The notes beneath the pieces were generated by a model, which was not told the DNA's origin, made no database searches, and saw only the letters and a program-made list of their open reading frames with translations. Source: Candidatus Firestoneibacteriota bacterium (GTDB taxonomy: Bacteria > Oederibacteriota > Muellerivitia > Muellerivitales > Muellerivitaceae). Taken from it: a DNA stretch of 64,000 nucleotides. The translations under genes and the position numbers were made by a program. Positions 1-64,000 of the stretch are shown in pieces; position 1 is the first letter of the stretch; each line of letters starts with the position of its first letter. The stretch covers positions 13,944 through 77,943 of the forward strand of contig JABDGD010000006.1 of NCBI GenBank assembly GCA_013286205.1. Reading direction: 5' to 3'.

Positions 1-2
1 CG

Positions 3-176
3 GTATTTATCAGCCGTAAGTCCGTTAATGGCAAAGAGATAAAGGCTTTGGAACTGCCAGGATTGTGGAACGGCGCTATGGCCGATTGGATAACGCTATT
101 TGTTGAGGTCCCGATAGAAACCTTTAATCCGGTTAAAACTGTGTTTGATCTTTTAAAGCCTGCCCACCAATTCTGA
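3..176 (+). CDS. 3' end of a gene entering from upstream of the window (57 codons). Product not recognised.
   Basis: Open frame from position 3 to TGA at 174-176. It is absent from the ORF track because it has no start in the window. Hand translation: VFISRKSVNGKEIKALELPGLWNGAMADWITLFVEVPIETFNPVKTVFDLLKPAHQF. Confidence 0.35.
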   Translation, partial: VFISRKSVNGKEIKALELPGLWNGAMADWITLFVEVPIETFNPVKTVFDLLKPAHQF

Positions 177-233
177 CCGTTTTTTTGTGAAATCTTTTCG
201 ATATAATGCGTCATCTTTAAAACAGGGAATATC

Positions 234-1328
234 ATGAAAACCATCGTTGTCACAGGTGGGGCTGGTTTCATTGGCTCCAACTTTATCCATTACTTAGTCT
301 CCAAAAAAGTACCCTATCAAATTGTTGTCTTTGACAAGCTCACTTACGCGGGCCATTTGGCCAGTCTTGATGAGCCTCTTAAAAGAAAAAAGATGATATT
401 TGTCAAAGGTGATATTGCCGACAAAACTCAAGTTTTAAAGCTTTATGGTCAATATAAACCCACTTATGTTTTTAACTTCGCGGCGGAAAGCCATGTGGAT
501 CGTTCCATTGAAGGCCCGGGCGAGTTTGTGCACACCAATGTTTTTGGCGCTTTTCAAATGCTGGATGGGGCGCGTCATCACTATTCGAAATTGAGCGCGG
601 CCGCTAAAAAAGAATTTAGATTTCTTCATGTTTCTACAGACGAGGTTTATGGAACACTGGGCAAAACCGGCCTTTTTTTAGAGACGACGCCTTATTCTCC
701 TAATTCACCTTATTCAGCCTCGAAGGCGGGAGCCGACCATTTGGTTCGCGCTTACCATGAAACCTACGGACTGCCGGTACTTTTAACTAATTGCTCGAAC
801 AACTATGGACCCTATCAATTTCCGGAAAAGCTTATCCCACTGATGGTGCTGAACGCTTTAGAAGGTAAGGTTTTGCCGGTTTATGGGGATGGGGGCAATG
901 TTCGGGATTGGCTCTATGTGGAAGACCATTGTGAAGCGCTTTGGACTGTGATGAAAAAGGGCAAGATGGGCGAAAAGTATAATGTGGGCGGCAACAGTGA
1001 GAAGACTAATAAGCAAGTGGTGAACACCATTTGTGAAATGATGGACGAGATTTTACCAGCACATAAAAATCCGGATCTGACTCAAAAGGGGATCAAGCGC
1101 TACGCTGACCTCATTACTTTCGTGAAAGATAGACCGGGGCATGACCGCCGTTACGCGATTGATGCCTCTAAAATTAAGCGGGAGCTGGGATGGGTGCCTC
1201 GGCATAGTTTTGTCTCCGGCATTCGTACGACGGTAGAGTGGTATTTGGAAAACCAAGAGTGGTGTGATCGGGTTCAGTCAGGCAGCTATCAACGTCAACG
1301 TTTGGGTTTAGTGAAAGGCAAAAAATGA
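234..1328 (+). CDS. rfbB: dTDP-glucose 4,6-dehydratase
   Basis: N-terminal Rossmann motif [12 protein letters not shown]. Catalytic region STDEVYG and [24 protein letters not shown] block typical of RmlB. Confidence 0.93.
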
Positions 1329-2206
1329 AGGGTATCTTATTAGCTGGTGGAACAGGCAGCCGTCTTCATCCCATGACCAGGGCGGTCAGTAAGCAGCTGC
1401 TTTCGGTTTATAACAAACCGATGGTTTATTATCCGCTATCAATTCTGATGCTGGCGGGAATCAAAGAAATTCTCATCATTACCACGCCCCAGGATCAAGA
1501 GAGCTTTAAGCGTTTATTGGGCAATGGGGATGATTTTGGTATTTCCATCCAATACGCGGCCCAGGAAAAACCCGCGGGCATTGCGCAAGCCTTCCTCATC
1601 GGCAAAGAATTTATCGGTACTGATTCAGTTGCTCTGGCTTTAGGGGACAACATTTATTATGGCGGCGGTTTGGTCGCCCACATTCAAAATGCCATCAAAA
1701 ACACCAAAGAGAAAAAAGGCGCTACGGTTTTCGCCTATTGGGTCAAAGACCCTGAACGCTATGGCGTGATTGACTTTGATAAGTCGGGCAAGGCTATGGG
1801 GATTGAGGAAAAACCCTTAAAACCTAAATCGCCTTTTGCTGTTACGGGGCTTTATTTTTATGACAATCAAGTCGTTCAAATTGCGGCTTCTTTGAAGCCC
1901 TCGGCTCGCGGCGAGCTGGAAATAACCGACGTGAACCGTGTGTACCTCGCTCAAAATCAGCTTTTTGTGGAAAGATTTGGCCGTGGTGTGGCCTGGTTAG
2001 ACACGGGTACGCCCGAGTCTTTGATGCAGGCTTCGATGTTTATTCAAGCGATCGAAGACCGGCAAGGCCTTAAAGTTGCCTGCTTAGAGGAAATCGCCTA
2101 CAAACAGGGTTTTATTACGGTTGAGAAATTGAAAGAGACTATTAAAAAAATCAGTCCCAGCAGCTACGCGGATTATCTTCAGACAATTTTAAATCAGGAC
2201 TTTTAA
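1325..2206 (+). CDS. rfbA: Glucose-1-phosphate thymidylyltransferase
   Basis: [18 protein letters not shown]...SKQLL...KPMVYYPLS signature of RmlA. ATGA overlap with rfbB. Confidence 0.93.
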
Positions 2207-2763
2207 TGCGCCTTTTAAAGACTGATTTACCGGGAGTTTTGCTGATTGAACCGGATGTTTTTCGCGACGACCGCGGTCTCTTTATGGAGTCTTACCACGC
2301 GGAAAAGTATTTGAAGTTGGGTATATCGGCCACCTTTGTTCAGGACAATTTTTCAAGCTCGGTCAAAGGGACTTTGCGGGGGCTGCACGCCCAATTGCGC
2401 AAGCCGCAAGGCAAATTAATTCGAGTCACCAAAGGCGAGATTTTTGATGTGGCCGTAGATGCCCGTCCCGGCTCGAAGACCTTTGGGAAGTGGTTTGGAA
2501 CCAAACTTTCCGAAAACAACGCGTTACAACTCTATATTCCTGCCGGCTTCTTTCACGGCTACTGTGTTTTGACCGAGAAGGCTGACGTTGAATATAAATG
2601 CACTAACTATTACGACGGGTCAGATGAAGTGGGCGTATTTTGGAATGACCCCACTTTGAACATCCAATGGCCGATTGACTCACCCATTTTGTCGGCCAAA
2701 GACAGTAAACTGCCTGATTTTAACTCGTCCATCGCCCGTTTTGAGGCCTATCGCTCGCTGTAA
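2206..2763 (+). CDS. rfbC: dTDP-4-dehydrorhamnose 3,5-epimerase
   Basis: Cupin-fold RmlC motifs: FRDDRGLFMESY, LRGLHAQ, KLIRVTKGEIFDVAVD. TAATG overlap with rfbA. Confidence 0.9.
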   Translation: MRLLKTDLPGVLLIEPDVFRDDRGLFMESYHAEKYLKLGISATFVQDNFSSSVKGTLRGLHAQLRKPQGKLIRVTKGEIFDVAVDARPGSKTFGKWFGTKLSENNALQLYIPAGFFHGYCVLTEKADVEYKCTNYYDGSDEVGVFWNDPTLNIQWPIDSPILSAKDSKLPDFNSSIARFEAYRSL

Positions 2764-2836
2764 ATTAAAGTGGAAAGTTCAAAGGGGTCAGCTAGAATCA
2801 GACCTCGATTAGCGGTTAATTCACGGGGGGCTTTGA

Positions 2837-3511
2837 ATGTCTGACGAAATAATGTCGCAATACTCACGTTTCATGTTTCGCCATCACCCCTGGCATGGCG
2901 TCGGCACGGGCAAAAAAGCGCCCGAACTGGTGAATGCTTACGTAGAACTGACTCCGACCGATACAGTCAAATATGAAATTGATAAGAATACTGGTTTTTT
3001 AAAATTGGACCGTCCTCAGGTATTCTCCAGCCAGTGTCCCTCTTTATACGGCTTGATTCCTCGTACCTATTGCGGTCCGCGCGTCGCTGAATACTTCGCT
3101 AAAAAAGCCAAACTCGATAAAATTGTCGGTGATGGCGACCCGCTCGATATTTGTATTCTGTCCGAACGGCCTATCTTTAAGAGCGACATCTTGGTCGAGG
3201 CTAAGCCCATTGGCGGCTTGCGAATGATTGATAACGGGGAAGCGGATGACAAAATCATTGCCGTGTTGAAGGGCGATTTGGTTTATGGAAATTGGAATGA
3301 CATTAAAGATTGTCCTCCCAACCTGATTGACCGCCTCAGACATTACTTTTTAACTTATAAAGATCTTCCGTCGGTTAATTTAGGGAAGACTGAAATTGTC
3401 CATACCTATAACCGGGAAGAGGCTTTTGAGGTTATTAAGCTAAGCCAGGTGGATTACAGCGAGAAATTTGTTGAGTTGGGCGAGGTAATTAAAGTAACCT
3501 TCCCAGAATAA
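2837..3511 (+). CDS. ppa: Inorganic pyrophosphatase (family I, long form)
   Basis: KYEIDK...LKLDR and DGDPLDICILSE acidic metal-binding blocks, plus DDKIIAV, typical of family I PPases. Confidence 0.8.
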   Translation: MSDEIMSQYSRFMFRHHPWHGVGTGKKAPELVNAYVELTPTDTVKYEIDKNTGFLKLDRPQVFSSQCPSLYGLIPRTYCGPRVAEYFAKKAKLDKIVGDGDPLDICILSERPIFKSDILVEAKPIGGLRMIDNGEADDKIIAVLKGDLVYGNWNDIKDCPPNLIDRLRHYFLTYKDLPSVNLGKTEIVHTYNREEAFEVIKLSQVDYSEKFVELGEVIKVTFPE

Positions 3512-3514
3512 AGG

Positions 3515-3543
3515 TTGCAACGGGGCCCAAGAAGCTTTATAAG
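3515..3543 (+). promoter_or_regulatory. Candidate sigma70-type promoter for tRNA-Val (and possibly thrS)
   Basis: TTGCAA (3515-3520), 17-nt spacer, TATAAG (3538-3543). Lies about 33 nt upstream of the tRNA 5' end. Confidence 0.35.
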
Positions 3544-3575
3544 ATTAGGGCCTTTCAGGCACAGATGTTTCGCGG

Positions 3576-3652
3576 GGGCGTATAGCTCAGTTGGTTAGAG
3601 TACTTCCTTGACATGGAAGGGGTCACTGGTTCGAGTCCAGTTATGCCCACCA
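3576..3652 (+). tRNA. tRNA-Val, anticodon GAC, with encoded CCA
   Basis: Hand-folded cloverleaf. Acceptor GGGCGTA/TATGCCC. D arm GCTC-AGTTGGTTA-GAGT. Anticodon stem CTTCC/GGAAG with loop TTGACAT. T arm ACTGG-TTCGAGT-CCAGT. Discriminator A followed by CCA. Confidence 0.9.
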
Positions 3653-3689
3653 TTTTTCCCGCTCAAAAACCTGCCTTTTAGGAATCTTC

Positions 3690-5516
3690 ATGTCCGACAA
3701 ATACGAACCAAAATTTAAAATGGATGAGTCTCTCTACAAGATGCGCCATTCCCTGGCCCACATCTTGGCTGAAGCCGTTCTTCAAGTTCGCCCCAAAGCT
3801 CAATTGGGTTTCGGCCCTCCTATCCGCACCGGTTTTTACTATGACATGCTTTTAGATGAACCACTCACCGAAGCCGACCTTCCTGATATTGAAAAACGCA
3901 TGCGAAAGATTATTCAAGAAAAGCAAACCTTTAAAAGGGAAGACTTGCCCAAGGCTGAGGCTCTCCAAAAGTTGAATGGTATGGGCCAGTCTTTGAAAGC
4001 TGAATACGCGACTGAACTTCTGGAAACCAACGACTCTTTAAGTTTTTACACGAGTGGCCCCTTCGTGGATATGTGCGAAGGTCCTCACGTGGATGACACC
4101 TCCAAAATACCGGTGATGGCTTTCAGGTTGGACTCTATCGCTGGCAGCTATTGGCGGGGAGATTCGTCGCGTCAAATGCTGACCCGTATTTATGGCTTGG
4201 CTTTCCCGTCTGAAACTGAGCTTAAAGAATTTGTCAAAAATAGGGAATTGGCTTTAAAACGCGACCACCGCAAACTGGGACAAGAGTTAGAACTCTTTAT
4301 CATTGATGAACGTGTTGGCAAGGGGCTGCCCCTTTGGATGCCCAATGGAACTGTCATTCGTGAAGAATTGGAAAAGTTTGCGAAGGAAATCGAATTCAAA
4401 GATGGTTATGTTCGGGTAGCCACCCCGCATATCGCGAACGGCGAGCTCTATAAGTTGTCTGGCCATTTGCCCCTTTACAAAGAGTCGATGTTTCCGCCGA
4501 TGAGAAGCATTGAAAAAGATCCGGATTCTCCTGCTGAAGAGTTTTATCTGAAACCGATGAACTGTCCTCACCATCACATGATTTATATGAGCCGTCCCCG
4601 CAGTTACAGGGAACTGCCTCTTCGTTTAGCCGAATATGGCACGGTTTACCGATACGAAAAGTCAGGCCAGTTAGCTGGTTTGCTCCGTGTGCGCGGTTTG
4701 GCTATGAATGACGCTCACATTTACTTAACCGAAGACCAAATTAAAGACGAAATCAAAAAAGTCGTGGCCATGCATAAGTTCTATTTTGAAAAATTCCGCA
4801 TGGATAAAATCTGGGTTCGCCTTTCCTTACATGACAAAGACAAGAGCAAGTTTGGCGACAATGAAGAACTTTGGAACAAAACCGAAAATATTCTGCGTGA
4901 AGTTTTGAAAGAATTAGACGTGGAATACGAAGAGGCACAGGGAGAAGGCGCTTTTTACGGCCCGAAAATTGATTACCAAACCGAGAACGTATTGGGACGG
5001 GAAGAAACCGCCGCTACCGTTCAGTTGGATTTCCTGTCACCTACGCGTTTTGAAATGGAGTACGTGGCCGCAGACGGAACCAAACAAAAGCCTTTCATTA
5101 TTCACCGCGCGCCTTTGGGAACCCACGAACGCTTTATCTCGTTCCTCATTGAACGCTGGGGAGGGGCTTTTCCAACCTGGTTATCGCCAACCCAAGTCAA
5201 ACTCGTGCCTATTGCTGAAGATTTTATTCCTTACGCCCAGAAGCTGGCGGATGAGTTGCGTGGCTTAATGATTCGCGCTGAGGTCGACCTCTCGAACGAT
5301 TCTTTCTCTAAAAAGGTTCGTAACTCCATTACTCATAAGAACCCCAATACTTGGATTATTGGCGCCAATGAAGTGAAAGATAACACCGTTACCTGGCGCC
5401 GTTATGCCGCTGAAAAACAGGAGACGGTTTCGGCGGATAAGGCCAAAAACGCCCTGGTTCAGATGGTGGAACAGCGTTTAATGGATAATTTTGGGGATGT
5501 GGGCCTGCCGCTTTAA
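3690..5516 (+). CDS. thrS: Threonyl-tRNA synthetase (no N-terminal TGS domain)
   Basis: HSLAHILAEA editing-domain His motif at residues about 20-24. Class II core: MNCPHHHMIY, YRYEKSG, LRVRGLAMNDAHIY, FYGPKIDY, HRAPLGTHERF. C-terminal anticodon-binding region. Confidence 0.93.
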   Translation: MSDKYEPKFKMDESLYKMRHSLAHILAEAVLQVRPKAQLGFGPPIRTGFYYDMLLDEPLTEADLPDIEKRMRKIIQEKQTFKREDLPKAEALQKLNGMGQSLKAEYATELLETNDSLSFYTSGPFVDMCEGPHVDDTSKIPVMAFRLDSIAGSYWRGDSSRQMLTRIYGLAFPSETELKEFVKNRELALKRDHRKLGQELELFIIDERVGKGLPLWMPNGTVIREELEKFAKEIEFKDGYVRVATPHIANGELYKLSGHLPLYKESMFPPMRSIEKDPDSPAEEFYLKPMNCPHHHMIYMSRPRSYRELPLRLAEYGTVYRYEKSGQLAGLLRVRGLAMNDAHIYLTEDQIKDEIKKVVAMHKFYFEKFRMDKIWVRLSLHDKDKSKFGDNEELWNKTENILREVLKELDVEYEEAQGEGAFYGPKIDYQTENVLGREETAATVQLDFLSPTRFEMEYVAADGTKQKPFIIHRAPLGTHERFISFLIERWGGAFPTWLSPTQVKLVPIAEDFIPYAQKLADELRGLMIRAEVDLSNDSFSKKVRNSITHKNPNTWIIGANEVKDNTVTWRRYAAEKQETVSADKAKNALVQMVEQRLMDNFGDVGLPL

Positions 5517-5535
5517 TCAATCCTGTCGAAAAAGG

Positions 5536-5564
5536 TTGACTAAAAAGGGCCTGGAATATAACAT
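5536..5564 (+). promoter_or_regulatory. Candidate promoter for the infC-rpmI-rplT leader
   Basis: TTGACT (5536-5541), 17-nt spacer, TAACAT (5559-5564). Alternative -10 TATAAC with a 15-nt spacer. Located just after the thrS stop. Confidence 0.3.
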
Positions 5565-5669
5565 TCTTCACTCAAGCAGGGGCCTCCGTCCCTCACCCTC
5601 AGCCCTTATGGTGCGAACGGGTTATGATTTTGACAGTATCCCTATGTTTATTATTGGATATTTCATTTG

Positions 5670-5703
5670 GACGGATTCCGCTTGGCGGGGTTCGTCTTTT
5701 TTT
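5670..5703 (+). terminator. Intrinsic terminator/attenuator hairpin in the infC leader
   Basis: 11-bp stem (GACGGATTCCG / CGGGGTTCGTC, including G-U pairs) with 5-nt loop CTTGG, followed by T7 (5697-5703). It ends 17 nt before the infC Shine-Dalgarno sequence. Confidence 0.55.
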
Positions 5704-5733
5704 GTTTATAGACCAATTTGGAGGTAGAAGAAC

Positions 5734-6309
5734 ATTTCTGGAACAAAAGAGCTGAGGATCAATCATCAAATTCGCGCTAAACAAGTTCGTCTGGTCGGCG
5801 ACGGCGGCGAACAATTGGGCATTTTAGATACCGTTAAAGCGTTAGCTTTGGCCCGTGAAAAAGAACTTGATCTGGTGGAAGTGGCGCCTGAGGGCGTTCC
5901 GCCGGTCTGTCGTATTTTGAATTACGGAAAATTTAAATACGCCCTTCGTAAAAAAGAAAAAGAAGCAGCTAAAAAACAGCGGGTCATCAAGGTTAAAGAA
6001 CTGAAGATGCGCCCGAAAATTGATGAGCATGATTATCAAACCAAGCTTCGCATGGCGTGGAGCTTTTTTGACCATGGCGATAAGGTAAAGGTGACACTGC
6101 AGTTCCGCGGCCGCGAGATGAGCCATAAGGGCCTGGGTCACCAATTGATGGAACGTATTGTTGAGGATATGAGTGAAGTGGCGGATTTAGAAGCGCCGCC
6201 TAAAGACGAAGGTATGCAAATTGTGGCGGTCTTTAACGCCAAACCGATGTCGCAGCAGAAAGCCGCGGCAAAGGAAACCACATCTGATAAGGAAGAAGAA
6301 AATGTCTAA
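5734..6309 (+). CDS. infC: Translation initiation factor IF-3, ATT start codon
   Basis: The frame is open from the TAG at 5725-5727. The conserved N-terminus INHQIRAKQVRLVGDGGEQLGILDT lies upstream of the ORF-track start (TTG 5815). ATT at 5734 sits 9 nt after GGAGG (5720-5724). There is no in-frame ATG/GTG/TTG between 5728 and 5814. Confidence 0.85.
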   Translation: MSGTKELRINHQIRAKQVRLVGDGGEQLGILDTVKALALAREKELDLVEVAPEGVPPVCRILNYGKFKYALRKKEKEAAKKQRVIKVKELKMRPKIDEHDYQTKLRMAWSFFDHGDKVKVTLQFRGREMSHKGLGHQLMERIVEDMSEVADLEAPPKDEGMQIVAVFNAKPMSQQKAAAKETTSDKEEENV

Positions 6310-6505
6310 GGGTTTCAACAAAACAAGAAAAAGCATCGCGAAGCGAATTAAAGTTACCGGAACAGGAAAGCTTAAGGCTAAAAAGGTTCAAGGTAGAGGT
6401 CATCTGATGGCGCATAAATCCTCGAAGAAGAAGCGCCAACTGAAGCACCAGCCGATTTTGGGTAAAGCGACGACCAAAACTATGAAAAGAATGCTTTCGA
6501 TCTAA
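6302..6505 (+). CDS. rpmI: 50S ribosomal protein L35
   Basis: ATG at 6302 gives the 67-aa basic protein MSKGFNKTRKSIAKRIKVTGTGKLKAKK... It overlaps the infC stop by 8 nt. The ORF-track start at 6221 is an out-of-frame read-through of the infC 3' end. Confidence 0.88.
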   Translation: MSKGFNKTRKSIAKRIKVTGTGKLKAKKVQGRGHLMAHKSSKKKRQLKHQPILGKATTKTMKRMLSI

Positions 6506-6538
6506 GCAGCACAGCAACAATAAAAAGGGAGAAGAACA

Positions 6539-6889
6539 ATGGCTCGTATTAAACGCGCGATGGCTAAACGGAAGCGCAAAAAGAAGTTTTTTAAATTAAC
6601 AAAGGGTTACTTTGGCGCCAAGAGCCGCCAGTATAGAACGGTTCGCGAAGCCTCGAAGCGTTCCGGAAACTACGCTTTCCGCGATCGTAAAGCCCGCAAG
6701 CGCGATTTCCGCAGACTTTGGATTACCCGTATCAACGCCGCTGTGCGTGAACACGGCATGTCCTACAGTGTGTTCATCAAGGGTTTAAAGACCGCTTCGA
6801 TCGAATTAGATCGCAAGATGTTGTCTGAAATGGCCGTTAAAGATCCAAAGGCGTTCGCCCAAGTGGTCGAGGCTGTTAAAAAGGCTTAA
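6539..6889 (+). CDS. rplT: 50S ribosomal protein L20
   Basis: [27 protein letters not shown]...[12 protein letters not shown] is a classical L20 sequence. GGGAGAAG Shine-Dalgarno upstream. Confidence 0.95.
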
Positions 6890-6908
6890 GCTGTTTTGGC
6901 TATTCGAT

Positions 6909-6947
6909 AACGCTCTTTGTCTCTACTGGATAAAGAGCGTTTTCATT
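6909..6947 (+). terminator. Intrinsic terminator after rplT
   Basis: Perfect 10-bp stem AACGCTCTTT / AAAGAGCGTT followed by a T-rich tract (TTTCATTT). Confidence 0.7.
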
Positions 6948-6960
6948 TACAGGCGAATTT

Positions 6961-7773
6961 ATGACATTTGATTCCTCAAAACCTTCGCTAGTTCAAAGCG
7001 TGCAGAATTCCATGGTGAAGCACGCCTATTCCCTTAAAGTTCCCAAAAAGCTGAAAATAGCTGAAGACTTTCTCTGTGAAGGTTTTCATCTAGTCCAGGA
7101 AGCCTTTAAAAGCGATCTGAAGCTTCGTTTCATCTTCGCAACTAAAGAAGGTCTGTCCCATCCGGATGGTTTGGAAATACAGGAATTAGCCAAGCGCAAC
7201 AAAGTGCGCTGTTTTGAAGTGACTCCCCAAATTATCTCTTATTTATCCGATACGGTTTCACCGCAAGGAATGCTGGCGGTGGTGAAGAAAATAGACTCAA
7301 CCTTGCCTTCGCAAGCCGAGGGTCTCTATTTGGCGGTGGATCAGGTACAAGATGCCGGCAACATGGGCACTTTATTCCGCTCAGCTGAGGCTTTTGGCGT
7401 AAAGCACATCTTTCTCACCGAAGGCTGCTGTGATCCTTTTAATCCTAAAGTAGTTCGGGCCGCTATGGGTTCTTTGTTTCGAGTTCCTTACGCGGTAGGG
7501 AAGACGTGGAATGAATATATGGAATGGGCCAAAGAGAATCAGGTTAATTCTTACGCGTTGACCTTGGAAGGTTCAAAGTCTTTGTTAGAAACGAAATTCT
7601 CAAATAAAAGCATGGTTTGGGTAGGTTCGGAAGGCGCGGGCTTGCCAAAAGAATTATCGGATGCCTGTACGGATCGGGTGTTGATTCCCATGACGGGTCA
7701 GGTGGAATCGCTTAATGTCTCAGTGGCTGCCAGTATTGCCTTGTTTCAAGCCGGGCTTAAAATTTCACGTTAA
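6961..7773 (+). CDS. TrmH/SpoU-family RNA 2'-O-methyltransferase
   Basis: SpoU motifs: DQVQDAGNMGTLFRSAEAFG, VGSEGAGL, IPMTGQVESLNVSVAASIALF. Sits after rplT, as in many bacteria. Confidence 0.85.
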   Translation: MTFDSSKPSLVQSVQNSMVKHAYSLKVPKKLKIAEDFLCEGFHLVQEAFKSDLKLRFIFATKEGLSHPDGLEIQELAKRNKVRCFEVTPQIISYLSDTVSPQGMLAVVKKIDSTLPSQAEGLYLAVDQVQDAGNMGTLFRSAEAFGVKHIFLTEGCCDPFNPKVVRAAMGSLFRVPYAVGKTWNEYMEWAKENQVNSYALTLEGSKSLLETKFSNKSMVWVGSEGAGLPKELSDACTDRVLIPMTGQVESLNVSVAASIALFQAGLKISR

Positions 7774-7818
7774 CTTTTCAGATGAAGTTTTTGGTTAAAA
7801 ACTAAATAATAGCTCTCG

Positions 7819-8859
7819 TTGACTTTACCTTACTTGGAGATAAACCCCGTGATTGAACGGTTACAAACCCTGCTCAAAACCGCCGAAGAATCCATTTCGG
7901 GCGCGGTTGACCTCAAAGTCATTGATGAGATTCGCGTTAAATATTTGGGCAAAAGCGGCGAGTTAACTGAAATTCTCAAAGGTCTGAGCCAGGTTTCGGC
8001 GGAAGACCGTCCCAAAGTCGGTAAAGTTTCCAACGAGATTAAAAATAAAATCGCTGAGCTTTTGGACCAGAAAAAAGAAGATTTAGAATCGAAAACCAGC
8101 CAGGCCGCTATTCCGGGCTGGGATCCTACACTGCCGGGCCGCAAACTGGCTATGGGCAAGATGCATCCTTTGGTCGCGGTTCAAAAAGAAATCGCGGAAA
8201 TCTTTAAAAACCTGGGCTTTGATATTGCCGAGGGACCGGATTTAGAAACCGACTATTACAACTTTTTGGCCCTTAATTTTCCACCTGACCATCCCGCTCG
8301 CGACGCTCAAGATACTTTCTATGTTAAGAACAAGGTTTTGAGAACCCACACGTCGCCTATCCAGGTGCGCGAGATGGAAAAGCGCAAGCCGCCCTTTAAG
8401 TTTATCGCTCCAGGCCGGGTCTATCGCAACGAGGCCATCGACGCAACACATCATCATATCTTTCATCAGGTGGAAGGTTTTTTGGTGGATGAGGGCGTTC
8501 AGTTCAGCCATCTCAAAGGTGTTTTGGATGTTTTCATTAAGAAGTTCTTTGGCGCGGATGTGAAAACCCGTTTTCGCCCCAGCTTTTTTCCTTTTACCGA
8601 ACCCAGCGCCGAAATGGATATTTCCTGCGTGTTTTGTAAAGGCCAGGGCTGCCGTATTTGTAAGCAATCTGGCTGGGTCGAGATGATGGGTTGCGGTATG
8701 ATTGACCCGGTGGTTTTGAAAAATTGTGGGATTGATGACGAGGAATACTCGGGTTTTGCCTTTGGCATGGGTGTGGAGCGTATCGCACTGTTTAAATACA
8801 GCATTGATGACATTCGCTTGTTTTACCAAAATGACATTCGTTTTTTGGACGAGTTTTAA
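7819..8859 (+). CDS. pheS: Phenylalanyl-tRNA synthetase alpha subunit
   Basis: HPARDAQDTFY, LRTHTSPIQVR, GRVYRNEAIDATHHHIFHQVEG and FGMGVERIALFKY class II motifs. TTG start as in the track; exact start uncertain. Confidence 0.92.
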   Translation: MTLPYLEINPVIERLQTLLKTAEESISGAVDLKVIDEIRVKYLGKSGELTEILKGLSQVSAEDRPKVGKVSNEIKNKIAELLDQKKEDLESKTSQAAIPGWDPTLPGRKLAMGKMHPLVAVQKEIAEIFKNLGFDIAEGPDLETDYYNFLALNFPPDHPARDAQDTFYVKNKVLRTHTSPIQVREMEKRKPPFKFIAPGRVYRNEAIDATHHHIFHQVEGFLVDEGVQFSHLKGVLDVFIKKFFGADVKTRFRPSFFPFTEPSAEMDISCVFCKGQGCRICKQSGWVEMMGCGMIDPVVLKNCGIDDEEYSGFAFGMGVERIALFKYSIDDIRLFYQNDIRFLDEF

Positions 8860-8874
8860 TTAAAGAGGGAATTC

Positions 8875-9309
8875 ATGGAACAAAGATCAGGCTTTAAAAC
8901 CGCCGCTATCATTATCCTGACGCTTTTGAGCGCTTATGGATTAGCCAATTTAGAAGTCCTCCGCCGTGCCCGCGCCTCTTATATGAGGGGTGAAGAATTC
9001 TTTGCCAAGCGCGATTTTAAACACGCCATGTGGTGCTATCAGGAAACCCAGGAGTTTTATTATTTGCCCCACAGCCATTGGGTGGATGACTCAGAACATA
9101 AAGAATGGATTTGCCGCGCCGAATTAGGAGACTTTATTCCGCCCGAAGGCCCTTTAGACGCCGATTTACGCAAAGACAAACCAGAAATTTATCAAAAGTA
9201 TCAGGCTGAGATCGCACAGATCACGCCGTCCGGTGATATTTCTTATGATCCCGCCCCGGAGACTCCGGAAGATAAATCGTTGGATAAGAAAATGAAAAAG
9301 AAAAAGTAG
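8875..9309 (+). CDS. Hypothetical membrane-anchored protein
   Basis: One N-terminal TM segment (AAIIILTLLSAYGLA) and a lysine tail KKMKKKK. No recognisable domain. GAGGGA Shine-Dalgarno upstream. Confidence 0.5.
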   Translation: MEQRSGFKTAAIIILTLLSAYGLANLEVLRRARASYMRGEEFFAKRDFKHAMWCYQETQEFYYLPHSHWVDDSEHKEWICRAELGDFIPPEGPLDADLRKDKPEIYQKYQAEIAQITPSGDISYDPAPETPEDKSLDKKMKKKK

Positions 9310-9310
9310 C

Positions 9311-11335
9311 TTATTGTTTGCCGGGCCATTGGTAGCCAACCGCATTTAAGCTTTTAAGGAATGAGGGTGTGAAGGGTTGCCGCACCAATCCCTTTTCTTT
9401 ATCGTAAACAAAAATATCTTGAAGAACGATAACGTCGCCTTCCATCCCTTGAACCTCAGATATTTGCGTAACGGATCTTTTTCCGTCGGGCAGCCGTGTT
9501 TGCTGTACCACCACCTCAACTGCCCTTGAAATTTGTTCTCTAATTGCCTTTAACGGCAGATCGACACCCGCAAATAAGCACATTGTTTCTAAACGTGAAA
9601 TGACATCGCGGGCCGTATTGGCGTGTGCGGTTGTCATGGAGCCGTCATGACCGGTATTCATCGCTTGAAGCATATCCAAAGCTTCGCCTCCGCGGCACTC
9701 ACCCACAACAATCCGATCGGGGCGCATTCTCAACGCGTTGATGACCAAATCGCGGATAGATATGTGGCCCTTTCCTTCAAGATTGGCAGGCCTGCTTTCT
9801 AACCGAACAACGTGATCTTGCGATAGCTGAAGTTCGGCGGAGTCCTCAATTGTGACAATGCGCTCTGTTTCGGGAATGAAATTAGAAAGAATATTTAAAA
9901 GTGTAGTCTTGCCCGAGCCTGTACCGCCTGAAACAACTATGTTTTTTCGAGCTTTTACGCAAGCACCCAAAAAGTCGGATGCTTCTGAGGTGAGGGAACC
10001 AAATCGAATGAGGTCATCGACGGTGAGCTTGTTTTTAGAAAACTTTCGAATGGTGAGTATGGGCCCGTTCAAACTAATTGGAGGAATGACGGCGTTCACG
10101 CGCGATCCATCTAGAAGTCTGCCGTCGACATAGGGCTGACTTTCGTCCAGCCGGCGGCCGATGGGTGACAATATTCTTTCGATAGATGTTCTGAGTTGCT
10201 GATCGTCGATGAAACGCACGTCGCTTAACTCGAGTCGCCCCTTTTTTTCGACAAATATTTGATGTGGGCCGTTAGCCATGATTTCAGAGACCTCGTTGTT
10301 ACGAAGCAAGTGCTCCAGCGGACCAAGTCCAAAAGCTAAGTTTAATGTTTCGGAGACTAAGTGTTGTTTTGTTTCTCGATCATCAATGTTCATTTCTGAA
10401 ATTAGATTATTCAGTATCTCTTTTGCTTGAGGTTCCAGTGTGTCTCTGTGGAAAGTAACATTCTTTTGAGAGTCGTTTAATGCGCCGGTTTTTCTCAAGT
10501 TTTCCAACAACTTTTGATGAAGTTCGTGAATTTCTTGTAACGAAATTTTTAAGGTTTTTGGTTCCGAAGACGGTTGTACAGCATTGTTGGTTTCTGCTTT
10601 TTCTTTGGTATTTATAATCTTATCAAGAATCGTTGAAATGCTTTTTTCGATATTGTTAGGGACGGGTTTTCCTTCTAATAAATCAAATGATAAATCGTTG
10701 CCAAGAAAGGGGATGTTTCCTAAGTTGTTGAATTTTTCTGAAAGTAGTTGCGTATCTTTCGGTGTTGTTTGGATTGTTTGTGTTTGGTTGAAAAGTAGTC
10801 CGAATTTTTTTGAGGTTAAATGAAAGTCCGTTAAGCGTTTTTCTGTTTTTTTAAGCGATACAAGCGAAGAGTGCTCTAACGATGAAACTATTATGTTCTG
10901 ATCGCTTATTTCAAAAATCCTTAATTGTTGATCCTGCGGGAATGAAGAAAGATCGATAATTGCATAGTCGAAATATTCAGAGATTTTTGAAATCAAGTTT
11001 AAGGTTTCATCGAGGTTCTTGTCAGGGTTATTACTTTGAGTGATAGGTATATAGCTTAAGTTTTCGTTGGAGATGAAATATTTTTCAATCAACTTGGCGT
11101 TGAGGTGTGATGCGTATGGAATTAACTGGTCAAGTGAATGAGTTGGTATTGGTAAAGGTAGATACGAAAATAACATCGATTGCTGAAATTGTGTCCCATC
11201 AATTATGGCGACTTTTAAGTTTTTCTTTTTTGCAAGAATAAGCGCCATTAGAGCGGCTAAGGTGGAGCAACCGACGCCGCCTTTAGATCCAATGATAGAA
11301 AGAATTGTGCGGTTTAGGGTTGATCCCATACCCAA
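9311..11335 (-). CDS. Fused TadZ/CpaE-like (ParA/MinD-type) domain plus TadA/CpaF secretion ATPase
   Basis: N-terminus: IIGSKGGVGCSTLAAL deviant Walker A (Cys where Lys is usual). C-terminal half: VVSGGTGSGKTTLLN Walker A, RIVTIEDSAEL, RMRPDRIVVGECRGGEA and TGHDGSMTTAHAN boxes of T2SS-E/CpaF ATPases. Confidence 0.85.
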   Translation of the reverse strand: MGMGSTLNRTILSIIGSKGGVGCSTLAALMALILAKKKNLKVAIIDGTQFQQSMLFSYLPLPIPTHSLDQLIPYASHLNAKLIEKYFISNENLSYIPITQSNNPDKNLDETLNLISKISEYFDYAIIDLSSFPQDQQLRIFEISDQNIIVSSLEHSSLVSLKKTEKRLTDFHLTSKKFGLLFNQTQTIQTTPKDTQLLSEKFNNLGNIPFLGNDLSFDLLEGKPVPNNIEKSISTILDKIINTKEKAETNNAVQPSSEPKTLKISLQEIHELHQKLLENLRKTGALNDSQKNVTFHRDTLEPQAKEILNNLISEMNIDDRETKQHLVSETLNLAFGLGPLEHLLRNNEVSEIMANGPHQIFVEKKGRLELSDVRFIDDQQLRTSIERILSPIGRRLDESQPYVDGRLLDGSRVNAVIPPISLNGPILTIRKFSKNKLTVDDLIRFGSLTSEASDFLGACVKARKNIVVSGGTGSGKTTLLNILSNFIPETERIVTIEDSAELQLSQDHVVRLESRPANLEGKGHISIRDLVINALRMRPDRIVVGECRGGEALDMLQAMNTGHDGSMTTAHANTARDVISRLETMCLFAGVDLPLKAIREQISRAVEVVVQQTRLPDGKRSVTQISEVQGMEGDVIVLQDIFVYDKEKGLVRQPFTPSFLKSLNAVGYQWPGKQ

Positions 11336-11673
11336 ACTTCCCAGTAGCCGCTTTCAGATGTGTTTTCGTGATAGGTGGCATTTCTAACAACGCCCTTAGA
11401 ATCCTGAAATACAAATTTGTGAAGAACTTCGTGATTTAGGGCCGAAATTTCTGATTGATATTGAATCACTTTTCCCCAGGCGGGATCAGTGGCGGGTTTG
11501 TGTATGACTATTGCGGATGAAGGGTCTTTGTGGCTATTGGATTTGTTTTCAATCGCGTCTGAGTCTGTAACTGTCGGAGTGGCGACTTCGCGCGCGAATA
11601 GAGGTTTGTTAAGAAGTGAGAATGTCATTACGAATAAAAGGGAAGTGATAACAAAGCGAATTGAAGTTTTCAT
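11314..11673 (-). CDS. Hypothetical secreted protein
   Basis: Signal peptide MKTSIRFVITSLLFVMTFSLLNKPLFA. Same strand as the ATPase gene and overlaps its start. No recognised domain. Confidence 0.55.
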   Translation of the reverse strand: MKTSIRFVITSLLFVMTFSLLNKPLFAREVATPTVTDSDAIENKSNSHKDPSSAIVIHKPATDPAWGKVIQYQSEISALNHEVLHKFVFQDSKGVVRNATYHENTSESGYWEVWVWDQP

Positions 11674-11677
11674 TAAA

Positions 11678-12799
11678 TTACATGCCCGGTTCGGCAGGAA
11701 GACTTTCGATCAGATTAGTAAAGGTGTCGGTATAAGGGTTATAGCCAGTCACTTGAAAAAGATTTGCCAAAGTCAAAACCAATGTCGGATCTTTATATGT
11801 TTTTGGAAGTTCAGGTTTTTCCGTGAGCATAGGAGGCTTTAATCCGGTGCCAGGCATGCTACCGCGAGAATTGAAAGCCAATATTGAGGAAGTTGAGAGC
11901 TCGTCTTTGGAAGAACTGACGAATTGTTTGGTTCTGGCAATGAATTTGGGTTTTAAGTTTTGAACGTCATCATACATATCAAAGAATTCATAGAGCTTGT
12001 CGTTTTGCCAGTTATAAAACATTCTCTCGCAAATGACTTTTGAAAACTGCTTCTTTTCGGTGGTTGATAACGAGGAATAAAAGTCCGCAGGGTGTCCGTA
12101 TTTATTCACCGGGGCTTTTTCATCCGCCCAGAGAATTTTGATGGGTTGATTTAACATCACGTCTAATTTTTGTTTAGCGGCAAGAGTGTCGGAAGAAGTT
12201 GGCTGAATTTGCATGAGGATTTTATAAAGGCCAAATCCCAGCTTGAAGTTAATTTTTTTGATTTTGTAGCCAGCGGGAACACTTTCTTTCCATACGTCGG
12301 CCCCTTTTTCGTCCACTGCGCTGTCTTTGTACCGATAGTAATCCCAATTGGTTTGCAAAGTTGAAACCTGGTCTATTAAGAAAGTCGCAAAGCGAGAAAC
12401 GTATCCCTTTTTAATCGCGGGAGAGTTGGGCCATCTTTTCGCCAAAAGGTCCAAACCTTTGACACAACCGTCGTAATCACCAGTTCTGAAGGCGCATTGG
12501 GAATAATAATAAAGTGAGTTTCCGTTAATGATGGGTTGCATGGAAGCCGCGGCTAATTTTCTAAACAAGTCTTTGGCCTGGTCGAATTTTCGAGCCTCAT
12601 ATAAGGAGTAGGCGTAATTGTAGGCAATGATTAATTGCTGGGTTTGAGGGTCAACTGGCGCGGCGGCTTGGGGGGCAGGTTGCGCGGGTGCGGGAGCAGC
12701 GGGCGCCGCTGAGGCCACGGACGGTGCTGGCGCGGTGGCCGCAAAGAGGTTAGCGGGGATGAGGGATAAGAATAGAGCGGTAATAACAAGTTTGTTCAT
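11678..12799 (-). CDS. Secreted TPR-like protein (possible TadD analogue)
   Basis: Signal peptide from MNKLVITALFLSLIPANLFA (ATG 12799 preferred over the track start 12835). Ala/Pro-rich linker. TPR-like helices: YNYAYSLYEARKFDQAKDLF, YYYSQCAFRTGDYDGCVKGLD. Confidence 0.6.
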   Translation of the reverse strand: MNKLVITALFLSLIPANLFAATAPAPSVASAAPAAPAPAQPAPQAAAPVDPQTQQLIIAYNYAYSLYEARKFDQAKDLFRKLAAASMQPIINGNSLYYYSQCAFRTGDYDGCVKGLDLLAKRWPNSPAIKKGYVSRFATFLIDQVSTLQTNWDYYRYKDSAVDEKGADVWKESVPAGYKIKKINFKLGFGLYKILMQIQPTSSDTLAAKQKLDVMLNQPIKILWADEKAPVNKYGHPADFYSSLSTTEKKQFSKVICERMFYNWQNDKLYEFFDMYDDVQNLKPKFIARTKQFVSSSKDELSTSSILAFNSRGSMPGTGLKPPMLTEKPELPKTYKDPTLVLTLANLFQVTGYNPYTDTFTNLIESLPAEPGM

Positions 12800-12898
12800 G
12801 GGCCCATTATATTGATTTTCATGGGTTAAAATCATTTAAAATCACACGTTGTTAAGGGTTTGGCACGAAAGACTTCAGACTATTTAAGGAATTCTGAC

Positions 12899-13366
12899 AT
12901 GAGAATCGCCCAAAGAATAACGACCCCCATCTTATTTTTTATCTTAGCTGTATTGAGCATGTCATGCCGCCCTGGCTTGAAATCCGACCTGCCGGTTACC
13001 CAATTGACGGTTGATCAAAGCAAAGTTTGGGTTGAGGTGGCGAATACGGAACCAACCCGAATGGCCGGTCTTATGTTTCGCAAAGATTTAGGGTCTGATG
13101 TTGGGATGCTGTTTGTTTTTTCTGATTCTCAACAAAGGGCGTTTTGGATGAAGAATACCCTGATTCCATTAAGCATCGCCTATATGAACGAAAAAGGGGC
13201 AGTTGAAAACATTTTGGAAATGCCGCCACAAACGGAGCAATCTTTTATGTCGGCCGGGCCCGCGAAATTTGCGCTAGAAATGAACGCGGGCTGGTTTTCA
13301 AAACACGGAGTTAAACCGGGTGATGTGATTGAGGGCGTTTCCGAAGCGCCTCAAGCAAAAGAGTGA
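12899..13366 (+). CDS. DUF192 (COG1430) family protein, probable lipoprotein
   Basis: GMLFVF...FWMKNTLIPLSIAYM core typical of DUF192. Start moved to ATG 12899 (AAGGA Shine-Dalgarno 9 nt upstream), giving MRIAQRITTPILFFILAVLSMSC. Confidence 0.7.
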   Translation: MRIAQRITTPILFFILAVLSMSCRPGLKSDLPVTQLTVDQSKVWVEVANTEPTRMAGLMFRKDLGSDVGMLFVFSDSQQRAFWMKNTLIPLSIAYMNEKGAVENILEMPPQTEQSFMSAGPAKFALEMNAGWFSKHGVKPGDVIEGVSEAPQAKE

Positions 13367-13368
13367 TG

Positions 13369-14355
13369 TTAACTGTTGCTTTCGCCGATTAGTTTGGGCG
13401 TTACAAATATGACTAATTCAGTCTGAGTTTTTTCGTCATCCGTATACTTGAACAGCTCTCCGAGGATAGGAATGTCGCTAATCAGAGGAATTCCAGAAGT
13501 AGTTTTTTGATTTTGCTCATCGATTAATCCGGCGATAACGAGTGTATTTCCACTCTTCATATAGACGGAAGTTTCGGCCCAACGCGTTTTCAAAGCGGGA
13601 ATACTAATTCCACTGCTGACAATTCCATTGGCATTATCAATTTCACTGACTTCGGCGCGGAGACTGGCGTTAATGTTTTCAGATCCGTCGATCGTCGGTT
13701 TGATTTTCAGCTTTATTCCATAAGGTTTCCATTCCACGTTCGTAGCGCCAACTTTATTCTCAGTTGCATATGGAATTTCGCCGCCAGCTAAAAAGCTTGC
13801 TTCTTCTCCGCTGACAGTAAGCAATTTTGGTTTTGATAATATTTTTGCTTTGCCTCTGTTAATCAACAATTCGAGGTTTGCGGTTAGCGATTCCCGTGTA
13901 AATGATCCTAGTGATACCAGTGATGGGGGAGTGTTTTCGGATATAGCAATGTTGTTAGAGGTGGTAGATGTTGACCCATTTGCGGATGTTACTGATCCCC
14001 AGCTCAAACCCGCTTTTAACGCGCTCTGTGAATCGATTTCCATTATCTCGACGCCAACTTCAATCATTGGCTTTTTTGACGAGTGTGAAGAAACGATCAC
14101 TGAATGGGTCTCTTTTTCCCCCGAAACAGAAGTGTAGGTAATTTTGGTAGCGCCTGCCGATTTTCCGGAAATTAAAATCTCATCATCGTTTATTGATTTA
14201 AATGTCACGATTTCTGAATCGTCAACCGTAGTTTGGTCGGCGTTTTGCACTCGAATCAGTTTTGAATCGCCGGAACTCAATCTGATGGCATCGGATTCTG
14301 CGCAAACAAAGTTGCATGTCAAAAAGATGAGAACAGCTAACGCTAACTTTTTCAT
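13369..14355 (-). CDS. Secretin, CpaC/RcpA family (short, 328 aa)
   Basis: Signal peptide. N-terminal pilus-formation/BON-like segment (IRLSSGDSKLIRV...ISGKSAGATKITY). C-terminal secretin signature GIPLISDIPILGELFKY...ELVIFVTPKLI. Confidence 0.85.
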   Translation of the reverse strand: MKKLALAVLIFLTCNFVCAESDAIRLSSGDSKLIRVQNADQTTVDDSEIVTFKSINDDEILISGKSAGATKITYTSVSGEKETHSVIVSSHSSKKPMIEVGVEIMEIDSQSALKAGLSWGSVTSANGSTSTTSNNIAISENTPPSLVSLGSFTRESLTANLELLINRGKAKILSKPKLLTVSGEEASFLAGGEIPYATENKVGATNVEWKPYGIKLKIKPTIDGSENINASLRAEVSEIDNANGIVSSGISIPALKTRWAETSVYMKSGNTLVIAGLIDEQNQKTTSGIPLISDIPILGELFKYTDDEKTQTELVIFVTPKLIGESNS

Positions 14356-15095
14356 TACTTTTCCTTTTCTGAGGCGGCCTTATTGCTCGGCGTAAAATGT
14401 CCAATTTTTGAAATGACTTCAGAATCACTTTTAGCTGAAATGGAAACGATTTCGTCATCGTTAGGTGCTCTGAGTAACAAGCGAATAGGTTGCCCATCTA
14501 AATACATTAACGTTTCGGCTTGATCTGGAGTTACGGCTAAGGTCACTGTGCTGTAGGATTCGGGAGAAGTTGAATTTTTTTGTTCATTTTGGGCCAGTTT
14601 TTGACCTGTCGCTAATACCTCTATGTTTTGAAACACAAAAGAAGTTATTAGCCGTTTGTTGGAAGTGATTTTGGCCATGATATCAACGTGGTTGCCGGGG
14701 TGGATTAAGTCACTCACGCCGCTGGTTTCATTGACTTCCAATGTATAGGCGCGTAATCCATTGTTCAAGTTGAGTGCCAGCGAATTACCGCTGTAGCCAA
14801 ATTTATTGGAAAGAATTTGTTCGCCTGCTGAAATGGGGACCAAGGTTAACAGGTTGGAAACTTCTTTAATGTTTTGGATGGCACTGGGGCTGACATAGGA
14901 TTCTGGCACCGATTTTTTTTGAACCATGTCAGCCGTCAAAATATTTCCGGCGGGTATATACCGGGCCGCCACCAATATTTCGATAGGCGTGGTTTTTTTG
15001 TCGATTTCCGATGTTTTTTGAAACAATAAAAAGAAAGCCAGTAGGCCAGCGGCTAAGCCAACAATCAAAGCGATAAGGGCGGGTTTGTTTTTCAT
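14355..15095 (-). CDS. Flp pilus assembly protein CpaB/RcpC
   Basis: N-terminal TM segment, then a SAF-like segment ILVAARYIPAGNILTADMVQKKSVP. Stop overlaps the secretin start (TAATG). Confidence 0.8.
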   Translation of the reverse strand: MKNKPALIALIVGLAAGLLAFFLLFQKTSEIDKKTTPIEILVAARYIPAGNILTADMVQKKSVPESYVSPSAIQNIKEVSNLLTLVPISAGEQILSNKFGYSGNSLALNLNNGLRAYTLEVNETSGVSDLIHPGNHVDIMAKITSNKRLITSFVFQNIEVLATGQKLAQNEQKNSTSPESYSTVTLAVTPDQAETLMYLDGQPIRLLLRAPNDDEIVSISAKSDSEVISKIGHFTPSNKAASEKEK

Positions 15096-15121
15096 TTTAA
15101 GCCTTTCAAAAAAATCACTGA

Positions 15122-15844
15122 TTAAATCCGGTTTATACTTACTAACGAAATGGAATTGTTCAATTCCTCTTGATTGAATACGACGAGGATTTTATTTTTT
15201 TTATCGGAAAGAAGAAACACTTTTTTGCCTTTTTCTTCACTAATAAGGGTTTGTGTAAACCCCTTGTTAGCACAAGCTGTGTTGAAGACATGGAAGGGTT
15301 CCTCGGAATGAGGTAAAAGGATAACTCCGATATGTAAGCTTTGAAGTTTTAAATCAAAAAGGGCAGTGTTTGTTGAGGGAGGCGGGACGGGGAACTTCCA
15401 ATTTGATTTTGCCCCATTACTGTTAAACGCGGTTTTTGGAAAGTCGCTTGTAACGCCATAAGTGGCATCGGTATCTTTGGACTGCCAAAGTCCCAGGGTT
15501 CGATAAAGCCCTCCCTTTTCAAAAGCTTTTATTTGAACTTGGTTTGAAAGATCAACGTCTTTACTTAGCGAACCCAAAAGAACTGAAGTTAAATCAATAC
15601 CGTCATTCAGGGGTATCCAGTTATCCTTGGTCCAGCTCTGCGTTATCAAGGGGAGCAAATCGGTTAATTGGCCCTGATTTATCCAGAAGTCGGTTTTTTG
15701 TTTTTGTCCGTTAAGATCATTTTCGGTTCGAGAGATTAACTGTGGATCAAATCGTAATGGGGAACTGATCAGTGCCCAGCTGATGACGGTGCCACTTAAC
15801 ACGAATAAGAAAATGAATGTTCCCCAAAACCATTTTTGTTTCAT
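15122..15844 (-). CDS. Hypothetical single-pass membrane protein in the pilus operon
   Basis: Start reassigned to ATG 15844 (MKQKWFWGTFIFLFVLSGTVISWALI). This forms an ATGA overlap with the upstream TadE-like gene. No recognised domain. Confidence 0.5.
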   Translation of the reverse strand: MKQKWFWGTFIFLFVLSGTVISWALISSPLRFDPQLISRTENDLNGQKQKTDFWINQGQLTDLLPLITQSWTKDNWIPLNDGIDLTSVLLGSLSKDVDLSNQVQIKAFEKGGLYRTLGLWQSKDTDATYGVTSDFPKTAFNSNGAKSNWKFPVPPPSTNTALFDLKLQSLHIGVILLPHSEEPFHVFNTACANKGFTQTLISEEKGKKVFLLSDKKNKILVVFNQEELNNSISLVSINRI

Positions 15845-16326
15845 GCAGGATACCGGAGCGCAGTCAATTGTGTTTGAAAACCAATACCGTTGGGAAGAAC
15901 AAAGGCTGGCAGGAAGGGTGGTTGGCAATTGATTGAAATTGTCCATGTTTGACCTTCGTAATTGATAAGGTAAGAGCGGAGTTTGGCGGCCCAGGGGCCA
16001 AACGAATCAATTTTTTGTGTCAAGCTATCAACCAAAGTTGGTTGTGGAGGTTCAGTGTTGAGAGTAAGACTGTCTCTTTTAAAGTATTTTTGATAAACGC
16101 CTAATTTATCCCAGATATCTTGGTTGATCGCATCGGGGTTACTGACGAGTCCGGCATCATACTCTCTGGCTACATCGCCACAAGTTTTTTCGAAAGCAAT
16201 TCGGGCTTGAAATAAAATGATTAATTGAATGATGCCTGCCAACATTAAAACCAAAAGTGGTATTACTAAAATCATTTCAGTTAATGCCTGTCCTTTTTCC
16301 TGAGGTCTCTTAAATAAGATCATCAA
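15841..16326 (-). CDS. TadE-like pseudopilin
   Basis: N-terminus KGQALTEMILVIPLLVLMLAGIIQL matches the TadE N-terminal hydrophobic domain. Confidence 0.75.
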   Translation of the reverse strand: MMILFKRPQEKGQALTEMILVIPLLVLMLAGIIQLIILFQARIAFEKTCGDVAREYDAGLVSNPDAINQDIWDKLGVYQKYFKRDSLTLNTEPPQPTLVDSLTQKIDSFGPWAAKLRSYLINYEGQTWTISINCQPPFLPAFVLPNGIGFQTQLTALRYPA

Positions 16327-17440
16327 TAGCCTTCTTAAATAAGTTTTGCAAGTTTAGAAGATTCCCCAATTGACTCAAAATGGATTGGATGCCCATCTCT
16401 TTTGCCAGCTCGATTGGATCAGTAGGGGACAGGAATGCGCTGTAGTGAGGATCGCTTACTTTCCAAGCTTCCAAACCACTGCCGGAGACTGTTACCTGGC
16501 CCAGTGTCATTATTTCAGCTTTATTACCACTGGGATCTGCGATAGAAGTGGGATATGAACCGAAAACGAAAATATTGTGCAAAGGTGGGTCGTCTCTATC
16601 CGTTACATCTAGCTTTAAGGCAGTTAAAGCGTTGATTGTGTTGGCGAGTTTAGCCAACTTTTCAGATCCAGGAATCTTAATTTCTGTGACGAATTTGTAT
16701 TGATTCTCGAGGCCTGGTTTTACCCGGTAGCTTGCACCTCGAGAACCTGGAGCTAATTCAACTTGATCCTCGGTATAGGTGAATACTTTGCCGTCAGTTA
16801 CCCGCGTGAATTGGTAGAATTTTTTTGGTTTCAGCATGGTTAGAAAGCTTCCGTCTCGGAATTTGAGAGCCATGTTGGGGATCAATGCTTGTGTTGTTTT
16901 GGGTCCGATGGATAGGATGTTGAAAAATAGGATGGGGGAAGGTAGTGAGGTCGGGAGTTTCCAGTTGTTGGGACTGAAGCCGGGCCAGGTGCTTTTTAAA
17001 CCATTTTGGCCGGCGATTGAAAATGTCTCGACGGTGATGAGAAGGGGATATAGACCGGGAAGTTTGGTGGTAATACCAAAAAGGAGGTCTTGTACTTTTT
17101 GAACTGCTTTTACGAACGCGAGGGGATCAAAATCAAGAGTGAATAAAGAACCCAAAGCTACAAGTTCGCCAACGCCAGTAGCAAGGAGTGCGGCGCTCGC
17201 AAGCGCTGTAGCAATAACAATCATGTTGGAAAGTCGAACCACCTGCATTCCATTGGCGTAAACCGCGCCAGCTGCAAGAACGGTTAGGTTTGAGGCTCGA
17301 GTGGCTCGCTCCTTAGCCGAGTAAAGAAGTCCGGATTTAAATAAACCTAAAAAAAGTGCAATGAAAATGAAGCAAAAAAGCAAAGTGGCTAGTAGAACTT
17401 GGCCGGAAGGTTTTCGAGACCAATCTTTAAGACGGATCAT
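16310..17440 (-). CDS. TadG-like pilus assembly protein
   Basis: N-terminus KPSGQVLLATLLFCFIFIALFLGLF...AKERATRASNLTVLAAGAVYANG resembles the TadG/Tad_N-type start. Start set to ATG 17440 (ATGA overlap with the upstream gene). Confidence 0.6.
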   Translation of the reverse strand: MIRLKDWSRKPSGQVLLATLLFCFIFIALFLGLFKSGLLYSAKERATRASNLTVLAAGAVYANGMQVVRLSNMIVIATALASAALLATGVGELVALGSLFTLDFDPLAFVKAVQKVQDLLFGITTKLPGLYPLLITVETFSIAGQNGLKSTWPGFSPNNWKLPTSLPSPILFFNILSIGPKTTQALIPNMALKFRDGSFLTMLKPKKFYQFTRVTDGKVFTYTEDQVELAPGSRGASYRVKPGLENQYKFVTEIKIPGSEKLAKLANTINALTALKLDVTDRDDPPLHNIFVFGSYPTSIADPSGNKAEIMTLGQVTVSGSGLEAWKVSDPHYSAFLSPTDPIELAKEMGIQSILSQLGNLLNLQNLFKKAIDDLI

Positions 17441-17979
17441 GTTTTGGACCCTACAAAGTTTTCGTCTAAACACCGCGCCTCAAAGGTGAACCAAATCACG
17501 TTAGGTGTGTTCTGGGGCAGGTTGAAAGAGGGAAGCTTTAAACCAATAGTTCCTAAGAAGCTTAACAAGTCATTGGATAAGCCTAAAAGTGAGCCGGCGG
17601 TATTATTCAAAGGTTGACCGAAAACATTTCCGATTATTGGCATCCATATCGGCATTGGGTAACTAACAACGGCTTTGATTATGTGATTTTGTTCTTGTAT
17701 GTCGCATTTGCAAGAAATGGCATAAATCAAAGTCGAAGCATTCAGTTTTTCAATTGGAAAAAGAGCTGTAATGATTTGAAAATGTGGTTCGAAATCAGCA
17801 GCGTCACCAGAAGCCGAGGCTTGTTGTGCGATGGCGTTGGTGGCCTTTTGAATGGCCAATGAAACGAAGCCGCAATAAAAAAGTTGAATGATTCCAAAAA
17901 AGATCAGGAAAAGAATTGGGGTGATCAAAACGAATTCTACGGCTGATTGCCCCAATTCTTTATTTTTTGAAATGTTCAA
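17437..17979 (-). CDS. TadE-like pseudopilin
   Basis: N-terminus ELGQSAVEFVLITPILFLIFFGIIQL (TadE N-terminal domain). Confidence 0.75.
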   Translation of the reverse strand: MNISKNKELGQSAVEFVLITPILFLIFFGIIQLFYCGFVSLAIQKATNAIAQQASASGDAADFEPHFQIITALFPIEKLNASTLIYAISCKCDIQEQNHIIKAVVSYPMPIWMPIIGNVFGQPLNNTAGSLLGLSNDLLSFLGTIGLKLPSFNLPQNTPNVIWFTFEARCLDENFVGSKT

Positions 17980-18029
17980 AATAAATCCATGTCAATTGGT
18001 TGATTTTAAAATTGGCTAGAGTTCATGAT

Positions 18030-18254
18030 TTAGTGAGTTACCGCAGCACTCCCGCCATTTACGACCGAACCAATTGCTCCTGCCGCGGTGCTGCCAGAAG
18101 TGTTGCCCGTCACTTGTGCGGCGGCGCTATTGAATCCCGTTGACACGCTGGTCCCGAAAATCCTAACCGCTGCGATTACGGCAACTGCGATCAAAGCCAC
18201 GATCAAAATATACTCTGTCATTCCTTGGCCAGATTGTTTTTTGTTTAGTCTCAT
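18030..18254 (-). CDS. flp: Flp-family type IVb pilin (74 aa)
   Basis: KKQSG|QGMTEYILIVALIAVAVIAAV Flp motif (G/XXXXEY plus hydrophobic helix). AAGGAG Shine-Dalgarno 7 nt upstream. Gly/Ser/Ala/Thr-rich C-terminal tail. Confidence 0.85.
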   Translation of the reverse strand: MRLNKKQSGQGMTEYILIVALIAVAVIAAVRIFGTSVSTGFNSAAAQVTGNTSGSTAAGAIGSVVNGGSAAVTH

Positions 18255-18271
18255 TTCAAACTCCTTTTAAA

Positions 18272-18442
18272 TTAAAATGGCAAAGTCAAAACTTGAAACA
18301 ACAACGTGAGGTAGTTGTTGATCTGATTTGAAAATAAAACTGCAATGCCTGAAAACGCCAACAGAATGGCGGTAATGGTCAGTAGATATTCTGTGGAAGC
18401 CTGCCCACGGTAGTTTTTTCCAATGACTTTCTTGATCGCCAT
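18272..18442 (-). CDS. flp: Second Flp-family pilin (56 aa), absent from the ORF track
   Basis: Hand translation of the minus strand: MAIKKVIGKNYRGQASTEYLLTITAILLAFSGIAVLFSNQINNYLTLLFQVLTLPF*. It carries the G/XXXXEY motif. Its stop is 17 nt upstream of the flp gene at 18254. Confidence 0.7.
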   Translation of the reverse strand: MAIKKVIGKNYRGQASTEYLLTITAILLAFSGIAVLFSNQINNYLTLLFQVLTLPF

Positions 18443-18678
18443 GGCGAAATTATATTTAACAAATACCTTTTGGACAGAGAAATCGTTTTGGAATAAGACT
18501 TAAAAGCTCGGATGGAAGCGTTTTATCTCCCGAAAATCGTTTCGATGTCAGGATTGCACTCGTACTCTTTTTGAGGTGTGTAAAGGGGTGGTAAAGCGTT
18601 AAAAAGGCCCCAAAACCCTTGAAACGAAAAGGGCCTATGGTATAGTTACACCCATTCAGCCACGGAGATTGTCTAAAA

Positions 18679-19119
18679 ATGAAATGCAGCAACTGTCACA
18701 CCAAAAACGACCCCAAAAACAAATATTGCAAAGAATGCGGTTCGGATCTTAAAAATCATCCCGAACACGCGCTTGTCATCACCAACTCCGAACTATACGG
18801 TAAAGAAGTTGAAGTTCTTTTCTACTTAGACTCTTCTTCAGGCAAAATTTCCGGCTTTGTGAATCCGACGGCTGATCAAATTAGCCATTTCAAAAAAGAC
18901 AGTGTGGTTCAGCGCATTACGGTTGAGGCGCCTGACAATGTGGTGACCGATGAAAACGCCGGCGCGGTTTTGGCCTTCATCCGCCAGAGCAAAGAGTTTT
19001 TGGGTGAAGATTATGACGAAAGCTTTTACCGTAAGTATTCTGTGGTCGATTTGAAAAAAGAATATCTGCGTTTATTTGAACGGGTTTTGAAGGTGAAGGC
19101 CCAGCGCGGGATTAAGTAA
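18679..19119 (+). CDS. Zinc-ribbon domain protein, function unknown
   Basis: MKCSNCHTKNDPKNKYCKECGSDL CxxC...CxxC ribbon. Divergent from the flp operon. Confidence 0.6.
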   Translation: MKCSNCHTKNDPKNKYCKECGSDLKNHPEHALVITNSELYGKEVEVLFYLDSSSGKISGFVNPTADQISHFKKDSVVQRITVEAPDNVVTDENAGAVLAFIRQSKEFLGEDYDESFYRKYSVVDLKKEYLRLFERVLKVKAQRGIK

Positions 19120-19341
19120 ACACACCTCCGTTATTCTCAGTATTTCCCCTTTTTTCTCATTTTTTCGTTTTCCTTTCTGGATAGGCCAAATTTCGTAAAA
19201 TTATTGGACTATCTAAACCGCTATGTTAAACTGCACCCCCTGATTTCCTAGGTTTTTAACGGCTTTGCTCATTCCTCGGCCGAGTGGCTGGGGTCTTTTT
19301 TTGAACACTAAATTTGACCGGTTTTTTCAAGGAGATTCGTT

Positions 19342-20382
19342 TTGTTAAACTTTCTTTTGGGTCTTTTTTCTAACGACGTCGCCATCGATTTGGGCACCGC
19401 TACCACCCTGGTCTATGTCAAAGGTCGCGGCATTGTTCTACAAGAACCCTCATTGGTCGTGGTTCATAAAAGCACTAATCAAATTTTGGCGGTCGGGAAC
19501 GACGCTAAGCTGATGTTGGGCCGTACGCCCGCCTCCATCGTCTCTATCCGTCCAATGCGTGACGGGGTTATCGCTGACTTCGAAGTGACCGAACGTATGC
19601 TCCGCTACTTTATTTCGAAGGTTCATAACCGCCGCTCTTTGATCCGCCCCCGTATTGTTATCGCTATTCCTTCCGGCTGTACCGAAGTGGAAAAGCGCGC
19701 TGTTCGCGACTCCGCTGAACAAGCGGGTGCCCGTGAAGTGTTTCTGGTGGAAGAACCCATGGCCGCCGCGATTGGAGCGGGTATGCCGATTGCTGAACCG
19801 CAAGGGAACATGATTGTGGATATCGGCGGGGGAACGACTGAAGTGGCCGTTATTTCCCTGGGCGACATCGTTTATGGAAAATCCCTGCGTGTGGCCGGCG
19901 ACGAACTTGACGAAGCGATCATTACCTATATTAAGCGCACCTATAACATCCTCATCGGTGAAAGAACCGCGGAAGATGTGAAGATTCAAATCGGCTCGGC
20001 TTTCCCCCTGGAACAAGAACTTCGTATGCAGATTAAAGGCCGCGACCTGGTGACCGGGTTGCCCAAAACCATCGAGTTAACCTCTGAAGAGATTCGCGGA
20101 GCTCTGGAAGAACCTCTTCTGGCGATCATTGAAACCATCAAGATGACGTTGGAACGCACTCCTCCCGAATTGGCGGCGGATATCGTGGACCGCGGTATTA
20201 TTTTGGCCGGTGGTTCGTCCTTATTAAAGAACCTGGACGAGCGCTTGCGCGACGAAACGGGTGTGCCGGTGAACCTCGCGGATGATCCCAGCACGGCGGT
20301 AGCGATGGGCGTAGGCCAGCTGCTGGATCGCTCCATGGACTTCCTGAAACGCATTTCCGTTCTTGAAAAAGAATACGTTTAA
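19342..20382 (+). CDS. mreB: Rod shape-determining protein MreB
   Basis: [34 protein letters not shown] and [13 protein letters not shown] actin-fold motifs. TTG start with AAGGAG 7 nt upstream. Confidence 0.95.
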
Positions 20383-20431
20383 TTCATTTTGAATACGGAT
20401 TGCCCCCAAAGCTTTCAAAGGCTGAAGTTTC

Positions 20432-21262
20432 ATGTTTAAATTTTTCCTTAAAAACAGTTCCGGCCTTTTTTTAGTTCTCGTTTTTGTCATGTGTATCTGG
20501 CTTTTGACCCATCGCGGTACCAGCCGTTTCTTTCAGGCTCCTTCCTATAAGGTGACAACGCTGGACATATGGGCGCCCATTCAGAAGTCGGTCAATTGGC
20601 TGATCTCTTTCCCTGAAAACACCTTAAACGCCATCCGCGAATTGAGAAATCTCCAGCAAGAAGTCAGCCGTCTTCAGTTGGAGAACCAGTCTTTACATAT
20701 AGAACTGTCCAATCAAAAGTCGATGGAATCTGAGTTAAACCGTCTCAAAGAAATTTTGCAAATTAAGGCCAAGCTTCCGCATAAAGCCAAAATCGCCCAT
20801 ATCATTGCCCATGATCCCAGCACCTGGAATAAGAGCTTCGTCATTGATCTGGGTTCTGATGACGGGATTGAAGCGGATTCGCCAGTTATTTCGGAACAGG
20901 GGATTGTGGGGCGGGTACTGGATGTGACACCCAAGCATTCCCGTGTTCTCTTGCTGAGCGATAAAGAGTCCAGCATCTCCGGTATTGACCAAAGGTCGCA
21001 TGTGACGGGCATTGTGTTGGGTACCAGCCGCAATGAACTGCGGTATGGCTATGTGAGCACCGGTGAGGATATACAAAATGACGACCTGATTGTTTCCTCG
21101 GGGCTGGGCGGCATTTATCCCAAGGGCTATTCGATCGGCACAGTGGTCAAGAAAACGCAGTCCGAAAACGGTCTGAACGCGGATATCCGCCTGGTTCCCT
21201 CGGTGGACTTCGCGGCGCTCGACTATGTTTTTGTGCTCCCTCCTATCAGCGTTTACGAGTAA
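20432..21262 (+). CDS. mreC: Rod shape-determining protein MreC
   Basis: N-terminal TM segment, coiled coil (LQQEVSRLQLENQSL), and C-terminal GIVGRV...SGLGGIYPKGYSIGTV beta domains. Confidence 0.88.
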   Translation: MFKFFLKNSSGLFLVLVFVMCIWLLTHRGTSRFFQAPSYKVTTLDIWAPIQKSVNWLISFPENTLNAIRELRNLQQEVSRLQLENQSLHIELSNQKSMESELNRLKEILQIKAKLPHKAKIAHIIAHDPSTWNKSFVIDLGSDDGIEADSPVISEQGIVGRVLDVTPKHSRVLLLSDKESSISGIDQRSHVTGIVLGTSRNELRYGYVSTGEDIQNDDLIVSSGLGGIYPKGYSIGTVVKKTQSENGLNADIRLVPSVDFAALDYVFVLPPISVYE

Positions 21263-21269
21263 GCGGCCC

Positions 21270-21752
21270 ATGAGAATTCCCCGGGAAATATTTTTACTCT
21301 TTGTCATTTTTTTCATTCAACAAGTGCCCATGGTCTCGGATTGGGGCATTGATCTGCCGCTCATTTTTGTCATTCTGGTGGGCCTTCGGTCGGAGCCGGC
21401 CCAGGCGGCGGGATGGGGATTTGTGGTGGGACTCATTCAGGACCTATTGTCCGCCGGTGGAATCGGCCCCAATACAGTAGCGAAAGCCATGACCGGATTA
21501 GGCGCTTGTTTTTTTAAAATGCGTATTTACCGTGAAAAAGTTAGCACTCAAACCTTTCTGATATTTGGCATGTCGATTTTTCATGGTGTTTTTGAGTATC
21601 TTCTCATGCGATGGGAAGGGTCCGCTCCCCGGGCGGAAGACGCTTTTTGGCTGATCTGCCGGAGCGTTGCTTTGACGACGCTGGTGGGCTGGCTGGTTTG
21701 TCTTTTTGTGGTTCGCTTTCGCCGCCGCCGATTTGACCCGGCGACCGCGTAA
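21270..21752 (+). CDS. mreD: Rod shape-determining protein MreD
   Basis: Polytopic small membrane protein directly after mreC. Start set to ATG 21270 (the track start 21225 lies inside mreC). Confidence 0.75.
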   Translation: MRIPREIFLLFVIFFIQQVPMVSDWGIDLPLIFVILVGLRSEPAQAAGWGFVVGLIQDLLSAGGIGPNTVAKAMTGLGACFFKMRIYREKVSTQTFLIFGMSIFHGVFEYLLMRWEGSAPRAEDAFWLICRSVALTTLVGWLVCLFVVRFRRRRFDPATA

Positions 21753-21781
21753 TTTTGACGTTTTCAGTTGGGAGAAGATGA

Positions 21782-23650
21782 GTGGCTTTAAGATTCCCTC
21801 GCGGGATTAAATTCGCCGTTTCCACAGAAAAAAAGATGAATGTGCTGCTCGGCATTGTCACGGCCATTTTTTTCGGCGTCTTCCTCAAATTGTTTTACCT
21901 TCAAATTCTCAACTATCCCTATTACCGGGGATTGTCCGACAACAATAGTCTGCGCCTCATCACCGCCCGCGCGCCCCGCGGTATCATCACGGACCGCAAT
22001 GGTGAAATTTTAGCCACCAACGAACCGTCTTACTCACTTTATGTGGTTCCGGCCGATCTCAAAAATAATACCAATAGTCTGGTTCGCTTGAGCCAAATTT
22101 TAGACGAGCCTCTTTCGTCTTTGGAATTGATGGTTGAAAGCCGCAAGAAGAGAAGACGTTTTGAACCCATTCGCTTGCAAACTCACTTAGATGAAAAAAT
22201 GATCGCGGAGATTGAAGAGAACCGTGTCCGCCTGCCGGGTGTCTATGTGCAGTTAGAACCGGAGCGTTATTACCCGCATGGGGAATTGGCCTCTCATATT
22301 TTGGGATACATTGGTGAAATCAGCGAAGAAGATCTGACGAGGTTACGTGAAAACGGATACAGCGTGGGTGCCGTAGTGGGTAAAAACGGGACCGAGAGAG
22401 TTTATGACCAGGTCTTGCGCGGTGAAGACGGCGGCGTGCAGATTGAAGTCGATGCCTCTGGTATTCAGCGGAGAACGCTGGCCTATAAGAAGCCTATTCA
22501 AGGTCAAACCCTTCAGTTGAGCATTGATTGGAAAATTCAAGAACTGGCCGAAAAGCTAATGGCCGATCAAATTGGTTCAGTGGTGGTTACCAATCCACAA
22601 ACCGGCGAAATTTTAGCGCTAGTCAGTCATCCCAATTTTGATCCCAATGAATTTGTCAGCGGTATTTCCTTTAAAGACTGGAACAAGCTGCTAAAGGATA
22701 AGAACCATCCTTTGGAAAACCGCGCCATTCAGGGACAGTATCCTCCGGGGTCTATTTTTAAATTAGTTACGACTCTCGGCGCTTTGGAAGATGGTGTTAT
22801 TGACTTCAATAAAGTGTTTTTGTGCCGGGGTATTTTTTGGTTTAAAACATGGCCTTATCGCTGCTGGCGCACTTCGGGTCATGGCTGGGTGAATTTAGAA
22901 CGAGCCATTATCGAATCCTGCGATATTTTCTTTTACCAGCTGGGGCTCTTAGTGAAGATCGACAAAATCTATAGCGTGGCTAAAGAGATGGGACTGGGTA
23001 GCAAAACGAAGGTGGATTTGGACCATGAGTTGTCAGGTCTGGTGCCGAATCCCCAGTGGAAAGAAGCGACCCAGCATCAACCCTGGTTTCCCGGTAACAC
23101 CATTCAGATGAGTATTGGACAGGGGTATCTGTTAACGACTCCGCTTCAGATGTTGGATGTGACGGCGGGCTTGGCCATGAATGGGAAAATTTATAAACCC
23201 CATTTGCTTTACCGTATTGTGGATCAAAACACGGGAAGAACAGTTTTTGAAAAACAACCCGAAGTTTTACATGAATCCAGCGTGGACAAAAAATATTTAG
23301 ACTTCATTAAAGCGACTATGGAAAAGGTGATTAACTCGGAATTTGGAACAGGTAAAAAAGCTCGTATTCGTGGGGTGCGGGTGGCGGGTAAGACCGGAAC
23401 CTCTGAAAATCCGCATGGTGACAACCACGCATGGTTCACGGCCTTCGCGCCGGCGGAAGATCCTAAAGTCGCTATCATTGTGATGGTCGAAAACGGGGGA
23501 GAAGGCGGTATCGTTTCAGCCCCGATCGCTAAACGGGTGATGGAACAAACTTTGGGCCTCGACGTAACGCCCTGGCAAACACCTACGCCAGTAGTACCGC
23601 AGGGAACACCGGTGCTCAAGACGGGGCCGGTCATGGGAGTGGCGCCTTGA
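21782..23650 (+). CDS. mrdA: Penicillin-binding protein 2 (elongasome transpeptidase)
   Basis: RGIITDRNGEILA dimerisation domain. Transpeptidase motifs SIFK (SxxK), SCD (SxN-like) and KTGTS. GTG 21782 has a GGAGAAG Shine-Dalgarno; ATG 21836 is an alternative start. Confidence 0.9.
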   Translation: MALRFPRGIKFAVSTEKKMNVLLGIVTAIFFGVFLKLFYLQILNYPYYRGLSDNNSLRLITARAPRGIITDRNGEILATNEPSYSLYVVPADLKNNTNSLVRLSQILDEPLSSLELMVESRKKRRRFEPIRLQTHLDEKMIAEIEENRVRLPGVYVQLEPERYYPHGELASHILGYIGEISEEDLTRLRENGYSVGAVVGKNGTERVYDQVLRGEDGGVQIEVDASGIQRRTLAYKKPIQGQTLQLSIDWKIQELAEKLMADQIGSVVVTNPQTGEILALVSHPNFDPNEFVSGISFKDWNKLLKDKNHPLENRAIQGQYPPGSIFKLVTTLGALEDGVIDFNKVFLCRGIFWFKTWPYRCWRTSGHGWVNLERAIIESCDIFFYQLGLLVKIDKIYSVAKEMGLGSKTKVDLDHELSGLVPNPQWKEATQHQPWFPGNTIQMSIGQGYLLTTPLQMLDVTAGLAMNGKIYKPHLLYRIVDQNTGRTVFEKQPEVLHESSVDKKYLDFIKATMEKVINSEFGTGKKARIRGVRVAGKTGTSENPHGDNHAWFTAFAPAEDPKVAIIVMVENGGEGGIVSAPIAKRVMEQTLGLDVTPWQTPTPVVPQGTPVLKTGPVMGVAP

Positions 23651-24771
23651 AGAGAAAACCATTCTTTCAAACTTATTTCCGAGGCGTGGACTGGGTTCTC
23701 ATTTCCTGCGTGCTGGTTCTTTCGGTCATTGGTTTTTTTGTTATCTATTCCGCGACCATTCATAACGGCGATATTTCCCAGCTTTGGAAAAAACAGCTCT
23801 TCTGGTTTGGCATCGCGCTCATTGCCATGTGGATTTTCTCCCGTATCGACTATCGCTTCTGGATGGAAGCGTCTTATGTCTTTTACTGGGTCTCCATTAT
23901 TTCCCTCGTCGCGGTTTTGGTCATTGGTGACCAAACAAACGGCGCTCGGCGTTGGATTAAACTGGGGTTCCTTTCTTATCAACCATCAGAGTTGGCGAAG
24001 CTTTCTGTGTTGTTGGTGCTGGCCCGATATATCGGGAGCAAAACGATTGAACTTTATTTCTTGAGACGGTTTTTCTTACTTTTGTTTTTGTTAGTCATGC
24101 CTCTCCTTTTGATTTTGAAACAGCCTGATCTGGGCTCGGCTTTGTTGCTGATTCCTGTTTCGTTCATCCTCATGTATGTAGGCGGTATCCGGGTTCGCTG
24201 GCTGTTGTGGGTGTTTGTGATGGCGCTGGCCTCCACCCCTCTGATCTGGCATTTCTTAAAGGACTATCAGCGTGAACGGCTGGAGGTCTTTATTAACCCG
24301 CAAGACGATCCTTTGGGAGCGGGCTACAACATTATTCAATCCATGATCGCCATTGGTTCGGGCGGTATCTCGGGTAAGGGTTATATGGCGGGCACTCAAA
24401 CCCAGCTCTCATTTATTCCCGAACATCATACGGACTTCATTTTCTCGGTGGTGGGTGAGGAGTGGGGCTTTATTGGATGCGTGGTGGTTTTGGGTCTTTA
24501 CTACTTCATGATTCAAAGAATTTTCGACATCTCTAAAAAGGCCCGCGACCGCGAAGGCGCTTTGTTGGCCTTGGGTATCGCCGGTATGTTTACGGTTCAA
24601 ATTATTATTAATGTAGGTATGACAGTGGGGCTTTTGCCGGTCACGGGGCTGACCCTGCCTTTTATTAGCTATGGCGGATCCTCTTTAATGTTTAGCTACG
24701 CGGCCATCGGCATTTTGCTGAACATCTCTTACGCCAACCGCAGACCAGTGTTGATTACGGGCAAGGGTTGA
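23647..24771 (+). CDS. rodA: Rod shape-determining protein RodA (SEDS glycosyltransferase)
   Basis: FQPSELAKL, KQPDLGSA, FIPEHHTDFIF and TGLTLPFISYGGSS SEDS motifs. Overlaps the mrdA stop. Confidence 0.93.
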   Translation: MKRKPFFQTYFRGVDWVLISCVLVLSVIGFFVIYSATIHNGDISQLWKKQLFWFGIALIAMWIFSRIDYRFWMEASYVFYWVSIISLVAVLVIGDQTNGARRWIKLGFLSYQPSELAKLSVLLVLARYIGSKTIELYFLRRFFLLLFLLVMPLLLILKQPDLGSALLLIPVSFILMYVGGIRVRWLLWVFVMALASTPLIWHFLKDYQRERLEVFINPQDDPLGAGYNIIQSMIAIGSGGISGKGYMAGTQTQLSFIPEHHTDFIFSVVGEEWGFIGCVVVLGLYYFMIQRIFDISKKARDREGALLALGIAGMFTVQIIINVGMTVGLLPVTGLTLPFISYGGSSLMFSYAAIGILLNISYANRRPVLITGKG

Positions 24772-24856
24772 TGTTTTTCAGCGAAAAATAAGGTCTTTTG
24801 ATATACTCGTCTCACTTTTTCCAGAACGCCGACCAACGACCAGATACGAGGGCAAA

Positions 24857-25303
24857 ATGGATTCCCAACGAAAAACAATCCCGCTGAATTGGAAGAATGG
24901 TTCCATTATTTTCGTTTTGTCTTTCCTGGTTGCCGCCGTAGGCGTGTTTTTACTCAGACAAACGCTGATTCCCAAAGAAGAACTCGATTGTTATGCCCGT
25001 GTAATCACCCTTCAAAAAGCGGTTGATCAATGGGACAAAGCTCATCCCGAAAAGCCCATCACAGACGAAATCGACGAAGCCGCCTTGGTCAAAGAGGGGT
25101 TCTTGCAGACGCTCACCTATGATCACAATTTTCATTACTACTTTGTGGGCGAAACGGCTCATGGCCTTCGGGTGAAGTGTAATAAGCACGAGGACAATCC
25201 TTTAGCTTTAAGAATTACAGGTGATTTTCTTTTGGCGGTTCTGCTGTTTTTGATTTTCTGTTCGATTCGGGGTTATGTTTTCTTCTCCTCGAACGAAGGT
25301 TGA
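24857..25303 (+). CDS. Hypothetical membrane protein (N- and C-terminal TM segments)
   Basis: ORF with TM helices IIFVLSFLVAAVGVFLL and FLLAVLLFLIFCSI. No recognised domain. Confidence 0.45.
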   Translation: MDSQRKTIPLNWKNGSIIFVLSFLVAAVGVFLLRQTLIPKEELDCYARVITLQKAVDQWDKAHPEKPITDEIDEAALVKEGFLQTLTYDHNFHYYFVGETAHGLRVKCNKHEDNPLALRITGDFLLAVLLFLIFCSIRGYVFFSSNEG

Positions 25304-25335
25304 CTAACACTTTATAAATATAGAAAGGTTTAGTT

Positions 25336-26253
25336 ATGAAAGACGTTCTCATTGTCGGTTCAGTGGCTTATGACAGTCTCACGACCCCTTATGGTTATGC
25401 GCCTAGGGCTTTAGGTGGCGCGGCCACTTATTCCAGCCTGGCGGCCTCTCTCTTTTCGCCGGTTCGCATGGTGGGTCCGGTGGGGGACGACTTTAAAGAA
25501 TCCGATCTTCAAATGCTCCGCAAGCATAAGGTGAATACTGACCTCGTCACCCGTGAAAAGGGTAAAACCTTTTTCTGGAAGGGCACTTATAACGAGGACA
25601 TGTCGATCGCGCACACGAACGAAATTGACTTAGGTGTGTTTGAGACTTTTAAACCGAATATCACTGGTGCTGCCCGCAATACACCTTATGTGTTTTTGGC
25701 GGCAATTCATCCCGAACTTCAGATGCAGGTCTTGAATCAAATGATCAAGCCCAAGTATGTGGTTCTGGATACCCGCGATCTTTGGATTAACATTACCAAG
25801 CCGGCCTTGCTGAAGGTTTTGAAGAAGACCGATCTGGTCGTGGTGAATGATCAAGAAACTCGCTTGCTAACCGGTGAGATGCATTTGCTCAAAGGCGCGA
25901 GGGCGTTACAAAAACTCGGCCCTAAAACGGTTATCGTGAAAAAGGGCGAGCATGGCGCGATGTTAGTTGGCCAGGGGTGGACTTTCTTATCCCCGGCCGT
26001 ACCTTTGGATTACGTGGTCGATCCCACTGGCGCGGGAGATACTTTTGCCGGAGCCTTTATCGGCTATTTGGCTAAACAAGATAAGATTACCCCCGAAGTC
26101 TTGAAACAGGCGGTTATCGCTGGCAATCTGGTGGCATCCTTTACGGTTCAAGGTTTTGGTACCAAGTCGATCGCCGCTTTAACCAAAGAGAAGCTCAAGA
26201 AGCGCTCGGTGGAATACTATAAATTTGCCAGCATTCCTAAAGTGAAACTGTAA
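25336..26253 (+). CDS. PfkB-family carbohydrate/nucleoside kinase
   Basis: N-terminal GGAATY di-Gly region and C-terminal DPTGAGDTFAGAFIGYL PfkB signature. Confidence 0.8.
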   Translation: MKDVLIVGSVAYDSLTTPYGYAPRALGGAATYSSLAASLFSPVRMVGPVGDDFKESDLQMLRKHKVNTDLVTREKGKTFFWKGTYNEDMSIAHTNEIDLGVFETFKPNITGAARNTPYVFLAAIHPELQMQVLNQMIKPKYVVLDTRDLWINITKPALLKVLKKTDLVVVNDQETRLLTGEMHLLKGARALQKLGPKTVIVKKGEHGAMLVGQGWTFLSPAVPLDYVVDPTGAGDTFAGAFIGYLAKQDKITPEVLKQAVIAGNLVASFTVQGFGTKSIAALTKEKLKKRSVEYYKFASIPKVKL

Positions 26254-26271
26254 TAAAGAAGAGGATTTAAA

Positions 26272-27450
26272 ATGGCCATTCAAACCCAAGCCGATCTCAT
26301 CAAAAAATTTCCGCCTTATCTTTTCGCGATCTTAAACGCGGAAAAATTAGCGGCACGCAAAAAAGGCGTGGATGTGATTGATTTTGGCATGGGCAATCCG
26401 GATAGCCCGACTCCCGCGCCGATCGTGAATAAACTGATCGAAGTGGTTCAGGACAAGAAGGCGCACCGCTATTCGACTTCCAAAGGTATTCCGCCGTTTT
26501 TGAAGGCGGTTTCCCGCTGGTATGAACGTAAGTATGGCGTGGCCATTGACCCTAAAACCGAAGCGGTTTCGGTCATTGGTTCAAAAGAAGGTTTGGCCCA
26601 TTTGGCTTTGGCGGTCATTAACCGAGGCGATAAGGTGCTGGTGCCGAACCCGACTTATCCGATTCATCATTACAGCGTCATCATTGCGGGCGGTGAGTTG
26701 GTTCATATTCCGATTCTGGATGGTACGGAAGCTTTCATGCGCCATCTGGATAAGGCCTATGCCAAGAGCCGTCCCAAACCAAAAATCTTGATCATTAACT
26801 TTCCCCACAACCCAACGACGATCTCGGTGGAGCCGGAATTTTTTAAAGATATCGTGAAATGGGCTAAGAAGAACCAGGTGATGGTAGTTCATGACTTGGC
26901 CTATGCCGACATCGTTTTTGATGGTTATAAGTCGCCAAGCTTTTTGGCCACCAAGGGCGCCAAAGATATCGGCGTGGAAATCTTCACCATGTCCAAGTCC
27001 TACAACATGGCTGGCTGGCGCATTGGTTTTGCCGCTGGCAACCCCAAAGTCATTGCCTCGTTAGCCAAGATTAAGAGCTATATGGATTACGGTATTTTTA
27101 CACCGATCCAAGTGGCGGCTATTACGGCCTTAGACAGCCCGGAAGAAAACCTGCGCAAATTGGCTGCCGTTTATGAAGAACGCCGCAACATTATGGTGGA
27201 TGGCATGAACAAGATGGGCTGGCCGATTGAAAAGCCACGCGCCGCTATGTACCTTTGGGCTAAGATTCCCGATAAATATAAGAAAATGAAGGCGATCGAT
27301 TTCGCCATCAAGCTTTTGAAAGAAGCGGAAGTGGCCGTTTCGCCAGGCACGGGTTTTGGCAGTTTGGGCGAGGGTTATGTGCGCATGGCCCTGGTGGAAA
27401 ATAAAGACCGCATCCGTCAGGCTCTGCGGAATATGAAGAAACTTTTTTAA
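26272..27450 (+). CDS. Class I/II PLP-dependent aminotransferase
   Basis: GMGNPDSPTP, NFPHNPTT and the SKSYNMAGWRIGF PLP-lysine motif. Confidence 0.85.
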   Translation: MAIQTQADLIKKFPPYLFAILNAEKLAARKKGVDVIDFGMGNPDSPTPAPIVNKLIEVVQDKKAHRYSTSKGIPPFLKAVSRWYERKYGVAIDPKTEAVSVIGSKEGLAHLALAVINRGDKVLVPNPTYPIHHYSVIIAGGELVHIPILDGTEAFMRHLDKAYAKSRPKPKILIINFPHNPTTISVEPEFFKDIVKWAKKNQVMVVHDLAYADIVFDGYKSPSFLATKGAKDIGVEIFTMSKSYNMAGWRIGFAAGNPKVIASLAKIKSYMDYGIFTPIQVAAITALDSPEENLRKLAAVYEERRNIMVDGMNKMGWPIEKPRAAMYLWAKIPDKYKKMKAIDFAIKLLKEAEVAVSPGTGFGSLGEGYVRMALVENKDRIRQALRNMKKLF

Positions 27451-27469
27451 CTAACAAGCGAGGGAAGCA

Positions 27470-28633
27470 ATGGATTTAGCCGAACGTATGAAATTGATTA
27501 CTCCGTCAATGACTTTGGCGATTGACGCCAAGGCCAAGAAACTCAAAGACGAAGGCCAAGATATTCTCAACTTTGGTGTGGGTGAACCGGATTTCAACAC
27601 CCCCCAAGTGATCTGCGACGCGGCGAAAAAGGCCATCGATGAAGGCCACCATAAGTACACGCCAGCCGCTGGAACACTGGAGTTGCGTAAGGCTATCGGC
27701 GGTTATTTGACCCGCGAATATAAAGTCACTTACGAACCGGCTGACATCGTGGTTTCGGGAGGCGCGAAACATTCCTTATATAACGCGTTCTTAGCCTTGG
27801 TGAACCCGGGCGATGAAGTGCTGATTCCTTCTCCTTTTTGGGTATCTTATCCCGAGCAGGTAAAGTTCGCGGGCGGGGTGCCGGTTTATGTGGACTGCCC
27901 TGAATCCGCTGAATTTAAACTGACCCCTGAAGCTTTGGCGGCCAAAATTACGCCGAAGACAAAGGTTTTGATTCTTAATTCACCCAGCAACCCCACTGGA
28001 GCTGTGGTGGGACGCAAAGCCATGGAAGGCATTGCTGAACTGATTTTGAAACATAAAATCTGGGTCATCTCGGATGAAATTTACAGCAAGCTGATTTACG
28101 GGGAAGAGCATGTTTGTTTCCCGGCACTGTCCAAAGAAGTGGCTGCTCAGACCATTCTGATTAACGGAATGTCGAAAGCTTTCGCCATGACGGGTTGGCG
28201 CATTGGCTACGCGGCGGGCCCTTCGAAAATCATGAAGGCCATCGCGGACTTCCAAAGCCATTCGACTTCCAACCCCACCGCGGTTGCTCAAAAGGCTTCA
28301 GTGGCCGGTTTGGCCATGCCGGATTCTGAAATTCAAAAGATGGTCGATGTGTTTAAAACCCGCCGGGACATCATTGTGGATGGCTTAAACGCTATCCCGG
28401 GCGTGAAGTGCTTAAAGCCCGCTGGTGCTTTTTATGTGTTCCCGAATGTGAAGGGCCTGCTCAAGCCGGGCCGAGCCACTTCTATGGAACTTTCAGAATA
28501 CTTGTTGGATAAGGCCAAGGTGGCCATCACGCCCGGTATCGCTTTTGGTGCCGAAGGCTATTTGCGTATTTCTTACGCTACCAGTGAAAAGAATATTCTT
28601 GAAGGTTTGAAGCGTATCAAAGAAGTGATTTAA
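27470..28633 (+). CDS. Aspartate aminotransferase (class Ib type)
   Basis: GVGEPDFNTP, NSPSNPTGAV, and SKAFAMTGWRIGY with the PLP lysine. Overall AspB-like layout. Confidence 0.85.
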   Translation: MDLAERMKLITPSMTLAIDAKAKKLKDEGQDILNFGVGEPDFNTPQVICDAAKKAIDEGHHKYTPAAGTLELRKAIGGYLTREYKVTYEPADIVVSGGAKHSLYNAFLALVNPGDEVLIPSPFWVSYPEQVKFAGGVPVYVDCPESAEFKLTPEALAAKITPKTKVLILNSPSNPTGAVVGRKAMEGIAELILKHKIWVISDEIYSKLIYGEEHVCFPALSKEVAAQTILINGMSKAFAMTGWRIGYAAGPSKIMKAIADFQSHSTSNPTAVAQKASVAGLAMPDSEIQKMVDVFKTRRDIIVDGLNAIPGVKCLKPAGAFYVFPNVKGLLKPGRATSMELSEYLLDKAKVAITPGIAFGAEGYLRISYATSEKNILEGLKRIKEVI

Positions 28634-28640
28634 AGCAGAC

Positions 28641-29780
28641 GTGAACGCGAAGAACTGGCTTCACGACGCTGGAATCAAAAAAGTTGTGTTTCTTACCGTT
28701 TTTTTAAAACTAATGGCTCTGACCGTGATCGCGGTCGGAGCTATTTTTTTGCCATTCAACAGCTCGAACTACTTTGCGAATTTTCATTATCCGACCTTTC
28801 AAGCGCCTGATTTTTTCACCCGATTTGCCACATGGGACGCACCGCATTATTTATACCTGGCGGATTTTGGGTACAAACCCAACCTGTTAAGTAATGCCTT
28901 TTTTCCGTTGTTTCCCTGGTTGATTCGTGGGGTTGGGTTTCTTTTTTTTGGCCATCATTTGTTGGTGGGGTTGGTTCTGTCGAATCTTTTGACGGTGTTG
29001 GCCATGGTCTTTGTCTATTCGGTGGTTCGAGAGCTTTATGACGAGTCGGTGGCGCTTAAAAGCTGCCTTCTTCTTTTAGTTTTCCCCACAGGGTTCTTTT
29101 TGGGCCTGATTTATTCGGATGCTTTGTTCTTAATGCTGGCGGCAGGTCTCTTTTACTTTGAAATGAAAAACTATAGGTGGCCATTTTTGCTTTTTGCTTT
29201 TTTACTGCCATTGTCCCGCGCGATCGGTATTTTGGTGATGGCGGCGGTTCTTTTTAAAATACTGATGGATGATGACAAAGGCAGATTCAAAAAGACAGGG
29301 GAATTGGTGCTTTGTTCTTTGCTAGGGTTAGGTTTCTATTTCTTTGTCATGGAAGTGATGACGGGAAATCCCTTTTCGGGTTTTGAGGCACAAAGTTATT
29401 ACCACATGAGTAAGTCTATTTCGACTTTGTTTCATCCGCTCGATTGGTTTATGAATAATTTTGTTCGTATCCACTTGAGCTTCAACCAGCCTTTTACTGG
29501 CGCTTTGGACCGGATTTGCTTTTTGTTTTATCTGGCGCTGGCGGCGGTTTCCTGGCGGTTGCTGCCGAATCATTTATGGGTTTATGTTTTGGTGGTGGGT
29601 CTTGTTTCGGGTCTTTCCGGCGATCTGACCTCCTTCATGCGCTACTTCATTGTTCTTTTTCCCCTATTTGTGACAATGGCCATTCGACTCAAGTCTTATT
29701 TTTGGTATGTGGTGGGCGCCTGCTTCATTGTTCAGGTTCTATTTGTTCTTTTGTACTCGCTAAATGACTGGGTTGCCTGA
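28641..29780 (+). CDS. Polytopic membrane protein, PIG-V-like mannosyltransferase family
   Basis: FATWDAPHYLYLADFGY motif plus about 9 predicted TM helices. GTG start. Confidence 0.6.
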   Translation: MNAKNWLHDAGIKKVVFLTVFLKLMALTVIAVGAIFLPFNSSNYFANFHYPTFQAPDFFTRFATWDAPHYLYLADFGYKPNLLSNAFFPLFPWLIRGVGFLFFGHHLLVGLVLSNLLTVLAMVFVYSVVRELYDESVALKSCLLLLVFPTGFFLGLIYSDALFLMLAAGLFYFEMKNYRWPFLLFAFLLPLSRAIGILVMAAVLFKILMDDDKGRFKKTGELVLCSLLGLGFYFFVMEVMTGNPFSGFEAQSYYHMSKSISTLFHPLDWFMNNFVRIHLSFNQPFTGALDRICFLFYLALAAVSWRLLPNHLWVYVLVVGLVSGLSGDLTSFMRYFIVLFPLFVTMAIRLKSYFWYVVGACFIVQVLFVLLYSLNDWVA

Positions 29781-29863
29781 CAATACCCAGTGTTTTTGCG
29801 TTCAAAATAAGGCCTTTTTCTTGAATCCGCCCAGCCTTTCCGATAATCTATGACCTCTTAAAT

Positions 29864-29892
29864 GCCCCGTCCTTATGCGACGGGGCTTTTTT
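29864..29892 (+). terminator. Intrinsic terminator
   Basis: 8-bp GC-rich stem GCCCCGTC / GACGGGGC, 7-nt loop, then T6. Confidence 0.75.
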
Positions 29893-29952
29893 GCTATTAA
29901 GACAAAAAGAACTAATGGTTATTCAAATTCGAACTTTCTATGGGAGAAAGTG

Positions 29953-31275
29953 ATGCCTGACAACAAATCTGTAATTCAAATCGGAATGATTGGTTTCGGC
30001 AACGTGGGCCAAGGCGTTTACCGCCTTTTGGAGAAGAATCGTTCGCTGATCGAGTCAAAAGTCGGCGCTCAAATGCGCATCAAACGTATCATGGTGCGTG
30101 ATTTAACTAAGGCGCGCGAAGTAACCGTGCCTGAAGGCATGCTCACCACTAACTTTGACGACATTTTAAATGACCCGGAGATCGACATTGTGCTCGAACT
30201 GATGGGGGGGTATGAACCCACGCGTTCTTATCTTTTGGCCGCGATGAAAAAGGAAAAGCATATCGTGACGGCGAACAAGGCCGTTCTTTCCATGCATTGG
30301 GATGAAATTATCCAGACGGCTCGTCAGCATAAAGTTGACATTTACTTTGAAGCGGCGGTTTGCGGCGGAATCCCAGTGGTTCAGGCGATCAATGACGGGT
30401 TAGCGGCCAATAACATCATGTCCATTTACGGCATTGTGAACGGAACCACTAATTTCATCCTTCAAAAGATGACCGAAGAAAAGAAGTCTTATAAAGAAGC
30501 TCTTCAAATGGCGCAGAAGAAGGGTTTGGCTGAGGCGGATCCGACATTGGATATCAATGGTATGGACGCGGCCCACAAGCTGGCAATCTTGAGTTCTTTA
30601 GCCTTTTCGAAACGGGTCAAAGTTGAGGATATCTATGTTGAGGGAATTGACCGTATTACGGTTCAAGACATTGAATTCGCTAAAGAAGAATTTGGCATGG
30701 TGGTTAAACTTTTCGCCATCGCTGAAGTGGAAGGGGACGAATTAGAAGTGCGCGTCCACCCCACCTTGATTCCTCAAGACCATTTGCTGGCCAAAGTGGA
30801 CGGCGAATATAACGGCGTGCTGGTCACTGGCGATTTTGTGGGAACGACGATGTATTACGGCTTGGGCGCTGGCAACAAACCAACCGCCTCGGCTGTCATG
30901 AGCGATCTCATATATGTTGGCCGCAGCGTTCACGACAATGTGGCCGGTGAAATTTCAAACTGCTGGTTCCTGAATGATAACCCGCAGATTAAACGCATCA
31001 AGAAAATGGGGGACATTAAGTCCCGCTACTTCCTGAAATTCTCTGTGCTCGATCAGGCGGGCGTGTTATCCGCTATTTCCCGCATCTTGGGCGAACACCG
31101 GATCTCAATCGCTTCGGTTATTCAGAAAGAACAGAAAAAGGGCGACAAGGTGCCGGTTGTTATCGTGACTTACGAAGCAAAAGAAGAAGACGTACAGGAA
31201 GCCCTAAAGAAAATTAACGGCCTGCCCTTTGTGCAGGAAGAAACACTTTTAATCCGTATGGATCGAGGCGAATAG
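29953..31275 (+). CDS. hom: Homoserine dehydrogenase
   Basis: IGMIGFGNVGQGV NAD(P) site, ANKA, FEAAVCGGIP, GIVNGTTNFIL, and a C-terminal ACT domain. Start moved to ATG 29953 (GGGAGAAAG Shine-Dalgarno). Confidence 0.92.
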   Translation: MPDNKSVIQIGMIGFGNVGQGVYRLLEKNRSLIESKVGAQMRIKRIMVRDLTKAREVTVPEGMLTTNFDDILNDPEIDIVLELMGGYEPTRSYLLAAMKKEKHIVTANKAVLSMHWDEIIQTARQHKVDIYFEAAVCGGIPVVQAINDGLAANNIMSIYGIVNGTTNFILQKMTEEKKSYKEALQMAQKKGLAEADPTLDINGMDAAHKLAILSSLAFSKRVKVEDIYVEGIDRITVQDIEFAKEEFGMVVKLFAIAEVEGDELEVRVHPTLIPQDHLLAKVDGEYNGVLVTGDFVGTTMYYGLGAGNKPTASAVMSDLIYVGRSVHDNVAGEISNCWFLNDNPQIKRIKKMGDIKSRYFLKFSVLDQAGVLSAISRILGEHRISIASVIQKEQKKGDKVPVVIVTYEAKEEDVQEALKKINGLPFVQEETLLIRMDRGE

Positions 31276-32337
31276 ATGGCTTACTGGAAGGGTGTTATTG
31301 AAGAATATCGCTCCTATTTACCGGTCTCGGAAAAGACACCGGTTATAACCTTAAAAGAAGGTGATACGCCGCTGATCTATGGGCCGAACATCTCGAAAAA
31401 GCTAGGCAATGACCTGAAACTTTATTTTAAGTTTGAGGGTTTAAACCCAACTGGTTCCTTTAAAGATCGCGGCATGACGATGGCCATGTCGAAGGCAATG
31501 GAAGACGGCGCCAAAGTGGTAGTGTGCGCTTCGACTGGTAACACTTCAGCCGCCGCTGCCGCTTATGCGGCACATGCTGGCATCTCTTGTGCGGTGTTTT
31601 TACCGCATGGTTCAATCGCGTTGGGCAAGATGGCTCAGTCTCTTATATATGGGGCGAAAGTGATCGCGGTAGAGGGCAGCTTTGATAAGGCTTTAACGCT
31701 TACTCGCGAACTGGCGGATAAATATCCGGTTACTATGGTGAACTCCAATAACCCTTACCGTATTGAAGGTCAAAAGACCGCGGCGTTTGAAATTGTGGAT
31801 ACGATTGGAGACGCGCCGGAATATCACGCTATCCCTGTGGGGAATGCCGGCAACATTACGGCCTATTGGAAGGGCTATAAGGAATATCACGCTAAGGGCT
31901 TGTCGAAACAATTGCCCAAGATGTGCGGATTCCAAGCGGCTGGTTCGGCTCCGATTGTATTGGGCAAAATAGTTGAAGACCCGAAGACCATTGCCACCGC
32001 GATTAAGATTGGTAATCCCTATTCATGGAGAACGGCTGAAGCGGCCCGAGATGAATCCAAAGGCGTTATCGAAGCGGTGACGGATGAGGAAATTTTAGAA
32101 GCTTACCAACTGTTGGCCTCGACCGAGGGCATTTTTTGCGAACCCGCCTCGGCGGCTTCTTTGGCCGGTGTGATTAAGAAGAATAAACAGAATTACTTTG
32201 TGGATGGTCAAAGACGGGTGGTTTGTACCTTGACTGGCCACGGTTTGAAAGATCCGGATCGCGCGGTGGAACGCTGCCCGAAGCCGAGCGTGGTGAAGCC
32301 TGAGCTGGGCGAGATTTTAAAAGTTTTAAACCTTTAG
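31276..32337 (+). CDS. thrC: Threonine synthase (canonical, 353 aa)
   Basis: LKEGDTPL, NPTGSFKDRGMT PLP-lysine motif, ASTGNTSA. Located directly after hom. Confidence 0.92.
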   Translation: MAYWKGVIEEYRSYLPVSEKTPVITLKEGDTPLIYGPNISKKLGNDLKLYFKFEGLNPTGSFKDRGMTMAMSKAMEDGAKVVVCASTGNTSAAAAAYAAHAGISCAVFLPHGSIALGKMAQSLIYGAKVIAVEGSFDKALTLTRELADKYPVTMVNSNNPYRIEGQKTAAFEIVDTIGDAPEYHAIPVGNAGNITAYWKGYKEYHAKGLSKQLPKMCGFQAAGSAPIVLGKIVEDPKTIATAIKIGNPYSWRTAEAARDESKGVIEAVTDEEILEAYQLLASTEGIFCEPASAASLAGVIKKNKQNYFVDGQRRVVCTLTGHGLKDPDRAVERCPKPSVVKPELGEILKVLNL

Positions 32338-32353
32338 GATAAAAGGAAAAACG

Positions 32354-33589
32354 ATGGCATTGATTGTTCAAAAATTTGGCGGTTCCTCCGTGGCTGACGC
32401 TTCCAAAATGCTGGAAGTGGCGCGCCGTATTGCCAAAAACCGAAAAGCGGGCAATGACGTGGTGGTGGTCGTTTCCGCTCCGGGTGATACGACTGATGAT
32501 TTGATCGCCATGGCTCAAAAGATTACCGATGAGCCTGATGATCGTGAAATGGACGTTTTGCTGGCGACAGGTGAACAACAGGCGATCGCTTTATTGGCTA
32601 TCGCGCTGAAAAGTTTGGATTGTGACGCCATCTCTTTCACCGGCCCTCAGGCGGGGATTGTGACTGATGACGTTCATACAAAAGCCCGAATCGTGAAGAT
32701 GGGTGATTCAAAGATCCGTGGGGCCTTGAAACTAGGCAAAGTGGTAATCGTGGCTGGATTCCAGGGTATGAATAAAGACCAGGAAATCACCACGCTAGGC
32801 CGGGGCGGCAGCGATCTGACAGCGGTAGCCATCGCGGCGGCTTTGGGAGCTGATGTTTGTGAGTTCTATAAAGACGTGGACGGCGTTTTCACCGCGAATC
32901 CAAATATTGTGAAAAACGCCCGTAAGATTAACGCGATCAGCTATGACGAAATGCTGGAAATGGCCAGCGCGGGGGCCCAGGTACTTAACGCCCGCTCGGT
33001 GGAATTCGCCAAGAATTTTGGAATCAAGATTCACGTCCGGCCGACATTTAACGAAAAAGAAGGGACTTACGTTATGCAAGAAACTAAAGCGATGGAAAAA
33101 GAAGTCATCAGCGGGGTGACTTACAACAAAGACGAGGCGAAGGTGACTGTTCGGGGCGTTCCGGACCGGCCTGGCGTGGCTTCCATTCTTTTTTCTAAAC
33201 TGGCCAAGGTGGGCTTGAATGTAGACATGATCATTCAGAATATCGGGGAGAAGGGCCATTCAGACGTTTCGTTTACGGTGAACCGTAGCGAGTTGAAGAA
33301 AACCATGAAAGTGGTGAATGAGGCGGCGAAAACTTTAAAGCCGGCCGGCGTTATTTCGGACGAGAATATCGCTAAAGTTTCCGTGGTGGGCGTGGGCATG
33401 AAATCCCATTCAGGTGTGGCGGCCAAGATGTTTCAAGCTTTGGCTGAAACGGGCGTGAATATTTTGATGATTTCGACCTCGGAAATTAAAATTTCAGTAG
33501 TGATTAATGAAAAGGACGTGGCCAAAGCGGTCGCGGCGATTCACGATAAGTTTAAGCTGGGAAAAAAGGCGGCGAATGAGCGTGGATAA
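32354..33589 (+). CDS. lysC: Aspartate kinase
   Basis: MALIVQKFGGSSV, GRGGSDLTA, and two C-terminal ACT domains. Confidence 0.93.
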   Translation: MALIVQKFGGSSVADASKMLEVARRIAKNRKAGNDVVVVVSAPGDTTDDLIAMAQKITDEPDDREMDVLLATGEQQAIALLAIALKSLDCDAISFTGPQAGIVTDDVHTKARIVKMGDSKIRGALKLGKVVIVAGFQGMNKDQEITTLGRGGSDLTAVAIAAALGADVCEFYKDVDGVFTANPNIVKNARKINAISYDEMLEMASAGAQVLNARSVEFAKNFGIKIHVRPTFNEKEGTYVMQETKAMEKEVISGVTYNKDEAKVTVRGVPDRPGVASILFSKLAKVGLNVDMIIQNIGEKGHSDVSFTVNRSELKKTMKVVNEAAKTLKPAGVISDENIAKVSVVGVGMKSHSGVAAKMFQALAETGVNILMISTSEIKISVVINEKDVAKAVAAIHDKFKLGKKAANERG

Positions 33590-35186
33590 AAAGTTAGTCC
33601 TCTATGACGCGTTATTAAGAGAAGGGCCTCAGACCGAGGGTATCAATTTGTCCGTGAAGGACAAATTAAACCTTTTGGAACTGCTCGATAGCCTGGGCCT
33701 TCATTACATTGAAGGCGGCTGGCCCGGCGCCAATCCTAAAGACACCGCGTTTTTCCAAGAAGCCCGCAAAATGAAAATCAAAGCCAAGCTCTCGGCTTTT
33801 GGGATGACCCGCCGCGTGCGTCAAAAGGCGCATGAAGACGTTAATCTGCTCAATCTGGTTTCGGCTAAGACCTCAACCATAACGGTAGTAGGCAAGTCCT
33901 CTGACATGCAGGTCACTAAAACTCTGGGCATCTCGCTCGAGCAGAATCTTGAGATCATTTACGATTCCATCAAGTTCCTTAAGTCCAAGACGGATGAGGT
34001 TTTTTACGACGCGGAGCATTTCTTTGACGGCTATAAGGAAAATCCCGAGTTTACCCTGAAGTGTCTGGAAGCCGCCTTGCATGGCGGGGCCGACGTTTTA
34101 GTCTTGTGCGATACCAATGGCGGTTCTTTGCCGGAAGATATTGAGGCGGTAGTGACTCGCGTCACCCAGCGTTTTCCTGGCGTGATGTTGGGCATTCATG
34201 CTCATAACGACTCAGATTTAGCGGTGGCTAACAGCCTGGCCGCCCTTGAAGCGGGCGCTGTTCAGGTGCAGGGCTGCATCAATGGATATGGCGAAAGAGT
34301 GGGTAATACTAATCTGACTTCGGTCATTCCGAACTTGTTATTTAAAAAACAGGCTTCTTTTATCCGTCCCGTGCATGTGGAAAAGTTAACCGAGGTTTCA
34401 CGCCGGGTGGACGAAATATTGAACATGAAGCCCCGCGACAATGCACCTTACGTGGGCAAAAGCGCCTTTACTCATAAGGGCGGTATGCATATTTCGGCGG
34501 TCAATAAACTGAAGTCCTCTTATGAACATTTAGAGCCGGAAAAGGTCGGCAATCAGCGTAAAGTCATTTTGTCTGATCAAGCCGGTGTGGCCGCGGTGTT
34601 CAGTAAAGCGACTGCGGGCAAAATCAAACTCAATAAAGACACCCCTGAAGCCAAAGCCATTCTTGAAAAAGTAAAGCAAATGGAAAGCGAAGGTTATCAG
34701 TTTGAAAGCGCTGAAGCTTCCTTTGAAATCCTTTTGAAAAAAGCTTTGGGTCAACACCGTAATTTCTTCAATTTGGTCGGTTTCCGAGTCATTGTGGAAA
34801 ACCGCGGTGATGGAAAAATGGTCTCCGAGGCGACGATTAAATTGACCGTCAATGGTGTTGCTGAAAACACGGTGGGTGAAGGCGATGGCCCGGTGAACGC
34901 GCTGGATAACGCTTTGCGTAAAGCACTTACTAAATTTTATCCTTCACTAAAAGATGTCCGCTTGACTGACTACAAAGTCCGTGTTTTGGACGCAAAAGAT
35001 GGTACGGCGGCTAAAGTTCGAGTTTTGATTGAAAGCCAGGATGGCAAAGATTCATGGGGCACAGTCGGTGTTTCAGAAAACAGCATTGGCGCATCCTGGG
35101 ATGCTTTGGTCGATTCCATTGACTATAAATTGCTGAAGGATAGCGACCGTAAAGCGGGTAAATCAAAAAAAAGGTCCTCTCGTTGA
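33576..35186 (+). CDS. cimA: (R)-citramalate synthase / 2-isopropylmalate synthase family
   Basis: LYDALLREGPQTEG, IEGGWPGANPKD, HAHNDSDLAVANS, and a C-terminal LeuA-dimer-like regulatory domain. Start set to ATG 33576 (MSVDKKLVLYD), overlapping the lysC end by 14 nt. Confidence 0.8.
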   Translation: MSVDKKLVLYDALLREGPQTEGINLSVKDKLNLLELLDSLGLHYIEGGWPGANPKDTAFFQEARKMKIKAKLSAFGMTRRVRQKAHEDVNLLNLVSAKTSTITVVGKSSDMQVTKTLGISLEQNLEIIYDSIKFLKSKTDEVFYDAEHFFDGYKENPEFTLKCLEAALHGGADVLVLCDTNGGSLPEDIEAVVTRVTQRFPGVMLGIHAHNDSDLAVANSLAALEAGAVQVQGCINGYGERVGNTNLTSVIPNLLFKKQASFIRPVHVEKLTEVSRRVDEILNMKPRDNAPYVGKSAFTHKGGMHISAVNKLKSSYEHLEPEKVGNQRKVILSDQAGVAAVFSKATAGKIKLNKDTPEAKAILEKVKQMESEGYQFESAEASFEILLKKALGQHRNFFNLVGFRVIVENRGDGKMVSEATIKLTVNGVAENTVGEGDGPVNALDNALRKALTKFYPSLKDVRLTDYKVRVLDAKDGTAAKVRVLIESQDGKDSWGTVGVSENSIGASWDALVDSIDYKLLKDSDRKAGKSKKRSSR

Positions 35187-35986
35187 AGCACCGACCTATC
35201 GGCATTTTCGATTCAGGTTTAGGCGGGTTGACGGTAGTAAAGGCGATTCAAAAAGAATTGCCCAGAGAACGTTTGATTTATTTTGGCGATACAGCGCGTA
35301 TCCCATATGGCAACAAAAGCCCCGACACCATTATTCGATACTCCCGGCAGATTATTCGTTTTTTAATTTCGCGTGAAAAAGTAAAAGCGGTGGTGGTGGC
35401 CTGTAACACCTCGTCGGCCTGGGCCTTGGATGAGATGCGTAAAGAATTTAAAATCCCCATTTTGGGTGTGATTAAACCCGGCGCTTACGCTGCCATCGAA
35501 GTTACCCGCAACCGCCGCATCGGAGTTATTGGGACTGAGGGAACGGTTTTTTCGGGAGCCTATCCCCGGGAAATTCACAGACTCATGCCGAAGGCGAAAG
35601 TTTTTAGCCGTCCCTGTCCTTTATTTGTGCCGTTGGTAGAGGAAGGCAAAATAGCAGGCCCTGTCGCCGAAGCAGTGGTGAAAGAGTATTTGAAGCCGCT
35701 GCTTAAAGAGAAGGTAGATACCATTTTGCTGGGCTGCACCCATTACCCGCTTTTGAAGAAAACGATCCAAAAGGTGGCGGGCAAAAAAGTGAAGATTGTG
35801 GATTCGGCGGATGAAACCGCGAGAACACTTCATCGTAATCTTGAAATTTATGGCGTGGAATTGGCGGGTAACGGCGGTGGGAAGTATTACGTGAGCGATC
35901 TTTCCCGGAAATTCAAAGAACATGCCCAAAGATTTTTGGGCAAAAGCATTAACCGTGTTGAAAAAATCTTTATTGAGAAATATTGA
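35183..35986 (+). CDS. murI: Glutamate racemase
   Basis: IGIFDSGLGGLTV, VVACNTSS and LGCTHYPLL catalytic Cys motifs. TTGA overlap with cimA. Confidence 0.92.
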   Translation: MKHRPIGIFDSGLGGLTVVKAIQKELPRERLIYFGDTARIPYGNKSPDTIIRYSRQIIRFLISREKVKAVVVACNTSSAWALDEMRKEFKIPILGVIKPGAYAAIEVTRNRRIGVIGTEGTVFSGAYPREIHRLMPKAKVFSRPCPLFVPLVEEGKIAGPVAEAVVKEYLKPLLKEKVDTILLGCTHYPLLKKTIQKVAGKKVKIVDSADETARTLHRNLEIYGVELAGNGGGKYYVSDLSRKFKEHAQRFLGKSINRVEKIFIEKY

Positions 35987-35999
35987 GAGGGTGAAAAAT

Positions 36000-36731
36000 A
36001 TGGCTTACTTGCGTTCAACCGCTTTAGCTTTTTTAGTTTTGATAGGTCTTTGTTCCGTACCTTCCTGGGGGGCGGATGAAACCGCGACGATGCCTACTAA
36101 CTATGAGATGGTACAAGCTCCAACGGCTTACGTTTTGATGCATGGAGGATATGATTTAGTGACGCAAATGTATGAAAACGGCGGGCTCTTTTTAAGGGCT
36201 GATGTCGGCTTTAAAAACTTTTTTATGTTTGGGTTCTCGGCTAATGGCACCAATATGATTGGCCAGGGCACTATTCAAATTCAAACGCCGAAACTCTTTT
36301 TTAAATTCAAGATTTTAGATCAGTCGACAGCGCCCTTTGCTTTAGCTGTAGCCTGGGATGACCGGGGTTATGGAACCTTCTCCAATAATCGGTTTTATCC
36401 GGGTACGCAAAAGGGTTTTTATACCGTGATGAGCCGGGAGTATCCGGACTTGGGCTTTCTGCAGACCCATTTAGGGTTTAATTTGGTCGAATTTGATAAC
36501 TTTGACGCCAGCCAGGATCTGGGGGCGTTTTTAGGAACCTCTTTCGCCGTGGCCAAACCGTTGGTTTTTAACATAGAAGCGGATAAAATCTTTTCATCGC
36601 AATGGGCTTTTAACGCGAACTTTGTTTTCAATGTTGAGAACCCCTTGAGAGTCGGCTTGGATTTGGTCGACATTAACAATCCCAACCTCTTCGCCCGCAT
36701 TCTTCGCATTCAATACACTGGCTTCTTTTAA
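36000..36731 (+). CDS. Hypothetical outer-membrane beta-barrel-like protein
   Basis: Signal peptide MAYLRSTALAFLVLIGLCSVPSWG, alternating-hydrophobicity strands, and a C-terminal aromatic end (YTGFF). Start set to ATG 36000. Confidence 0.5.
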   Translation: MAYLRSTALAFLVLIGLCSVPSWGADETATMPTNYEMVQAPTAYVLMHGGYDLVTQMYENGGLFLRADVGFKNFFMFGFSANGTNMIGQGTIQIQTPKLFFKFKILDQSTAPFALAVAWDDRGYGTFSNNRFYPGTQKGFYTVMSREYPDLGFLQTHLGFNLVEFDNFDASQDLGAFLGTSFAVAKPLVFNIEADKIFSSQWAFNANFVFNVENPLRVGLDLVDINNPNLFARILRIQYTGFF

Positions 36732-36769
36732 CTGAAATTACTATTAATTAAAAAACTTAAGGACGACTT

Positions 36770-37291
36770 GTGATTAAGAAAATACTGGCGCTCTCTTTAC
36801 TGGTCATGGTTCTGATTGGATGCGGCTCTTCGCAAAACGGAATGAATTTAATTCCCAAGGGTGATCGTGTCGCGGCGATCGAGATTGACGCTAATTTTTT
36901 AAATTCCTCTAATCTGAATTTGTCCAAACTAAAAGGGGAAGTGGTTGTCCTGGATTTTTGGGCCACGTGGTGCGGGCCCTGCCGTATGGAAATACCAGGT
37001 TTTGTGAAGCTCTATCCGCTGTATCACCCCCAGGGTTTGGAAATTGTTGGACTGACTGTGGAAGCTCCCAGCAGTCAACCAAAAGGGTATTTCAGGGACT
37101 TTGTGAAAAGTTTCGCTATTAATTACCCCATTGGGTTTGCCAGCGAAAAGACGTCCCAGGCTTATGGGATTCAATCTATTCCGGCGACCTATTTCATTGA
37201 TAAAACAGGGAAAGTAGCCATGGTTTTTGTCGGCACCAAATCCGAGGATGATATTAAAGGGGTTATTGAAAAATTGTTAGCCGAACAATAG
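36770..37291 (+). CDS. TlpA/ResA-like periplasmic thiol:disulfide oxidoreductase (lipoprotein)
   Basis: Lipobox LIGCGS and the thioredoxin motif FWATWCGPC. Confidence 0.85.
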   Translation: MIKKILALSLLVMVLIGCGSSQNGMNLIPKGDRVAAIEIDANFLNSSNLNLSKLKGEVVVLDFWATWCGPCRMEIPGFVKLYPLYHPQGLEIVGLTVEAPSSQPKGYFRDFVKSFAINYPIGFASEKTSQAYGIQSIPATYFIDKTGKVAMVFVGTKSEDDIKGVIEKLLAEQ

Positions 37292-37362
37292 TGTTTGGCA
37301 GGTAAGTTGTTCCTTTGGTTTGTTTGACGATATAATTAAGAAAAGAAACGCGGAGGTGTGCC

Positions 37363-37797
37363 ATGGGTCTATCGACAGATGCGGACGTCCGTGAAGGGTT
37401 TTTAGAGCTTTATCGGGATCTTTTTTCACACGTTTCTTACTTGGAAACGGTCATTGAAGGAATGATTCATGGACAGCGGGTAGATCGGGTTACGCTGGAA
37501 AACCACCTTACCCAAATGATCGCTTCTATTTCGGTGAACTTGAAAAAATACAATGTTCCCAAACTGCCGAAGCGTCCTCGGCGTAATCATCCAGATTATT
37601 TCCGCTATGAAATGATCCGCGTGACTAAGGTCATCAAGGGTCAATTGGCTGTGTTGTTAAAGACGTCGTTTTTGGTTGAAACGGGCAAAGAAGAGGATGA
37701 CTATCTGCAAACTTTGAGCGACGCGATTGATAACGTCGCGGGGGCTTTTCAACATGTAGTGCGTTCGAATGTTTTAATGCCGGTAATGTTAAATTAA
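37363..37797 (+). CDS. Hypothetical protein
   Basis: 144-aa ORF with a GGAGG Shine-Dalgarno. No recognised domain. Confidence 0.45.
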   Translation: MGLSTDADVREGFLELYRDLFSHVSYLETVIEGMIHGQRVDRVTLENHLTQMIASISVNLKKYNVPKLPKRPRRNHPDYFRYEMIRVTKVIKGQLAVLLKTSFLVETGKEEDDYLQTLSDAIDNVAGAFQHVVRSNVLMPVMLN

Positions 37798-37825
37798 TTT
37801 TTGACCGGATGAGGAATTGGAGTCC

Positions 37826-38284
37826 ATGAAAGCTGAAAAGAGTCTTCACGGTCACGAGTACGAAGTTTTTAATAAGTATCTCAAAGAAAAAGATTTGAAG
37901 TTGACCGCTCAGCGAGAGCTGATATTGGGTATTTTTCTCAAACATCACGAGCATATTTCGGCTGAGGAACTTTATCAAAAGGCCCGCGAGAAACAGGATC
38001 ATGTTGGTTTCGCGACGGTTTATAGGACGCTGAAACATTTGACGCAGTGCGGGTTGGCCCGTGAGCTGGACTTTGGTGATGGACGGATCCAGTACGAGCA
38101 TGATTTGGGCCATCAGCATCACGATCATATGATTTGTACCAAGTGTGGAACTTATATTGAGTTTTTGAACACTCAAATTGAGGAATTGCAGGAGCAGATC
38201 AGCCGTAATCATGGTTTTAAGATTACGTCGCACCGTATGCAGCTTTACGGGCTCTGTCAAAAATGCCAAAAGAGCAAAAAGTAG
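37826..38284 (+). CDS. fur: Fur-family metalloregulator
   Basis: LKLTAQRELIL winged helix. HHDHMICTKCG...CQKC metal-site motifs. ATG 37826 is preferred (GAGGAA 9 nt upstream) over TTG 37817. Confidence 0.88.
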   Translation: MKAEKSLHGHEYEVFNKYLKEKDLKLTAQRELILGIFLKHHEHISAEELYQKAREKQDHVGFATVYRTLKHLTQCGLARELDFGDGRIQYEHDLGHQHHDHMICTKCGTYIEFLNTQIEELQEQISRNHGFKITSHRMQLYGLCQKCQKSKK

Positions 38285-38307
38285 TCTCGTATTAAAGGAG
38301 CAGTCCT

Positions 38308-38787
38308 ATGTCAGATTTTCTAGTGTCGCGAGCAACCCGCGACAAACTTCAAGAAGAGTTAAAAATGCTTAAGACGGTCCGCCGCCCTCAGGTGGCTGAC
38401 GCGCTGGCGGAAGCCCGCGCCCATGGCGATTTAAAAGAAAACGCGGAGTATGACGCGGCCAAGCAAGAGCAGGGTTTGTTGGAAGCGCGCATCCGTGAAG
38501 TGGAAGATAAGCTGGCTCGTGCCCGCTTGTTGGAAGATGAAAACATCACCGGTGAACACGTTTCGATTGGCTGTGTGGTTACGGTCAAGGATCAGAAGAG
38601 CAAAGAACAAGAAATTTACCGCATTGTGGGTGAGGAAGAAGCTGATTTCGCTCAAAATAAAATTTCACTCCGCACACCCATCGCGATCGGTTTGATGGGT
38701 AAAAAAGTAGGGGATAAGGTTGAGATTCAGGTTCCGGCGGGTGTTTTAAAGTACGAGATCACAAAAATTGAGGTAGCGGCCGACTAA
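38308..38787 (+). CDS. greA: Transcription elongation factor GreA
   Basis: GDLKENAEYDAAKQEQ coiled-coil tip motif and a C-terminal FKBP-like domain. 159 aa. Confidence 0.92.
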   Translation: MSDFLVSRATRDKLQEELKMLKTVRRPQVADALAEARAHGDLKENAEYDAAKQEQGLLEARIREVEDKLARARLLEDENITGEHVSIGCVVTVKDQKSKEQEIYRIVGEEEADFAQNKISLRTPIAIGLMGKKVGDKVEIQVPAGVLKYEITKIEVAAD

Positions 38788-38799
38788 AAGCTCCGCCTA

Positions 38800-38828
38800 T
38801 TGACAGGATTGGCTGACTTTTATAGTAT
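38800..38828 (+). promoter_or_regulatory. Candidate sigma70-type promoter of the riboswitch-led operon
   Basis: TTGACA (38800-38805), 17-nt spacer, TAGTAT (38823-38828). Lies about 18 nt upstream of the riboswitch P1 helix. Confidence 0.5.
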
Positions 38829-38845
38829 CTTTTAACAATTTAACG

Positions 38846-38973
38846 CTCTTATCCAGAGTGGCAGAGGGACAGGCCCTGTGAAGCCACGGCAACCGGACCC
38901 CCAGTTTAAAACTTGGGGTTGCTAGGTGCCAATTCCTACTTCGGTAATGCAAATGTCCGAAGTGAGATGAGAG
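38846..38973 (+). promoter_or_regulatory. SAM-I (S-box) riboswitch aptamer
   Basis: P1 CTCTTATC / GATGAGAG. Conserved core: AGAGTGGCAGAGGGACAGGCCCTGTGAAGCCACGGCAACC ... GGTGCCAATTCC. Confidence 0.9.
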
Positions 38974-38990
38974 ATGGAAAACCAAAGTCA

Positions 38991-39025
38991 AAAGGCTTCC
39001 ATCTCCGTATGGAAGCCTTTTTTTA
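38991..39025 (+). terminator. Riboswitch expression-platform terminator
   Basis: Stem GGCTTCCAT / ATGGAAGCC followed by T7. The upstream GATGGAA (38972-38978) can pair with the 5' arm as an antiterminator alternative. Confidence 0.8.
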
Positions 39026-39059
39026 TTGAAGGCTCCTGGGAGCGAATTCAGGAGAATTT

Positions 39060-40292
39060 ATGAGTTACGTGAAAGCTTTAAAGTGCCGTGAGTGCGGCCA
39101 GGAATACGAAAAAGTCGCCAAGTATGTCTGCGAGTTTTGTTTTGGCCCTCTGGAAGCGGCCTATGACTATGACAAAATCAAAAAAGATATCACCCGCGAG
39201 AAAATTGCCTCCCGTCCACTGAACATCTGGCGCTATAGAGAATTGCTGCCAGTAGAAGGCGAAAAGTACAACACGCTTCAAGAAGGCTATACGCCGCTTC
39301 TGAAAGCGGACCGCTTGGGCGCCGAACTGGGCATGAAGAATCTCTACATTAAAAATGACTGCGCTAACCCGACCCATTCTTTTAAAGATCGTGTGGTGGC
39401 GGTCGCTTCGACCCGCGCTTTGGAACTGGGTTTTGATACCTTGGCCTGCGCTTCTACAGGCAACCTGGCTAATGCGGTGGCTGCTTATGGCGCCCACGCC
39501 GGTATGAAACGCCATGTCTTTATCCCTTCGGATTTAGAGAAGGGAAAGATCATCGGCGCTTTGGTTTATGACCCTAATTTGGTCGGCGTCAAAGGCAACT
39601 ATGATGACGTGAACCGCCTTTGCAGCGAAATCGCCGGTAAATACAAATGGGCCTTTGTGAATATCAATATGCGTCCTTATTACGCGGAAGGTTCCAAAAC
39701 CCTGGCTTTTGAAACGGCTGAACAGTTGGGCTGGGTCGCGCCAGACCAAGTTGTGGTGCCGGTCGCCTCGGGATCTCTTTTAACCAAGATTTGGAAGGGC
39801 ACTCAGGAATTTATTAAAGTGGGTCTTATCGCGGATAAAAAAATGCGTGTGTTTGGCGCACAAGCCGAAGGTTGTTCTCCAGTGACTACCGCCTATAAAG
39901 CGAAGGTAGATACTTTCCGTCCTGTGAAACCCAATACGATCGCTAAGTCTTTGGCCATTGGAAATCCGGCGGATGGTTATTATGCTTTGAAGACCATCGC
40001 GGAATCAAACGGCGGAGCCGAGATGGCCTCTGATCCGGAAATTATCGAGGGCATTAAGCTTTTGGCCCGCACGGAAGGTATCTTTGCTGAGACCGCTGGC
40101 GGGGTAACGATTGCCTGCTTGAAGAAACTAGTCGAGTCCGGCGCGTTGGATAAGGATGCGGTGACTGTGGCTTATATCACCGGCACGGGTTTAAAAACCC
40201 AGGAAGCGGTGGCCGATCACCTGAGAGAAGTGAAGATCATTCAACCCAATCTGGAAGCTTTCGAAGCCAGCCAATTACAGCCGGTTTCTTAA
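39060..40292 (+). CDS. Threonine-synthase-like PLP enzyme with N-terminal zinc ribbon (ThrC paralog)
   Basis: CRECGQEY...CEFCFGPL ribbon. [11 protein letters not shown]-lysine motif. ASTGNLANA. 410 aa. It is the second ThrC-family gene in the window. Confidence 0.85.
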
Positions 40293-40383
40293 GTTTTTCG
40301 AAGAATGGATTGTGAAAAAGGTCTGGCAAATTCAGCCGTCCTTCAGTCATAATCAGCACTCAAATTCACCAGGAGGCTTCACC

Positions 40384-40662
40384 ATGGCCGTAAAAGTATT
40401 GATCCCTACACCCTTACGCAATTTGACCAATAACCAGGCGGAAGTCTCGGCCGAAGGCAACACCGTGGCCGAATTGATCGACCAACTCAGCAAAAGCTAT
40501 AACGGTCTTCGCGACCGGTTGGTGGATGAAAACGGCAAAATCCGCCGCTTTGTGAATATTTACGTCAACGAAGAGGATATCCGCTTCTTGCAGGGTGAAT
40601 CGACCGCGCTGAAAGCCGGCGATCAGGTCTCCATCGTGCCGGCCATCGCTGGCGGCAAGTAA
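40384..40662 (+). CDS. CysO/MoaD/ThiS-family sulfur-carrier protein ending in GGK
   Basis: [14 protein letters not shown]...[14 protein letters not shown] closely resembles CysO-type carriers. Start set to ATG 40384 (AGGAGG Shine-Dalgarno) rather than track start 40312. Confidence 0.82.
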
Positions 40663-40673
40663 GCTCTCGTTTT

Positions 40674-40705
40674 AAAGGCTCCTTTTGAGGAGCCTTTATT
40701 TTTTT
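40674..40705 (+). terminator. Hairpin plus T-tract between the carrier gene and the NIL gene
   Basis: Perfect 9-bp stem AAAGGCTCC / GGAGCCTTT, 6-nt loop, then ATTTTTTT. Confidence 0.65.
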
Positions 40706-40719
40706 AGAAGGACAATCCC

Positions 40720-40968
40720 ATGGCGAATCTCAAAAAATTGGTCGAATTAGATTACCCCAACGAATTGGTCACCGAACCGGTTCTTTCTAACGTTATTAAG
40801 AAGTTCAATATAAGCGTCAATCTGCGCAGGGCTTCTATTACCAAGGGCTTTGGCTATGTTCAAATGCAAATTGAGGGTGAAGAACAAGAAGTGAAAAAGG
40901 CCCTGGCCGAACTGACAAGCAAGGGTATTGACGTCAATCCTATCGAAAAAGACGTATTAGAGTCCTAA
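40720..40968 (+). CDS. Stand-alone NIL-domain protein
   Basis: 82 aa. EPVLSNVIKKFNISVNLRRASI...GYVQMQIEGEE...ALAELTSKGIDV matches the NIL-domain pattern (as in the MetN C-terminus). Confidence 0.7.
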   Translation: MANLKKLVELDYPNELVTEPVLSNVIKKFNISVNLRRASITKGFGYVQMQIEGEEQEVKKALAELTSKGIDVNPIEKDVLES

Positions 40969-41630
40969 TGACCTCAGCTGATCAAAACGATAAATACAGC
41001 CGTCAAACTATTCTTCCGGGTGTGGGCCCGGAAGGTCAAAAAAAATGGACTGACGCCCATGTGCTTTTAGCGGGTGAAGGCATGGCTTTGCTGGCTGGGG
41101 TTCAAGCTCTGTCGTCCGTCGGCGTGTCGAAAATAACCTTGCTGGTCCACGAACACTTTGATCCCTCGTTTTTGGTTTCTAATCCTCCCCAAATTAGTGT
41201 GGAAGCTATTCCGATGACGGCCCAACTGCCCAGCTTTACCGCCGCTTTGGTGGTCTCTCCCAACACGAAGCTTCGCCGTCAGCTCAACCGCGTTTTTCGA
41301 AAAAATCACCAACCCGCGGTTTTCGCCTGGCCATCCGGCAGCGGTTTCGCCTTGTTTACCAGCCGGTATCAAAATGGCTGTCCCTGCTTAGAATGTTTCG
41401 AGGTGCTAAATCCGAAGGCTTTCTCCAAAGGTGGCCATTCCATTGACCGATTGTTGGGTGCTTCCGCGGCATCTGAGGTGCTGGAACTGATTTTGAACGG
41501 CGACTCGCCTTTAGAAAACAAGGTTTGGATTACGGCTTTAGAATCCGGTTTGTCAGTCAAACACGAAGTGATGCCTACTTACAAATGTCCCGCCAAAATG
41601 ATTGAGAATGGCGCGGTGGTGACGCCGTGA
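40968..41630 (+). CDS. ThiF/MoeB-like E1 fold protein with degenerate nucleotide-binding motif
   Basis: YSRQTILPGVGPEGQKKW E1-type start. The glycine loop reads LLAGEGMALLAG instead of GxGxxG. CPCLEC and YKCP Cys pairs are retained. TAATG overlap with the NIL gene. Confidence 0.6.
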   Translation: MTSADQNDKYSRQTILPGVGPEGQKKWTDAHVLLAGEGMALLAGVQALSSVGVSKITLLVHEHFDPSFLVSNPPQISVEAIPMTAQLPSFTAALVVSPNTKLRRQLNRVFRKNHQPAVFAWPSGSGFALFTSRYQNGCPCLECFEVLNPKAFSKGGHSIDRLLGASAASEVLELILNGDSPLENKVWITALESGLSVKHEVMPTYKCPAKMIENGAVVTP

Positions 41631-42589
41631 GCGAGTATAACCGGTACCCGGTTGCCGCGGATGTGACAGGCCTTATTGGCGAAACACCGCTTCTTAAACT
41701 CAAACGCATTCCCGAAAAAAACAGCGCCCAAATTCTTTGCAAGTTAGAGTTCTATAACCCTGGCGGCAGCGTGAAAGACCGTATCGCCCTTGCCATGATC
41801 GTTGACGCCGAAAAGAAGGGGCTCTTAAAGCCGGGAGGTACTTTGGTGGAACCCACCAGCGGTAACACCGGTATTGGTTTGGCGATGGTTTGCGCGCAAA
41901 GAGGGTACAAGCTGATTCTGGTTATGCCGGAAGATATGAGCCAGGAACGCCGCGTTTTACTCAAGGCTTATGGAGCTGACCTGGTTTTAACACCTGCTCA
42001 GGGGTTTATGACTGAGGCGGTCCGCAAAGCCAAAGAAATCAAAGAACAAAATCCCCAGTACTTCATGCCCGAACAGTTCGCTAATCGAGCCAATCCCGAA
42101 TCGCACAAATGCACCACAGCGCCTGAAATCGACAAAGACACCGAAGGTAAGTTTGATGCTTTTGTGGCTGGCATCGGCACTGGCGGTACCATTACGGGCG
42201 TGGGGGAATATTTCAAAGCCAAAAATTCCAATGTGAAAATTATTGGGGTGGAACCAGCCGCTTCGGCTGTTTTGTCCGGCGGTAAGCCGGGGGTTCACCG
42301 CATTCAGGGTATTGGCGCAGGTTTTATTCCGTCGGTTCTCAACCGTTCGGTGATTGATGAAATGGTCACAGTTACGGATCACGAAGCCTATCTCATGACC
42401 AAACGTCTCGCCCGCGAAGAAGGTCTTTTATTGGGTATTTCCTCTGGTGCTAATGTGGCCGCCGCGCTTAAAGTTGGCGCGAAGTTAGGCCCTCAAGCCC
42501 GGGTAGTCACTATCTGCTGTGACATGGGCGAGCGTTACTTTAGCCTTGAGGCTGAATTTGAATCCGAATTGGCTTCCAGCAACCTCTAG
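41627..42589 (+). CDS. Cysteine synthase family (CysK/CysM-like) PLP enzyme
   Basis: NPGGSVKDRIA PLP-lysine motif, TSGNTGIGLA, GIGTGGTITG. GTGA overlap with the E1-like gene. Confidence 0.88.
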   Translation: MSEYNRYPVAADVTGLIGETPLLKLKRIPEKNSAQILCKLEFYNPGGSVKDRIALAMIVDAEKKGLLKPGGTLVEPTSGNTGIGLAMVCAQRGYKLILVMPEDMSQERRVLLKAYGADLVLTPAQGFMTEAVRKAKEIKEQNPQYFMPEQFANRANPESHKCTTAPEIDKDTEGKFDAFVAGIGTGGTITGVGEYFKAKNSNVKIIGVEPAASAVLSGGKPGVHRIQGIGAGFIPSVLNRSVIDEMVTVTDHEAYLMTKRLAREEGLLLGISSGANVAAALKVGAKLGPQARVVTICCDMGERYFSLEAEFESELASSNL

Positions 42590-42660
42590 TCGTTTCCTTT
42601 GGGTAAGTTCTTGTTATCACTCCCAATCTTTCTTACTGTATTTAAAACCGAGGTGAAACC

Positions 42661-43287
42661 ATGTCCCTGAAAATCGAAGTCTATTCCGATGTCATTTGTC
42701 CCTGGTGCTATCTGGGCGAAAGCCGGCTCAAAGAAGCTATCGCTTCGCATCCGAAGGGTGCCGAAGTCGAGGTTCGCTACTTGCCCTACGAGCTTAATCC
42801 GGCCACTCCGCCCGAAGGGCATGATCGTAAGGAGTATCTCCAGGCTAAATACGGCGACCGTATTAAACAGGCGGATGAACGTTTAAAGGCTTTCGGCAAG
42901 CAGGCGGGGATTGAGTACAACTTTGATAAAGCCAACCGTATTCCCAATACGCTCAAGGCGCACCGTCTCATCTGGTTCGCGGATCAGAAGGGCGCGCAGG
43001 AAAGGGCTGTGAACGGATTGTTTAAAGCTTACTTTACGGATGGGGTTGATATCGGTGATACAGCCTCATTGAGCAAGTTAGCGGCGCAATGGGGATTAGA
43101 CTCTACTGAAGTTGAAAAGTTTTTAAACTCCGAAAAAGGTCAGGAAGAAGTACGCGGGTTAGAAGAAGCGGGATATAACCTGGGTGTGACTGGCGTTCCG
43201 TTCTTTGTGTTTGACGGTAAGGCGGCGGTTTCGGGCGCGCAAGATGTGCATACCTTTACCGAAATCATTACGGATATGACGACCTAA
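42661..43287 (+). CDS. DsbA/FrnE-family thiol oxidoreductase
   Basis: YSDVICPWCYLG CxxC motif and C-terminal GVTGVPFFVF. Confidence 0.82.
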   Translation: MSLKIEVYSDVICPWCYLGESRLKEAIASHPKGAEVEVRYLPYELNPATPPEGHDRKEYLQAKYGDRIKQADERLKAFGKQAGIEYNFDKANRIPNTLKAHRLIWFADQKGAQERAVNGLFKAYFTDGVDIGDTASLSKLAAQWGLDSTEVEKFLNSEKGQEEVRGLEEAGYNLGVTGVPFFVFDGKAAVSGAQDVHTFTEIITDMTT

Positions 43288-43901
43288 TTAACGCTCCACC
43301 CGCTGTGAATCTTAAAGTCCACGGGTTGCTGGGCAATAATTTTGGATTCTTCGACCAACAACTTCTTCCAACGGATATCCACCTCTAAATCGGGAGAAAC
43401 CTTCTTCGCCATATCGAGAAATATCTGGTAATGGCCGTTTTCAGAGGCGATCAAGCCGCTGTAAAACTTATTCAAGTCGGCGTCTTTTGCCTCTTCCGTC
43501 AGCCGGATAAACCGCTCGCAGGAACGGGCCTCCACTAACGCGGAAACAATCAACCGGTCGGTTAAGTCGTCTTTACCGCCGCCCTTACGAATCAATTTTC
43601 TCAAATCATAGGCATAAGGGTTTTTGTGGGCCCTTTCTAACTCGCCGCCCTTTTTTTCCAATAGCTTTAAAGCGGCCTGCATATGGGCGGTTTCGTCGCG
43701 GGCAATGGCGGCCACCGAAGCCAGCCAGTGCAGCGGAGCCTGTGGGCCGGGCCAAAGGTTTAAAAACTCCAAGGCGTTATTGGCGGCTTTTTTTTCCAGA
43801 TAAACTTGGTCGGATAGTAGAGCGTGGGTGTTTTCCAGAACCTGTTTAGCCCATTTGGCGGGGGTAAGGGTGAGCAGAGGTATGTCGTAAGAGGTTGGCA
43901 C
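43284..43901 (-). CDS. miaE: tRNA-(ms2io6A)-hydroxylase MiaE-like di-iron protein
   Basis: Ferritin-like helices with YLEKKAANNA, ARDETAHM, EARSCERF and ASENGHY (ExxH-type ligands). About 200 aa. Confidence 0.65.
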   Translation of the reverse strand: MPTSYDIPLLTLTPAKWAKQVLENTHALLSDQVYLEKKAANNALEFLNLWPGPQAPLHWLASVAAIARDETAHMQAALKLLEKKGGELERAHKNPYAYDLRKLIRKGGGKDDLTDRLIVSALVEARSCERFIRLTEEAKDADLNKFYSGLIASENGHYQIFLDMAKKVSPDLEVDIRWKKLLVEESKIIAQQPVDFKIHSGWSVN

Positions 43902-43984
43902 CGATCATCTTTCTTCATCATTTAAAGTGAATCGAACGACTTTGAAGGTAAAATGAAATATATTTTAACGGTAAAGAGGAAGCG

Positions 43985-44926
43985 TTGTCTCAAATTAAAA
44001 ATAAAAACCTGGATAATCATTGGCTGCGCGTCTTGATCGAGGATTTTCGCTCGATGGGTTGGGCGATTGGCCAGGTCATCGCTAAAGCTAAATCCCCTAA
44101 TCAAGTCCATAAAAGACATATTGCGGGTTCGCTGGCGTTTAAGACTGTTTTGGCCCTGGTACCGGCGCTGGCCATTGTGATGGCTATTTTGGCAAATGAC
44201 GCCTTCAGCGAAAAACGGGAACAACTTTTAGATCAGATTGTGGACGCCATTTACCCGGTGCAAACACAGACCGACAGCACCTTTTTAGACCCGGATGAAC
44301 CTAAAAATCTCCAACAGCTAAACAAAGTGGGGAAGCAGGAAATCCGTATCTCCATGAAAAAGTTCGCGGTTTATTCTCAGAAGGCCGGTCTTTTTGGTTT
44401 TGCGGGTTTTTTGATTGTTCTTTTTTTACTCATGCGCGACATCGAACACTCTTTTAATTTTCTCTGGGGTTTGGAAAAGCAAAGACCCTTTTACCTTCAA
44501 ATGATACGGCATACGGTTTTCTTTATTGGCCTGCCGATTTTGGCGATCGCGTTATTAACTCTTAAGGGCTGGGTTTCTTATTTTGATATGTCCCGGCCTT
44601 TGCTCCATGTCTGGTTTTTTTCCACCTTTTTGCCGTTTTTAACGGTCGCAGCGGCCTGCGCCTGGATGTATTTGCTGCTGCCCAATACTAAAGTGGATAA
44701 ACGCTCTGCAATTTTAACAGGGCTGCTAGTGAGTTTTCTTTTAGAAATGGCCCGCTGGTTGATGAACTGGTACACCCTCAAAATCTTCGAACGCTCCCAT
44801 ATTTACGGCGCGCTTTGGATGTTCCCCCTGATCTTGCTCTGGTTCTATGTGTCCTGGACCGTTATTTTGTTTGGGGCCGAACTAACTTACTTTGTTCAAA
44901 AACACCGCAGTCGAAGTTCCGCTTAA
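43985..44926 (+). CDS. YihY/BrkB-family membrane protein
   Basis: Six predicted TM segments and the C-terminal WFYVSWTVILFGAELTY motif. Confidence 0.75.
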   Translation: MSQIKNKNLDNHWLRVLIEDFRSMGWAIGQVIAKAKSPNQVHKRHIAGSLAFKTVLALVPALAIVMAILANDAFSEKREQLLDQIVDAIYPVQTQTDSTFLDPDEPKNLQQLNKVGKQEIRISMKKFAVYSQKAGLFGFAGFLIVLFLLMRDIEHSFNFLWGLEKQRPFYLQMIRHTVFFIGLPILAIALLTLKGWVSYFDMSRPLLHVWFFSTFLPFLTVAAACAWMYLLLPNTKVDKRSAILTGLLVSFLLEMARWLMNWYTLKIFERSHIYGALWMFPLILLWFYVSWTVILFGAELTYFVQKHRSRSSA

Positions 44927-46086
44927 TTCTGCTTCTTTTTCTTCTTTTTCTGATCTTTTGTTCCGGGGCGCACGGGTCTTAGCTGTTGTTTTCTCGCTTT
45001 GTTCTGCCCGCGGGTGATATTCATTTGGGCTTTCGGTTTTTGCGGATCGGGGACTATTTTTTTATTTGGTTTTTCCTGATTTTTATTTTGTTTTTGACCA
45101 GGTTTGGTAATGGGCGTTCTTTTTTGGTTGGCGGATGGGCGTTGTGCGGCAGTCTGCTTTAGTTTGGGTTTCGTCATGGATTTTGTTTTCTTTCCCGCCG
45201 GACTTTTTGATTTTTTAAGATGAGAATCGGTTATGGGTTTGGCTTTTTGTTCTGACGGTCGCCGGGGTTGACGCACCGGTTTGCGAGACAAGTCCATGGG
45301 ATAGCTCAGGCGGTTTTGCCGCTTCTGCTGAACGATGGTTTTGATGCGAGACCAGGTTTGATAATGTTTCTTTTCACTGAGGTTTAAACTACGTTGGGGC
45401 AAGAAACCTGATTTTTTGAGGGAGAAGGTGGAGTGCTGGTTGGCGGTTACTTTCTGCACCTGGCCATTCTTTTTCATTTCCACGATGCCGTGAAAGGTGT
45501 TTGTCACCACATTGTCATCCTGTTTTTGAACCTCGAAGCCCGTTCCGCGAACGCCGCAGACCACGCCCCCCGCGTCTATCTCAAAGCTTGATTTGCTTTC
45601 ATTTAATTTTTCAACTTCGGACAATACATTTCCCAGCAACAGTTCCAGGCGGCTGGTAAAGCCGTGGGTCGTGTTGGGGGTGAGATCCGCGACCTTCACC
45701 TGGCTGTTTGCCCCTATGTGAACAAGGGTATTGTTGTTGAGTGCCAGGGTCATTTCAGAATTGTCTTTGGTAATGACTGAGTCGCCTGCCTCTACCGACT
45801 CGCCTTCCTCGGCGGTTTCGGGCACGGTGGAATCAAAAGGCATAATCAGAGCTGTTCCTTTAATGTCCTCAATGGAGTACTCCAAAACGGTAGATTCTGG
45901 TGTAGGTGTAAAGACCAGGGCTAATGAGGTTGTGGGGGAAGCGGCGGCGAGAATGGGTGTGGCGACAGGGGTAGGTAAGGCCATTTCGGTACTGACGGGT
46001 TTAGGGGAGCGCTTAAAGGTTAAAGCGGCCAAAACTAAAAGCAAGGTGATCAAGATCAGCAGTTTTTTCATGGGGGGTATTTTCAC
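44923..46086 (-). CDS. Secreted FecR-domain protein with a long Lys/Pro/Gln-rich tail
   Basis: Signal peptide. FecR-like beta segment (FEIDAGGVVCGVRGTGFEV). The last ~130 residues are basic low complexity, ending KKKKKKQN. Confidence 0.6.
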   Translation of the reverse strand: MKIPPMKKLLILITLLLVLAALTFKRSPKPVSTEMALPTPVATPILAAASPTTSLALVFTPTPESTVLEYSIEDIKGTALIMPFDSTVPETAEEGESVEAGDSVITKDNSEMTLALNNNTLVHIGANSQVKVADLTPNTTHGFTSRLELLLGNVLSEVEKLNESKSSFEIDAGGVVCGVRGTGFEVQKQDDNVVTNTFHGIVEMKKNGQVQKVTANQHSTFSLKKSGFLPQRSLNLSEKKHYQTWSRIKTIVQQKRQNRLSYPMDLSRKPVRQPRRPSEQKAKPITDSHLKKSKSPAGKKTKSMTKPKLKQTAAQRPSANQKRTPITKPGQKQNKNQEKPNKKIVPDPQKPKAQMNITRGQNKARKQQLRPVRPGTKDQKKKKKKQN

Positions 46087-46157
46087 GCAAAACGCTGAAA
46101 ATGTCCTGTGGAATATGGTAAGGTTTCATCGCTTTAAACTGTCTTTTTGAGGATCGA

Positions 46158-47363
46158 TTGAAAAAAAACAATGTTCTTTTATTCCTTCTCTTATTTGTCC
46201 TGAGGATAGATAACGTCCAGGCTCAAGCGGCTTATGCTGAAAGACCTTATCTGGTCTCAGCGTCTATTTATATGGCGGCTGATACTCAGGCAGATGTCTG
46301 GCTCAACGGGATTCACGTCACTCATTGTCCCCATACCACCATGGCGCTGGGGCCCAAAACCATTTTGGCCAGGCCTGACAGTCTCTGCCTCTTCAATAAA
46401 GATAATGTACTTTCCATCAAGCTGGAGGGCAAAGGCAGTTCTTCGGGTCAGTTTGTGGGTGTAGCCTATGCTGTCAGCTTCACATTCTCGGATGGTACTT
46501 TTTACGTCATGAACAGTTCATCGCCGGGCGAACACCGCAGTTTTTATATCCCGCAGAGAGGGACGGATGAGCCTGAAGGCTGGCAGGAGATAGGTTTTGA
46601 TGATTCGCTTTGGCCACTGGCCAAAAACTCGAATGATTTGATTCCGGATACGGCCTCGTTGTCGGGCGCCGCTTTTGGTGGAACGGCTAAATTTTTGACC
46701 GCCTCTTCCACGGGTTATTTTATTCAGCACCCGGGTGAGAAACATTTATTCCGCCGTCACTTTAGCTTGGATATCAGCGTTAACCCCCGCTGCCTGCCAA
46801 AACCCAAACCGGCGTTAACTGTCCGGGTCAAAACGCCTACATCGACTTCCTTATCTTCAGTCACGCCGGTAGTTATTCCGGCCCACAAGGAACCTTTGGC
46901 GGCTTCGCCGCAATTGGCTAAAGCTACGCATCAAACGACCTTTTCGGTTTTGTCTCCCATGAAAGCCTGGCCTACCTCGACACCCACGTTATTTGTGCCT
47001 TTGCCGACCGCTACGCAGGTAGAGTCCGTTCCTACCGCAACCATGGTGCCGGTAGCGACACCGCATATATTTCCCACGATGGTGATTCAGGATGACGGCG
47101 CGGTGGTTTTTGGGCAGTCTAACGCGAATATTTTGGTGTTATTCGGTGATGGCCCTGGTTATTACACGGTGGAAGCGGTGGATGCCAATCACACTCACTT
47201 GAAAACTCTTTTAAACCAACGCATCATAAACACTTCGGAAATGTGGCTTACTTGGGATGGCAAAGACGAGCATGGCAAGGATGTGCCGGTCGGTCAATAC
47301 TTTATTCTTTGCTCCAAAGAGGGAACAGTTCTTCAAACGATTCTTTTACGCCGGGCACAGTAA
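46158..47363 (+). CDS. Hypothetical secreted protein with C-terminal FlgD-Ig-like domain
   Basis: Signal peptide and a Pro/Thr/Val-rich linker. C-terminus YTVEAVDANHTHLKTLLNQRI...LTWDGKDEHGKDVPVGQYFI resembles FlgD-type Ig folds. TTG start. Confidence 0.5.
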   Translation: MKKNNVLLFLLLFVLRIDNVQAQAAYAERPYLVSASIYMAADTQADVWLNGIHVTHCPHTTMALGPKTILARPDSLCLFNKDNVLSIKLEGKGSSSGQFVGVAYAVSFTFSDGTFYVMNSSSPGEHRSFYIPQRGTDEPEGWQEIGFDDSLWPLAKNSNDLIPDTASLSGAAFGGTAKFLTASSTGYFIQHPGEKHLFRRHFSLDISVNPRCLPKPKPALTVRVKTPTSTSLSSVTPVVIPAHKEPLAASPQLAKATHQTTFSVLSPMKAWPTSTPTLFVPLPTATQVESVPTATMVPVATPHIFPTMVIQDDGAVVFGQSNANILVLFGDGPGYYTVEAVDANHTHLKTLLNQRIINTSEMWLTWDGKDEHGKDVPVGQYFILCSKEGTVLQTILLRRAQ

Positions 47364-48083
47364 TTGAAAGAAAACATGGATTTAAAAAATCTCAAAATTC
47401 TGATCGTAGGCGTCGGCGGGCTGGGTTGTCCCGCGTCTTTAGCTTTGGCTGAAGCGGGCGTCGGAACGCTGGGTCTGATGGATCCAGACCATGTGGAACT
47501 TTCCAACCTTCACCGGCAAATTCTTTATTCCGAAGAAAATGTGGGTCAGTTAAAGGTTGAGGCCGCCCAAAAGTATCTCCAGCGTTTATTTCCACAAACT
47601 AAAACTAATCTTATTCCCGAAGCCTTTGGGGCGGTTAACGCCGAAAAGGTTCTTCAATCTTATGATCTTGTTGTAGATGGTTTGGACCGGCTGGAAAAAA
47701 AGTTTGTTTTGAACGACTGGTGCGTCAAATTGAACAAACCTTTTGTGCATGCGGGCGTAGTGAAATTTGAAGGGCAAGTGCTGCCGGTGATTCCGGGCAA
47801 AACGGCCTGCCTCCGCTGTTTGATTCCCAAAATCCCTCCTCCCTTTGCCTTGCCCACTTGCCGGGAAGCGGGTGTACTGGGTTCTTTCTCGCAGGCGATT
47901 GGCTTTTTGCAAGCCTATGAAACCCTGCGCTTGGTCAGCCACCCTGAAAATTTATTTTTGTGGAAGTGGAATATTCAAAAACGAACCGCGCGTTCTATAC
48001 GCCCGGTAAGAAATCTGGATTGTCAGGCCTGCTCGGGCAAAGTGTTTGAAGAGACTATCGGGGAAATGACCTGCAAAGTTTAG
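47364..48083 (+). CDS. moeB: MoeB/ThiF-type E1 adenylyltransferase (canonical motifs)
   Basis: ILIVGVGGLGCPASLALAEAGVG glycine loop, DPDHVELSNLHRQ, and CLRC / CQAC zinc pairs. ATG 47376 is an alternative start. Confidence 0.85.
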   Translation: MKENMDLKNLKILIVGVGGLGCPASLALAEAGVGTLGLMDPDHVELSNLHRQILYSEENVGQLKVEAAQKYLQRLFPQTKTNLIPEAFGAVNAEKVLQSYDLVVDGLDRLEKKFVLNDWCVKLNKPFVHAGVVKFEGQVLPVIPGKTACLRCLIPKIPPPFALPTCREAGVLGSFSQAIGFLQAYETLRLVSHPENLFLWKWNIQKRTARSIRPVRNLDCQACSGKVFEETIGEMTCKV

Positions 48084-48089
48084 GCCGAA

Positions 48090-48130
48090 GACGCTAATCC
48101 CATTGGAAAGATTAACGTCCTCGCTTTTTT
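48090..48130. terminator. Hairpin between convergent genes
   Basis: 10-bp stem GACGCTAATC / GATTAACGTC (one mismatch) followed by CTCGCTTTTTT. Confidence 0.5.
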
Positions 48131-48145
48131 GATGTTACGACAAAA

Positions 48146-48688
48146 TTACTTTTTAACCTGTTCGGCGGCTTCCTGAAAATCTTTAGTCAAATCTTCCAGC
48201 TGTTCCTGGCCCTTGTCGCCATAACTCTTTAAGAGCTTGGCCTGCTCTACGGCGCCTTGAAGATAGGCTTCTCCCATATATTCCCGGGCTTCCGCAAAGT
48301 CGGGGCGGATCTTCAGGGCTTTCCAGTAATTTTCAATGGCGTCATCCAGCTTTCCGGTTTTGCGCTGGGCATGGGCCAATTGATTTAGCACGTCCGCGTT
48401 ATTGGGGGCGGTATCCGCAGCTTGCTGAAAGAGGTCGACCGCTTTGGCATAGTCTTTGCTTTTTACCGCGTCGAGACCCTGATTATATAAAGCAGTTACC
48501 TGGTCGATCTCGCTGCTGCCGTTGTCGCTGCTATTACCGCTGTTCGCATTGGGATTGCCGGCGTTAGGGTTACCGCCGTTGCTGCTTTGCATTTGTTGAC
48601 TGCTGGTTCCGCTAGCGTAAACCATCGTATTTAAACAAAAGCAGCTCATAACAGCTAACGCTAATGCGGCTCGGCTCGGTTTCATCAA
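48146..48688 (-). CDS. Secreted TPR-repeat protein
   Basis: Signal peptide, Asn/Gly/Ser-rich linker, then TPR helices (YAKAVDLFQQAADTAPNNADVLNQLAHAQRKTGKLDDAIENYWKALKIRPDFAEA). Confidence 0.75.
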   Translation of the reverse strand: MMKPSRAALALAVMSCFCLNTMVYASGTSSQQMQSSNGGNPNAGNPNANSGNSSDNGSSEIDQVTALYNQGLDAVKSKDYAKAVDLFQQAADTAPNNADVLNQLAHAQRKTGKLDDAIENYWKALKIRPDFAEAREYMGEAYLQGAVEQAKLLKSYGDKGQEQLEDLTKDFQEAAEQVKK

Positions 48689-48831
48689 AGGCCTCCGGTG
48701 ATTTGAGAATGAAAATGAACTCTAAGCTTTTATAGTAAAGCTCCGGGACAAAGGTTACTGAAAGTTTAAAAGCAGTCCACACCCGTTAAAGCGGTTGATA
48801 GGCTGTAAAGAGGTGAGTAAACTGTTTACCC

Positions 48832-49716
48832 ATGAAGAAGTTAACTAAAGTCAAAACCGTCAAAAAACCAAAAAAACGTAAACCAAAAGCTAATCCCTCA
48901 AACCGTATATTGGCGGTGATTTTACTGCTTCTCATCGCGAGCGCTTTTCTGGTGAATCATTGCCGAAATGAGGATGACAAAGCCTTGTTCGCACCCGCTC
49001 CTCGCGGCACCCTGCTGCCGGTTCCGTCTGTGGGAGAAGACGGTTCTGTTGAAATGACGCCTACTCCTATTGCGGTTCAAAATCATCGTCCAACAAAGCT
49101 TCACCATCAGCCAGCCCGCCGCATCCATAAACTGGGATTTGTCGCTCTTGGCACCGGGGGCAACGGTATCGGCGGAGGGGCTGGCAATGCAAAGGGAACG
49201 GCTCCGGCCGCGACCCCGACGGCGGCAGACACTGCGACGCCTACGGCAACGATGACAGCCACACAAACTTTAGATCAAGTTCAAAAGGCGGCCGCGGGGG
49301 GCGATACTCAAGCCGCTAAAAAAATGGGCAATCTTTATCTCAATGGCCAGGGCGTGCCGAAAAATTATGCTGAAGCCCTGAAGTACCATTTGATGGCCGC
49401 TCAAAACGGGGATGAGGAGTCTCAATATTGTGTAGGACTCATTTACGATATGGCTCTGGGTGTAAATCAAGATTATCAGGCGGCCATGAGCTGGTATACC
49501 CTGTCCGCTAAAAAGGGGGACTCAATGGCTGAGAACGCTATCGGCTATTGTTATGAAACGGGCCATGGTGTGACGCAAAATAATACCGAGGCTTTGAAGT
49601 GGTATCAAAGGGCAGCGAATCACGGCAATACCAGCGCCGCGCAGAACATATTGAGCCTTCAAGAATTGATGCCAGCAAAACCCACGCCTGGTGACGCGCC
49701 CGCCAGCGCTAAATAA
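48832..49716 (+). CDS. Sel1-repeat protein
   Basis: Repeated G.GV..N...A..WY..AA..G units (KKMGNLYLNGQGVPKNYAEALKYH and others). N-terminal TM anchor. Confidence 0.8.
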   Translation: MKKLTKVKTVKKPKKRKPKANPSNRILAVILLLLIASAFLVNHCRNEDDKALFAPAPRGTLLPVPSVGEDGSVEMTPTPIAVQNHRPTKLHHQPARRIHKLGFVALGTGGNGIGGGAGNAKGTAPAATPTAADTATPTATMTATQTLDQVQKAAAGGDTQAAKKMGNLYLNGQGVPKNYAEALKYHLMAAQNGDEESQYCVGLIYDMALGVNQDYQAAMSWYTLSAKKGDSMAENAIGYCYETGHGVTQNNTEALKWYQRAANHGNTSAAQNILSLQELMPAKPTPGDAPASAK

Positions 49717-49732
49717 AGCACTTCATTTCAAC

Positions 49733-50203
49733 CTAAATCCAGCGGCGTACCCGGCTTTTATAGTCTATAAATTCTTGGCCGAATATCTTCTCTAACTGTT
49801 TTTCCTCACGGCGAATCATAAAATCTACCGCCAGAATATTGACGACTGTCAGTATTAACCCACAAGTCGAACCCAGCATTAAAACCGCTCCGCCAAAGAT
49901 AAAGACATTTCCACCCAGATAAAGCGGGTTTCGGCTGTAACGGTAGGGACCGGTAGTGATGAGTGAGGTTTGGGGTTGAAGCACAATGACTTTCATCTTT
50001 CGCTGGTAAAAGTCAAAGGTGGCCCAAACCCTAAGGGTGAAACCTGCAGCGAGCAGTATCGCGCCGGGAACGGTCAAGTCCATAAACTGTATCCAGAATA
50101 TCTTGAAAACGATATCGAGCCACGAGCCCAGAAGGGCAAAAGCGAAACCCGCAGCTAATACGCCGATGTTGTGAAGAATGCTTTTGAGAAGGTTGATGAC
50201 CAT
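49733..50203 (-). CDS. ICMT/phospholipid methyltransferase-family membrane protein
   Basis: GPYRYSRNPLYLGG and RREEKQLEKIFGQEFIDYKSRV motifs. Start uncertain: ATG 50203 is preferred, and the track gives TTG 50299. Confidence 0.7.
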   Translation of the reverse strand: MVINLLKSILHNIGVLAAGFAFALLGSWLDIVFKIFWIQFMDLTVPGAILLAAGFTLRVWATFDFYQRKMKVIVLQPQTSLITTGPYRYSRNPLYLGGNVFIFGGAVLMLGSTCGLILTVVNILAVDFMIRREEKQLEKIFGQEFIDYKSRVRRWI

Positions 50204-50690
50204 GACTAAGCCTACATCCGGGCTTTCGAGGATGTCAATTTTGAATTTTTGGAAGCCACTATGTTTTATCTCAACGATATGGGTACCGCGGCAGGCCAAA
50301 ATCTAGCGATTGACCAGATCCGCTTTCAGTAATCAAAGCCTCTTTTTCAAGCTGGCAGGTGCCCGTGGCCGGACATAGGTAATCGGTACCCTTAAATTTT
50401 TTTGATTTTTTAAAGGGTTTGTAAGGTTAAATCACACTCCCGTCTCTTTTATTTTTTTGCCAAGGCGCTAGTCTAATAACAGGTCATGAATGCCTTTCAG
50501 GATCTGTTGTTCACCGATAAACCAGAAGAGTTGAACCTCTCCGTTTTTTTCTAATTTCTCCGAGTGACTGAAACCACCCTGTTTTCAATGCCGTTACCCG
50601 CCAGTTGCCCCTGGTATTTATTTCCGTTTATTTATTTTTAGCCGAGCTTTTTAAACGCTGCCCGTGGCAGTCACTTTAAGGAGGCCGCTG

Positions 50691-50876
50691 ATGAAAGATT
50701 CCAAAGTTTTGAACAGTTTTTTTGAGAAAGAGCACCACCGGTGGAAAAAGGAAGTTCAAACGGTTTTTAAAACCGCGTTCAAAGAATATGGTTATGCCCT
50801 CAACCAAAAAAACAGCGGTTCCTTCAAAAACGCGGCCGCGAGCGCCCGGGATAAAAGCAGAAATATTAAAGGATAA
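50691..50876 (+). CDS. Small basic hypothetical protein (61 aa)
   Basis: ATG 50691 with AAGGAGG 7 nt upstream. Ends 6 nt before the PilZ gene. Confidence 0.45.
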   Translation: MKDSKVLNSFFEKEHHRWKKEVQTVFKTAFKEYGYALNQKNSGSFKNAAASARDKSRNIKG

Positions 50877-50882
50877 TTTCGA

Positions 50883-51236
50883 ATGAAAAAAACTAAACAG
50901 CCCGAACACCGTCAACATGAGCGTGTTGAGTTCAATGCTGATGTGACGATTTATCCGGTAATCGACTCTAAATCAGGCAATGTGCTGGAGATTCCTTCGG
51001 ATGGTATTACGGTTCAATGCCGTGATATCAGCGAGGGGGGCATTAGCCTTCAGATGGCTCCCATGAACTCTTCGGTCAGTATTGTCAAAATCAACTTTAA
51101 GCTGCGGGCGTATAAACCGGTGGACGCTTTCGCCAAATTGATTTGGAATAATGGCGGCGCCTGCGGGTTTCAATACATCATTTTGGATGACAAGTCCCGA
51201 AGCCATATCCGCGGCTTTGTGAACGAAAATAAGTAG
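50883..51236 (+). CDS. PilZ-domain protein (single domain)
   Basis: RQHER (RxxxR) and DISEGGISL (DxSxxG) c-di-GMP-binding motifs. Confidence 0.75.
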   Translation: MKKTKQPEHRQHERVEFNADVTIYPVIDSKSGNVLEIPSDGITVQCRDISEGGISLQMAPMNSSVSIVKINFKLRAYKPVDAFAKLIWNNGGACGFQYIILDDKSRSHIRGFVNENK

Positions 51237-51544
51237 AGGGAGATTTTTTGAGGAATAGGGCGGCGGGAAACTGAAGATTTTCTGCCGAAGTTAGAACTTC
51301 TTTCAATGAAGCTTATTTTGCCCCCCTGAATTTTTATGCCAGATTGGCTTTTCTGCTGAAAAATTGATGCGCCTTGAATTAATTGTGCCAAGTTCTTATT
51401 AATTAAGTACCAGCAAGTATTTCCTTCCTTGGCTTTTTGAAATTCCACCTATTGAATCCCCAAACCAATCTCTCTACCTGTTAATCACAGGACGTTTATA
51501 CGTTCTACTGCTCGTGGTGCTATCACACTAACCGTGCGATTCTC

Positions 51545-51802
51545 ATGAGCACCAAGGAGGAGATTCAGGTGGAGTACCAGATAGAATTTGAGAAATTAGG
51601 CGAAAGATACCGCAAACTCCGTCTTCGTCAAAAAATGGTTCAAGAAGACGTGATCGGGCATGGATTTTCGGTAAGGCATTACCAACAGCTGGAATCCGGA
51701 CGGCCCCACTCCCTTAAGACCTTTTTCCGCGTTTGTGAGATGTTCGGCGTTAGTCCAGAAAAGCTCATCAAAGGCATTTTGCATGTTAGAAGGCCTCAGT
51801 AA
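51545..51802 (+). CDS. XRE-family helix-turn-helix protein
   Basis: LRLRQKMVQEDV...SVRHYQQLESGR...FRVCEMFGVSPEKLI HTH_3 pattern. In-frame GTG 51569 preceded by AAGGAGG is an alternative start. Confidence 0.7.
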   Translation: MSTKEEIQVEYQIEFEKLGERYRKLRLRQKMVQEDVIGHGFSVRHYQQLESGRPHSLKTFFRVCEMFGVSPEKLIKGILHVRRPQ

Positions 51803-52541
51803 AATCAATTGGGATAAAATAAGGCACCGCAACGGTTCAGCCTCAAACATCCCAAAACTTCTGATGCAACTCGTTTCAAAAGACAAAAAATCCCAAAAAA
51901 ACGCTATCGGTCAGATTTTTAATGATCTCTGGTTTCACGGCATGGTTTACGAAGCGACCGCGCGTGCTGTCCCGTCCCTTTATGAGATTTTAGAAAGCCC
52001 TGCCTGCTTTGAGCGCTTTTCGGTGCTTTGGCTTTTAAGCGCCATCGCCAGCGGCAGGTTCCGCCAAAACGACCTTCAAGAAGACCATCCCGAGATGGTT
52101 TGGAACCGAAACGCGCTTCAGGCGGTAAAACAGGGACTGTCCAAGGTTTTGTCGCTTTTAACTGATGGCGATAAAGACCTGCGCCTGCCCGCCATTTTGT
52201 TATTGGTTTCCCTGCGGGAAGAAGCGGATCAAATCAATCCGGTGTTGTTAAGGCTCCTTTCCGAAGAACAAAACACCGATGTTCGGGCCGGTTTCGGTCT
52301 AGCCCTGGCAATGCTGGGGGATTATCAAAGCGGCGCTTTTGATCTGGAAAGTAAAAGAGGGTCGATGGCCCTGGCGAATAGCCTGGCCAAAGCCTGTTCT
52401 GCAAATAAGAAAATGAGCGGATTTTCTTTTAAAACGATTGAGGAATGTTTTACGAATAGCCTGTCCGCCGCCAACCAAGATTGGCTCAGAGATGAAAGAG
52501 TTTTGCTCAACAATTCCAACTTTGATGGCAGTTACTTTTGA
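51783..52541 (+). CDS. HEAT/ARM-like repeat protein, function unknown
   Basis: Start set to ATG 51783 (MLEGLSKINWDKIRH), overlapping the XRE gene end by 20 nt. Helical repeats with DKDLRLPAILLLVSL and NTDVRAGFGLALAML. Confidence 0.55.
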   Translation: MLEGLSKINWDKIRHRNGSASNIPKLLMQLVSKDKKSQKNAIGQIFNDLWFHGMVYEATARAVPSLYEILESPACFERFSVLWLLSAIASGRFRQNDLQEDHPEMVWNRNALQAVKQGLSKVLSLLTDGDKDLRLPAILLLVSLREEADQINPVLLRLLSEEQNTDVRAGFGLALAMLGDYQSGAFDLESKRGSMALANSLAKACSANKKMSGFSFKTIEECFTNSLSAANQDWLRDERVLLNNSNFDGSYF

Positions 52542-52986
52542 TCATTCCTCAAAAAGACAAAAATTGATTCGCAATAAAATGTCATGGAACGACATTAAAG
52601 TTTAATTTTTTTGGTCAGAATACTTCAAAAAAACACTACTTATAATTTCTAAGAAAAAACAATGTAAATTTTAGTTTATTTCCCTAGTTAAGATCTTCCG
52701 CTCATTACAGTGAAAAAAGCGGGATGTTTAAAAAGAAGCTGACCGCGTCATCCACTCTGGGTGAAATGGACCTCAAACAACCATTTAAATTTTACCTTAA
52801 ATTCGACAGGGGCCTTGTTGCAAGTCTCCGAAACTGTGTTAGATTCGAAAAAAGAAAATTAACCGAAGGGTTAATCGATTTTGACTGAAATGAAAACGGT
52901 TTTAGTCGTGTTCTTTTTTGAGGCTACATAGTTCATTTTTGTCTGCCGTTTTACAAAGCTGTTTAAATTGTTGATTGTGTTACTGA

Positions 52987-55077
52987 ATGAACAACGCTAA
53001 AAAACCAGGGGGCGAAATGGTTTTTCAACACGGTTGGAGAGTCTGCGCGTTCATTGCGCTGTCACTGGCGCTATGGAGCGGGAAAGTTTTTGCCCAAACC
53101 CCAGAACCTACCGAATCGTCCACCGTCACGCCGTCCATTACGTCCTCTCCGGTTGAGCTGAAAAAATTAAGTCTCGAACAATTAATGAACCTCGATGTCA
53201 CTTCGGTGGCTAAAGAACCTCAGCCCTATGGTCAGGCGCCTGCCGCCATTGTAGTCCTCACTAACGACGCTATCCGCCGTTCGGGCGCTTCCAGCATTCC
53301 AGAGGCGCTGCAGCTGGCTGACAATTTAAACGTGGCGCAAAAAGATTCCCACGACTGGTCTATCAGCGCGCGCGGGTTCAACACCGATTTGTCCAACAAA
53401 CTTCTCGTTTTGATAGACGGACGCAGTGTTTATTCGCCGCTCTTCTCCGGCGTCTTTTGGGATGCCCAGGATTATTTGCTGGAGGATATCGACCGTATTG
53501 AGGTCATCAGCGGCCCGGGTGGAACCCTTTGGGGTGCCAATGCGGTGAACGGCGTCATCAACATCACCAGCAAGAGCGCCAAAGAGACTCAGGGTCTCTA
53601 TATTGAGGGCGGCGGCGGTATGGAGTGGTCACCTGAATTGCAGGATTTTGAGGCGATCCGTTATGGCGGCGCGCTGGGACCGGATCTTTTTTACCGGTTC
53701 TATGGAAAATATGATGCCCGGGGCAGCGAGCCTTTATTAACCAATGGAAACGCCGCCAATGATTCCTGGACGAACGGCCAGGGCGGCTTCCGAATCGACT
53801 CGATTACGACGGGACAACACCTGACCATTCAGGGGGATATTTACTCCAACATCGAAAGTATCTCCACCGGCGGAACGGCGCAGAAAAGCGGCGGCAATAT
53901 ACTGGAGCGCTGGACCCGCACCTTCGACGACGATTCCAACGTGAGCCTGCAGTTTTACTATGACCACACTTTTATTAACGACCCCGAACCGGAGGCCTTT
54001 TTATCCACATTGGCAGCGGCGCCGCCAGGAATTTTCACCGACAGGCTGGACACTATTGACCTAGACTTCCAGCACCATTTCCATTTGGATGATCACAACA
54101 ACTTCAGTTGGGGATTCGGCTACCGCTACACCGACGATCTGACCGGGGCCTCCCCGGGATTGGCCTTCGCGCCTTCTCCCTTGCTGCAGAATCTTTATAG
54201 TCTTTTCGCTCAGGATGAGATCCGGCTTTTGTCCAATGTCTTCCTCACGGCGGGCAGCAAGGTTGAGCACAATGACTACACGGGCTATGAGTATGAGCCC
54301 AGTGGCCGGTTGAAATGGGATGTGACTGAAAACCAGATGCTGTGGGCGGCGGTTTCGCGGGCGGTCCGTATGCCGTCCGAGGTCGATACGAATGAGCGGG
54401 GACTGACGCCCCTTCTCAACGCGTTCCATATCACCTCGAGTATAAACGGGTCGCCGGGTTTCCTGTCCGAGGTCCTCGTCGCCTATGAGTTGGGTTACCG
54501 GGCCCAGCTGGACAAAAACTTTTCCACTTCCATCTCGACCTTTTTCAATAATTACACTGATATCCGCAGCACGGGCACCACTCCCGGAGGGGCGCTGGGA
54601 ATCCTGCCTTTCGTTTTTCAAAACAACCTGATGGCCCAAACCTGGGGCGTTGAGCTGACCACCGATTACCAGGTACTGGACTGGTGGAGGCTGCATGCCG
54701 GCTATGACCAGCTCAACGAGTCGGTTTGGGTCGCGCCGGGCCAGCTTGACCTCAATAAAGGTCTTAATGAAACGGCGGATCCGCCAAACCAGATTTTTGT
54801 CCGATCCTCCATGGATTTACCCGGGCATTTGGAACTGGACCCGGCCTTCCGCTGGATCGACACTTTTACCTATAACAACAGCGGTGTTCCGGGAACTGTT
54901 CCGAACTACGCTGAGTTAGATGTGCGCCTAGCCTGGCACGCCTCCCCGAATCTTGAGCTTTCCGTTACGGGCCAGAATCTTCTGCATCCCTACCATCTGG
55001 AATACGTGATTTCCAGTCCCGCACCTACGGAAGCAATTTCCCGCAATGTGTATGGAAAGGTTGCGTTACGGTTTTGA
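52987..55077 (+). CDS. TonB-dependent outer-membrane receptor
   Basis: Signal peptide. Plug domain: LVLIDGRSVYSP, IEVISGPGGTLWGANAVNGVINI. Beta barrel ending in the aromatic VALRF. Confidence 0.9.
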   Translation: MNNAKKPGGEMVFQHGWRVCAFIALSLALWSGKVFAQTPEPTESSTVTPSITSSPVELKKLSLEQLMNLDVTSVAKEPQPYGQAPAAIVVLTNDAIRRSGASSIPEALQLADNLNVAQKDSHDWSISARGFNTDLSNKLLVLIDGRSVYSPLFSGVFWDAQDYLLEDIDRIEVISGPGGTLWGANAVNGVINITSKSAKETQGLYIEGGGGMEWSPELQDFEAIRYGGALGPDLFYRFYGKYDARGSEPLLTNGNAANDSWTNGQGGFRIDSITTGQHLTIQGDIYSNIESISTGGTAQKSGGNILERWTRTFDDDSNVSLQFYYDHTFINDPEPEAFLSTLAAAPPGIFTDRLDTIDLDFQHHFHLDDHNNFSWGFGYRYTDDLTGASPGLAFAPSPLLQNLYSLFAQDEIRLLSNVFLTAGSKVEHNDYTGYEYEPSGRLKWDVTENQMLWAAVSRAVRMPSEVDTNERGLTPLLNAFHITSSINGSPGFLSEVLVAYELGYRAQLDKNFSTSISTFFNNYTDIRSTGTTPGGALGILPFVFQNNLMAQTWGVELTTDYQVLDWWRLHAGYDQLNESVWVAPGQLDLNKGLNETADPPNQIFVRSSMDLPGHLELDPAFRWIDTFTYNNSGVPGTVPNYAELDVRLAWHASPNLELSVTGQNLLHPYHLEYVISSPAPTEAISRNVYGKVALRF

Positions 55078-55613
55078 TCCTTTCCCGGCGCCATTTCCTC
55101 ACTTCGATGATTTTGGCGGGCTTCGTCCTTCTGGGCGCAGGGCAGAGTGTTTCGGAGGAATATCAGGTCAAAGCTCTGTTTCTTTTCAATTTCGCGCAGT
55201 TTGTTAAATGGCCTTCTTCGGATTTTTCCAGCGCGAATGAGCCTTTCCGTATCGGTGTGCTGGGGGAAAACCCTTTCGGCACTTTTTTGAGCGAGACCGT
55301 CAAAGGTGAAAGTGTTGAGGGGCATCCCCTGGTAGTCCAGCACTATGACAGTCCCGCTGCGGTGAAAGACTGCAAAATTTTATTTGTCAGCGATTCTGAA
55401 AAAGAAGCGATCGGACAAATCCTGGCCGCTTTAAAAGACAGGGATGTTTTGACGGTGGGTGATACTCCTGATTTTTTAAAAGAAGGCGGCATTATCCGCT
55501 TTGTTCCTGAGGGAAATAAGATTCATTTCCGTGTGGGTTTGGACAGAGCCAATAACCTCAAATTTTCGATCAGCAGCAAGGTGCTCCGCCTGGCCGATCC
55601 GGGGAAGGATTGA
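55074..55613 (+). CDS. YfiR-like periplasmic protein (DUF4154)
   Basis: YQVKALFLFNFAQFVKWP start and LTVGD...GGIIRF core typical of DUF4154/YfiR. Overlaps the receptor stop. Confidence 0.72.
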   Translation: MILSRRHFLTSMILAGFVLLGAGQSVSEEYQVKALFLFNFAQFVKWPSSDFSSANEPFRIGVLGENPFGTFLSETVKGESVEGHPLVVQHYDSPAAVKDCKILFVSDSEKEAIGQILAALKDRDVLTVGDTPDFLKEGGIIRFVPEGNKIHFRVGLDRANNLKFSISSKVLRLADPGKD

Positions 55614-55615
55614 GT

Positions 55616-57502
55616 ATGAGTTTTAGAGATATGCCCATCCGGCGAAAATTGATGACCGTCATCCTTCTCACCAGCGGGGCTGTATTGATGCTCTCTTGCG
55701 CGGGTTTTTGCACTTATGAAATGGTCGCCTTGCGTAAGGGAATGCTGAAGGAATACACCACCGGCGCCCAGATTATCGCCGCGAACTCCACAGCGTCCCT
55801 GGCTTTCCGAAATGAAGCGGACGCGGCGGAGGTTCTGGCAGCCTTTAAAACTGACCCGCGGGTAGTGGAGGCCTGCCTTTATGACCAAAAAGGAAAAGTT
55901 TTAGCCCGCTATCCGGCCGGCGCGCCCGTCAGTATTTTCCCGACTCATCCCAGCGAGTCAGGCTACCGGCAAGACCATCTGGAGATTTTCTATCCTGTGC
56001 TTCAGGGTAGCCGGGTGCTGGGGACGGTTTTTCTCCAATCCGATTTATCCGATTTGAGCGAGCGTTACTATGCCTACGCCTGGCTGGCGGGAGCCATTAT
56101 CGCCTGCTCTATTTTGCTGGCTTATCTGCTTTCGCGCATGCTTCAAAAACAGATTTCTACCCCGGTTCTGGGTCTGGTGGAGACCGCGAAGCTCATTTCC
56201 CAGGAAGGCGACTTTTCCGTCCGGGCTGAAAAATCCGGAGAGGATGAAGTGGGCGCCCTGACCGACGCCTTTAATCAGGTTCTCGCGCGGGTGGAAGATC
56301 AGGAACAGGCTATCCGCAAACTCAACGCCGATTTGGAAGAACGCATCGTTGAACGCACCGCCGAACTGGCCTTGACCGGGCGGAAGCTCGAGGAAAACAA
56401 AAATCTGCTCGACTCGGTTTTACACAACATTAAAGACGGCATTGTGGCGGTAGATGAAAAGGGCCGTTACTTTGTTTTTAATCCGGCTGCCGAAAAAATT
56501 ATGGGCCGCACGCCTGAAGGCATTTTGGACAATAAAAGGATGGAACATTTTGGGCTTTTTAGGCCTGACGGTGTCACGCCTTTTCCCGAAAGCGAAGGCG
56601 TTTTGTCGAGGGCTCTGCGCGGCCTGGAAACCCATGACCTGGAAATGTTCGTCCGCAACCCGCTGCATCCGGACGGCCTCCTGATTATCACCTCGGGCCG
56701 GCCCCTATTGGATGAGAAGGGAAAGACCATGGGCGGCGTGGGTATCTTCCGGGATGTGACCGAACAAAAGCGGCAGGAGAACCTGAAGATTTACGCCAAG
56801 GCCCTGGAGAACAGCAACCGGGAATTGCAGGATTTCATCTTTGTGGCGTCCCATGATTTGCAGGAACCTCTGAGGAAGATCCAGTCCTACGGTAATTTTT
56901 TGCTGGATGAAACCAAAGGAAGTCTGTCCGAAGCCGCCTCGGTTTATCTGGCCCGTATTCAGACCGCCGCCAAACGGATGAGCGGATTGATTGAAGATTT
57001 GCTCCAGCTCACCCGTGTCACTACCAAGGCCAAGCCCTTTGAGTTAGTGAATGTCTCTGAAATTGTGGGTGAAGTACAGGCTGACCTTGAACTCAAGCTG
57101 CGTGAAACCGGGGGAAAGATCATGATCGGCGAATTGCCCGAGTTGGAAGCGGATCCTACCCAGATGCGCCAGCTTTTCCAGAATTTAATTTCAAATGCCC
57201 TTAAATACCGGAAAGCGGATGTGGCGCCGGTGGTGATGGTTCAGGGCAAGGCTGATGAGGGCAAGGGCTGGTGCCGTGTTTTGGTAAGGGATAACGGCAT
57301 TGGTTTTGACCCCAAGTACTCGGAAAAAATATTCAATATTTTCCAAAGGCTTCACGCAAACGATGAGTACGAGGGAACCGGCATCGGGCTGGCCATCTGC
57401 CGGAAAGTAGTGGAAAGACACAGCGGAACCATTACGGCCCGGGGAGAAGTGGGGAAGGGCGCTGAGTTTGAGATTGTGCTGCCGATCAAGCAGGCCAAGT
57501 AA
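55616..57502 (+). CDS. Sensor histidine kinase: CHASE8-like periplasmic domain, HAMP, PAS, HisKA, HATPase
   Basis: N-terminus IRRKLMTVILLTSGAVL...NSTASLAFRNEADAAEVLAAFKTDPRV (CHASE8-like). H-box ASHDLQEPLR. N/G boxes NLISNALKY, DNGIGF, GTGIGLAICR. Confidence 0.85.
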   Translation: MSFRDMPIRRKLMTVILLTSGAVLMLSCAGFCTYEMVALRKGMLKEYTTGAQIIAANSTASLAFRNEADAAEVLAAFKTDPRVVEACLYDQKGKVLARYPAGAPVSIFPTHPSESGYRQDHLEIFYPVLQGSRVLGTVFLQSDLSDLSERYYAYAWLAGAIIACSILLAYLLSRMLQKQISTPVLGLVETAKLISQEGDFSVRAEKSGEDEVGALTDAFNQVLARVEDQEQAIRKLNADLEERIVERTAELALTGRKLEENKNLLDSVLHNIKDGIVAVDEKGRYFVFNPAAEKIMGRTPEGILDNKRMEHFGLFRPDGVTPFPESEGVLSRALRGLETHDLEMFVRNPLHPDGLLIITSGRPLLDEKGKTMGGVGIFRDVTEQKRQENLKIYAKALENSNRELQDFIFVASHDLQEPLRKIQSYGNFLLDETKGSLSEAASVYLARIQTAAKRMSGLIEDLLQLTRVTTKAKPFELVNVSEIVGEVQADLELKLRETGGKIMIGELPELEADPTQMRQLFQNLISNALKYRKADVAPVVMVQGKADEGKGWCRVLVRDNGIGFDPKYSEKIFNIFQRLHANDEYEGTGIGLAICRKVVERHSGTITARGEVGKGAEFEIVLPIKQAK

Positions 57503-57520
57503 AATTTAAGGGGGACAAAG

Positions 57521-57997
57521 ATGACCGCGAACCGAAATATCGCTCCGATTTTAATGGCGGATGATGACGTAGATGACCGCCTGATGGCGGGAAAGGCGGT
57601 CACTGAAAACCGCCTGGCTAATCCCTTCCGCACGGTGAATAACGGCGAGGAACTTTTGGATTATCTCCGCCACCAGGGAAAGTATTCAGATCCGGCCTCG
57701 GCGCCCAAACCTTGCCTCATTCTATTGGATCTGAACATGCCCAAAATGGACGGCCGGGAAGCCCTGCGCATCCTCAAAGATGACGAAAACTTACGTAAGA
57801 TCCCCGTGGTCATCATGACCACCTCCCAGGCCGAGGAGGACATTCTGGTCAGCTATAACGTAGGCGCCAATTCCTATATCACCAAACCGGTCACCTTTGA
57901 CGGGCTGATGAAGGTCATGAAGACCCTGAAAGACTATTGGCTGGAGATTGTGGAATTGCCTGCGCCGGATACCCAAAACGGTTCCGCTCAGAAATAA
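57521..57997 (+). CDS. Stand-alone response-regulator receiver (Rcp1-like)
   Basis: ADDDVDD acidic pocket, ILLDLNMPKMDG phospho-Asp, MTTS, and YITKP Lys. No output domain. Confidence 0.88.
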   Translation: MTANRNIAPILMADDDVDDRLMAGKAVTENRLANPFRTVNNGEELLDYLRHQGKYSDPASAPKPCLILLDLNMPKMDGREALRILKDDENLRKIPVVIMTTSQAEEDILVSYNVGANSYITKPVTFDGLMKVMKTLKDYWLEIVELPAPDTQNGSAQK

Positions 57998-58030
57998 AAA
58001 TGGCATCGAACGTCACTAGAGGGGGCCAAC

Positions 58031-59959
58031 ATGAGCGGTAAAGCGGTCCGGGTATTGGTGGTAGAGGATAATCTGGAGGATTTTGAGATTCTCCGTATTC
58101 TTTTCTCCAAGGTCAAACATGGCCGCTACGAACTGGAAAACGCCATCGGCCTCCCGGAAGCGCTGGAAAAACTGCGCCTCAATAAGCACGATGCTTTCCT
58201 GGTGGATTATAAACTCGGGGCGGATTCAGGCATGGACTTTTTGCGCCTGGCCATTCAGCAGGAAAAATGCCAGTCGCCCATCATTCTCTTAACCGGTTTC
58301 AATGATTATGAGTTAGACATCGAGGCCATGAACCTGGGCGCCGCGGACTTTCTCAACAAAAACAAACTGGACACGGACGTGCTGGAAAGATCGGTGCGCT
58401 ATGCCCTGGACCGCAAAAAAGCGGAGGAACTCCAATCCCAACTGGCGGTTATTTTACTGCAAACCGCCGACGCGGTTATCGGCATGGATGAGCATGGCAA
58501 GGTGACCAGCTTTAACCGGGGCGCGGAAAAAATGCTCGGCTATGAGGCGGACGAAATCGTCGGCCAGTCTGCCACCCGTCTCACTTTGCCCGAGTTGATC
58601 GACGAGGCGAAATTGGTCTGGGAAAGAACCGTGAATGGGGAAGCCAACTCCAACTATGAGACTCTGTGGGTCAAAAAGACTGGCGAACATATTGATGTGG
58701 AAATTACGCTCTCGCCCATCCGAAACGCGAAAGAAAGAATCATCGGCGTCTCGGTGATCGGCAGGGATATCACCTCCCGCAAGCAGGTTCTGGCCACACT
58801 TCAGAAACAGGAAGAACAGCTACGCCTTTCCCAGAAAATGGACGCCATTGGCCGTCTGGCAGGGGGCGTGGCCCATGACTTTAATAATCTGCTCAGTGTT
58901 ATCGGGGGCAATGTGGAGTTTTTGCTCGATAGTGTTCCCAAAGACAGTCCGGAGAATGAGGAACTGAATGAGGTTCAAAAGGCGGTTCGTCAGGGCGCCG
59001 AACTGACCAAACAGCTGCTGGTCTTCGGAAAAAAACAGGTTTCCCAGCCTCAGGCGCTGAATCTCAATGAGGTCAGCCAGGACATGAACAAAATGTTCAA
59101 ACGCCTCATCGACGCGCAGATCGACCTGAGCATCATTCAAGGTAAAGACCTCAAGCCGATCCAGGCTGATCTGGGTCAAATTCAGCAGGTTCTTCTGAAT
59201 CTGGTTCTGAACGCCCGGGATGCCATGCCCCGGGGCGGACGTTTGTTAATTGAGACCAAAAACGTGACGGAGGTCGGCGATTTAGAGAAGGGTTTTGAGA
59301 ATTTCTTCGCTCCTCAAACCCGCGTCCGGCTCAATGTCACCGATACGGGCATGGGTATGACACCCGAAATACAGGCGCACATTTTCGAGCCCTTTTTCAC
59401 CACTAAAGAAGGCAAGGGCACGGGCCTGGGACTGGCCACGGTCTACGCGATTGTTAAGAATTGGGAAGGGTCTATTTTGGTTCACAGCATTCCCAATATT
59501 GGAACTACTTTCTCGCTGACTTTCCCCGCTTATGAAGCGGAAGACAAACCTCAGGTGAAAGCCAAACAGCAATCGCTCATTCCCATGGGTCACGAGACCA
59601 TTTTGGTGACCGAGGATGAGGACGGCGTGCGCAAAGTACTGGTGCGGGCTCTGGAAAAGCAGGGCTATAAGGTTTTGCAGGCGGAGAACGGTCAGGAAGG
59701 CGTGCGTAAAGCCGCGGGATACAGCGAAAAAATCGATCTTTTGCTGACTGATACGGTTATGCCCAAGATGAACGGAAAAGAACTGGCGGATGAGGTTAAA
59801 AAGTTCAGGCCGAAAATCAAAGTGATTTTTATTTCGGGGTACGCACAGGAAATTCTTTCGCAACAGGGAATGCTGGATGCGGGCATTCATCTGATTCAAA
59901 AACCCTTCGACCTGGATTTTATGGTGCGCGAGGTCAGGCGGGTTCTGGACGAAAAGTAA
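58031..59959 (+). CDS. Hybrid sensor kinase: REC-PAS-HisKA-HATPase-REC
   Basis: N-terminal REC (VLVVEDNLED, FLVDYKLG). PAS. H-box VAHDFNNLL. G boxes GTGLGLA. C-terminal REC (ILVTEDEDGV, LLLTDTVMPKMNG, QKPF). Confidence 0.88.
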   Translation: MSGKAVRVLVVEDNLEDFEILRILFSKVKHGRYELENAIGLPEALEKLRLNKHDAFLVDYKLGADSGMDFLRLAIQQEKCQSPIILLTGFNDYELDIEAMNLGAADFLNKNKLDTDVLERSVRYALDRKKAEELQSQLAVILLQTADAVIGMDEHGKVTSFNRGAEKMLGYEADEIVGQSATRLTLPELIDEAKLVWERTVNGEANSNYETLWVKKTGEHIDVEITLSPIRNAKERIIGVSVIGRDITSRKQVLATLQKQEEQLRLSQKMDAIGRLAGGVAHDFNNLLSVIGGNVEFLLDSVPKDSPENEELNEVQKAVRQGAELTKQLLVFGKKQVSQPQALNLNEVSQDMNKMFKRLIDAQIDLSIIQGKDLKPIQADLGQIQQVLLNLVLNARDAMPRGGRLLIETKNVTEVGDLEKGFENFFAPQTRVRLNVTDTGMGMTPEIQAHIFEPFFTTKEGKGTGLGLATVYAIVKNWEGSILVHSIPNIGTTFSLTFPAYEAEDKPQVKAKQQSLIPMGHETILVTEDEDGVRKVLVRALEKQGYKVLQAENGQEGVRKAAGYSEKIDLLLTDTVMPKMNGKELADEVKKFRPKIKVIFISGYAQEILSQQGMLDAGIHLIQKPFDLDFMVREVRRVLDEK

Positions 59960-60025
59960 GTTGGGCTGGCAGAAGTGAAAGTTAAGTACGGGCGACCGGA
60001 TACTCATTATTAATAAGGAGGCGAT

Positions 60026-60409
60026 ATGAAGTGCTCAGATTTTACGATTATGTTCGCGGATGACAATGAGCAGATTCGAAAGATTTACGAGAAGAATTTT
60101 CTCAAAGAAGGGTATAAGGTTGTTCTGGCCGAGCATGGAGCCAGGGCCCTGGCCGAGCTGAAGGAGCAGAAGGTTGATCTGCTGGTGACCGATATGGAAA
60201 TGCCAGGCATGAATACGCTGGAACTTTTTCCGATTTTGAAGAAAGACTATCCAAAACTGCCGGTTATTGTAGTGACGGGGCACTATGTGAATCTATTGGA
60301 GGATTTTATCGCCAAAGGTTTCGCGGTGAAAGCGGTGATCAACAAGCCCGTCTCTGTGGGTGAATTAAAGGAATGGGCAAGGAAAATCCTTAAGATTGAT
60401 AATTTGTAA
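60026..60409 (+). CDS. Stand-alone response-regulator receiver
   Basis: FADDNEQ, LLVTDMEMPGMN, VVTGH, INKP. 127 aa. No output domain. Confidence 0.85.
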   Translation: MKCSDFTIMFADDNEQIRKIYEKNFLKEGYKVVLAEHGARALAELKEQKVDLLVTDMEMPGMNTLELFPILKKDYPKLPVIVVTGHYVNLLEDFIAKGFAVKAVINKPVSVGELKEWARKILKIDNL

Positions 60410-60434
60410 CCCTGGCGAAGCCGATGTTTCTTTT

Positions 60435-60467
60435 AGAGGTCTTCCTCCGGGGAGGCCTCTTTTTTTA
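60435..60467 (+). terminator. Intrinsic terminator
   Basis: GC-rich hairpin AGAGGTCTTCC-TCCG-GGGAGGCCTCT followed by T7. Confidence 0.75.
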
Positions 60468-60522
60468 TTTCTTATCCCGACAATGGGAGATAATAGTTTT
60501 ACCGTCTTTTAATGAATAATTT

Positions 60523-61914
60523 TTGAAATGGCTGCCGATGGTTCTAAAGACTTTATCCCACCTTTATCGTACCTACGGGCTCCGGGCGGCATTAGTTTTG
60601 TTGACTCTCTTTCTTTTGGTGAATACTTGGGTTTCGATTAAAAACATTTCCCGTATTATTCAATGCGAGCAACAAGTATCCGATTCCCGTCAAATTGTTG
60701 AGCAGATCCAACTGGTAGGGGCTTTGGCTGTGGACTTAGAAACCGCCTACCGGGGTTTTATCCTTTCGGACCAATCGAAATATCTGGCGCCGATGGAAAA
60801 AGCCAAGGAGAACCTTCCCCGGGCGGTGGGCTGGCTGGAGACACTGACATCCGAAAATTCGATCCAGCTGGAAAAAGCGAGAGCCGTTCAAGAACTGATA
60901 CAGGAAAAAATTAAATTGAGCCGGGCGATCGTTCGAACGCGGGAAAAGTCGAAAAGCATTTCAAGGACACTGTTGATCGACGCGAATCAAGGTAAAACTT
61001 TGATGGACCGCATCCGCGAACTTTTAGATGAAATGACCAAAACGGAAGAGGCGCGGTTGGCTCAGCGTCAGGCGGAAGCCCAGTCCAGCGCCGACCGGGC
61101 CATTTGGTTTTTCGTGATCATGCTGTTTCTGTCTCTTTTTTTTCTGGGTTTGGGTTACTACCAGTTGGAAAAAAACCGTAAAAACCGGATTGAACTGGCG
61201 AACTACGCGGCCAAACTGGAAACGAGCAACCAAAATCTGCAGGAGTTTGTTCACATCATCGCTCACGATCTGAAGGAGCCCATTCGGATGGTGGTATCCT
61301 TCGGCAGTCTTTTAAAAGACGAACTGGGTGATGGGTTGCCTCCTTCGGCGGCCGACTCTCTTTTTCGGATACAGGATGGAGCCCGGCGTATGGGCGGTTT
61401 AATTGACGACTTGATTCAGCTAAACCGGGTGACCAGCCAGGCCAAACCTTTTGAGCGGGTGGATTTGTCGGTCATACTGAACGAAGTTCAGAAGGATTTG
61501 GAAATACGCCTGAAAGAATGCGGCGGCGTGATGGAGGTGGGTTCTTTGCCTCATCTGGAAGCCGATCCCGCCCAAATGCGCCAGCTCTTTCAGAATCTGA
61601 TCGGCAATTCATTGAAGTACCGCCAGGATGATAAGCCGCCGGTTATTAGGGTGGAATCTGAAACGGACTCGACGGCGGGCCTGACCCGTATTTGGGTGAG
61701 GGATAATGGGATCGGCTTCGACCAAAAGAACGCTGAAAAGATTTTCAACATCTTTCAAAGGCTTCATAAACGGGAGAAATATGAGGGAACCGGTATGGGG
61801 CTGGCCATTTGCCGTAAAGTCGTGGAACGCCACCGCGGGGTGATTACGGCCCAATCAAAAGCGGGAGAAGGCGCCGTTTTTGAGATTGTCCTGCCATTAA
61901 CGCAAAGGGGGTAA
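60523..61914 (+). CDS. Sensor histidine kinase with CHASE3-like extracytoplasmic domain
   Basis: TM segment, then the pattern VEQIQLVGALAVDLETAYRGFILSDQSKYLAPMEKA (CHASE3-like), then a second TM. H-box IAHDLKEPIR. HATPase core nearly identical to the kinase at 55616. TTG start; ATG 60538 is an alternative. Confidence 0.82.
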   Translation: MKWLPMVLKTLSHLYRTYGLRAALVLLTLFLLVNTWVSIKNISRIIQCEQQVSDSRQIVEQIQLVGALAVDLETAYRGFILSDQSKYLAPMEKAKENLPRAVGWLETLTSENSIQLEKARAVQELIQEKIKLSRAIVRTREKSKSISRTLLIDANQGKTLMDRIRELLDEMTKTEEARLAQRQAEAQSSADRAIWFFVIMLFLSLFFLGLGYYQLEKNRKNRIELANYAAKLETSNQNLQEFVHIIAHDLKEPIRMVVSFGSLLKDELGDGLPPSAADSLFRIQDGARRMGGLIDDLIQLNRVTSQAKPFERVDLSVILNEVQKDLEIRLKECGGVMEVGSLPHLEADPAQMRQLFQNLIGNSLKYRQDDKPPVIRVESETDSTAGLTRIWVRDNGIGFDQKNAEKIFNIFQRLHKREKYEGTGMGLAICRKVVERHRGVITAQSKAGEGAVFEIVLPLTQRG

Positions 61915-62007
61915 AATTACGGTTTTTCCGGCCTTTTTTCTGAATTTTTCTTGAACTAAATCCCTCCAGTCCCGTCTAGAAGGCGAATCCAATTCACGGA
62001 GGGTCCT

Positions 62008-63021
62008 TTGAAATACTTTACCGCCTTAATGCTGGCCGCTTTATTCCTGACGCAGATCAGCTGCGGTAGCAAAAACTACAGCGTGGCTCCGGTCGGCGTT
62101 CAATCGACCAGCACACCGGCGGTAACTCCCACCGCCACCTCAACGGTGATTCCGATGCCGACTTCGGCCACACCGCCTACCTATCAAACCACTTTCTCCA
62201 CTTACGGCACCGGCAACGGCCAATTGCAAAACGGCTCGATGGGCATCTGTTACGCTCCGAACGGCAATATTTATGTGGCCGACACCAATAACTCCCGCAT
62301 TGAAGTGTTCGACTCCACGGGCGCTTACGTCAGCCAGTGGGGCAGCAGCGGCACCGGTCTGAACGAATTTGGCACCCTGGAAGCCATCGCGGTAGACAGC
62401 TACAGCAATATCTGGACGGTCGATTCGACCAATTACCGTATCTCGAAATTCAGCCCCACGGGCACCCTGCTGACCCATTGGGGCAGCTACGGTGAATCGC
62501 TCACAGGGGGTGTTTATGATGTGCCCCGGGCCATCACGGTGGATTCAGCGAACAATGTTTACGTCATGGATGGAGCTACCATGTGCGTTCAAAAGTTCGA
62601 CAACAGCGGCACCTTTAAAACTTTATGGAGAGTGGACGGCGCTTATAACACGCTGGAAAGCTCGCCGGACGGCATCTGCTCGGATAACTGGGGGAATATT
62701 TATGTCGTTGACCAGCAAAACTGCCATGTTGAGAAATTCACGAACACCGGTACTTTTGTCTGCACTATCGGCTCAAATGGCAGCGGCAACGGCCAGTTAA
62801 ATCTGCCTTCCTGCGGCATCTGTGTGGATAAAAAGGGCTGTTTGTATGTGTGTGACACGGGCAATGGCCGCATTGAGGAATTCAACACGAACGGCGCCTA
62901 TCTTTGCCAGTGGGGCAATACGGGTTCCCATACGCTTTACGCCTTTGATTACCTGTGCCTGAATCCGATCACCAACATGATCTATGTGGTCTGCGGCGGT
63001 ACAGTGATGGATTTCCTTTGA
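62008..63021 (+). CDS. NHL-repeat beta-propeller lipoprotein
   Basis: Lipobox LTQISCGS and a Thr/Pro linker. Six repeats of the type NGNIYVADTNNSRIEVFDSTG. Confidence 0.82.
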   Translation: MKYFTALMLAALFLTQISCGSKNYSVAPVGVQSTSTPAVTPTATSTVIPMPTSATPPTYQTTFSTYGTGNGQLQNGSMGICYAPNGNIYVADTNNSRIEVFDSTGAYVSQWGSSGTGLNEFGTLEAIAVDSYSNIWTVDSTNYRISKFSPTGTLLTHWGSYGESLTGGVYDVPRAITVDSANNVYVMDGATMCVQKFDNSGTFKTLWRVDGAYNTLESSPDGICSDNWGNIYVVDQQNCHVEKFTNTGTFVCTIGSNGSGNGQLNLPSCGICVDKKGCLYVCDTGNGRIEEFNTNGAYLCQWGNTGSHTLYAFDYLCLNPITNMIYVVCGGTVMDFL

Positions 63022-63058
63022 TTCTCTAATGAATTAAATTAAAGGAAGTTGGTGAAAG

Positions 63059-63091
63059 GCCTCGTTCCCATTAGGGAGCGGGGCTTTTTTT
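63059..63091 (+). terminator. Intrinsic terminator
   Basis: 11-bp stem GCCTCGTTCCC / GGGAGCGGGGC (with G-U pairs), loop ATTA, then T7. Confidence 0.75.
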
Positions 63092-63182
63092 AAATTTTCG
63101 GGTTTAGGTTTACATTAAGAATGAGACAATAAACGGCGCGGAGAATCAGACGAGAATATAAATATCAAATCAGGAAACACCC

Positions 63183-64000
63183 ATGTTAGAAAATCCCAAT
63201 AAAACTTATGTCATTGCTAAAGGCTGGCGGATAGCCGCTGTGGCAGTTTGGTTTGTTTACGGCGGTCTTGGTGCCTTTCTGATGTGGAAGGTGAATCAGA
63301 ATGCTGACGCGGATATGGCGAGCCAGGTGATTGGTTATTTAATGGGGTCTACCCTTGTAATTTTCTTTACGGGCCTGCTCATTAACGCGTTTTTTTACCG
63401 GTTCGAGATTGGGGACGGCAGTATTCGCAGCGTCGATTTTTGGAGAACCAGAGAAATGAGACTGGCCGACATAAAGGGCTATCAATACTCGCCCAAACGC
63501 AACGGCACACTGATCTTTCTTTCTGAAAGCCAGAAAATACAAGTGATGATGTTTTTCGAAAACCCCAAAGATTTTCAACAATGGCTGGAAGCCAACCTTA
63601 AGAATTTATCTATCTCACCTTCCCATCAAGACATGGCCGCCGCGTTGAGCGATGAAAGATTGGGCACTAGCGAGGAAGCACGCAGGGCGCAGATTGATCG
63701 GGCGAGAAAATGGAAAAAATTGAGCTGGGTGGTAGCGCCGTTTCTTGTCTGGGGCATGTTTTATCCGCATCCCTATGACGCGGTCATTTGGGTCGCGGTT
63801 TTGGCTCCAGTGGCAGCGAGCGGATTGTTAATTCTGTTTCCGGCTTTGGTTCGGTTTGACGCGCCGGCAAACAGTGTTTATATACCGGTCTCTCCGTTAG
63901 TCGTCATGCCTGGCTTAATTTTGGGAATGAGAGCGCTGCTGGATTGGAATGTTTTTGACTGGCATCACTTTTGGATACCCTTCGCGGCTTTTACCGTATG
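63183..64000 (+). CDS. Hypothetical polytopic membrane protein, 3' end beyond the window
   Basis: ATG 63183 opens a frame that stays open to position 64000 (272 codons). It is not in the ORF track because no stop is reached. Hand translation begins MLENPNKTYVIAKGWRIAAVAVWFVYGGLGAFLMW... and contains several hydrophobic helices. Confidence 0.6.
   Translation, partial: MLENPNKTYVIAKGWRIAAVAVWFVYGGLGAFLMWKVNQNADADMASQVIGYLMGSTLVIFFTGLLINAFFYRFEIGDGSIRSVDFWRTREMRLADIKGYQYSPKRNGTLIFLSESQKIQVMMFFENPKDFQQWLEANLKNLSISPSHQDMAAALSDERLGTSEEARRAQIDRARKWKKLSWVVAPFLVWGMFYPHPYDAVIWVAVLAPVAASGLLILFPALVRFDAPANSVYIPVSPLVVMPGLILGMRALLDWNVFDWHHFWIPFAAFTV

Follow-up and report, generated by a model that had tools for sequence, protein, structure and literature searches.

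The locus is probably a sulfur-incorporation cluster arranged around the MetM/MetO route to homocysteine, together with a split E1, a stand-alone NIL domain protein and a CysK enzyme; these functions are assigned from sequence and synteny. NIL and the E1-like protein pE1 would be two uncharacterised partners added to a recently described homocysteine route. The features considered in the 64-kb window (the whole stretch of DNA analyzed) are the following:

29875-33589, +: hom, canonical thrC (31276-32337) and aspartate kinase (NCBIfam assignments); context, homoserine supply
38800-38828, +: sigma-70-like promoter TTGACA-17-TAGTAT, 5' of the leader (10/12 consensus positions, a consensus match only)
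38846-38973, +: SAM-I (S-box) aptamer (RF00162, 83.9 bits, full model covered)
38971-38979 (GAGATGGAA), +: antiterminator arm, exact complement of 38997-39005 (9 bp)
38990-39021 and T-run (to 39025), +: intrinsic terminator, 13-pair hairpin
39060-40292, +: metM, ThrC-family PLP enzyme, predicted thiocarboxylate-dependent homocysteine synthase (PF00291, 226 bits; PF05810)
40384-40662, +: metO, ThiS/MoaD-type sulfur carrier (PF02597, 73.5 bits; SAMP1, 61.8; C-terminus ...AIAGGK)
40673-40698 and T7 (to 40705), +: terminator-like hairpin between metO and NIL, 11 pairs
40720-40968, +: NIL, stand-alone domain protein, 82 aa, no cysteine (PF09383, 55.8 bits)
40968-41630, +: pE1, E1-like gene (PF00899 match to residues 10-66 only, 57 residues)
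41627-42589, +: cysK, O-acetylserine sulfhydrylase A type PLP enzyme (TIGR01139, 445.8 bits, cut-off 351)
47364-48083, +: ThiF-deltaN, E1 with all catalytic motifs, presumed to activate MetO (PF00899, 218.9 bits from profile position 17)

Riboswitch, metM and metO

The Rfam RF00162 search places the S-box aptamer where the initial annotation had read it, at 38846-38973 (E 2.4e-18; gathering score 44.4), and the terminator assigned to it is present, as is a 9-bp antiterminator. The leader folds with a z of -5.5 relative to shuffles. Since the antiterminator arm overlaps the 3' strand of aptamer P1, SAM binding should favour termination: at high SAM the aptamer would form, the antiterminator would stay unpaired and transcription would end at 38990-39025, while at low SAM metM and metO would be transcribed. 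SAM riboswitches control methionine and SAM genes, and the earlier view that SAM control points to methionine rather than threonine metabolism holds.

A SAM-I element lies directly 5' of MetM in all 16 lineage relatives scanned, i.e. those with sequence available upstream of MetM, and in 16 of 80 other genomes (Verrucomicrobiota, Actinomycetota, Chloroflexota and Elusimicrobiota). In relatives with a detached MetM the riboswitch remains at MetM, and none was found there 5' of MetO-NIL-pE1-CysK; the riboswitch tracks MetM only. For this reason, and because of the hairpin after metO, it is not clear that the riboswitch governs all five genes. This hairpin is shared with the nearest relatives (L092, L093), is missing from more distant ones, and ends only about 14 nt before the NIL ATG, which leaves no room for a promoter. 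It would act as a second, probably partial terminator reducing read-through into NIL-pE1-cysK.

Profile matches agree with the five genes of the initial annotation, including a second ThrC-family gene with an N-terminal zinc ribbon (C9xxC12...C24xxC27), distinct from the thrC at 31276: both are present and their products share 37% identity. In MetM the four ribbon cysteines are invariant, and so is the PLP lysine (SFKDR). A Gly-Gly carrier gene adjoins MetM in 66 of 71 genomes. The MetM/MetO pair named in the initial annotation does exist: in Streptomyces albulus, O-phosphohomoserine and a carrier thiocarboxylate give homocysteine, and metM is also preceded by a SAM riboswitch (Hasebe et al. 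2024, Appl Environ Microbiol 90:e01247-24, as cited in later work). Cyanobacterial and actinomycete homologues are 60-63% identical to MetM of the window, and a cyanobacterial homologue is reported to be 51.6% identical to S. albulus MetM (PMC12172450); the likeness to the latter is indirect. At the sequence level, the riboswitch, ThrC paralog and ThiS-like carrier are a match to the MetM/MetO pathway and the known part of the locus; in the literature searched, the NIL and pseudo-E1 additions were not found.

In MetO the Gly-Gly is followed by one lysine, hence its C-terminus must be trimmed. Removal of this residue would expose Gly-Gly, the E1 at 47364-48083 would adenylate MetO, and MetO-AMP would be converted to the thiocarboxylate, most likely with sulfide from assimilatory sulfate reduction; MetM would then use it with O-phosphohomoserine to form homocysteine. 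HomK, a proposed homoserine kinase, is present in some clusters. A search of the 64-kb window for a JAMM/Mec peptidase, a homoserine kinase, a rhodanese and a cysteine desulfurase found none of them.

NIL, pE1 and ThiF-deltaN

In 51 of 71 genomes, spanning several phyla, NIL adjoins MetM, and some loci are MetM-NIL pairs with neither carrier nor E1 nearby. Stand-alone NIL proteins (78-103 aa) conserve the motif P..lIkePV...NIRRA...G.v.lEl.G; 44 of 62 members contain no cysteine and none is conserved. Motifs and synteny suggest a small cysteine-free ACT-like subunit acting with MetM, whose role would most likely be methionine/homocysteine sensing, or docking. The proposed parallel with the methanogen homocysteine pathway is a loose one: the domain is the same, but the ferredoxin domain and the conserved cysteine are absent. 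NIL has 0 occurrences in the GapMind 2026 text.

The TAATG and GTGA overlaps reported across NIL, pE1 and cysK are real, and pE1 is, as proposed, a pseudo-E1 which keeps the fold and has lost the catalytic motifs. Its AF2 model (pLDDT 87.6) has MoeB 1jw9_B as best fold match (TM 0.73), with RiPP heterocyclases also among the matches. GEGxAL replaces the GxGGxG P-loop, the DxD..SNLxRQ segment is absent and a serine replaces the Mg-binding aspartate. The N-terminal arginine-finger motif (K/R-Y/F-S-R-Q) is retained, with a nearly invariant R12 aligned with MoeB R14; among 65 pE1 relatives, 59 have this motif and 0 have SNLxRQ. The C-terminal tail GAxVTP, the CPCLEC cysteines and C207 are also conserved. 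pE1 could be assigned to neither of the two Nitrospira E1 paralogs.

The intact E1 at 47364-48083 was not mentioned in the initial annotation. ThiF-deltaN matches positions 18-202 of the 203 of TIGR02356, while pE1 covers 1-59. Its P-loop begins at residue 16, an in-frame stop lies directly upstream of the gene, and the N-terminal arginine-finger helix is lacking. The arginine-finger motif occurs in 0 of 120 lineage ThiF relatives, in 109 of which both P-loop and SNLxRQ are intact; among clusters from other phyla, all 48 E1s have RYSR[QH] 27 residues upstream of GxGGxG. The same split was observed in the 13 loci (13/13) having both genes. ThiF-deltaN lies 4.8 kb from the cluster in the window, with unrelated genes between, and within the cluster, beside cysDN or sulfite reductase, in L005/L006 and L124.

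This complementary loss suggests that pE1 and ThiF-deltaN pair as an E1 heterodimer comparable to eukaryotic Sae1/Uba2. pE1, unable to bind ATP, would supply the arginine finger in trans to ThiF-deltaN; in the eukaryotic enzyme, Arg21 of Sae1 (N-terminal helices, inactive domain) touches the ATP gamma-phosphate of Uba2 (PMC6279746). Some E1s may, however, work without the helix, since the profiles of short ThiF families (TIGR02354) likewise begin close to the P-loop. The NIL-pE1-CysK coupling is also invariable, and the partner of pE1 could be CysK or NIL instead.

Alternative readings of pE1, CysK and metM

An unlikely but not negligible alternative is that pE1 does not work with ThiF and is a non-catalytic scaffold or regulator of CysK and/or NIL; it might hold MetO, for instance, or block an active site by means of its conserved tail, the ThiF-deltaN homodimer working alone. 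RiPP heterocyclases, found among the fold matches, contain non-catalytic E1-like domains; GAxVTP, CPCLEC and C207 are conserved; and in nearly every locus pE1 overlaps the cysK start and has NIL directly 5', with ThiF-deltaN usually several kb off. The scaffold would leave unexplained why, within the ThiF-like part of pE1, conservation is strongest in the trans-acting arginine helix, precisely the element missing from ThiF (13 paired loci, 120 relatives), and ThiF-deltaN stands in the same gene string in L005/L006 and L124. The other doubtful alternative, to which we give equal weight, is that suggested initially, of one carrier for two PLP enzymes: MetO-thiocarboxylate would serve MetM for homocysteine and the CysK homologue for cysteine, the latter in the manner of CysO and CysM in Mycobacterium tuberculosis, with NIL and pE1 as carrier-handling subunits. 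It is consistent with the tight, translationally coupled MetO-NIL-pE1-CysK unit that remains when MetM is 4-14 kb away, with CysK at <=3 kb from MetM in 24 of 71 other genomes, and with the Nitrospira order CysK-E1-MetM-MetO-NIL-E1-JAMM, which holds all the parts of a mec-cysO-cysM system. The clustering with cysDN and sulfite reductase, though, is equally explained by a common sulfide supply, and a JAMM hydrolase was not found in the 64-kb window.

The enzyme itself also argues against a shared carrier. The initial description as CysK/CysM-like stands for CysK: the NCBI equivalog cut-off (TIGR01139) is passed, the closest solved structures are 2egu and M. tuberculosis CysK1 (2q3b, 350 bits), a sulfide-using OASS-A whose likeness far exceeds that of CysM, and CysM does not appear in the top 60 PDB matches. 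By these matches CysK is an ordinary O-acetylserine sulfhydrylase, not of the Mycobacterium CysM type, and the sharing of one carrier is thus without sequence support; CysK would be an ordinary cysteine synthase on the same sulfide pool. As for metM, a second, SAM-regulated threonine synthase among unrelated sulfur genes is highly improbable: a hom-thrC-ask operon 7 kb upstream already includes a canonical thrC, SAM riboswitches act on methionine and SAM genes, and a carrier gene adjoins MetM in 66 of 71 genomes. That reading draws on the TIGR00260 thrC model and NF006050 (304.9, cut-off 303), both passed, on public records naming a threonine synthase, and on a cyanobacterial homologue that acted in vitro as threonine synthase and deaminase (PMC12172450); the name is, according to GapMind 2026, a common misannotation of MetM.

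Comparison with known systems

The preferred MetM/MetO reading resembles the S. albulus system in the ThrC-like enzyme beside a ThiS-like carrier, the SAM riboswitch 5' of metM, the expected substrate O-phosphohomoserine and the need for an E1 and carrier C-terminal maturation. It differs in that the E1 described is MoeZ (E1 and rhodanese), whereas the window has a short E1 without rhodanese or N-terminal helix and a dead paralog; its gene block also includes NIL and CysK, and no Mec/JAMM lies in the window.

Protein thiocarboxylates are the sulfide donors of a PLP enzyme in CysO/CysM/Mec/MoeZ of Mycobacterium tuberculosis and HcyS/HcyF/HcyD/MetY of Wolinella succinogenes (PMC5764234, ref. 34). 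Here too a carrier, an E1 and a PLP enzyme lie clustered, with sulfate-assimilation genes as well in relatives, but the predicted homocysteine enzyme, MetM, has the ThrC fold and would act on a phospho-ester, in place of MetY or CysM, and CysK is of the sulfide-using type. With the MetN importer and the NIL-ferredoxin proteins (DUF39 homocysteine pathway) NIL shares the Pfam domain and a tie to methionine/homocysteine; unlike them it stands alone, without ATPase, ferredoxin domain or conserved cysteine, and its partner would be MetM.

Compared with eukaryotic heterodimeric E1s, the predicted pair has no catalytic-cysteine domain, ubiquitin-fold domain or E2, and would act on a sulfur carrier rather than on a protein modifier. 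The catalytic partner Uba2 begins close to its P-loop. As in Sae1/Uba2, APPBP1/UBA3 and the inactive/active domains of Uba1, the partner without an ATP site keeps the N-terminal helix with the arginine that, in Sae1, contacts the gamma-phosphate bound by the other partner.

The SAM-I leader and the metM-metO pair

The regulation and family content of the five-gene sulfur cluster were analyzed first, together with two genes elsewhere in the window that bear on its interpretation. Family assignments bear out the gene order proposed by the initial annotation, and the TAATG and GTGA overlaps that it reported are real.

Features of the sulfur cluster and of related genes in the window
31276-32337, canonical thrC, in a hom-thrC-ask string
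38800-38828, + strand, promoter-like site TTGACA-17-TAGTAT upstream of the aptamer
38846-38973, + strand, SAM-I (RF00162) aptamer, Rfam 83.9 bits vs gathering threshold 44.4, E 2.4e-18
38990-39021, + strand, intrinsic terminator (13-bp hairpin and T-run) downstream of the aptamer
39060-40292, + strand, metM, 410 aa, ThrC family with Cys4 ribbon
40384-40662, + strand, metO, 92-aa ThiS/MoaD carrier ending AIAGGK, PF02597 73.5 bits
40673-40698, + strand, terminator-like hairpin and T7 between metO and NIL
40720-40968, + strand, NIL, 82-aa stand-alone NIL protein
40968-41630, + strand, pE1, 220-aa E1-like protein of which only residues 10-66 match ThiF
41627-42589, + strand, cysK, 320-aa CysK
47364-48083, ThiF-deltaN, E1 lacking the N-terminal helix, PF00899 218.9 bits; GVGGLG, DPDHVELSNLHRQ, DGLD and CxxC present

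The leader had been described as a textbook S-box with its own terminator, and the Rfam scan agrees: the 83.9-bit match covers the whole four-helix RF00162 model (model positions 1-108) and is the single SAM-I in the window. The leader folds with z = -5.5 against shuffled copies. An antiterminator arm at 38971-38979, GAGATGGAA, is the exact complement of 38997-39005 (the terminator 5' arm) and overlaps the P1 3' strand, so that terminator and antiterminator are mutually exclusive. In the usual S-box layout SAM binding favours termination; the leader matches this design, and SAM-responsive termination is predicted.

Relatives were searched with a covariance model built from riboswitches of the window's lineage. 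SAM-I was found directly 5' of MetM in 16 of 80 genomes over four phyla, plus one further locus (L004), and Rfam itself confirms it in five related loci. Within the window's lineage the riboswitch accompanies MetM without exception (16 loci), and a search in front of the separated MetO-NIL-pE1-CysK blocks never found SAM-I. This tracking of MetM, together with the hairpin after metO, weakens the idea that one riboswitch serves all five genes. The hairpin is also present in the nearest relatives (L092 and L093) and is missing in more distant ones, so it was rejected as a general feature. Its T-run lies only ~14 nt before the NIL start, so that transcription of NIL-pE1-cysK must depend on upstream read-through or on a promoter within metO; motifs and context suggest partial termination at this point.

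MetM is a ThrC-fold PLP enzyme (PF00291) that conserves the SFKDR lysine. It was correctly set apart from the thrC at 31276 as a paralog with an N-terminal Zn ribbon: the two share 37% identity, and the Cys4 ribbon is an extra of MetM. The MetM/MetO pair acting on O-phosphohomoserine in Streptomyces, which the initial annotation had brought up, exists. GapMind 2026 attributes to Hasebe et al. 2024 a thiocarboxylate pathway of S. albulus leading from O-phosphohomoserine to homocysteine. MetO serves as its carrier, Mec as hydrolase and MoeZ as ligase; MetM, a ThrC homologue, is "often misannotated" as threonine synthase. PMC12172450 adds a SAM riboswitch upstream of S. albulus metM and the existence of cyanobacterial homologues. 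Both context marks, an adjoining ThiS-like carrier and an upstream SAM riboswitch, are present in the window, and actinomycete and cyanobacterial homologues link MetM indirectly to the S. albulus enzyme. A PDB search returned no MetM-type structure, the best matches being ordinary threonine synthases. The membership of MetM rests on architecture, context and regulation; judged on these, the riboswitch, ThrC paralog and carrier are a further case of the pathway published in 2024.

MetO is of the beta-grasp ThiS/MoaD type, and its C-terminal Gly-Gly is followed by one Lys, so one residue must be removed. By homology, MetO would be trimmed, adenylated and thiocarboxylated, and MetM would join the thiocarboxylate to O-phosphohomoserine to give homocysteine; motifs and context point to sulfide as the probable sulfur source. 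At L048:5750-6988 (TIGR02535, 576 bits) and at 7 other loci, a proposed homoserine kinase of the HomK type neighbours the MetM cluster, which fits O-phosphohomoserine as substrate. In the 64-kb window itself no metA/X/B/Y/Z/E/H/K and no thrB/homK were found, and a profile derived from 24 JAMM genes linked to the clusters detected no JAMM/Mec-type peptidase there.

Distribution of the cluster and the roles of NIL and CysK

MetM relatives number in the thousands and, where named, are called threonine synthase. A scan of species-representative genomes gave 80 loci at 60-67% identity to the window's MetM, in Nitrospirota, Chloroflexota, Cyanobacteria, Actinomycetota, Verrucomicrobiota, Planctomycetia, Elusimicrobiota and Aquificota; the closest named homologues are from Nitrospirota (67% identity). 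ORFs of the 80 loci were classified by local HMMs, and neighbours were counted where at least 1.5 kb of sequence follows MetM, which was so in 71 loci.

Genes within 3 kb of MetM (71 loci) and typical gene orders
Carrier (MetO), adjacent: 66/71
NIL: 51/71
At least one E1: 27/71
Two E1 genes: 19/71
CysK: 24/71
JAMM peptidase: 24/71
Nitrospira: CysK-E1-MetM-MetO-NIL-E1-JAMM
Thermodesulfovibrionia: MetM-MetO-NIL-ThrC
Dehalococcoidia: MetM-NIL-MetO
Cyanobacteria: MetM-MetO only

MetM-type enzymes carry the threonine synthase label in Nitrospirota, Chloroflexota, Cyanobacteria, Verrucomicrobiota, Aquificota and others, and many genome-based metabolic models have a methionine-biosynthesis gap that is closed once these enzymes are recognized. 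Two Aquificota MAGs (L082 and L083) have MetM-like genes at 62% identity; no carrier was found adjoining them on these short contigs. Since PMC5764234 lists Aquifex aeolicus among organisms with no known homocysteine pathway, this may be the missing route. In Elusimicrobiota, Actinomycetota and Dehalococcoidia MAGs a MetO-like carrier (end ..AIAGG) is fused before a complete E1 (355-416 aa; L076:9253-10335, L089:9235-10302 and L085:13764-15014), and in these proteins the Gly-Gly end is free only after cleavage; L089 has a nearby JAMM gene.

The window's lineage was defined as uncultured "bacterium" MAGs with a MetM at least 75% identical to that of the window. Here MetO-NIL-pE1-CysK always form one tight block, which MetM adjoins in some genomes; in others (L007, L008, L123 and L009/L010) 3-9 inserted genes lie between MetM and the block. 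Exceptions to the constant block are pE1 homologues on two metagenome contigs (L094:2241-2903 and L103:1200-1880), where more than 1 kb upstream is present and no NIL, MetO or CysK is detectable. In L002/L003, whose MetM is 73% identical, MetM-MetO-NIL is preceded by a biotin-synthase-like radical SAM gene; no SAM riboswitch, pE1 or CysK adjoins it. Two loci run on into sulfate assimilation: L124:10001-17483 reads MetM-MetO-NIL-pE1-CysK-DUF5128-ThiF-sulfite reductase, and L005:8001-14476 ends CysK-ThiF-CysD-CysN. Downstream of cysK the window contains a DsbA/FrnE-like gene with a CPWC motif (42661-43287), then MiaE (43284-43901, - strand). This arrangement is kept in L001, L007 and L008, and L123 has the DsbA gene before the locus ends; a redox link with the sulfur cluster is possible. 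Elsewhere in the window, a Tad/Flp-type pilus gene set (9311-17979, - strand: T2SSE ATPase, secretin, RcpC/CpaB, TadE-like) and a TonB-dependent receptor (52987-55077) indicate a diderm organism.

The NIL domain scores 55.8 bits on PF09383 (gathering threshold 24), and a clear motif is common to the 62 NIL proteins linked to the clusters. A role as persulfide relay is excluded, as the window protein and 44 of the 62 relatives have no cysteine. MetM-NIL pairs without carrier or E1 nearby occur in L037, L050 and L057, which makes MetM the most likely partner, and motifs and context suggest that NIL would act as a MetM subunit. Among solved structures, MetN comes nearest with its methionine-binding C-terminal domain, at weak E-values; domain family and synteny allow the guess of a small ligand-sensing or docking subunit. 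PMC5764234 describes, besides the Wolinella thiocarboxylate route, a DUF39/NIL-ferredoxin route. The NIL-ferredoxin of the latter has NIL fused to 4Fe-4S ferredoxin domains, whereas the 82-aa window protein has neither ferredoxin domain nor Cys; Pfam scans of window ORFs of at least 120 aa found no DUF39 (COG1900) member. NIL is a widespread partner of MetM/MetO, undescribed as far as the literature search reached. Given its recurrence, the four-protein pathway as published (MetM, MetO, MoeZ, Mec) may be incomplete in most phyla, and NIL is a specific candidate.

The initial annotation had also proposed that two PLP enzymes share one carrier. In view of the conserved clustering this is retained as a rival. 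CysK however scores 445.8 on the CysK equivalog model TIGR01139 (cut-off 351), has the PLP lysine (K50) and the PTSGNTG loop, and matches M. tuberculosis CysK1 (2q3b) with 350 bits; no chain of M. tuberculosis CysM was found among its best 60 PDB matches, all of at least 241 bits. On these family and PDB scores a CysM-type enzyme, dependent on thiocarboxylate and O-phosphoserine, was rejected. CysK is closest to the sulfide-using enzymes, so that shared use of the carrier finds no support in the sequence.

A dead E1 and an E1 without its N-terminal helix

The fourth gene of the cluster was aptly called a pseudo-E1. The pE1 model (pLDDT 87.6) has the Rossmann-like E1 fold, with MoeB (1jw9_B) as best match (TM 0.73, E 4e-14), but the ATP loop reads GEGMAL (GEGxAL in the family) instead of the canonical GxGGxG, ~23 residues including DxDxVxxSNLxRQ are missing, and Ser replaces the Mg-binding Asp. 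This pattern extends to 65 relatives. With these ATP-site motifs lost, pE1 is not counted as a ThiF/MoeB adenylyltransferase. It retains CPCLEC and Cys207, a conserved C-terminal GAxVTP, and the motif (K/R)(Y/F)SRQ, in which Arg12, aligned to MoeB Arg14, is nearly invariant; the L124 gene call is too short, and the full ORF holds TRYSRQ. The family is small (65 clusters in a word-indexed search; only 14 matches at E <= 1e-10 when 1.84 billion representatives were searched exhaustively) and well conserved. A more distant group of about 20 E1-like proteins (190-235 aa; P0318-P0366) keeps RYSRQ but has neither P-loop nor SNLxRQ, so that dead E1 paralogs may occur in other, apparently high-GC, lineages.

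ThiF-deltaN, with its catalytic motifs all intact, shows the reverse pattern. Proteins of this family start 6-19 residues before the P-loop; the N-terminal motif is present in none of 120 relatives, and P-loop and SNLxRQ are kept in 109. All 48 E1s from clusters of other phyla have the motif. An in-frame stop directly upstream of the TTG start rules out a longer form. That the missing N-terminus is encoded upstream was likewise rejected: the stop is in frame, and the upstream ORF (46158-47363) encodes a secreted protein of 401 aa that lacks both a Pfam match and the motif. The in-frame abutment of this ORF with ThiF looks coincidental, as in relatives the frames differ or this place is taken by a small membrane ORF; the small ORFs upstream of ThiF in L007 and L008 encode membrane peptides.

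The two proteins are complementary in several respects. On TIGR02356, pE1 covers positions 1-59 and ThiF-deltaN positions 18-202, and the same split is found in all 13 loci with both genes. In L005/L006 and L124 ThiF-deltaN is part of the cluster itself, followed by cysDN in the former and by sulfite reductase in the latter. Against profiles of the two Nitrospira E1s, it scores 30-45 bits higher on ThiF1 than on ThiF2 and resembles the E1 that comes before MetM; pE1 scores ~30 bits on each and sits at the position of the E1 that comes after NIL. The inactive protein keeps the N-terminal arginine and the active one lacks it, as in heterodimeric E1s. Given these complementary motifs and the matching Arg57/Arg515 pair described for UBA1 and MoeB in a review (PMC12355090), we propose a pE1:ThiF-deltaN heterodimer in which the arginine would be supplied in trans.

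This proposal comes with two caveats. Short ThiF families may work without the N-terminal helix, and, given the constant coupling of NIL, pE1 and CysK, pE1 may have a partner other than ThiF-deltaN; the reciprocal motif content in all 13 loci is what the heterodimer would account for. Taken as a whole, the following reading is tentative, and we hold it somewhat short of probable: pE1 (fold and trans arginine finger) and ThiF-deltaN (finger lost) would form an obligate heterodimer, Nitrospirota clusters with two intact E1s would reflect the pre-split state, and the stand-alone NIL would be a general, overlooked MetM subunit in many phyla.

As far as the literature search reached, the pE1/ThiF-deltaN pair is undescribed. 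It would offer a simple, experimentally tractable model of how a homodimeric MoeB/ThiF ancestor can give rise, by duplication and reciprocal loss, to the asymmetric inactive/active E1s of eukaryotes. The proposed division of labour is the same as in eukaryotic Sae1/Uba2 and APPBP1/UBA3.
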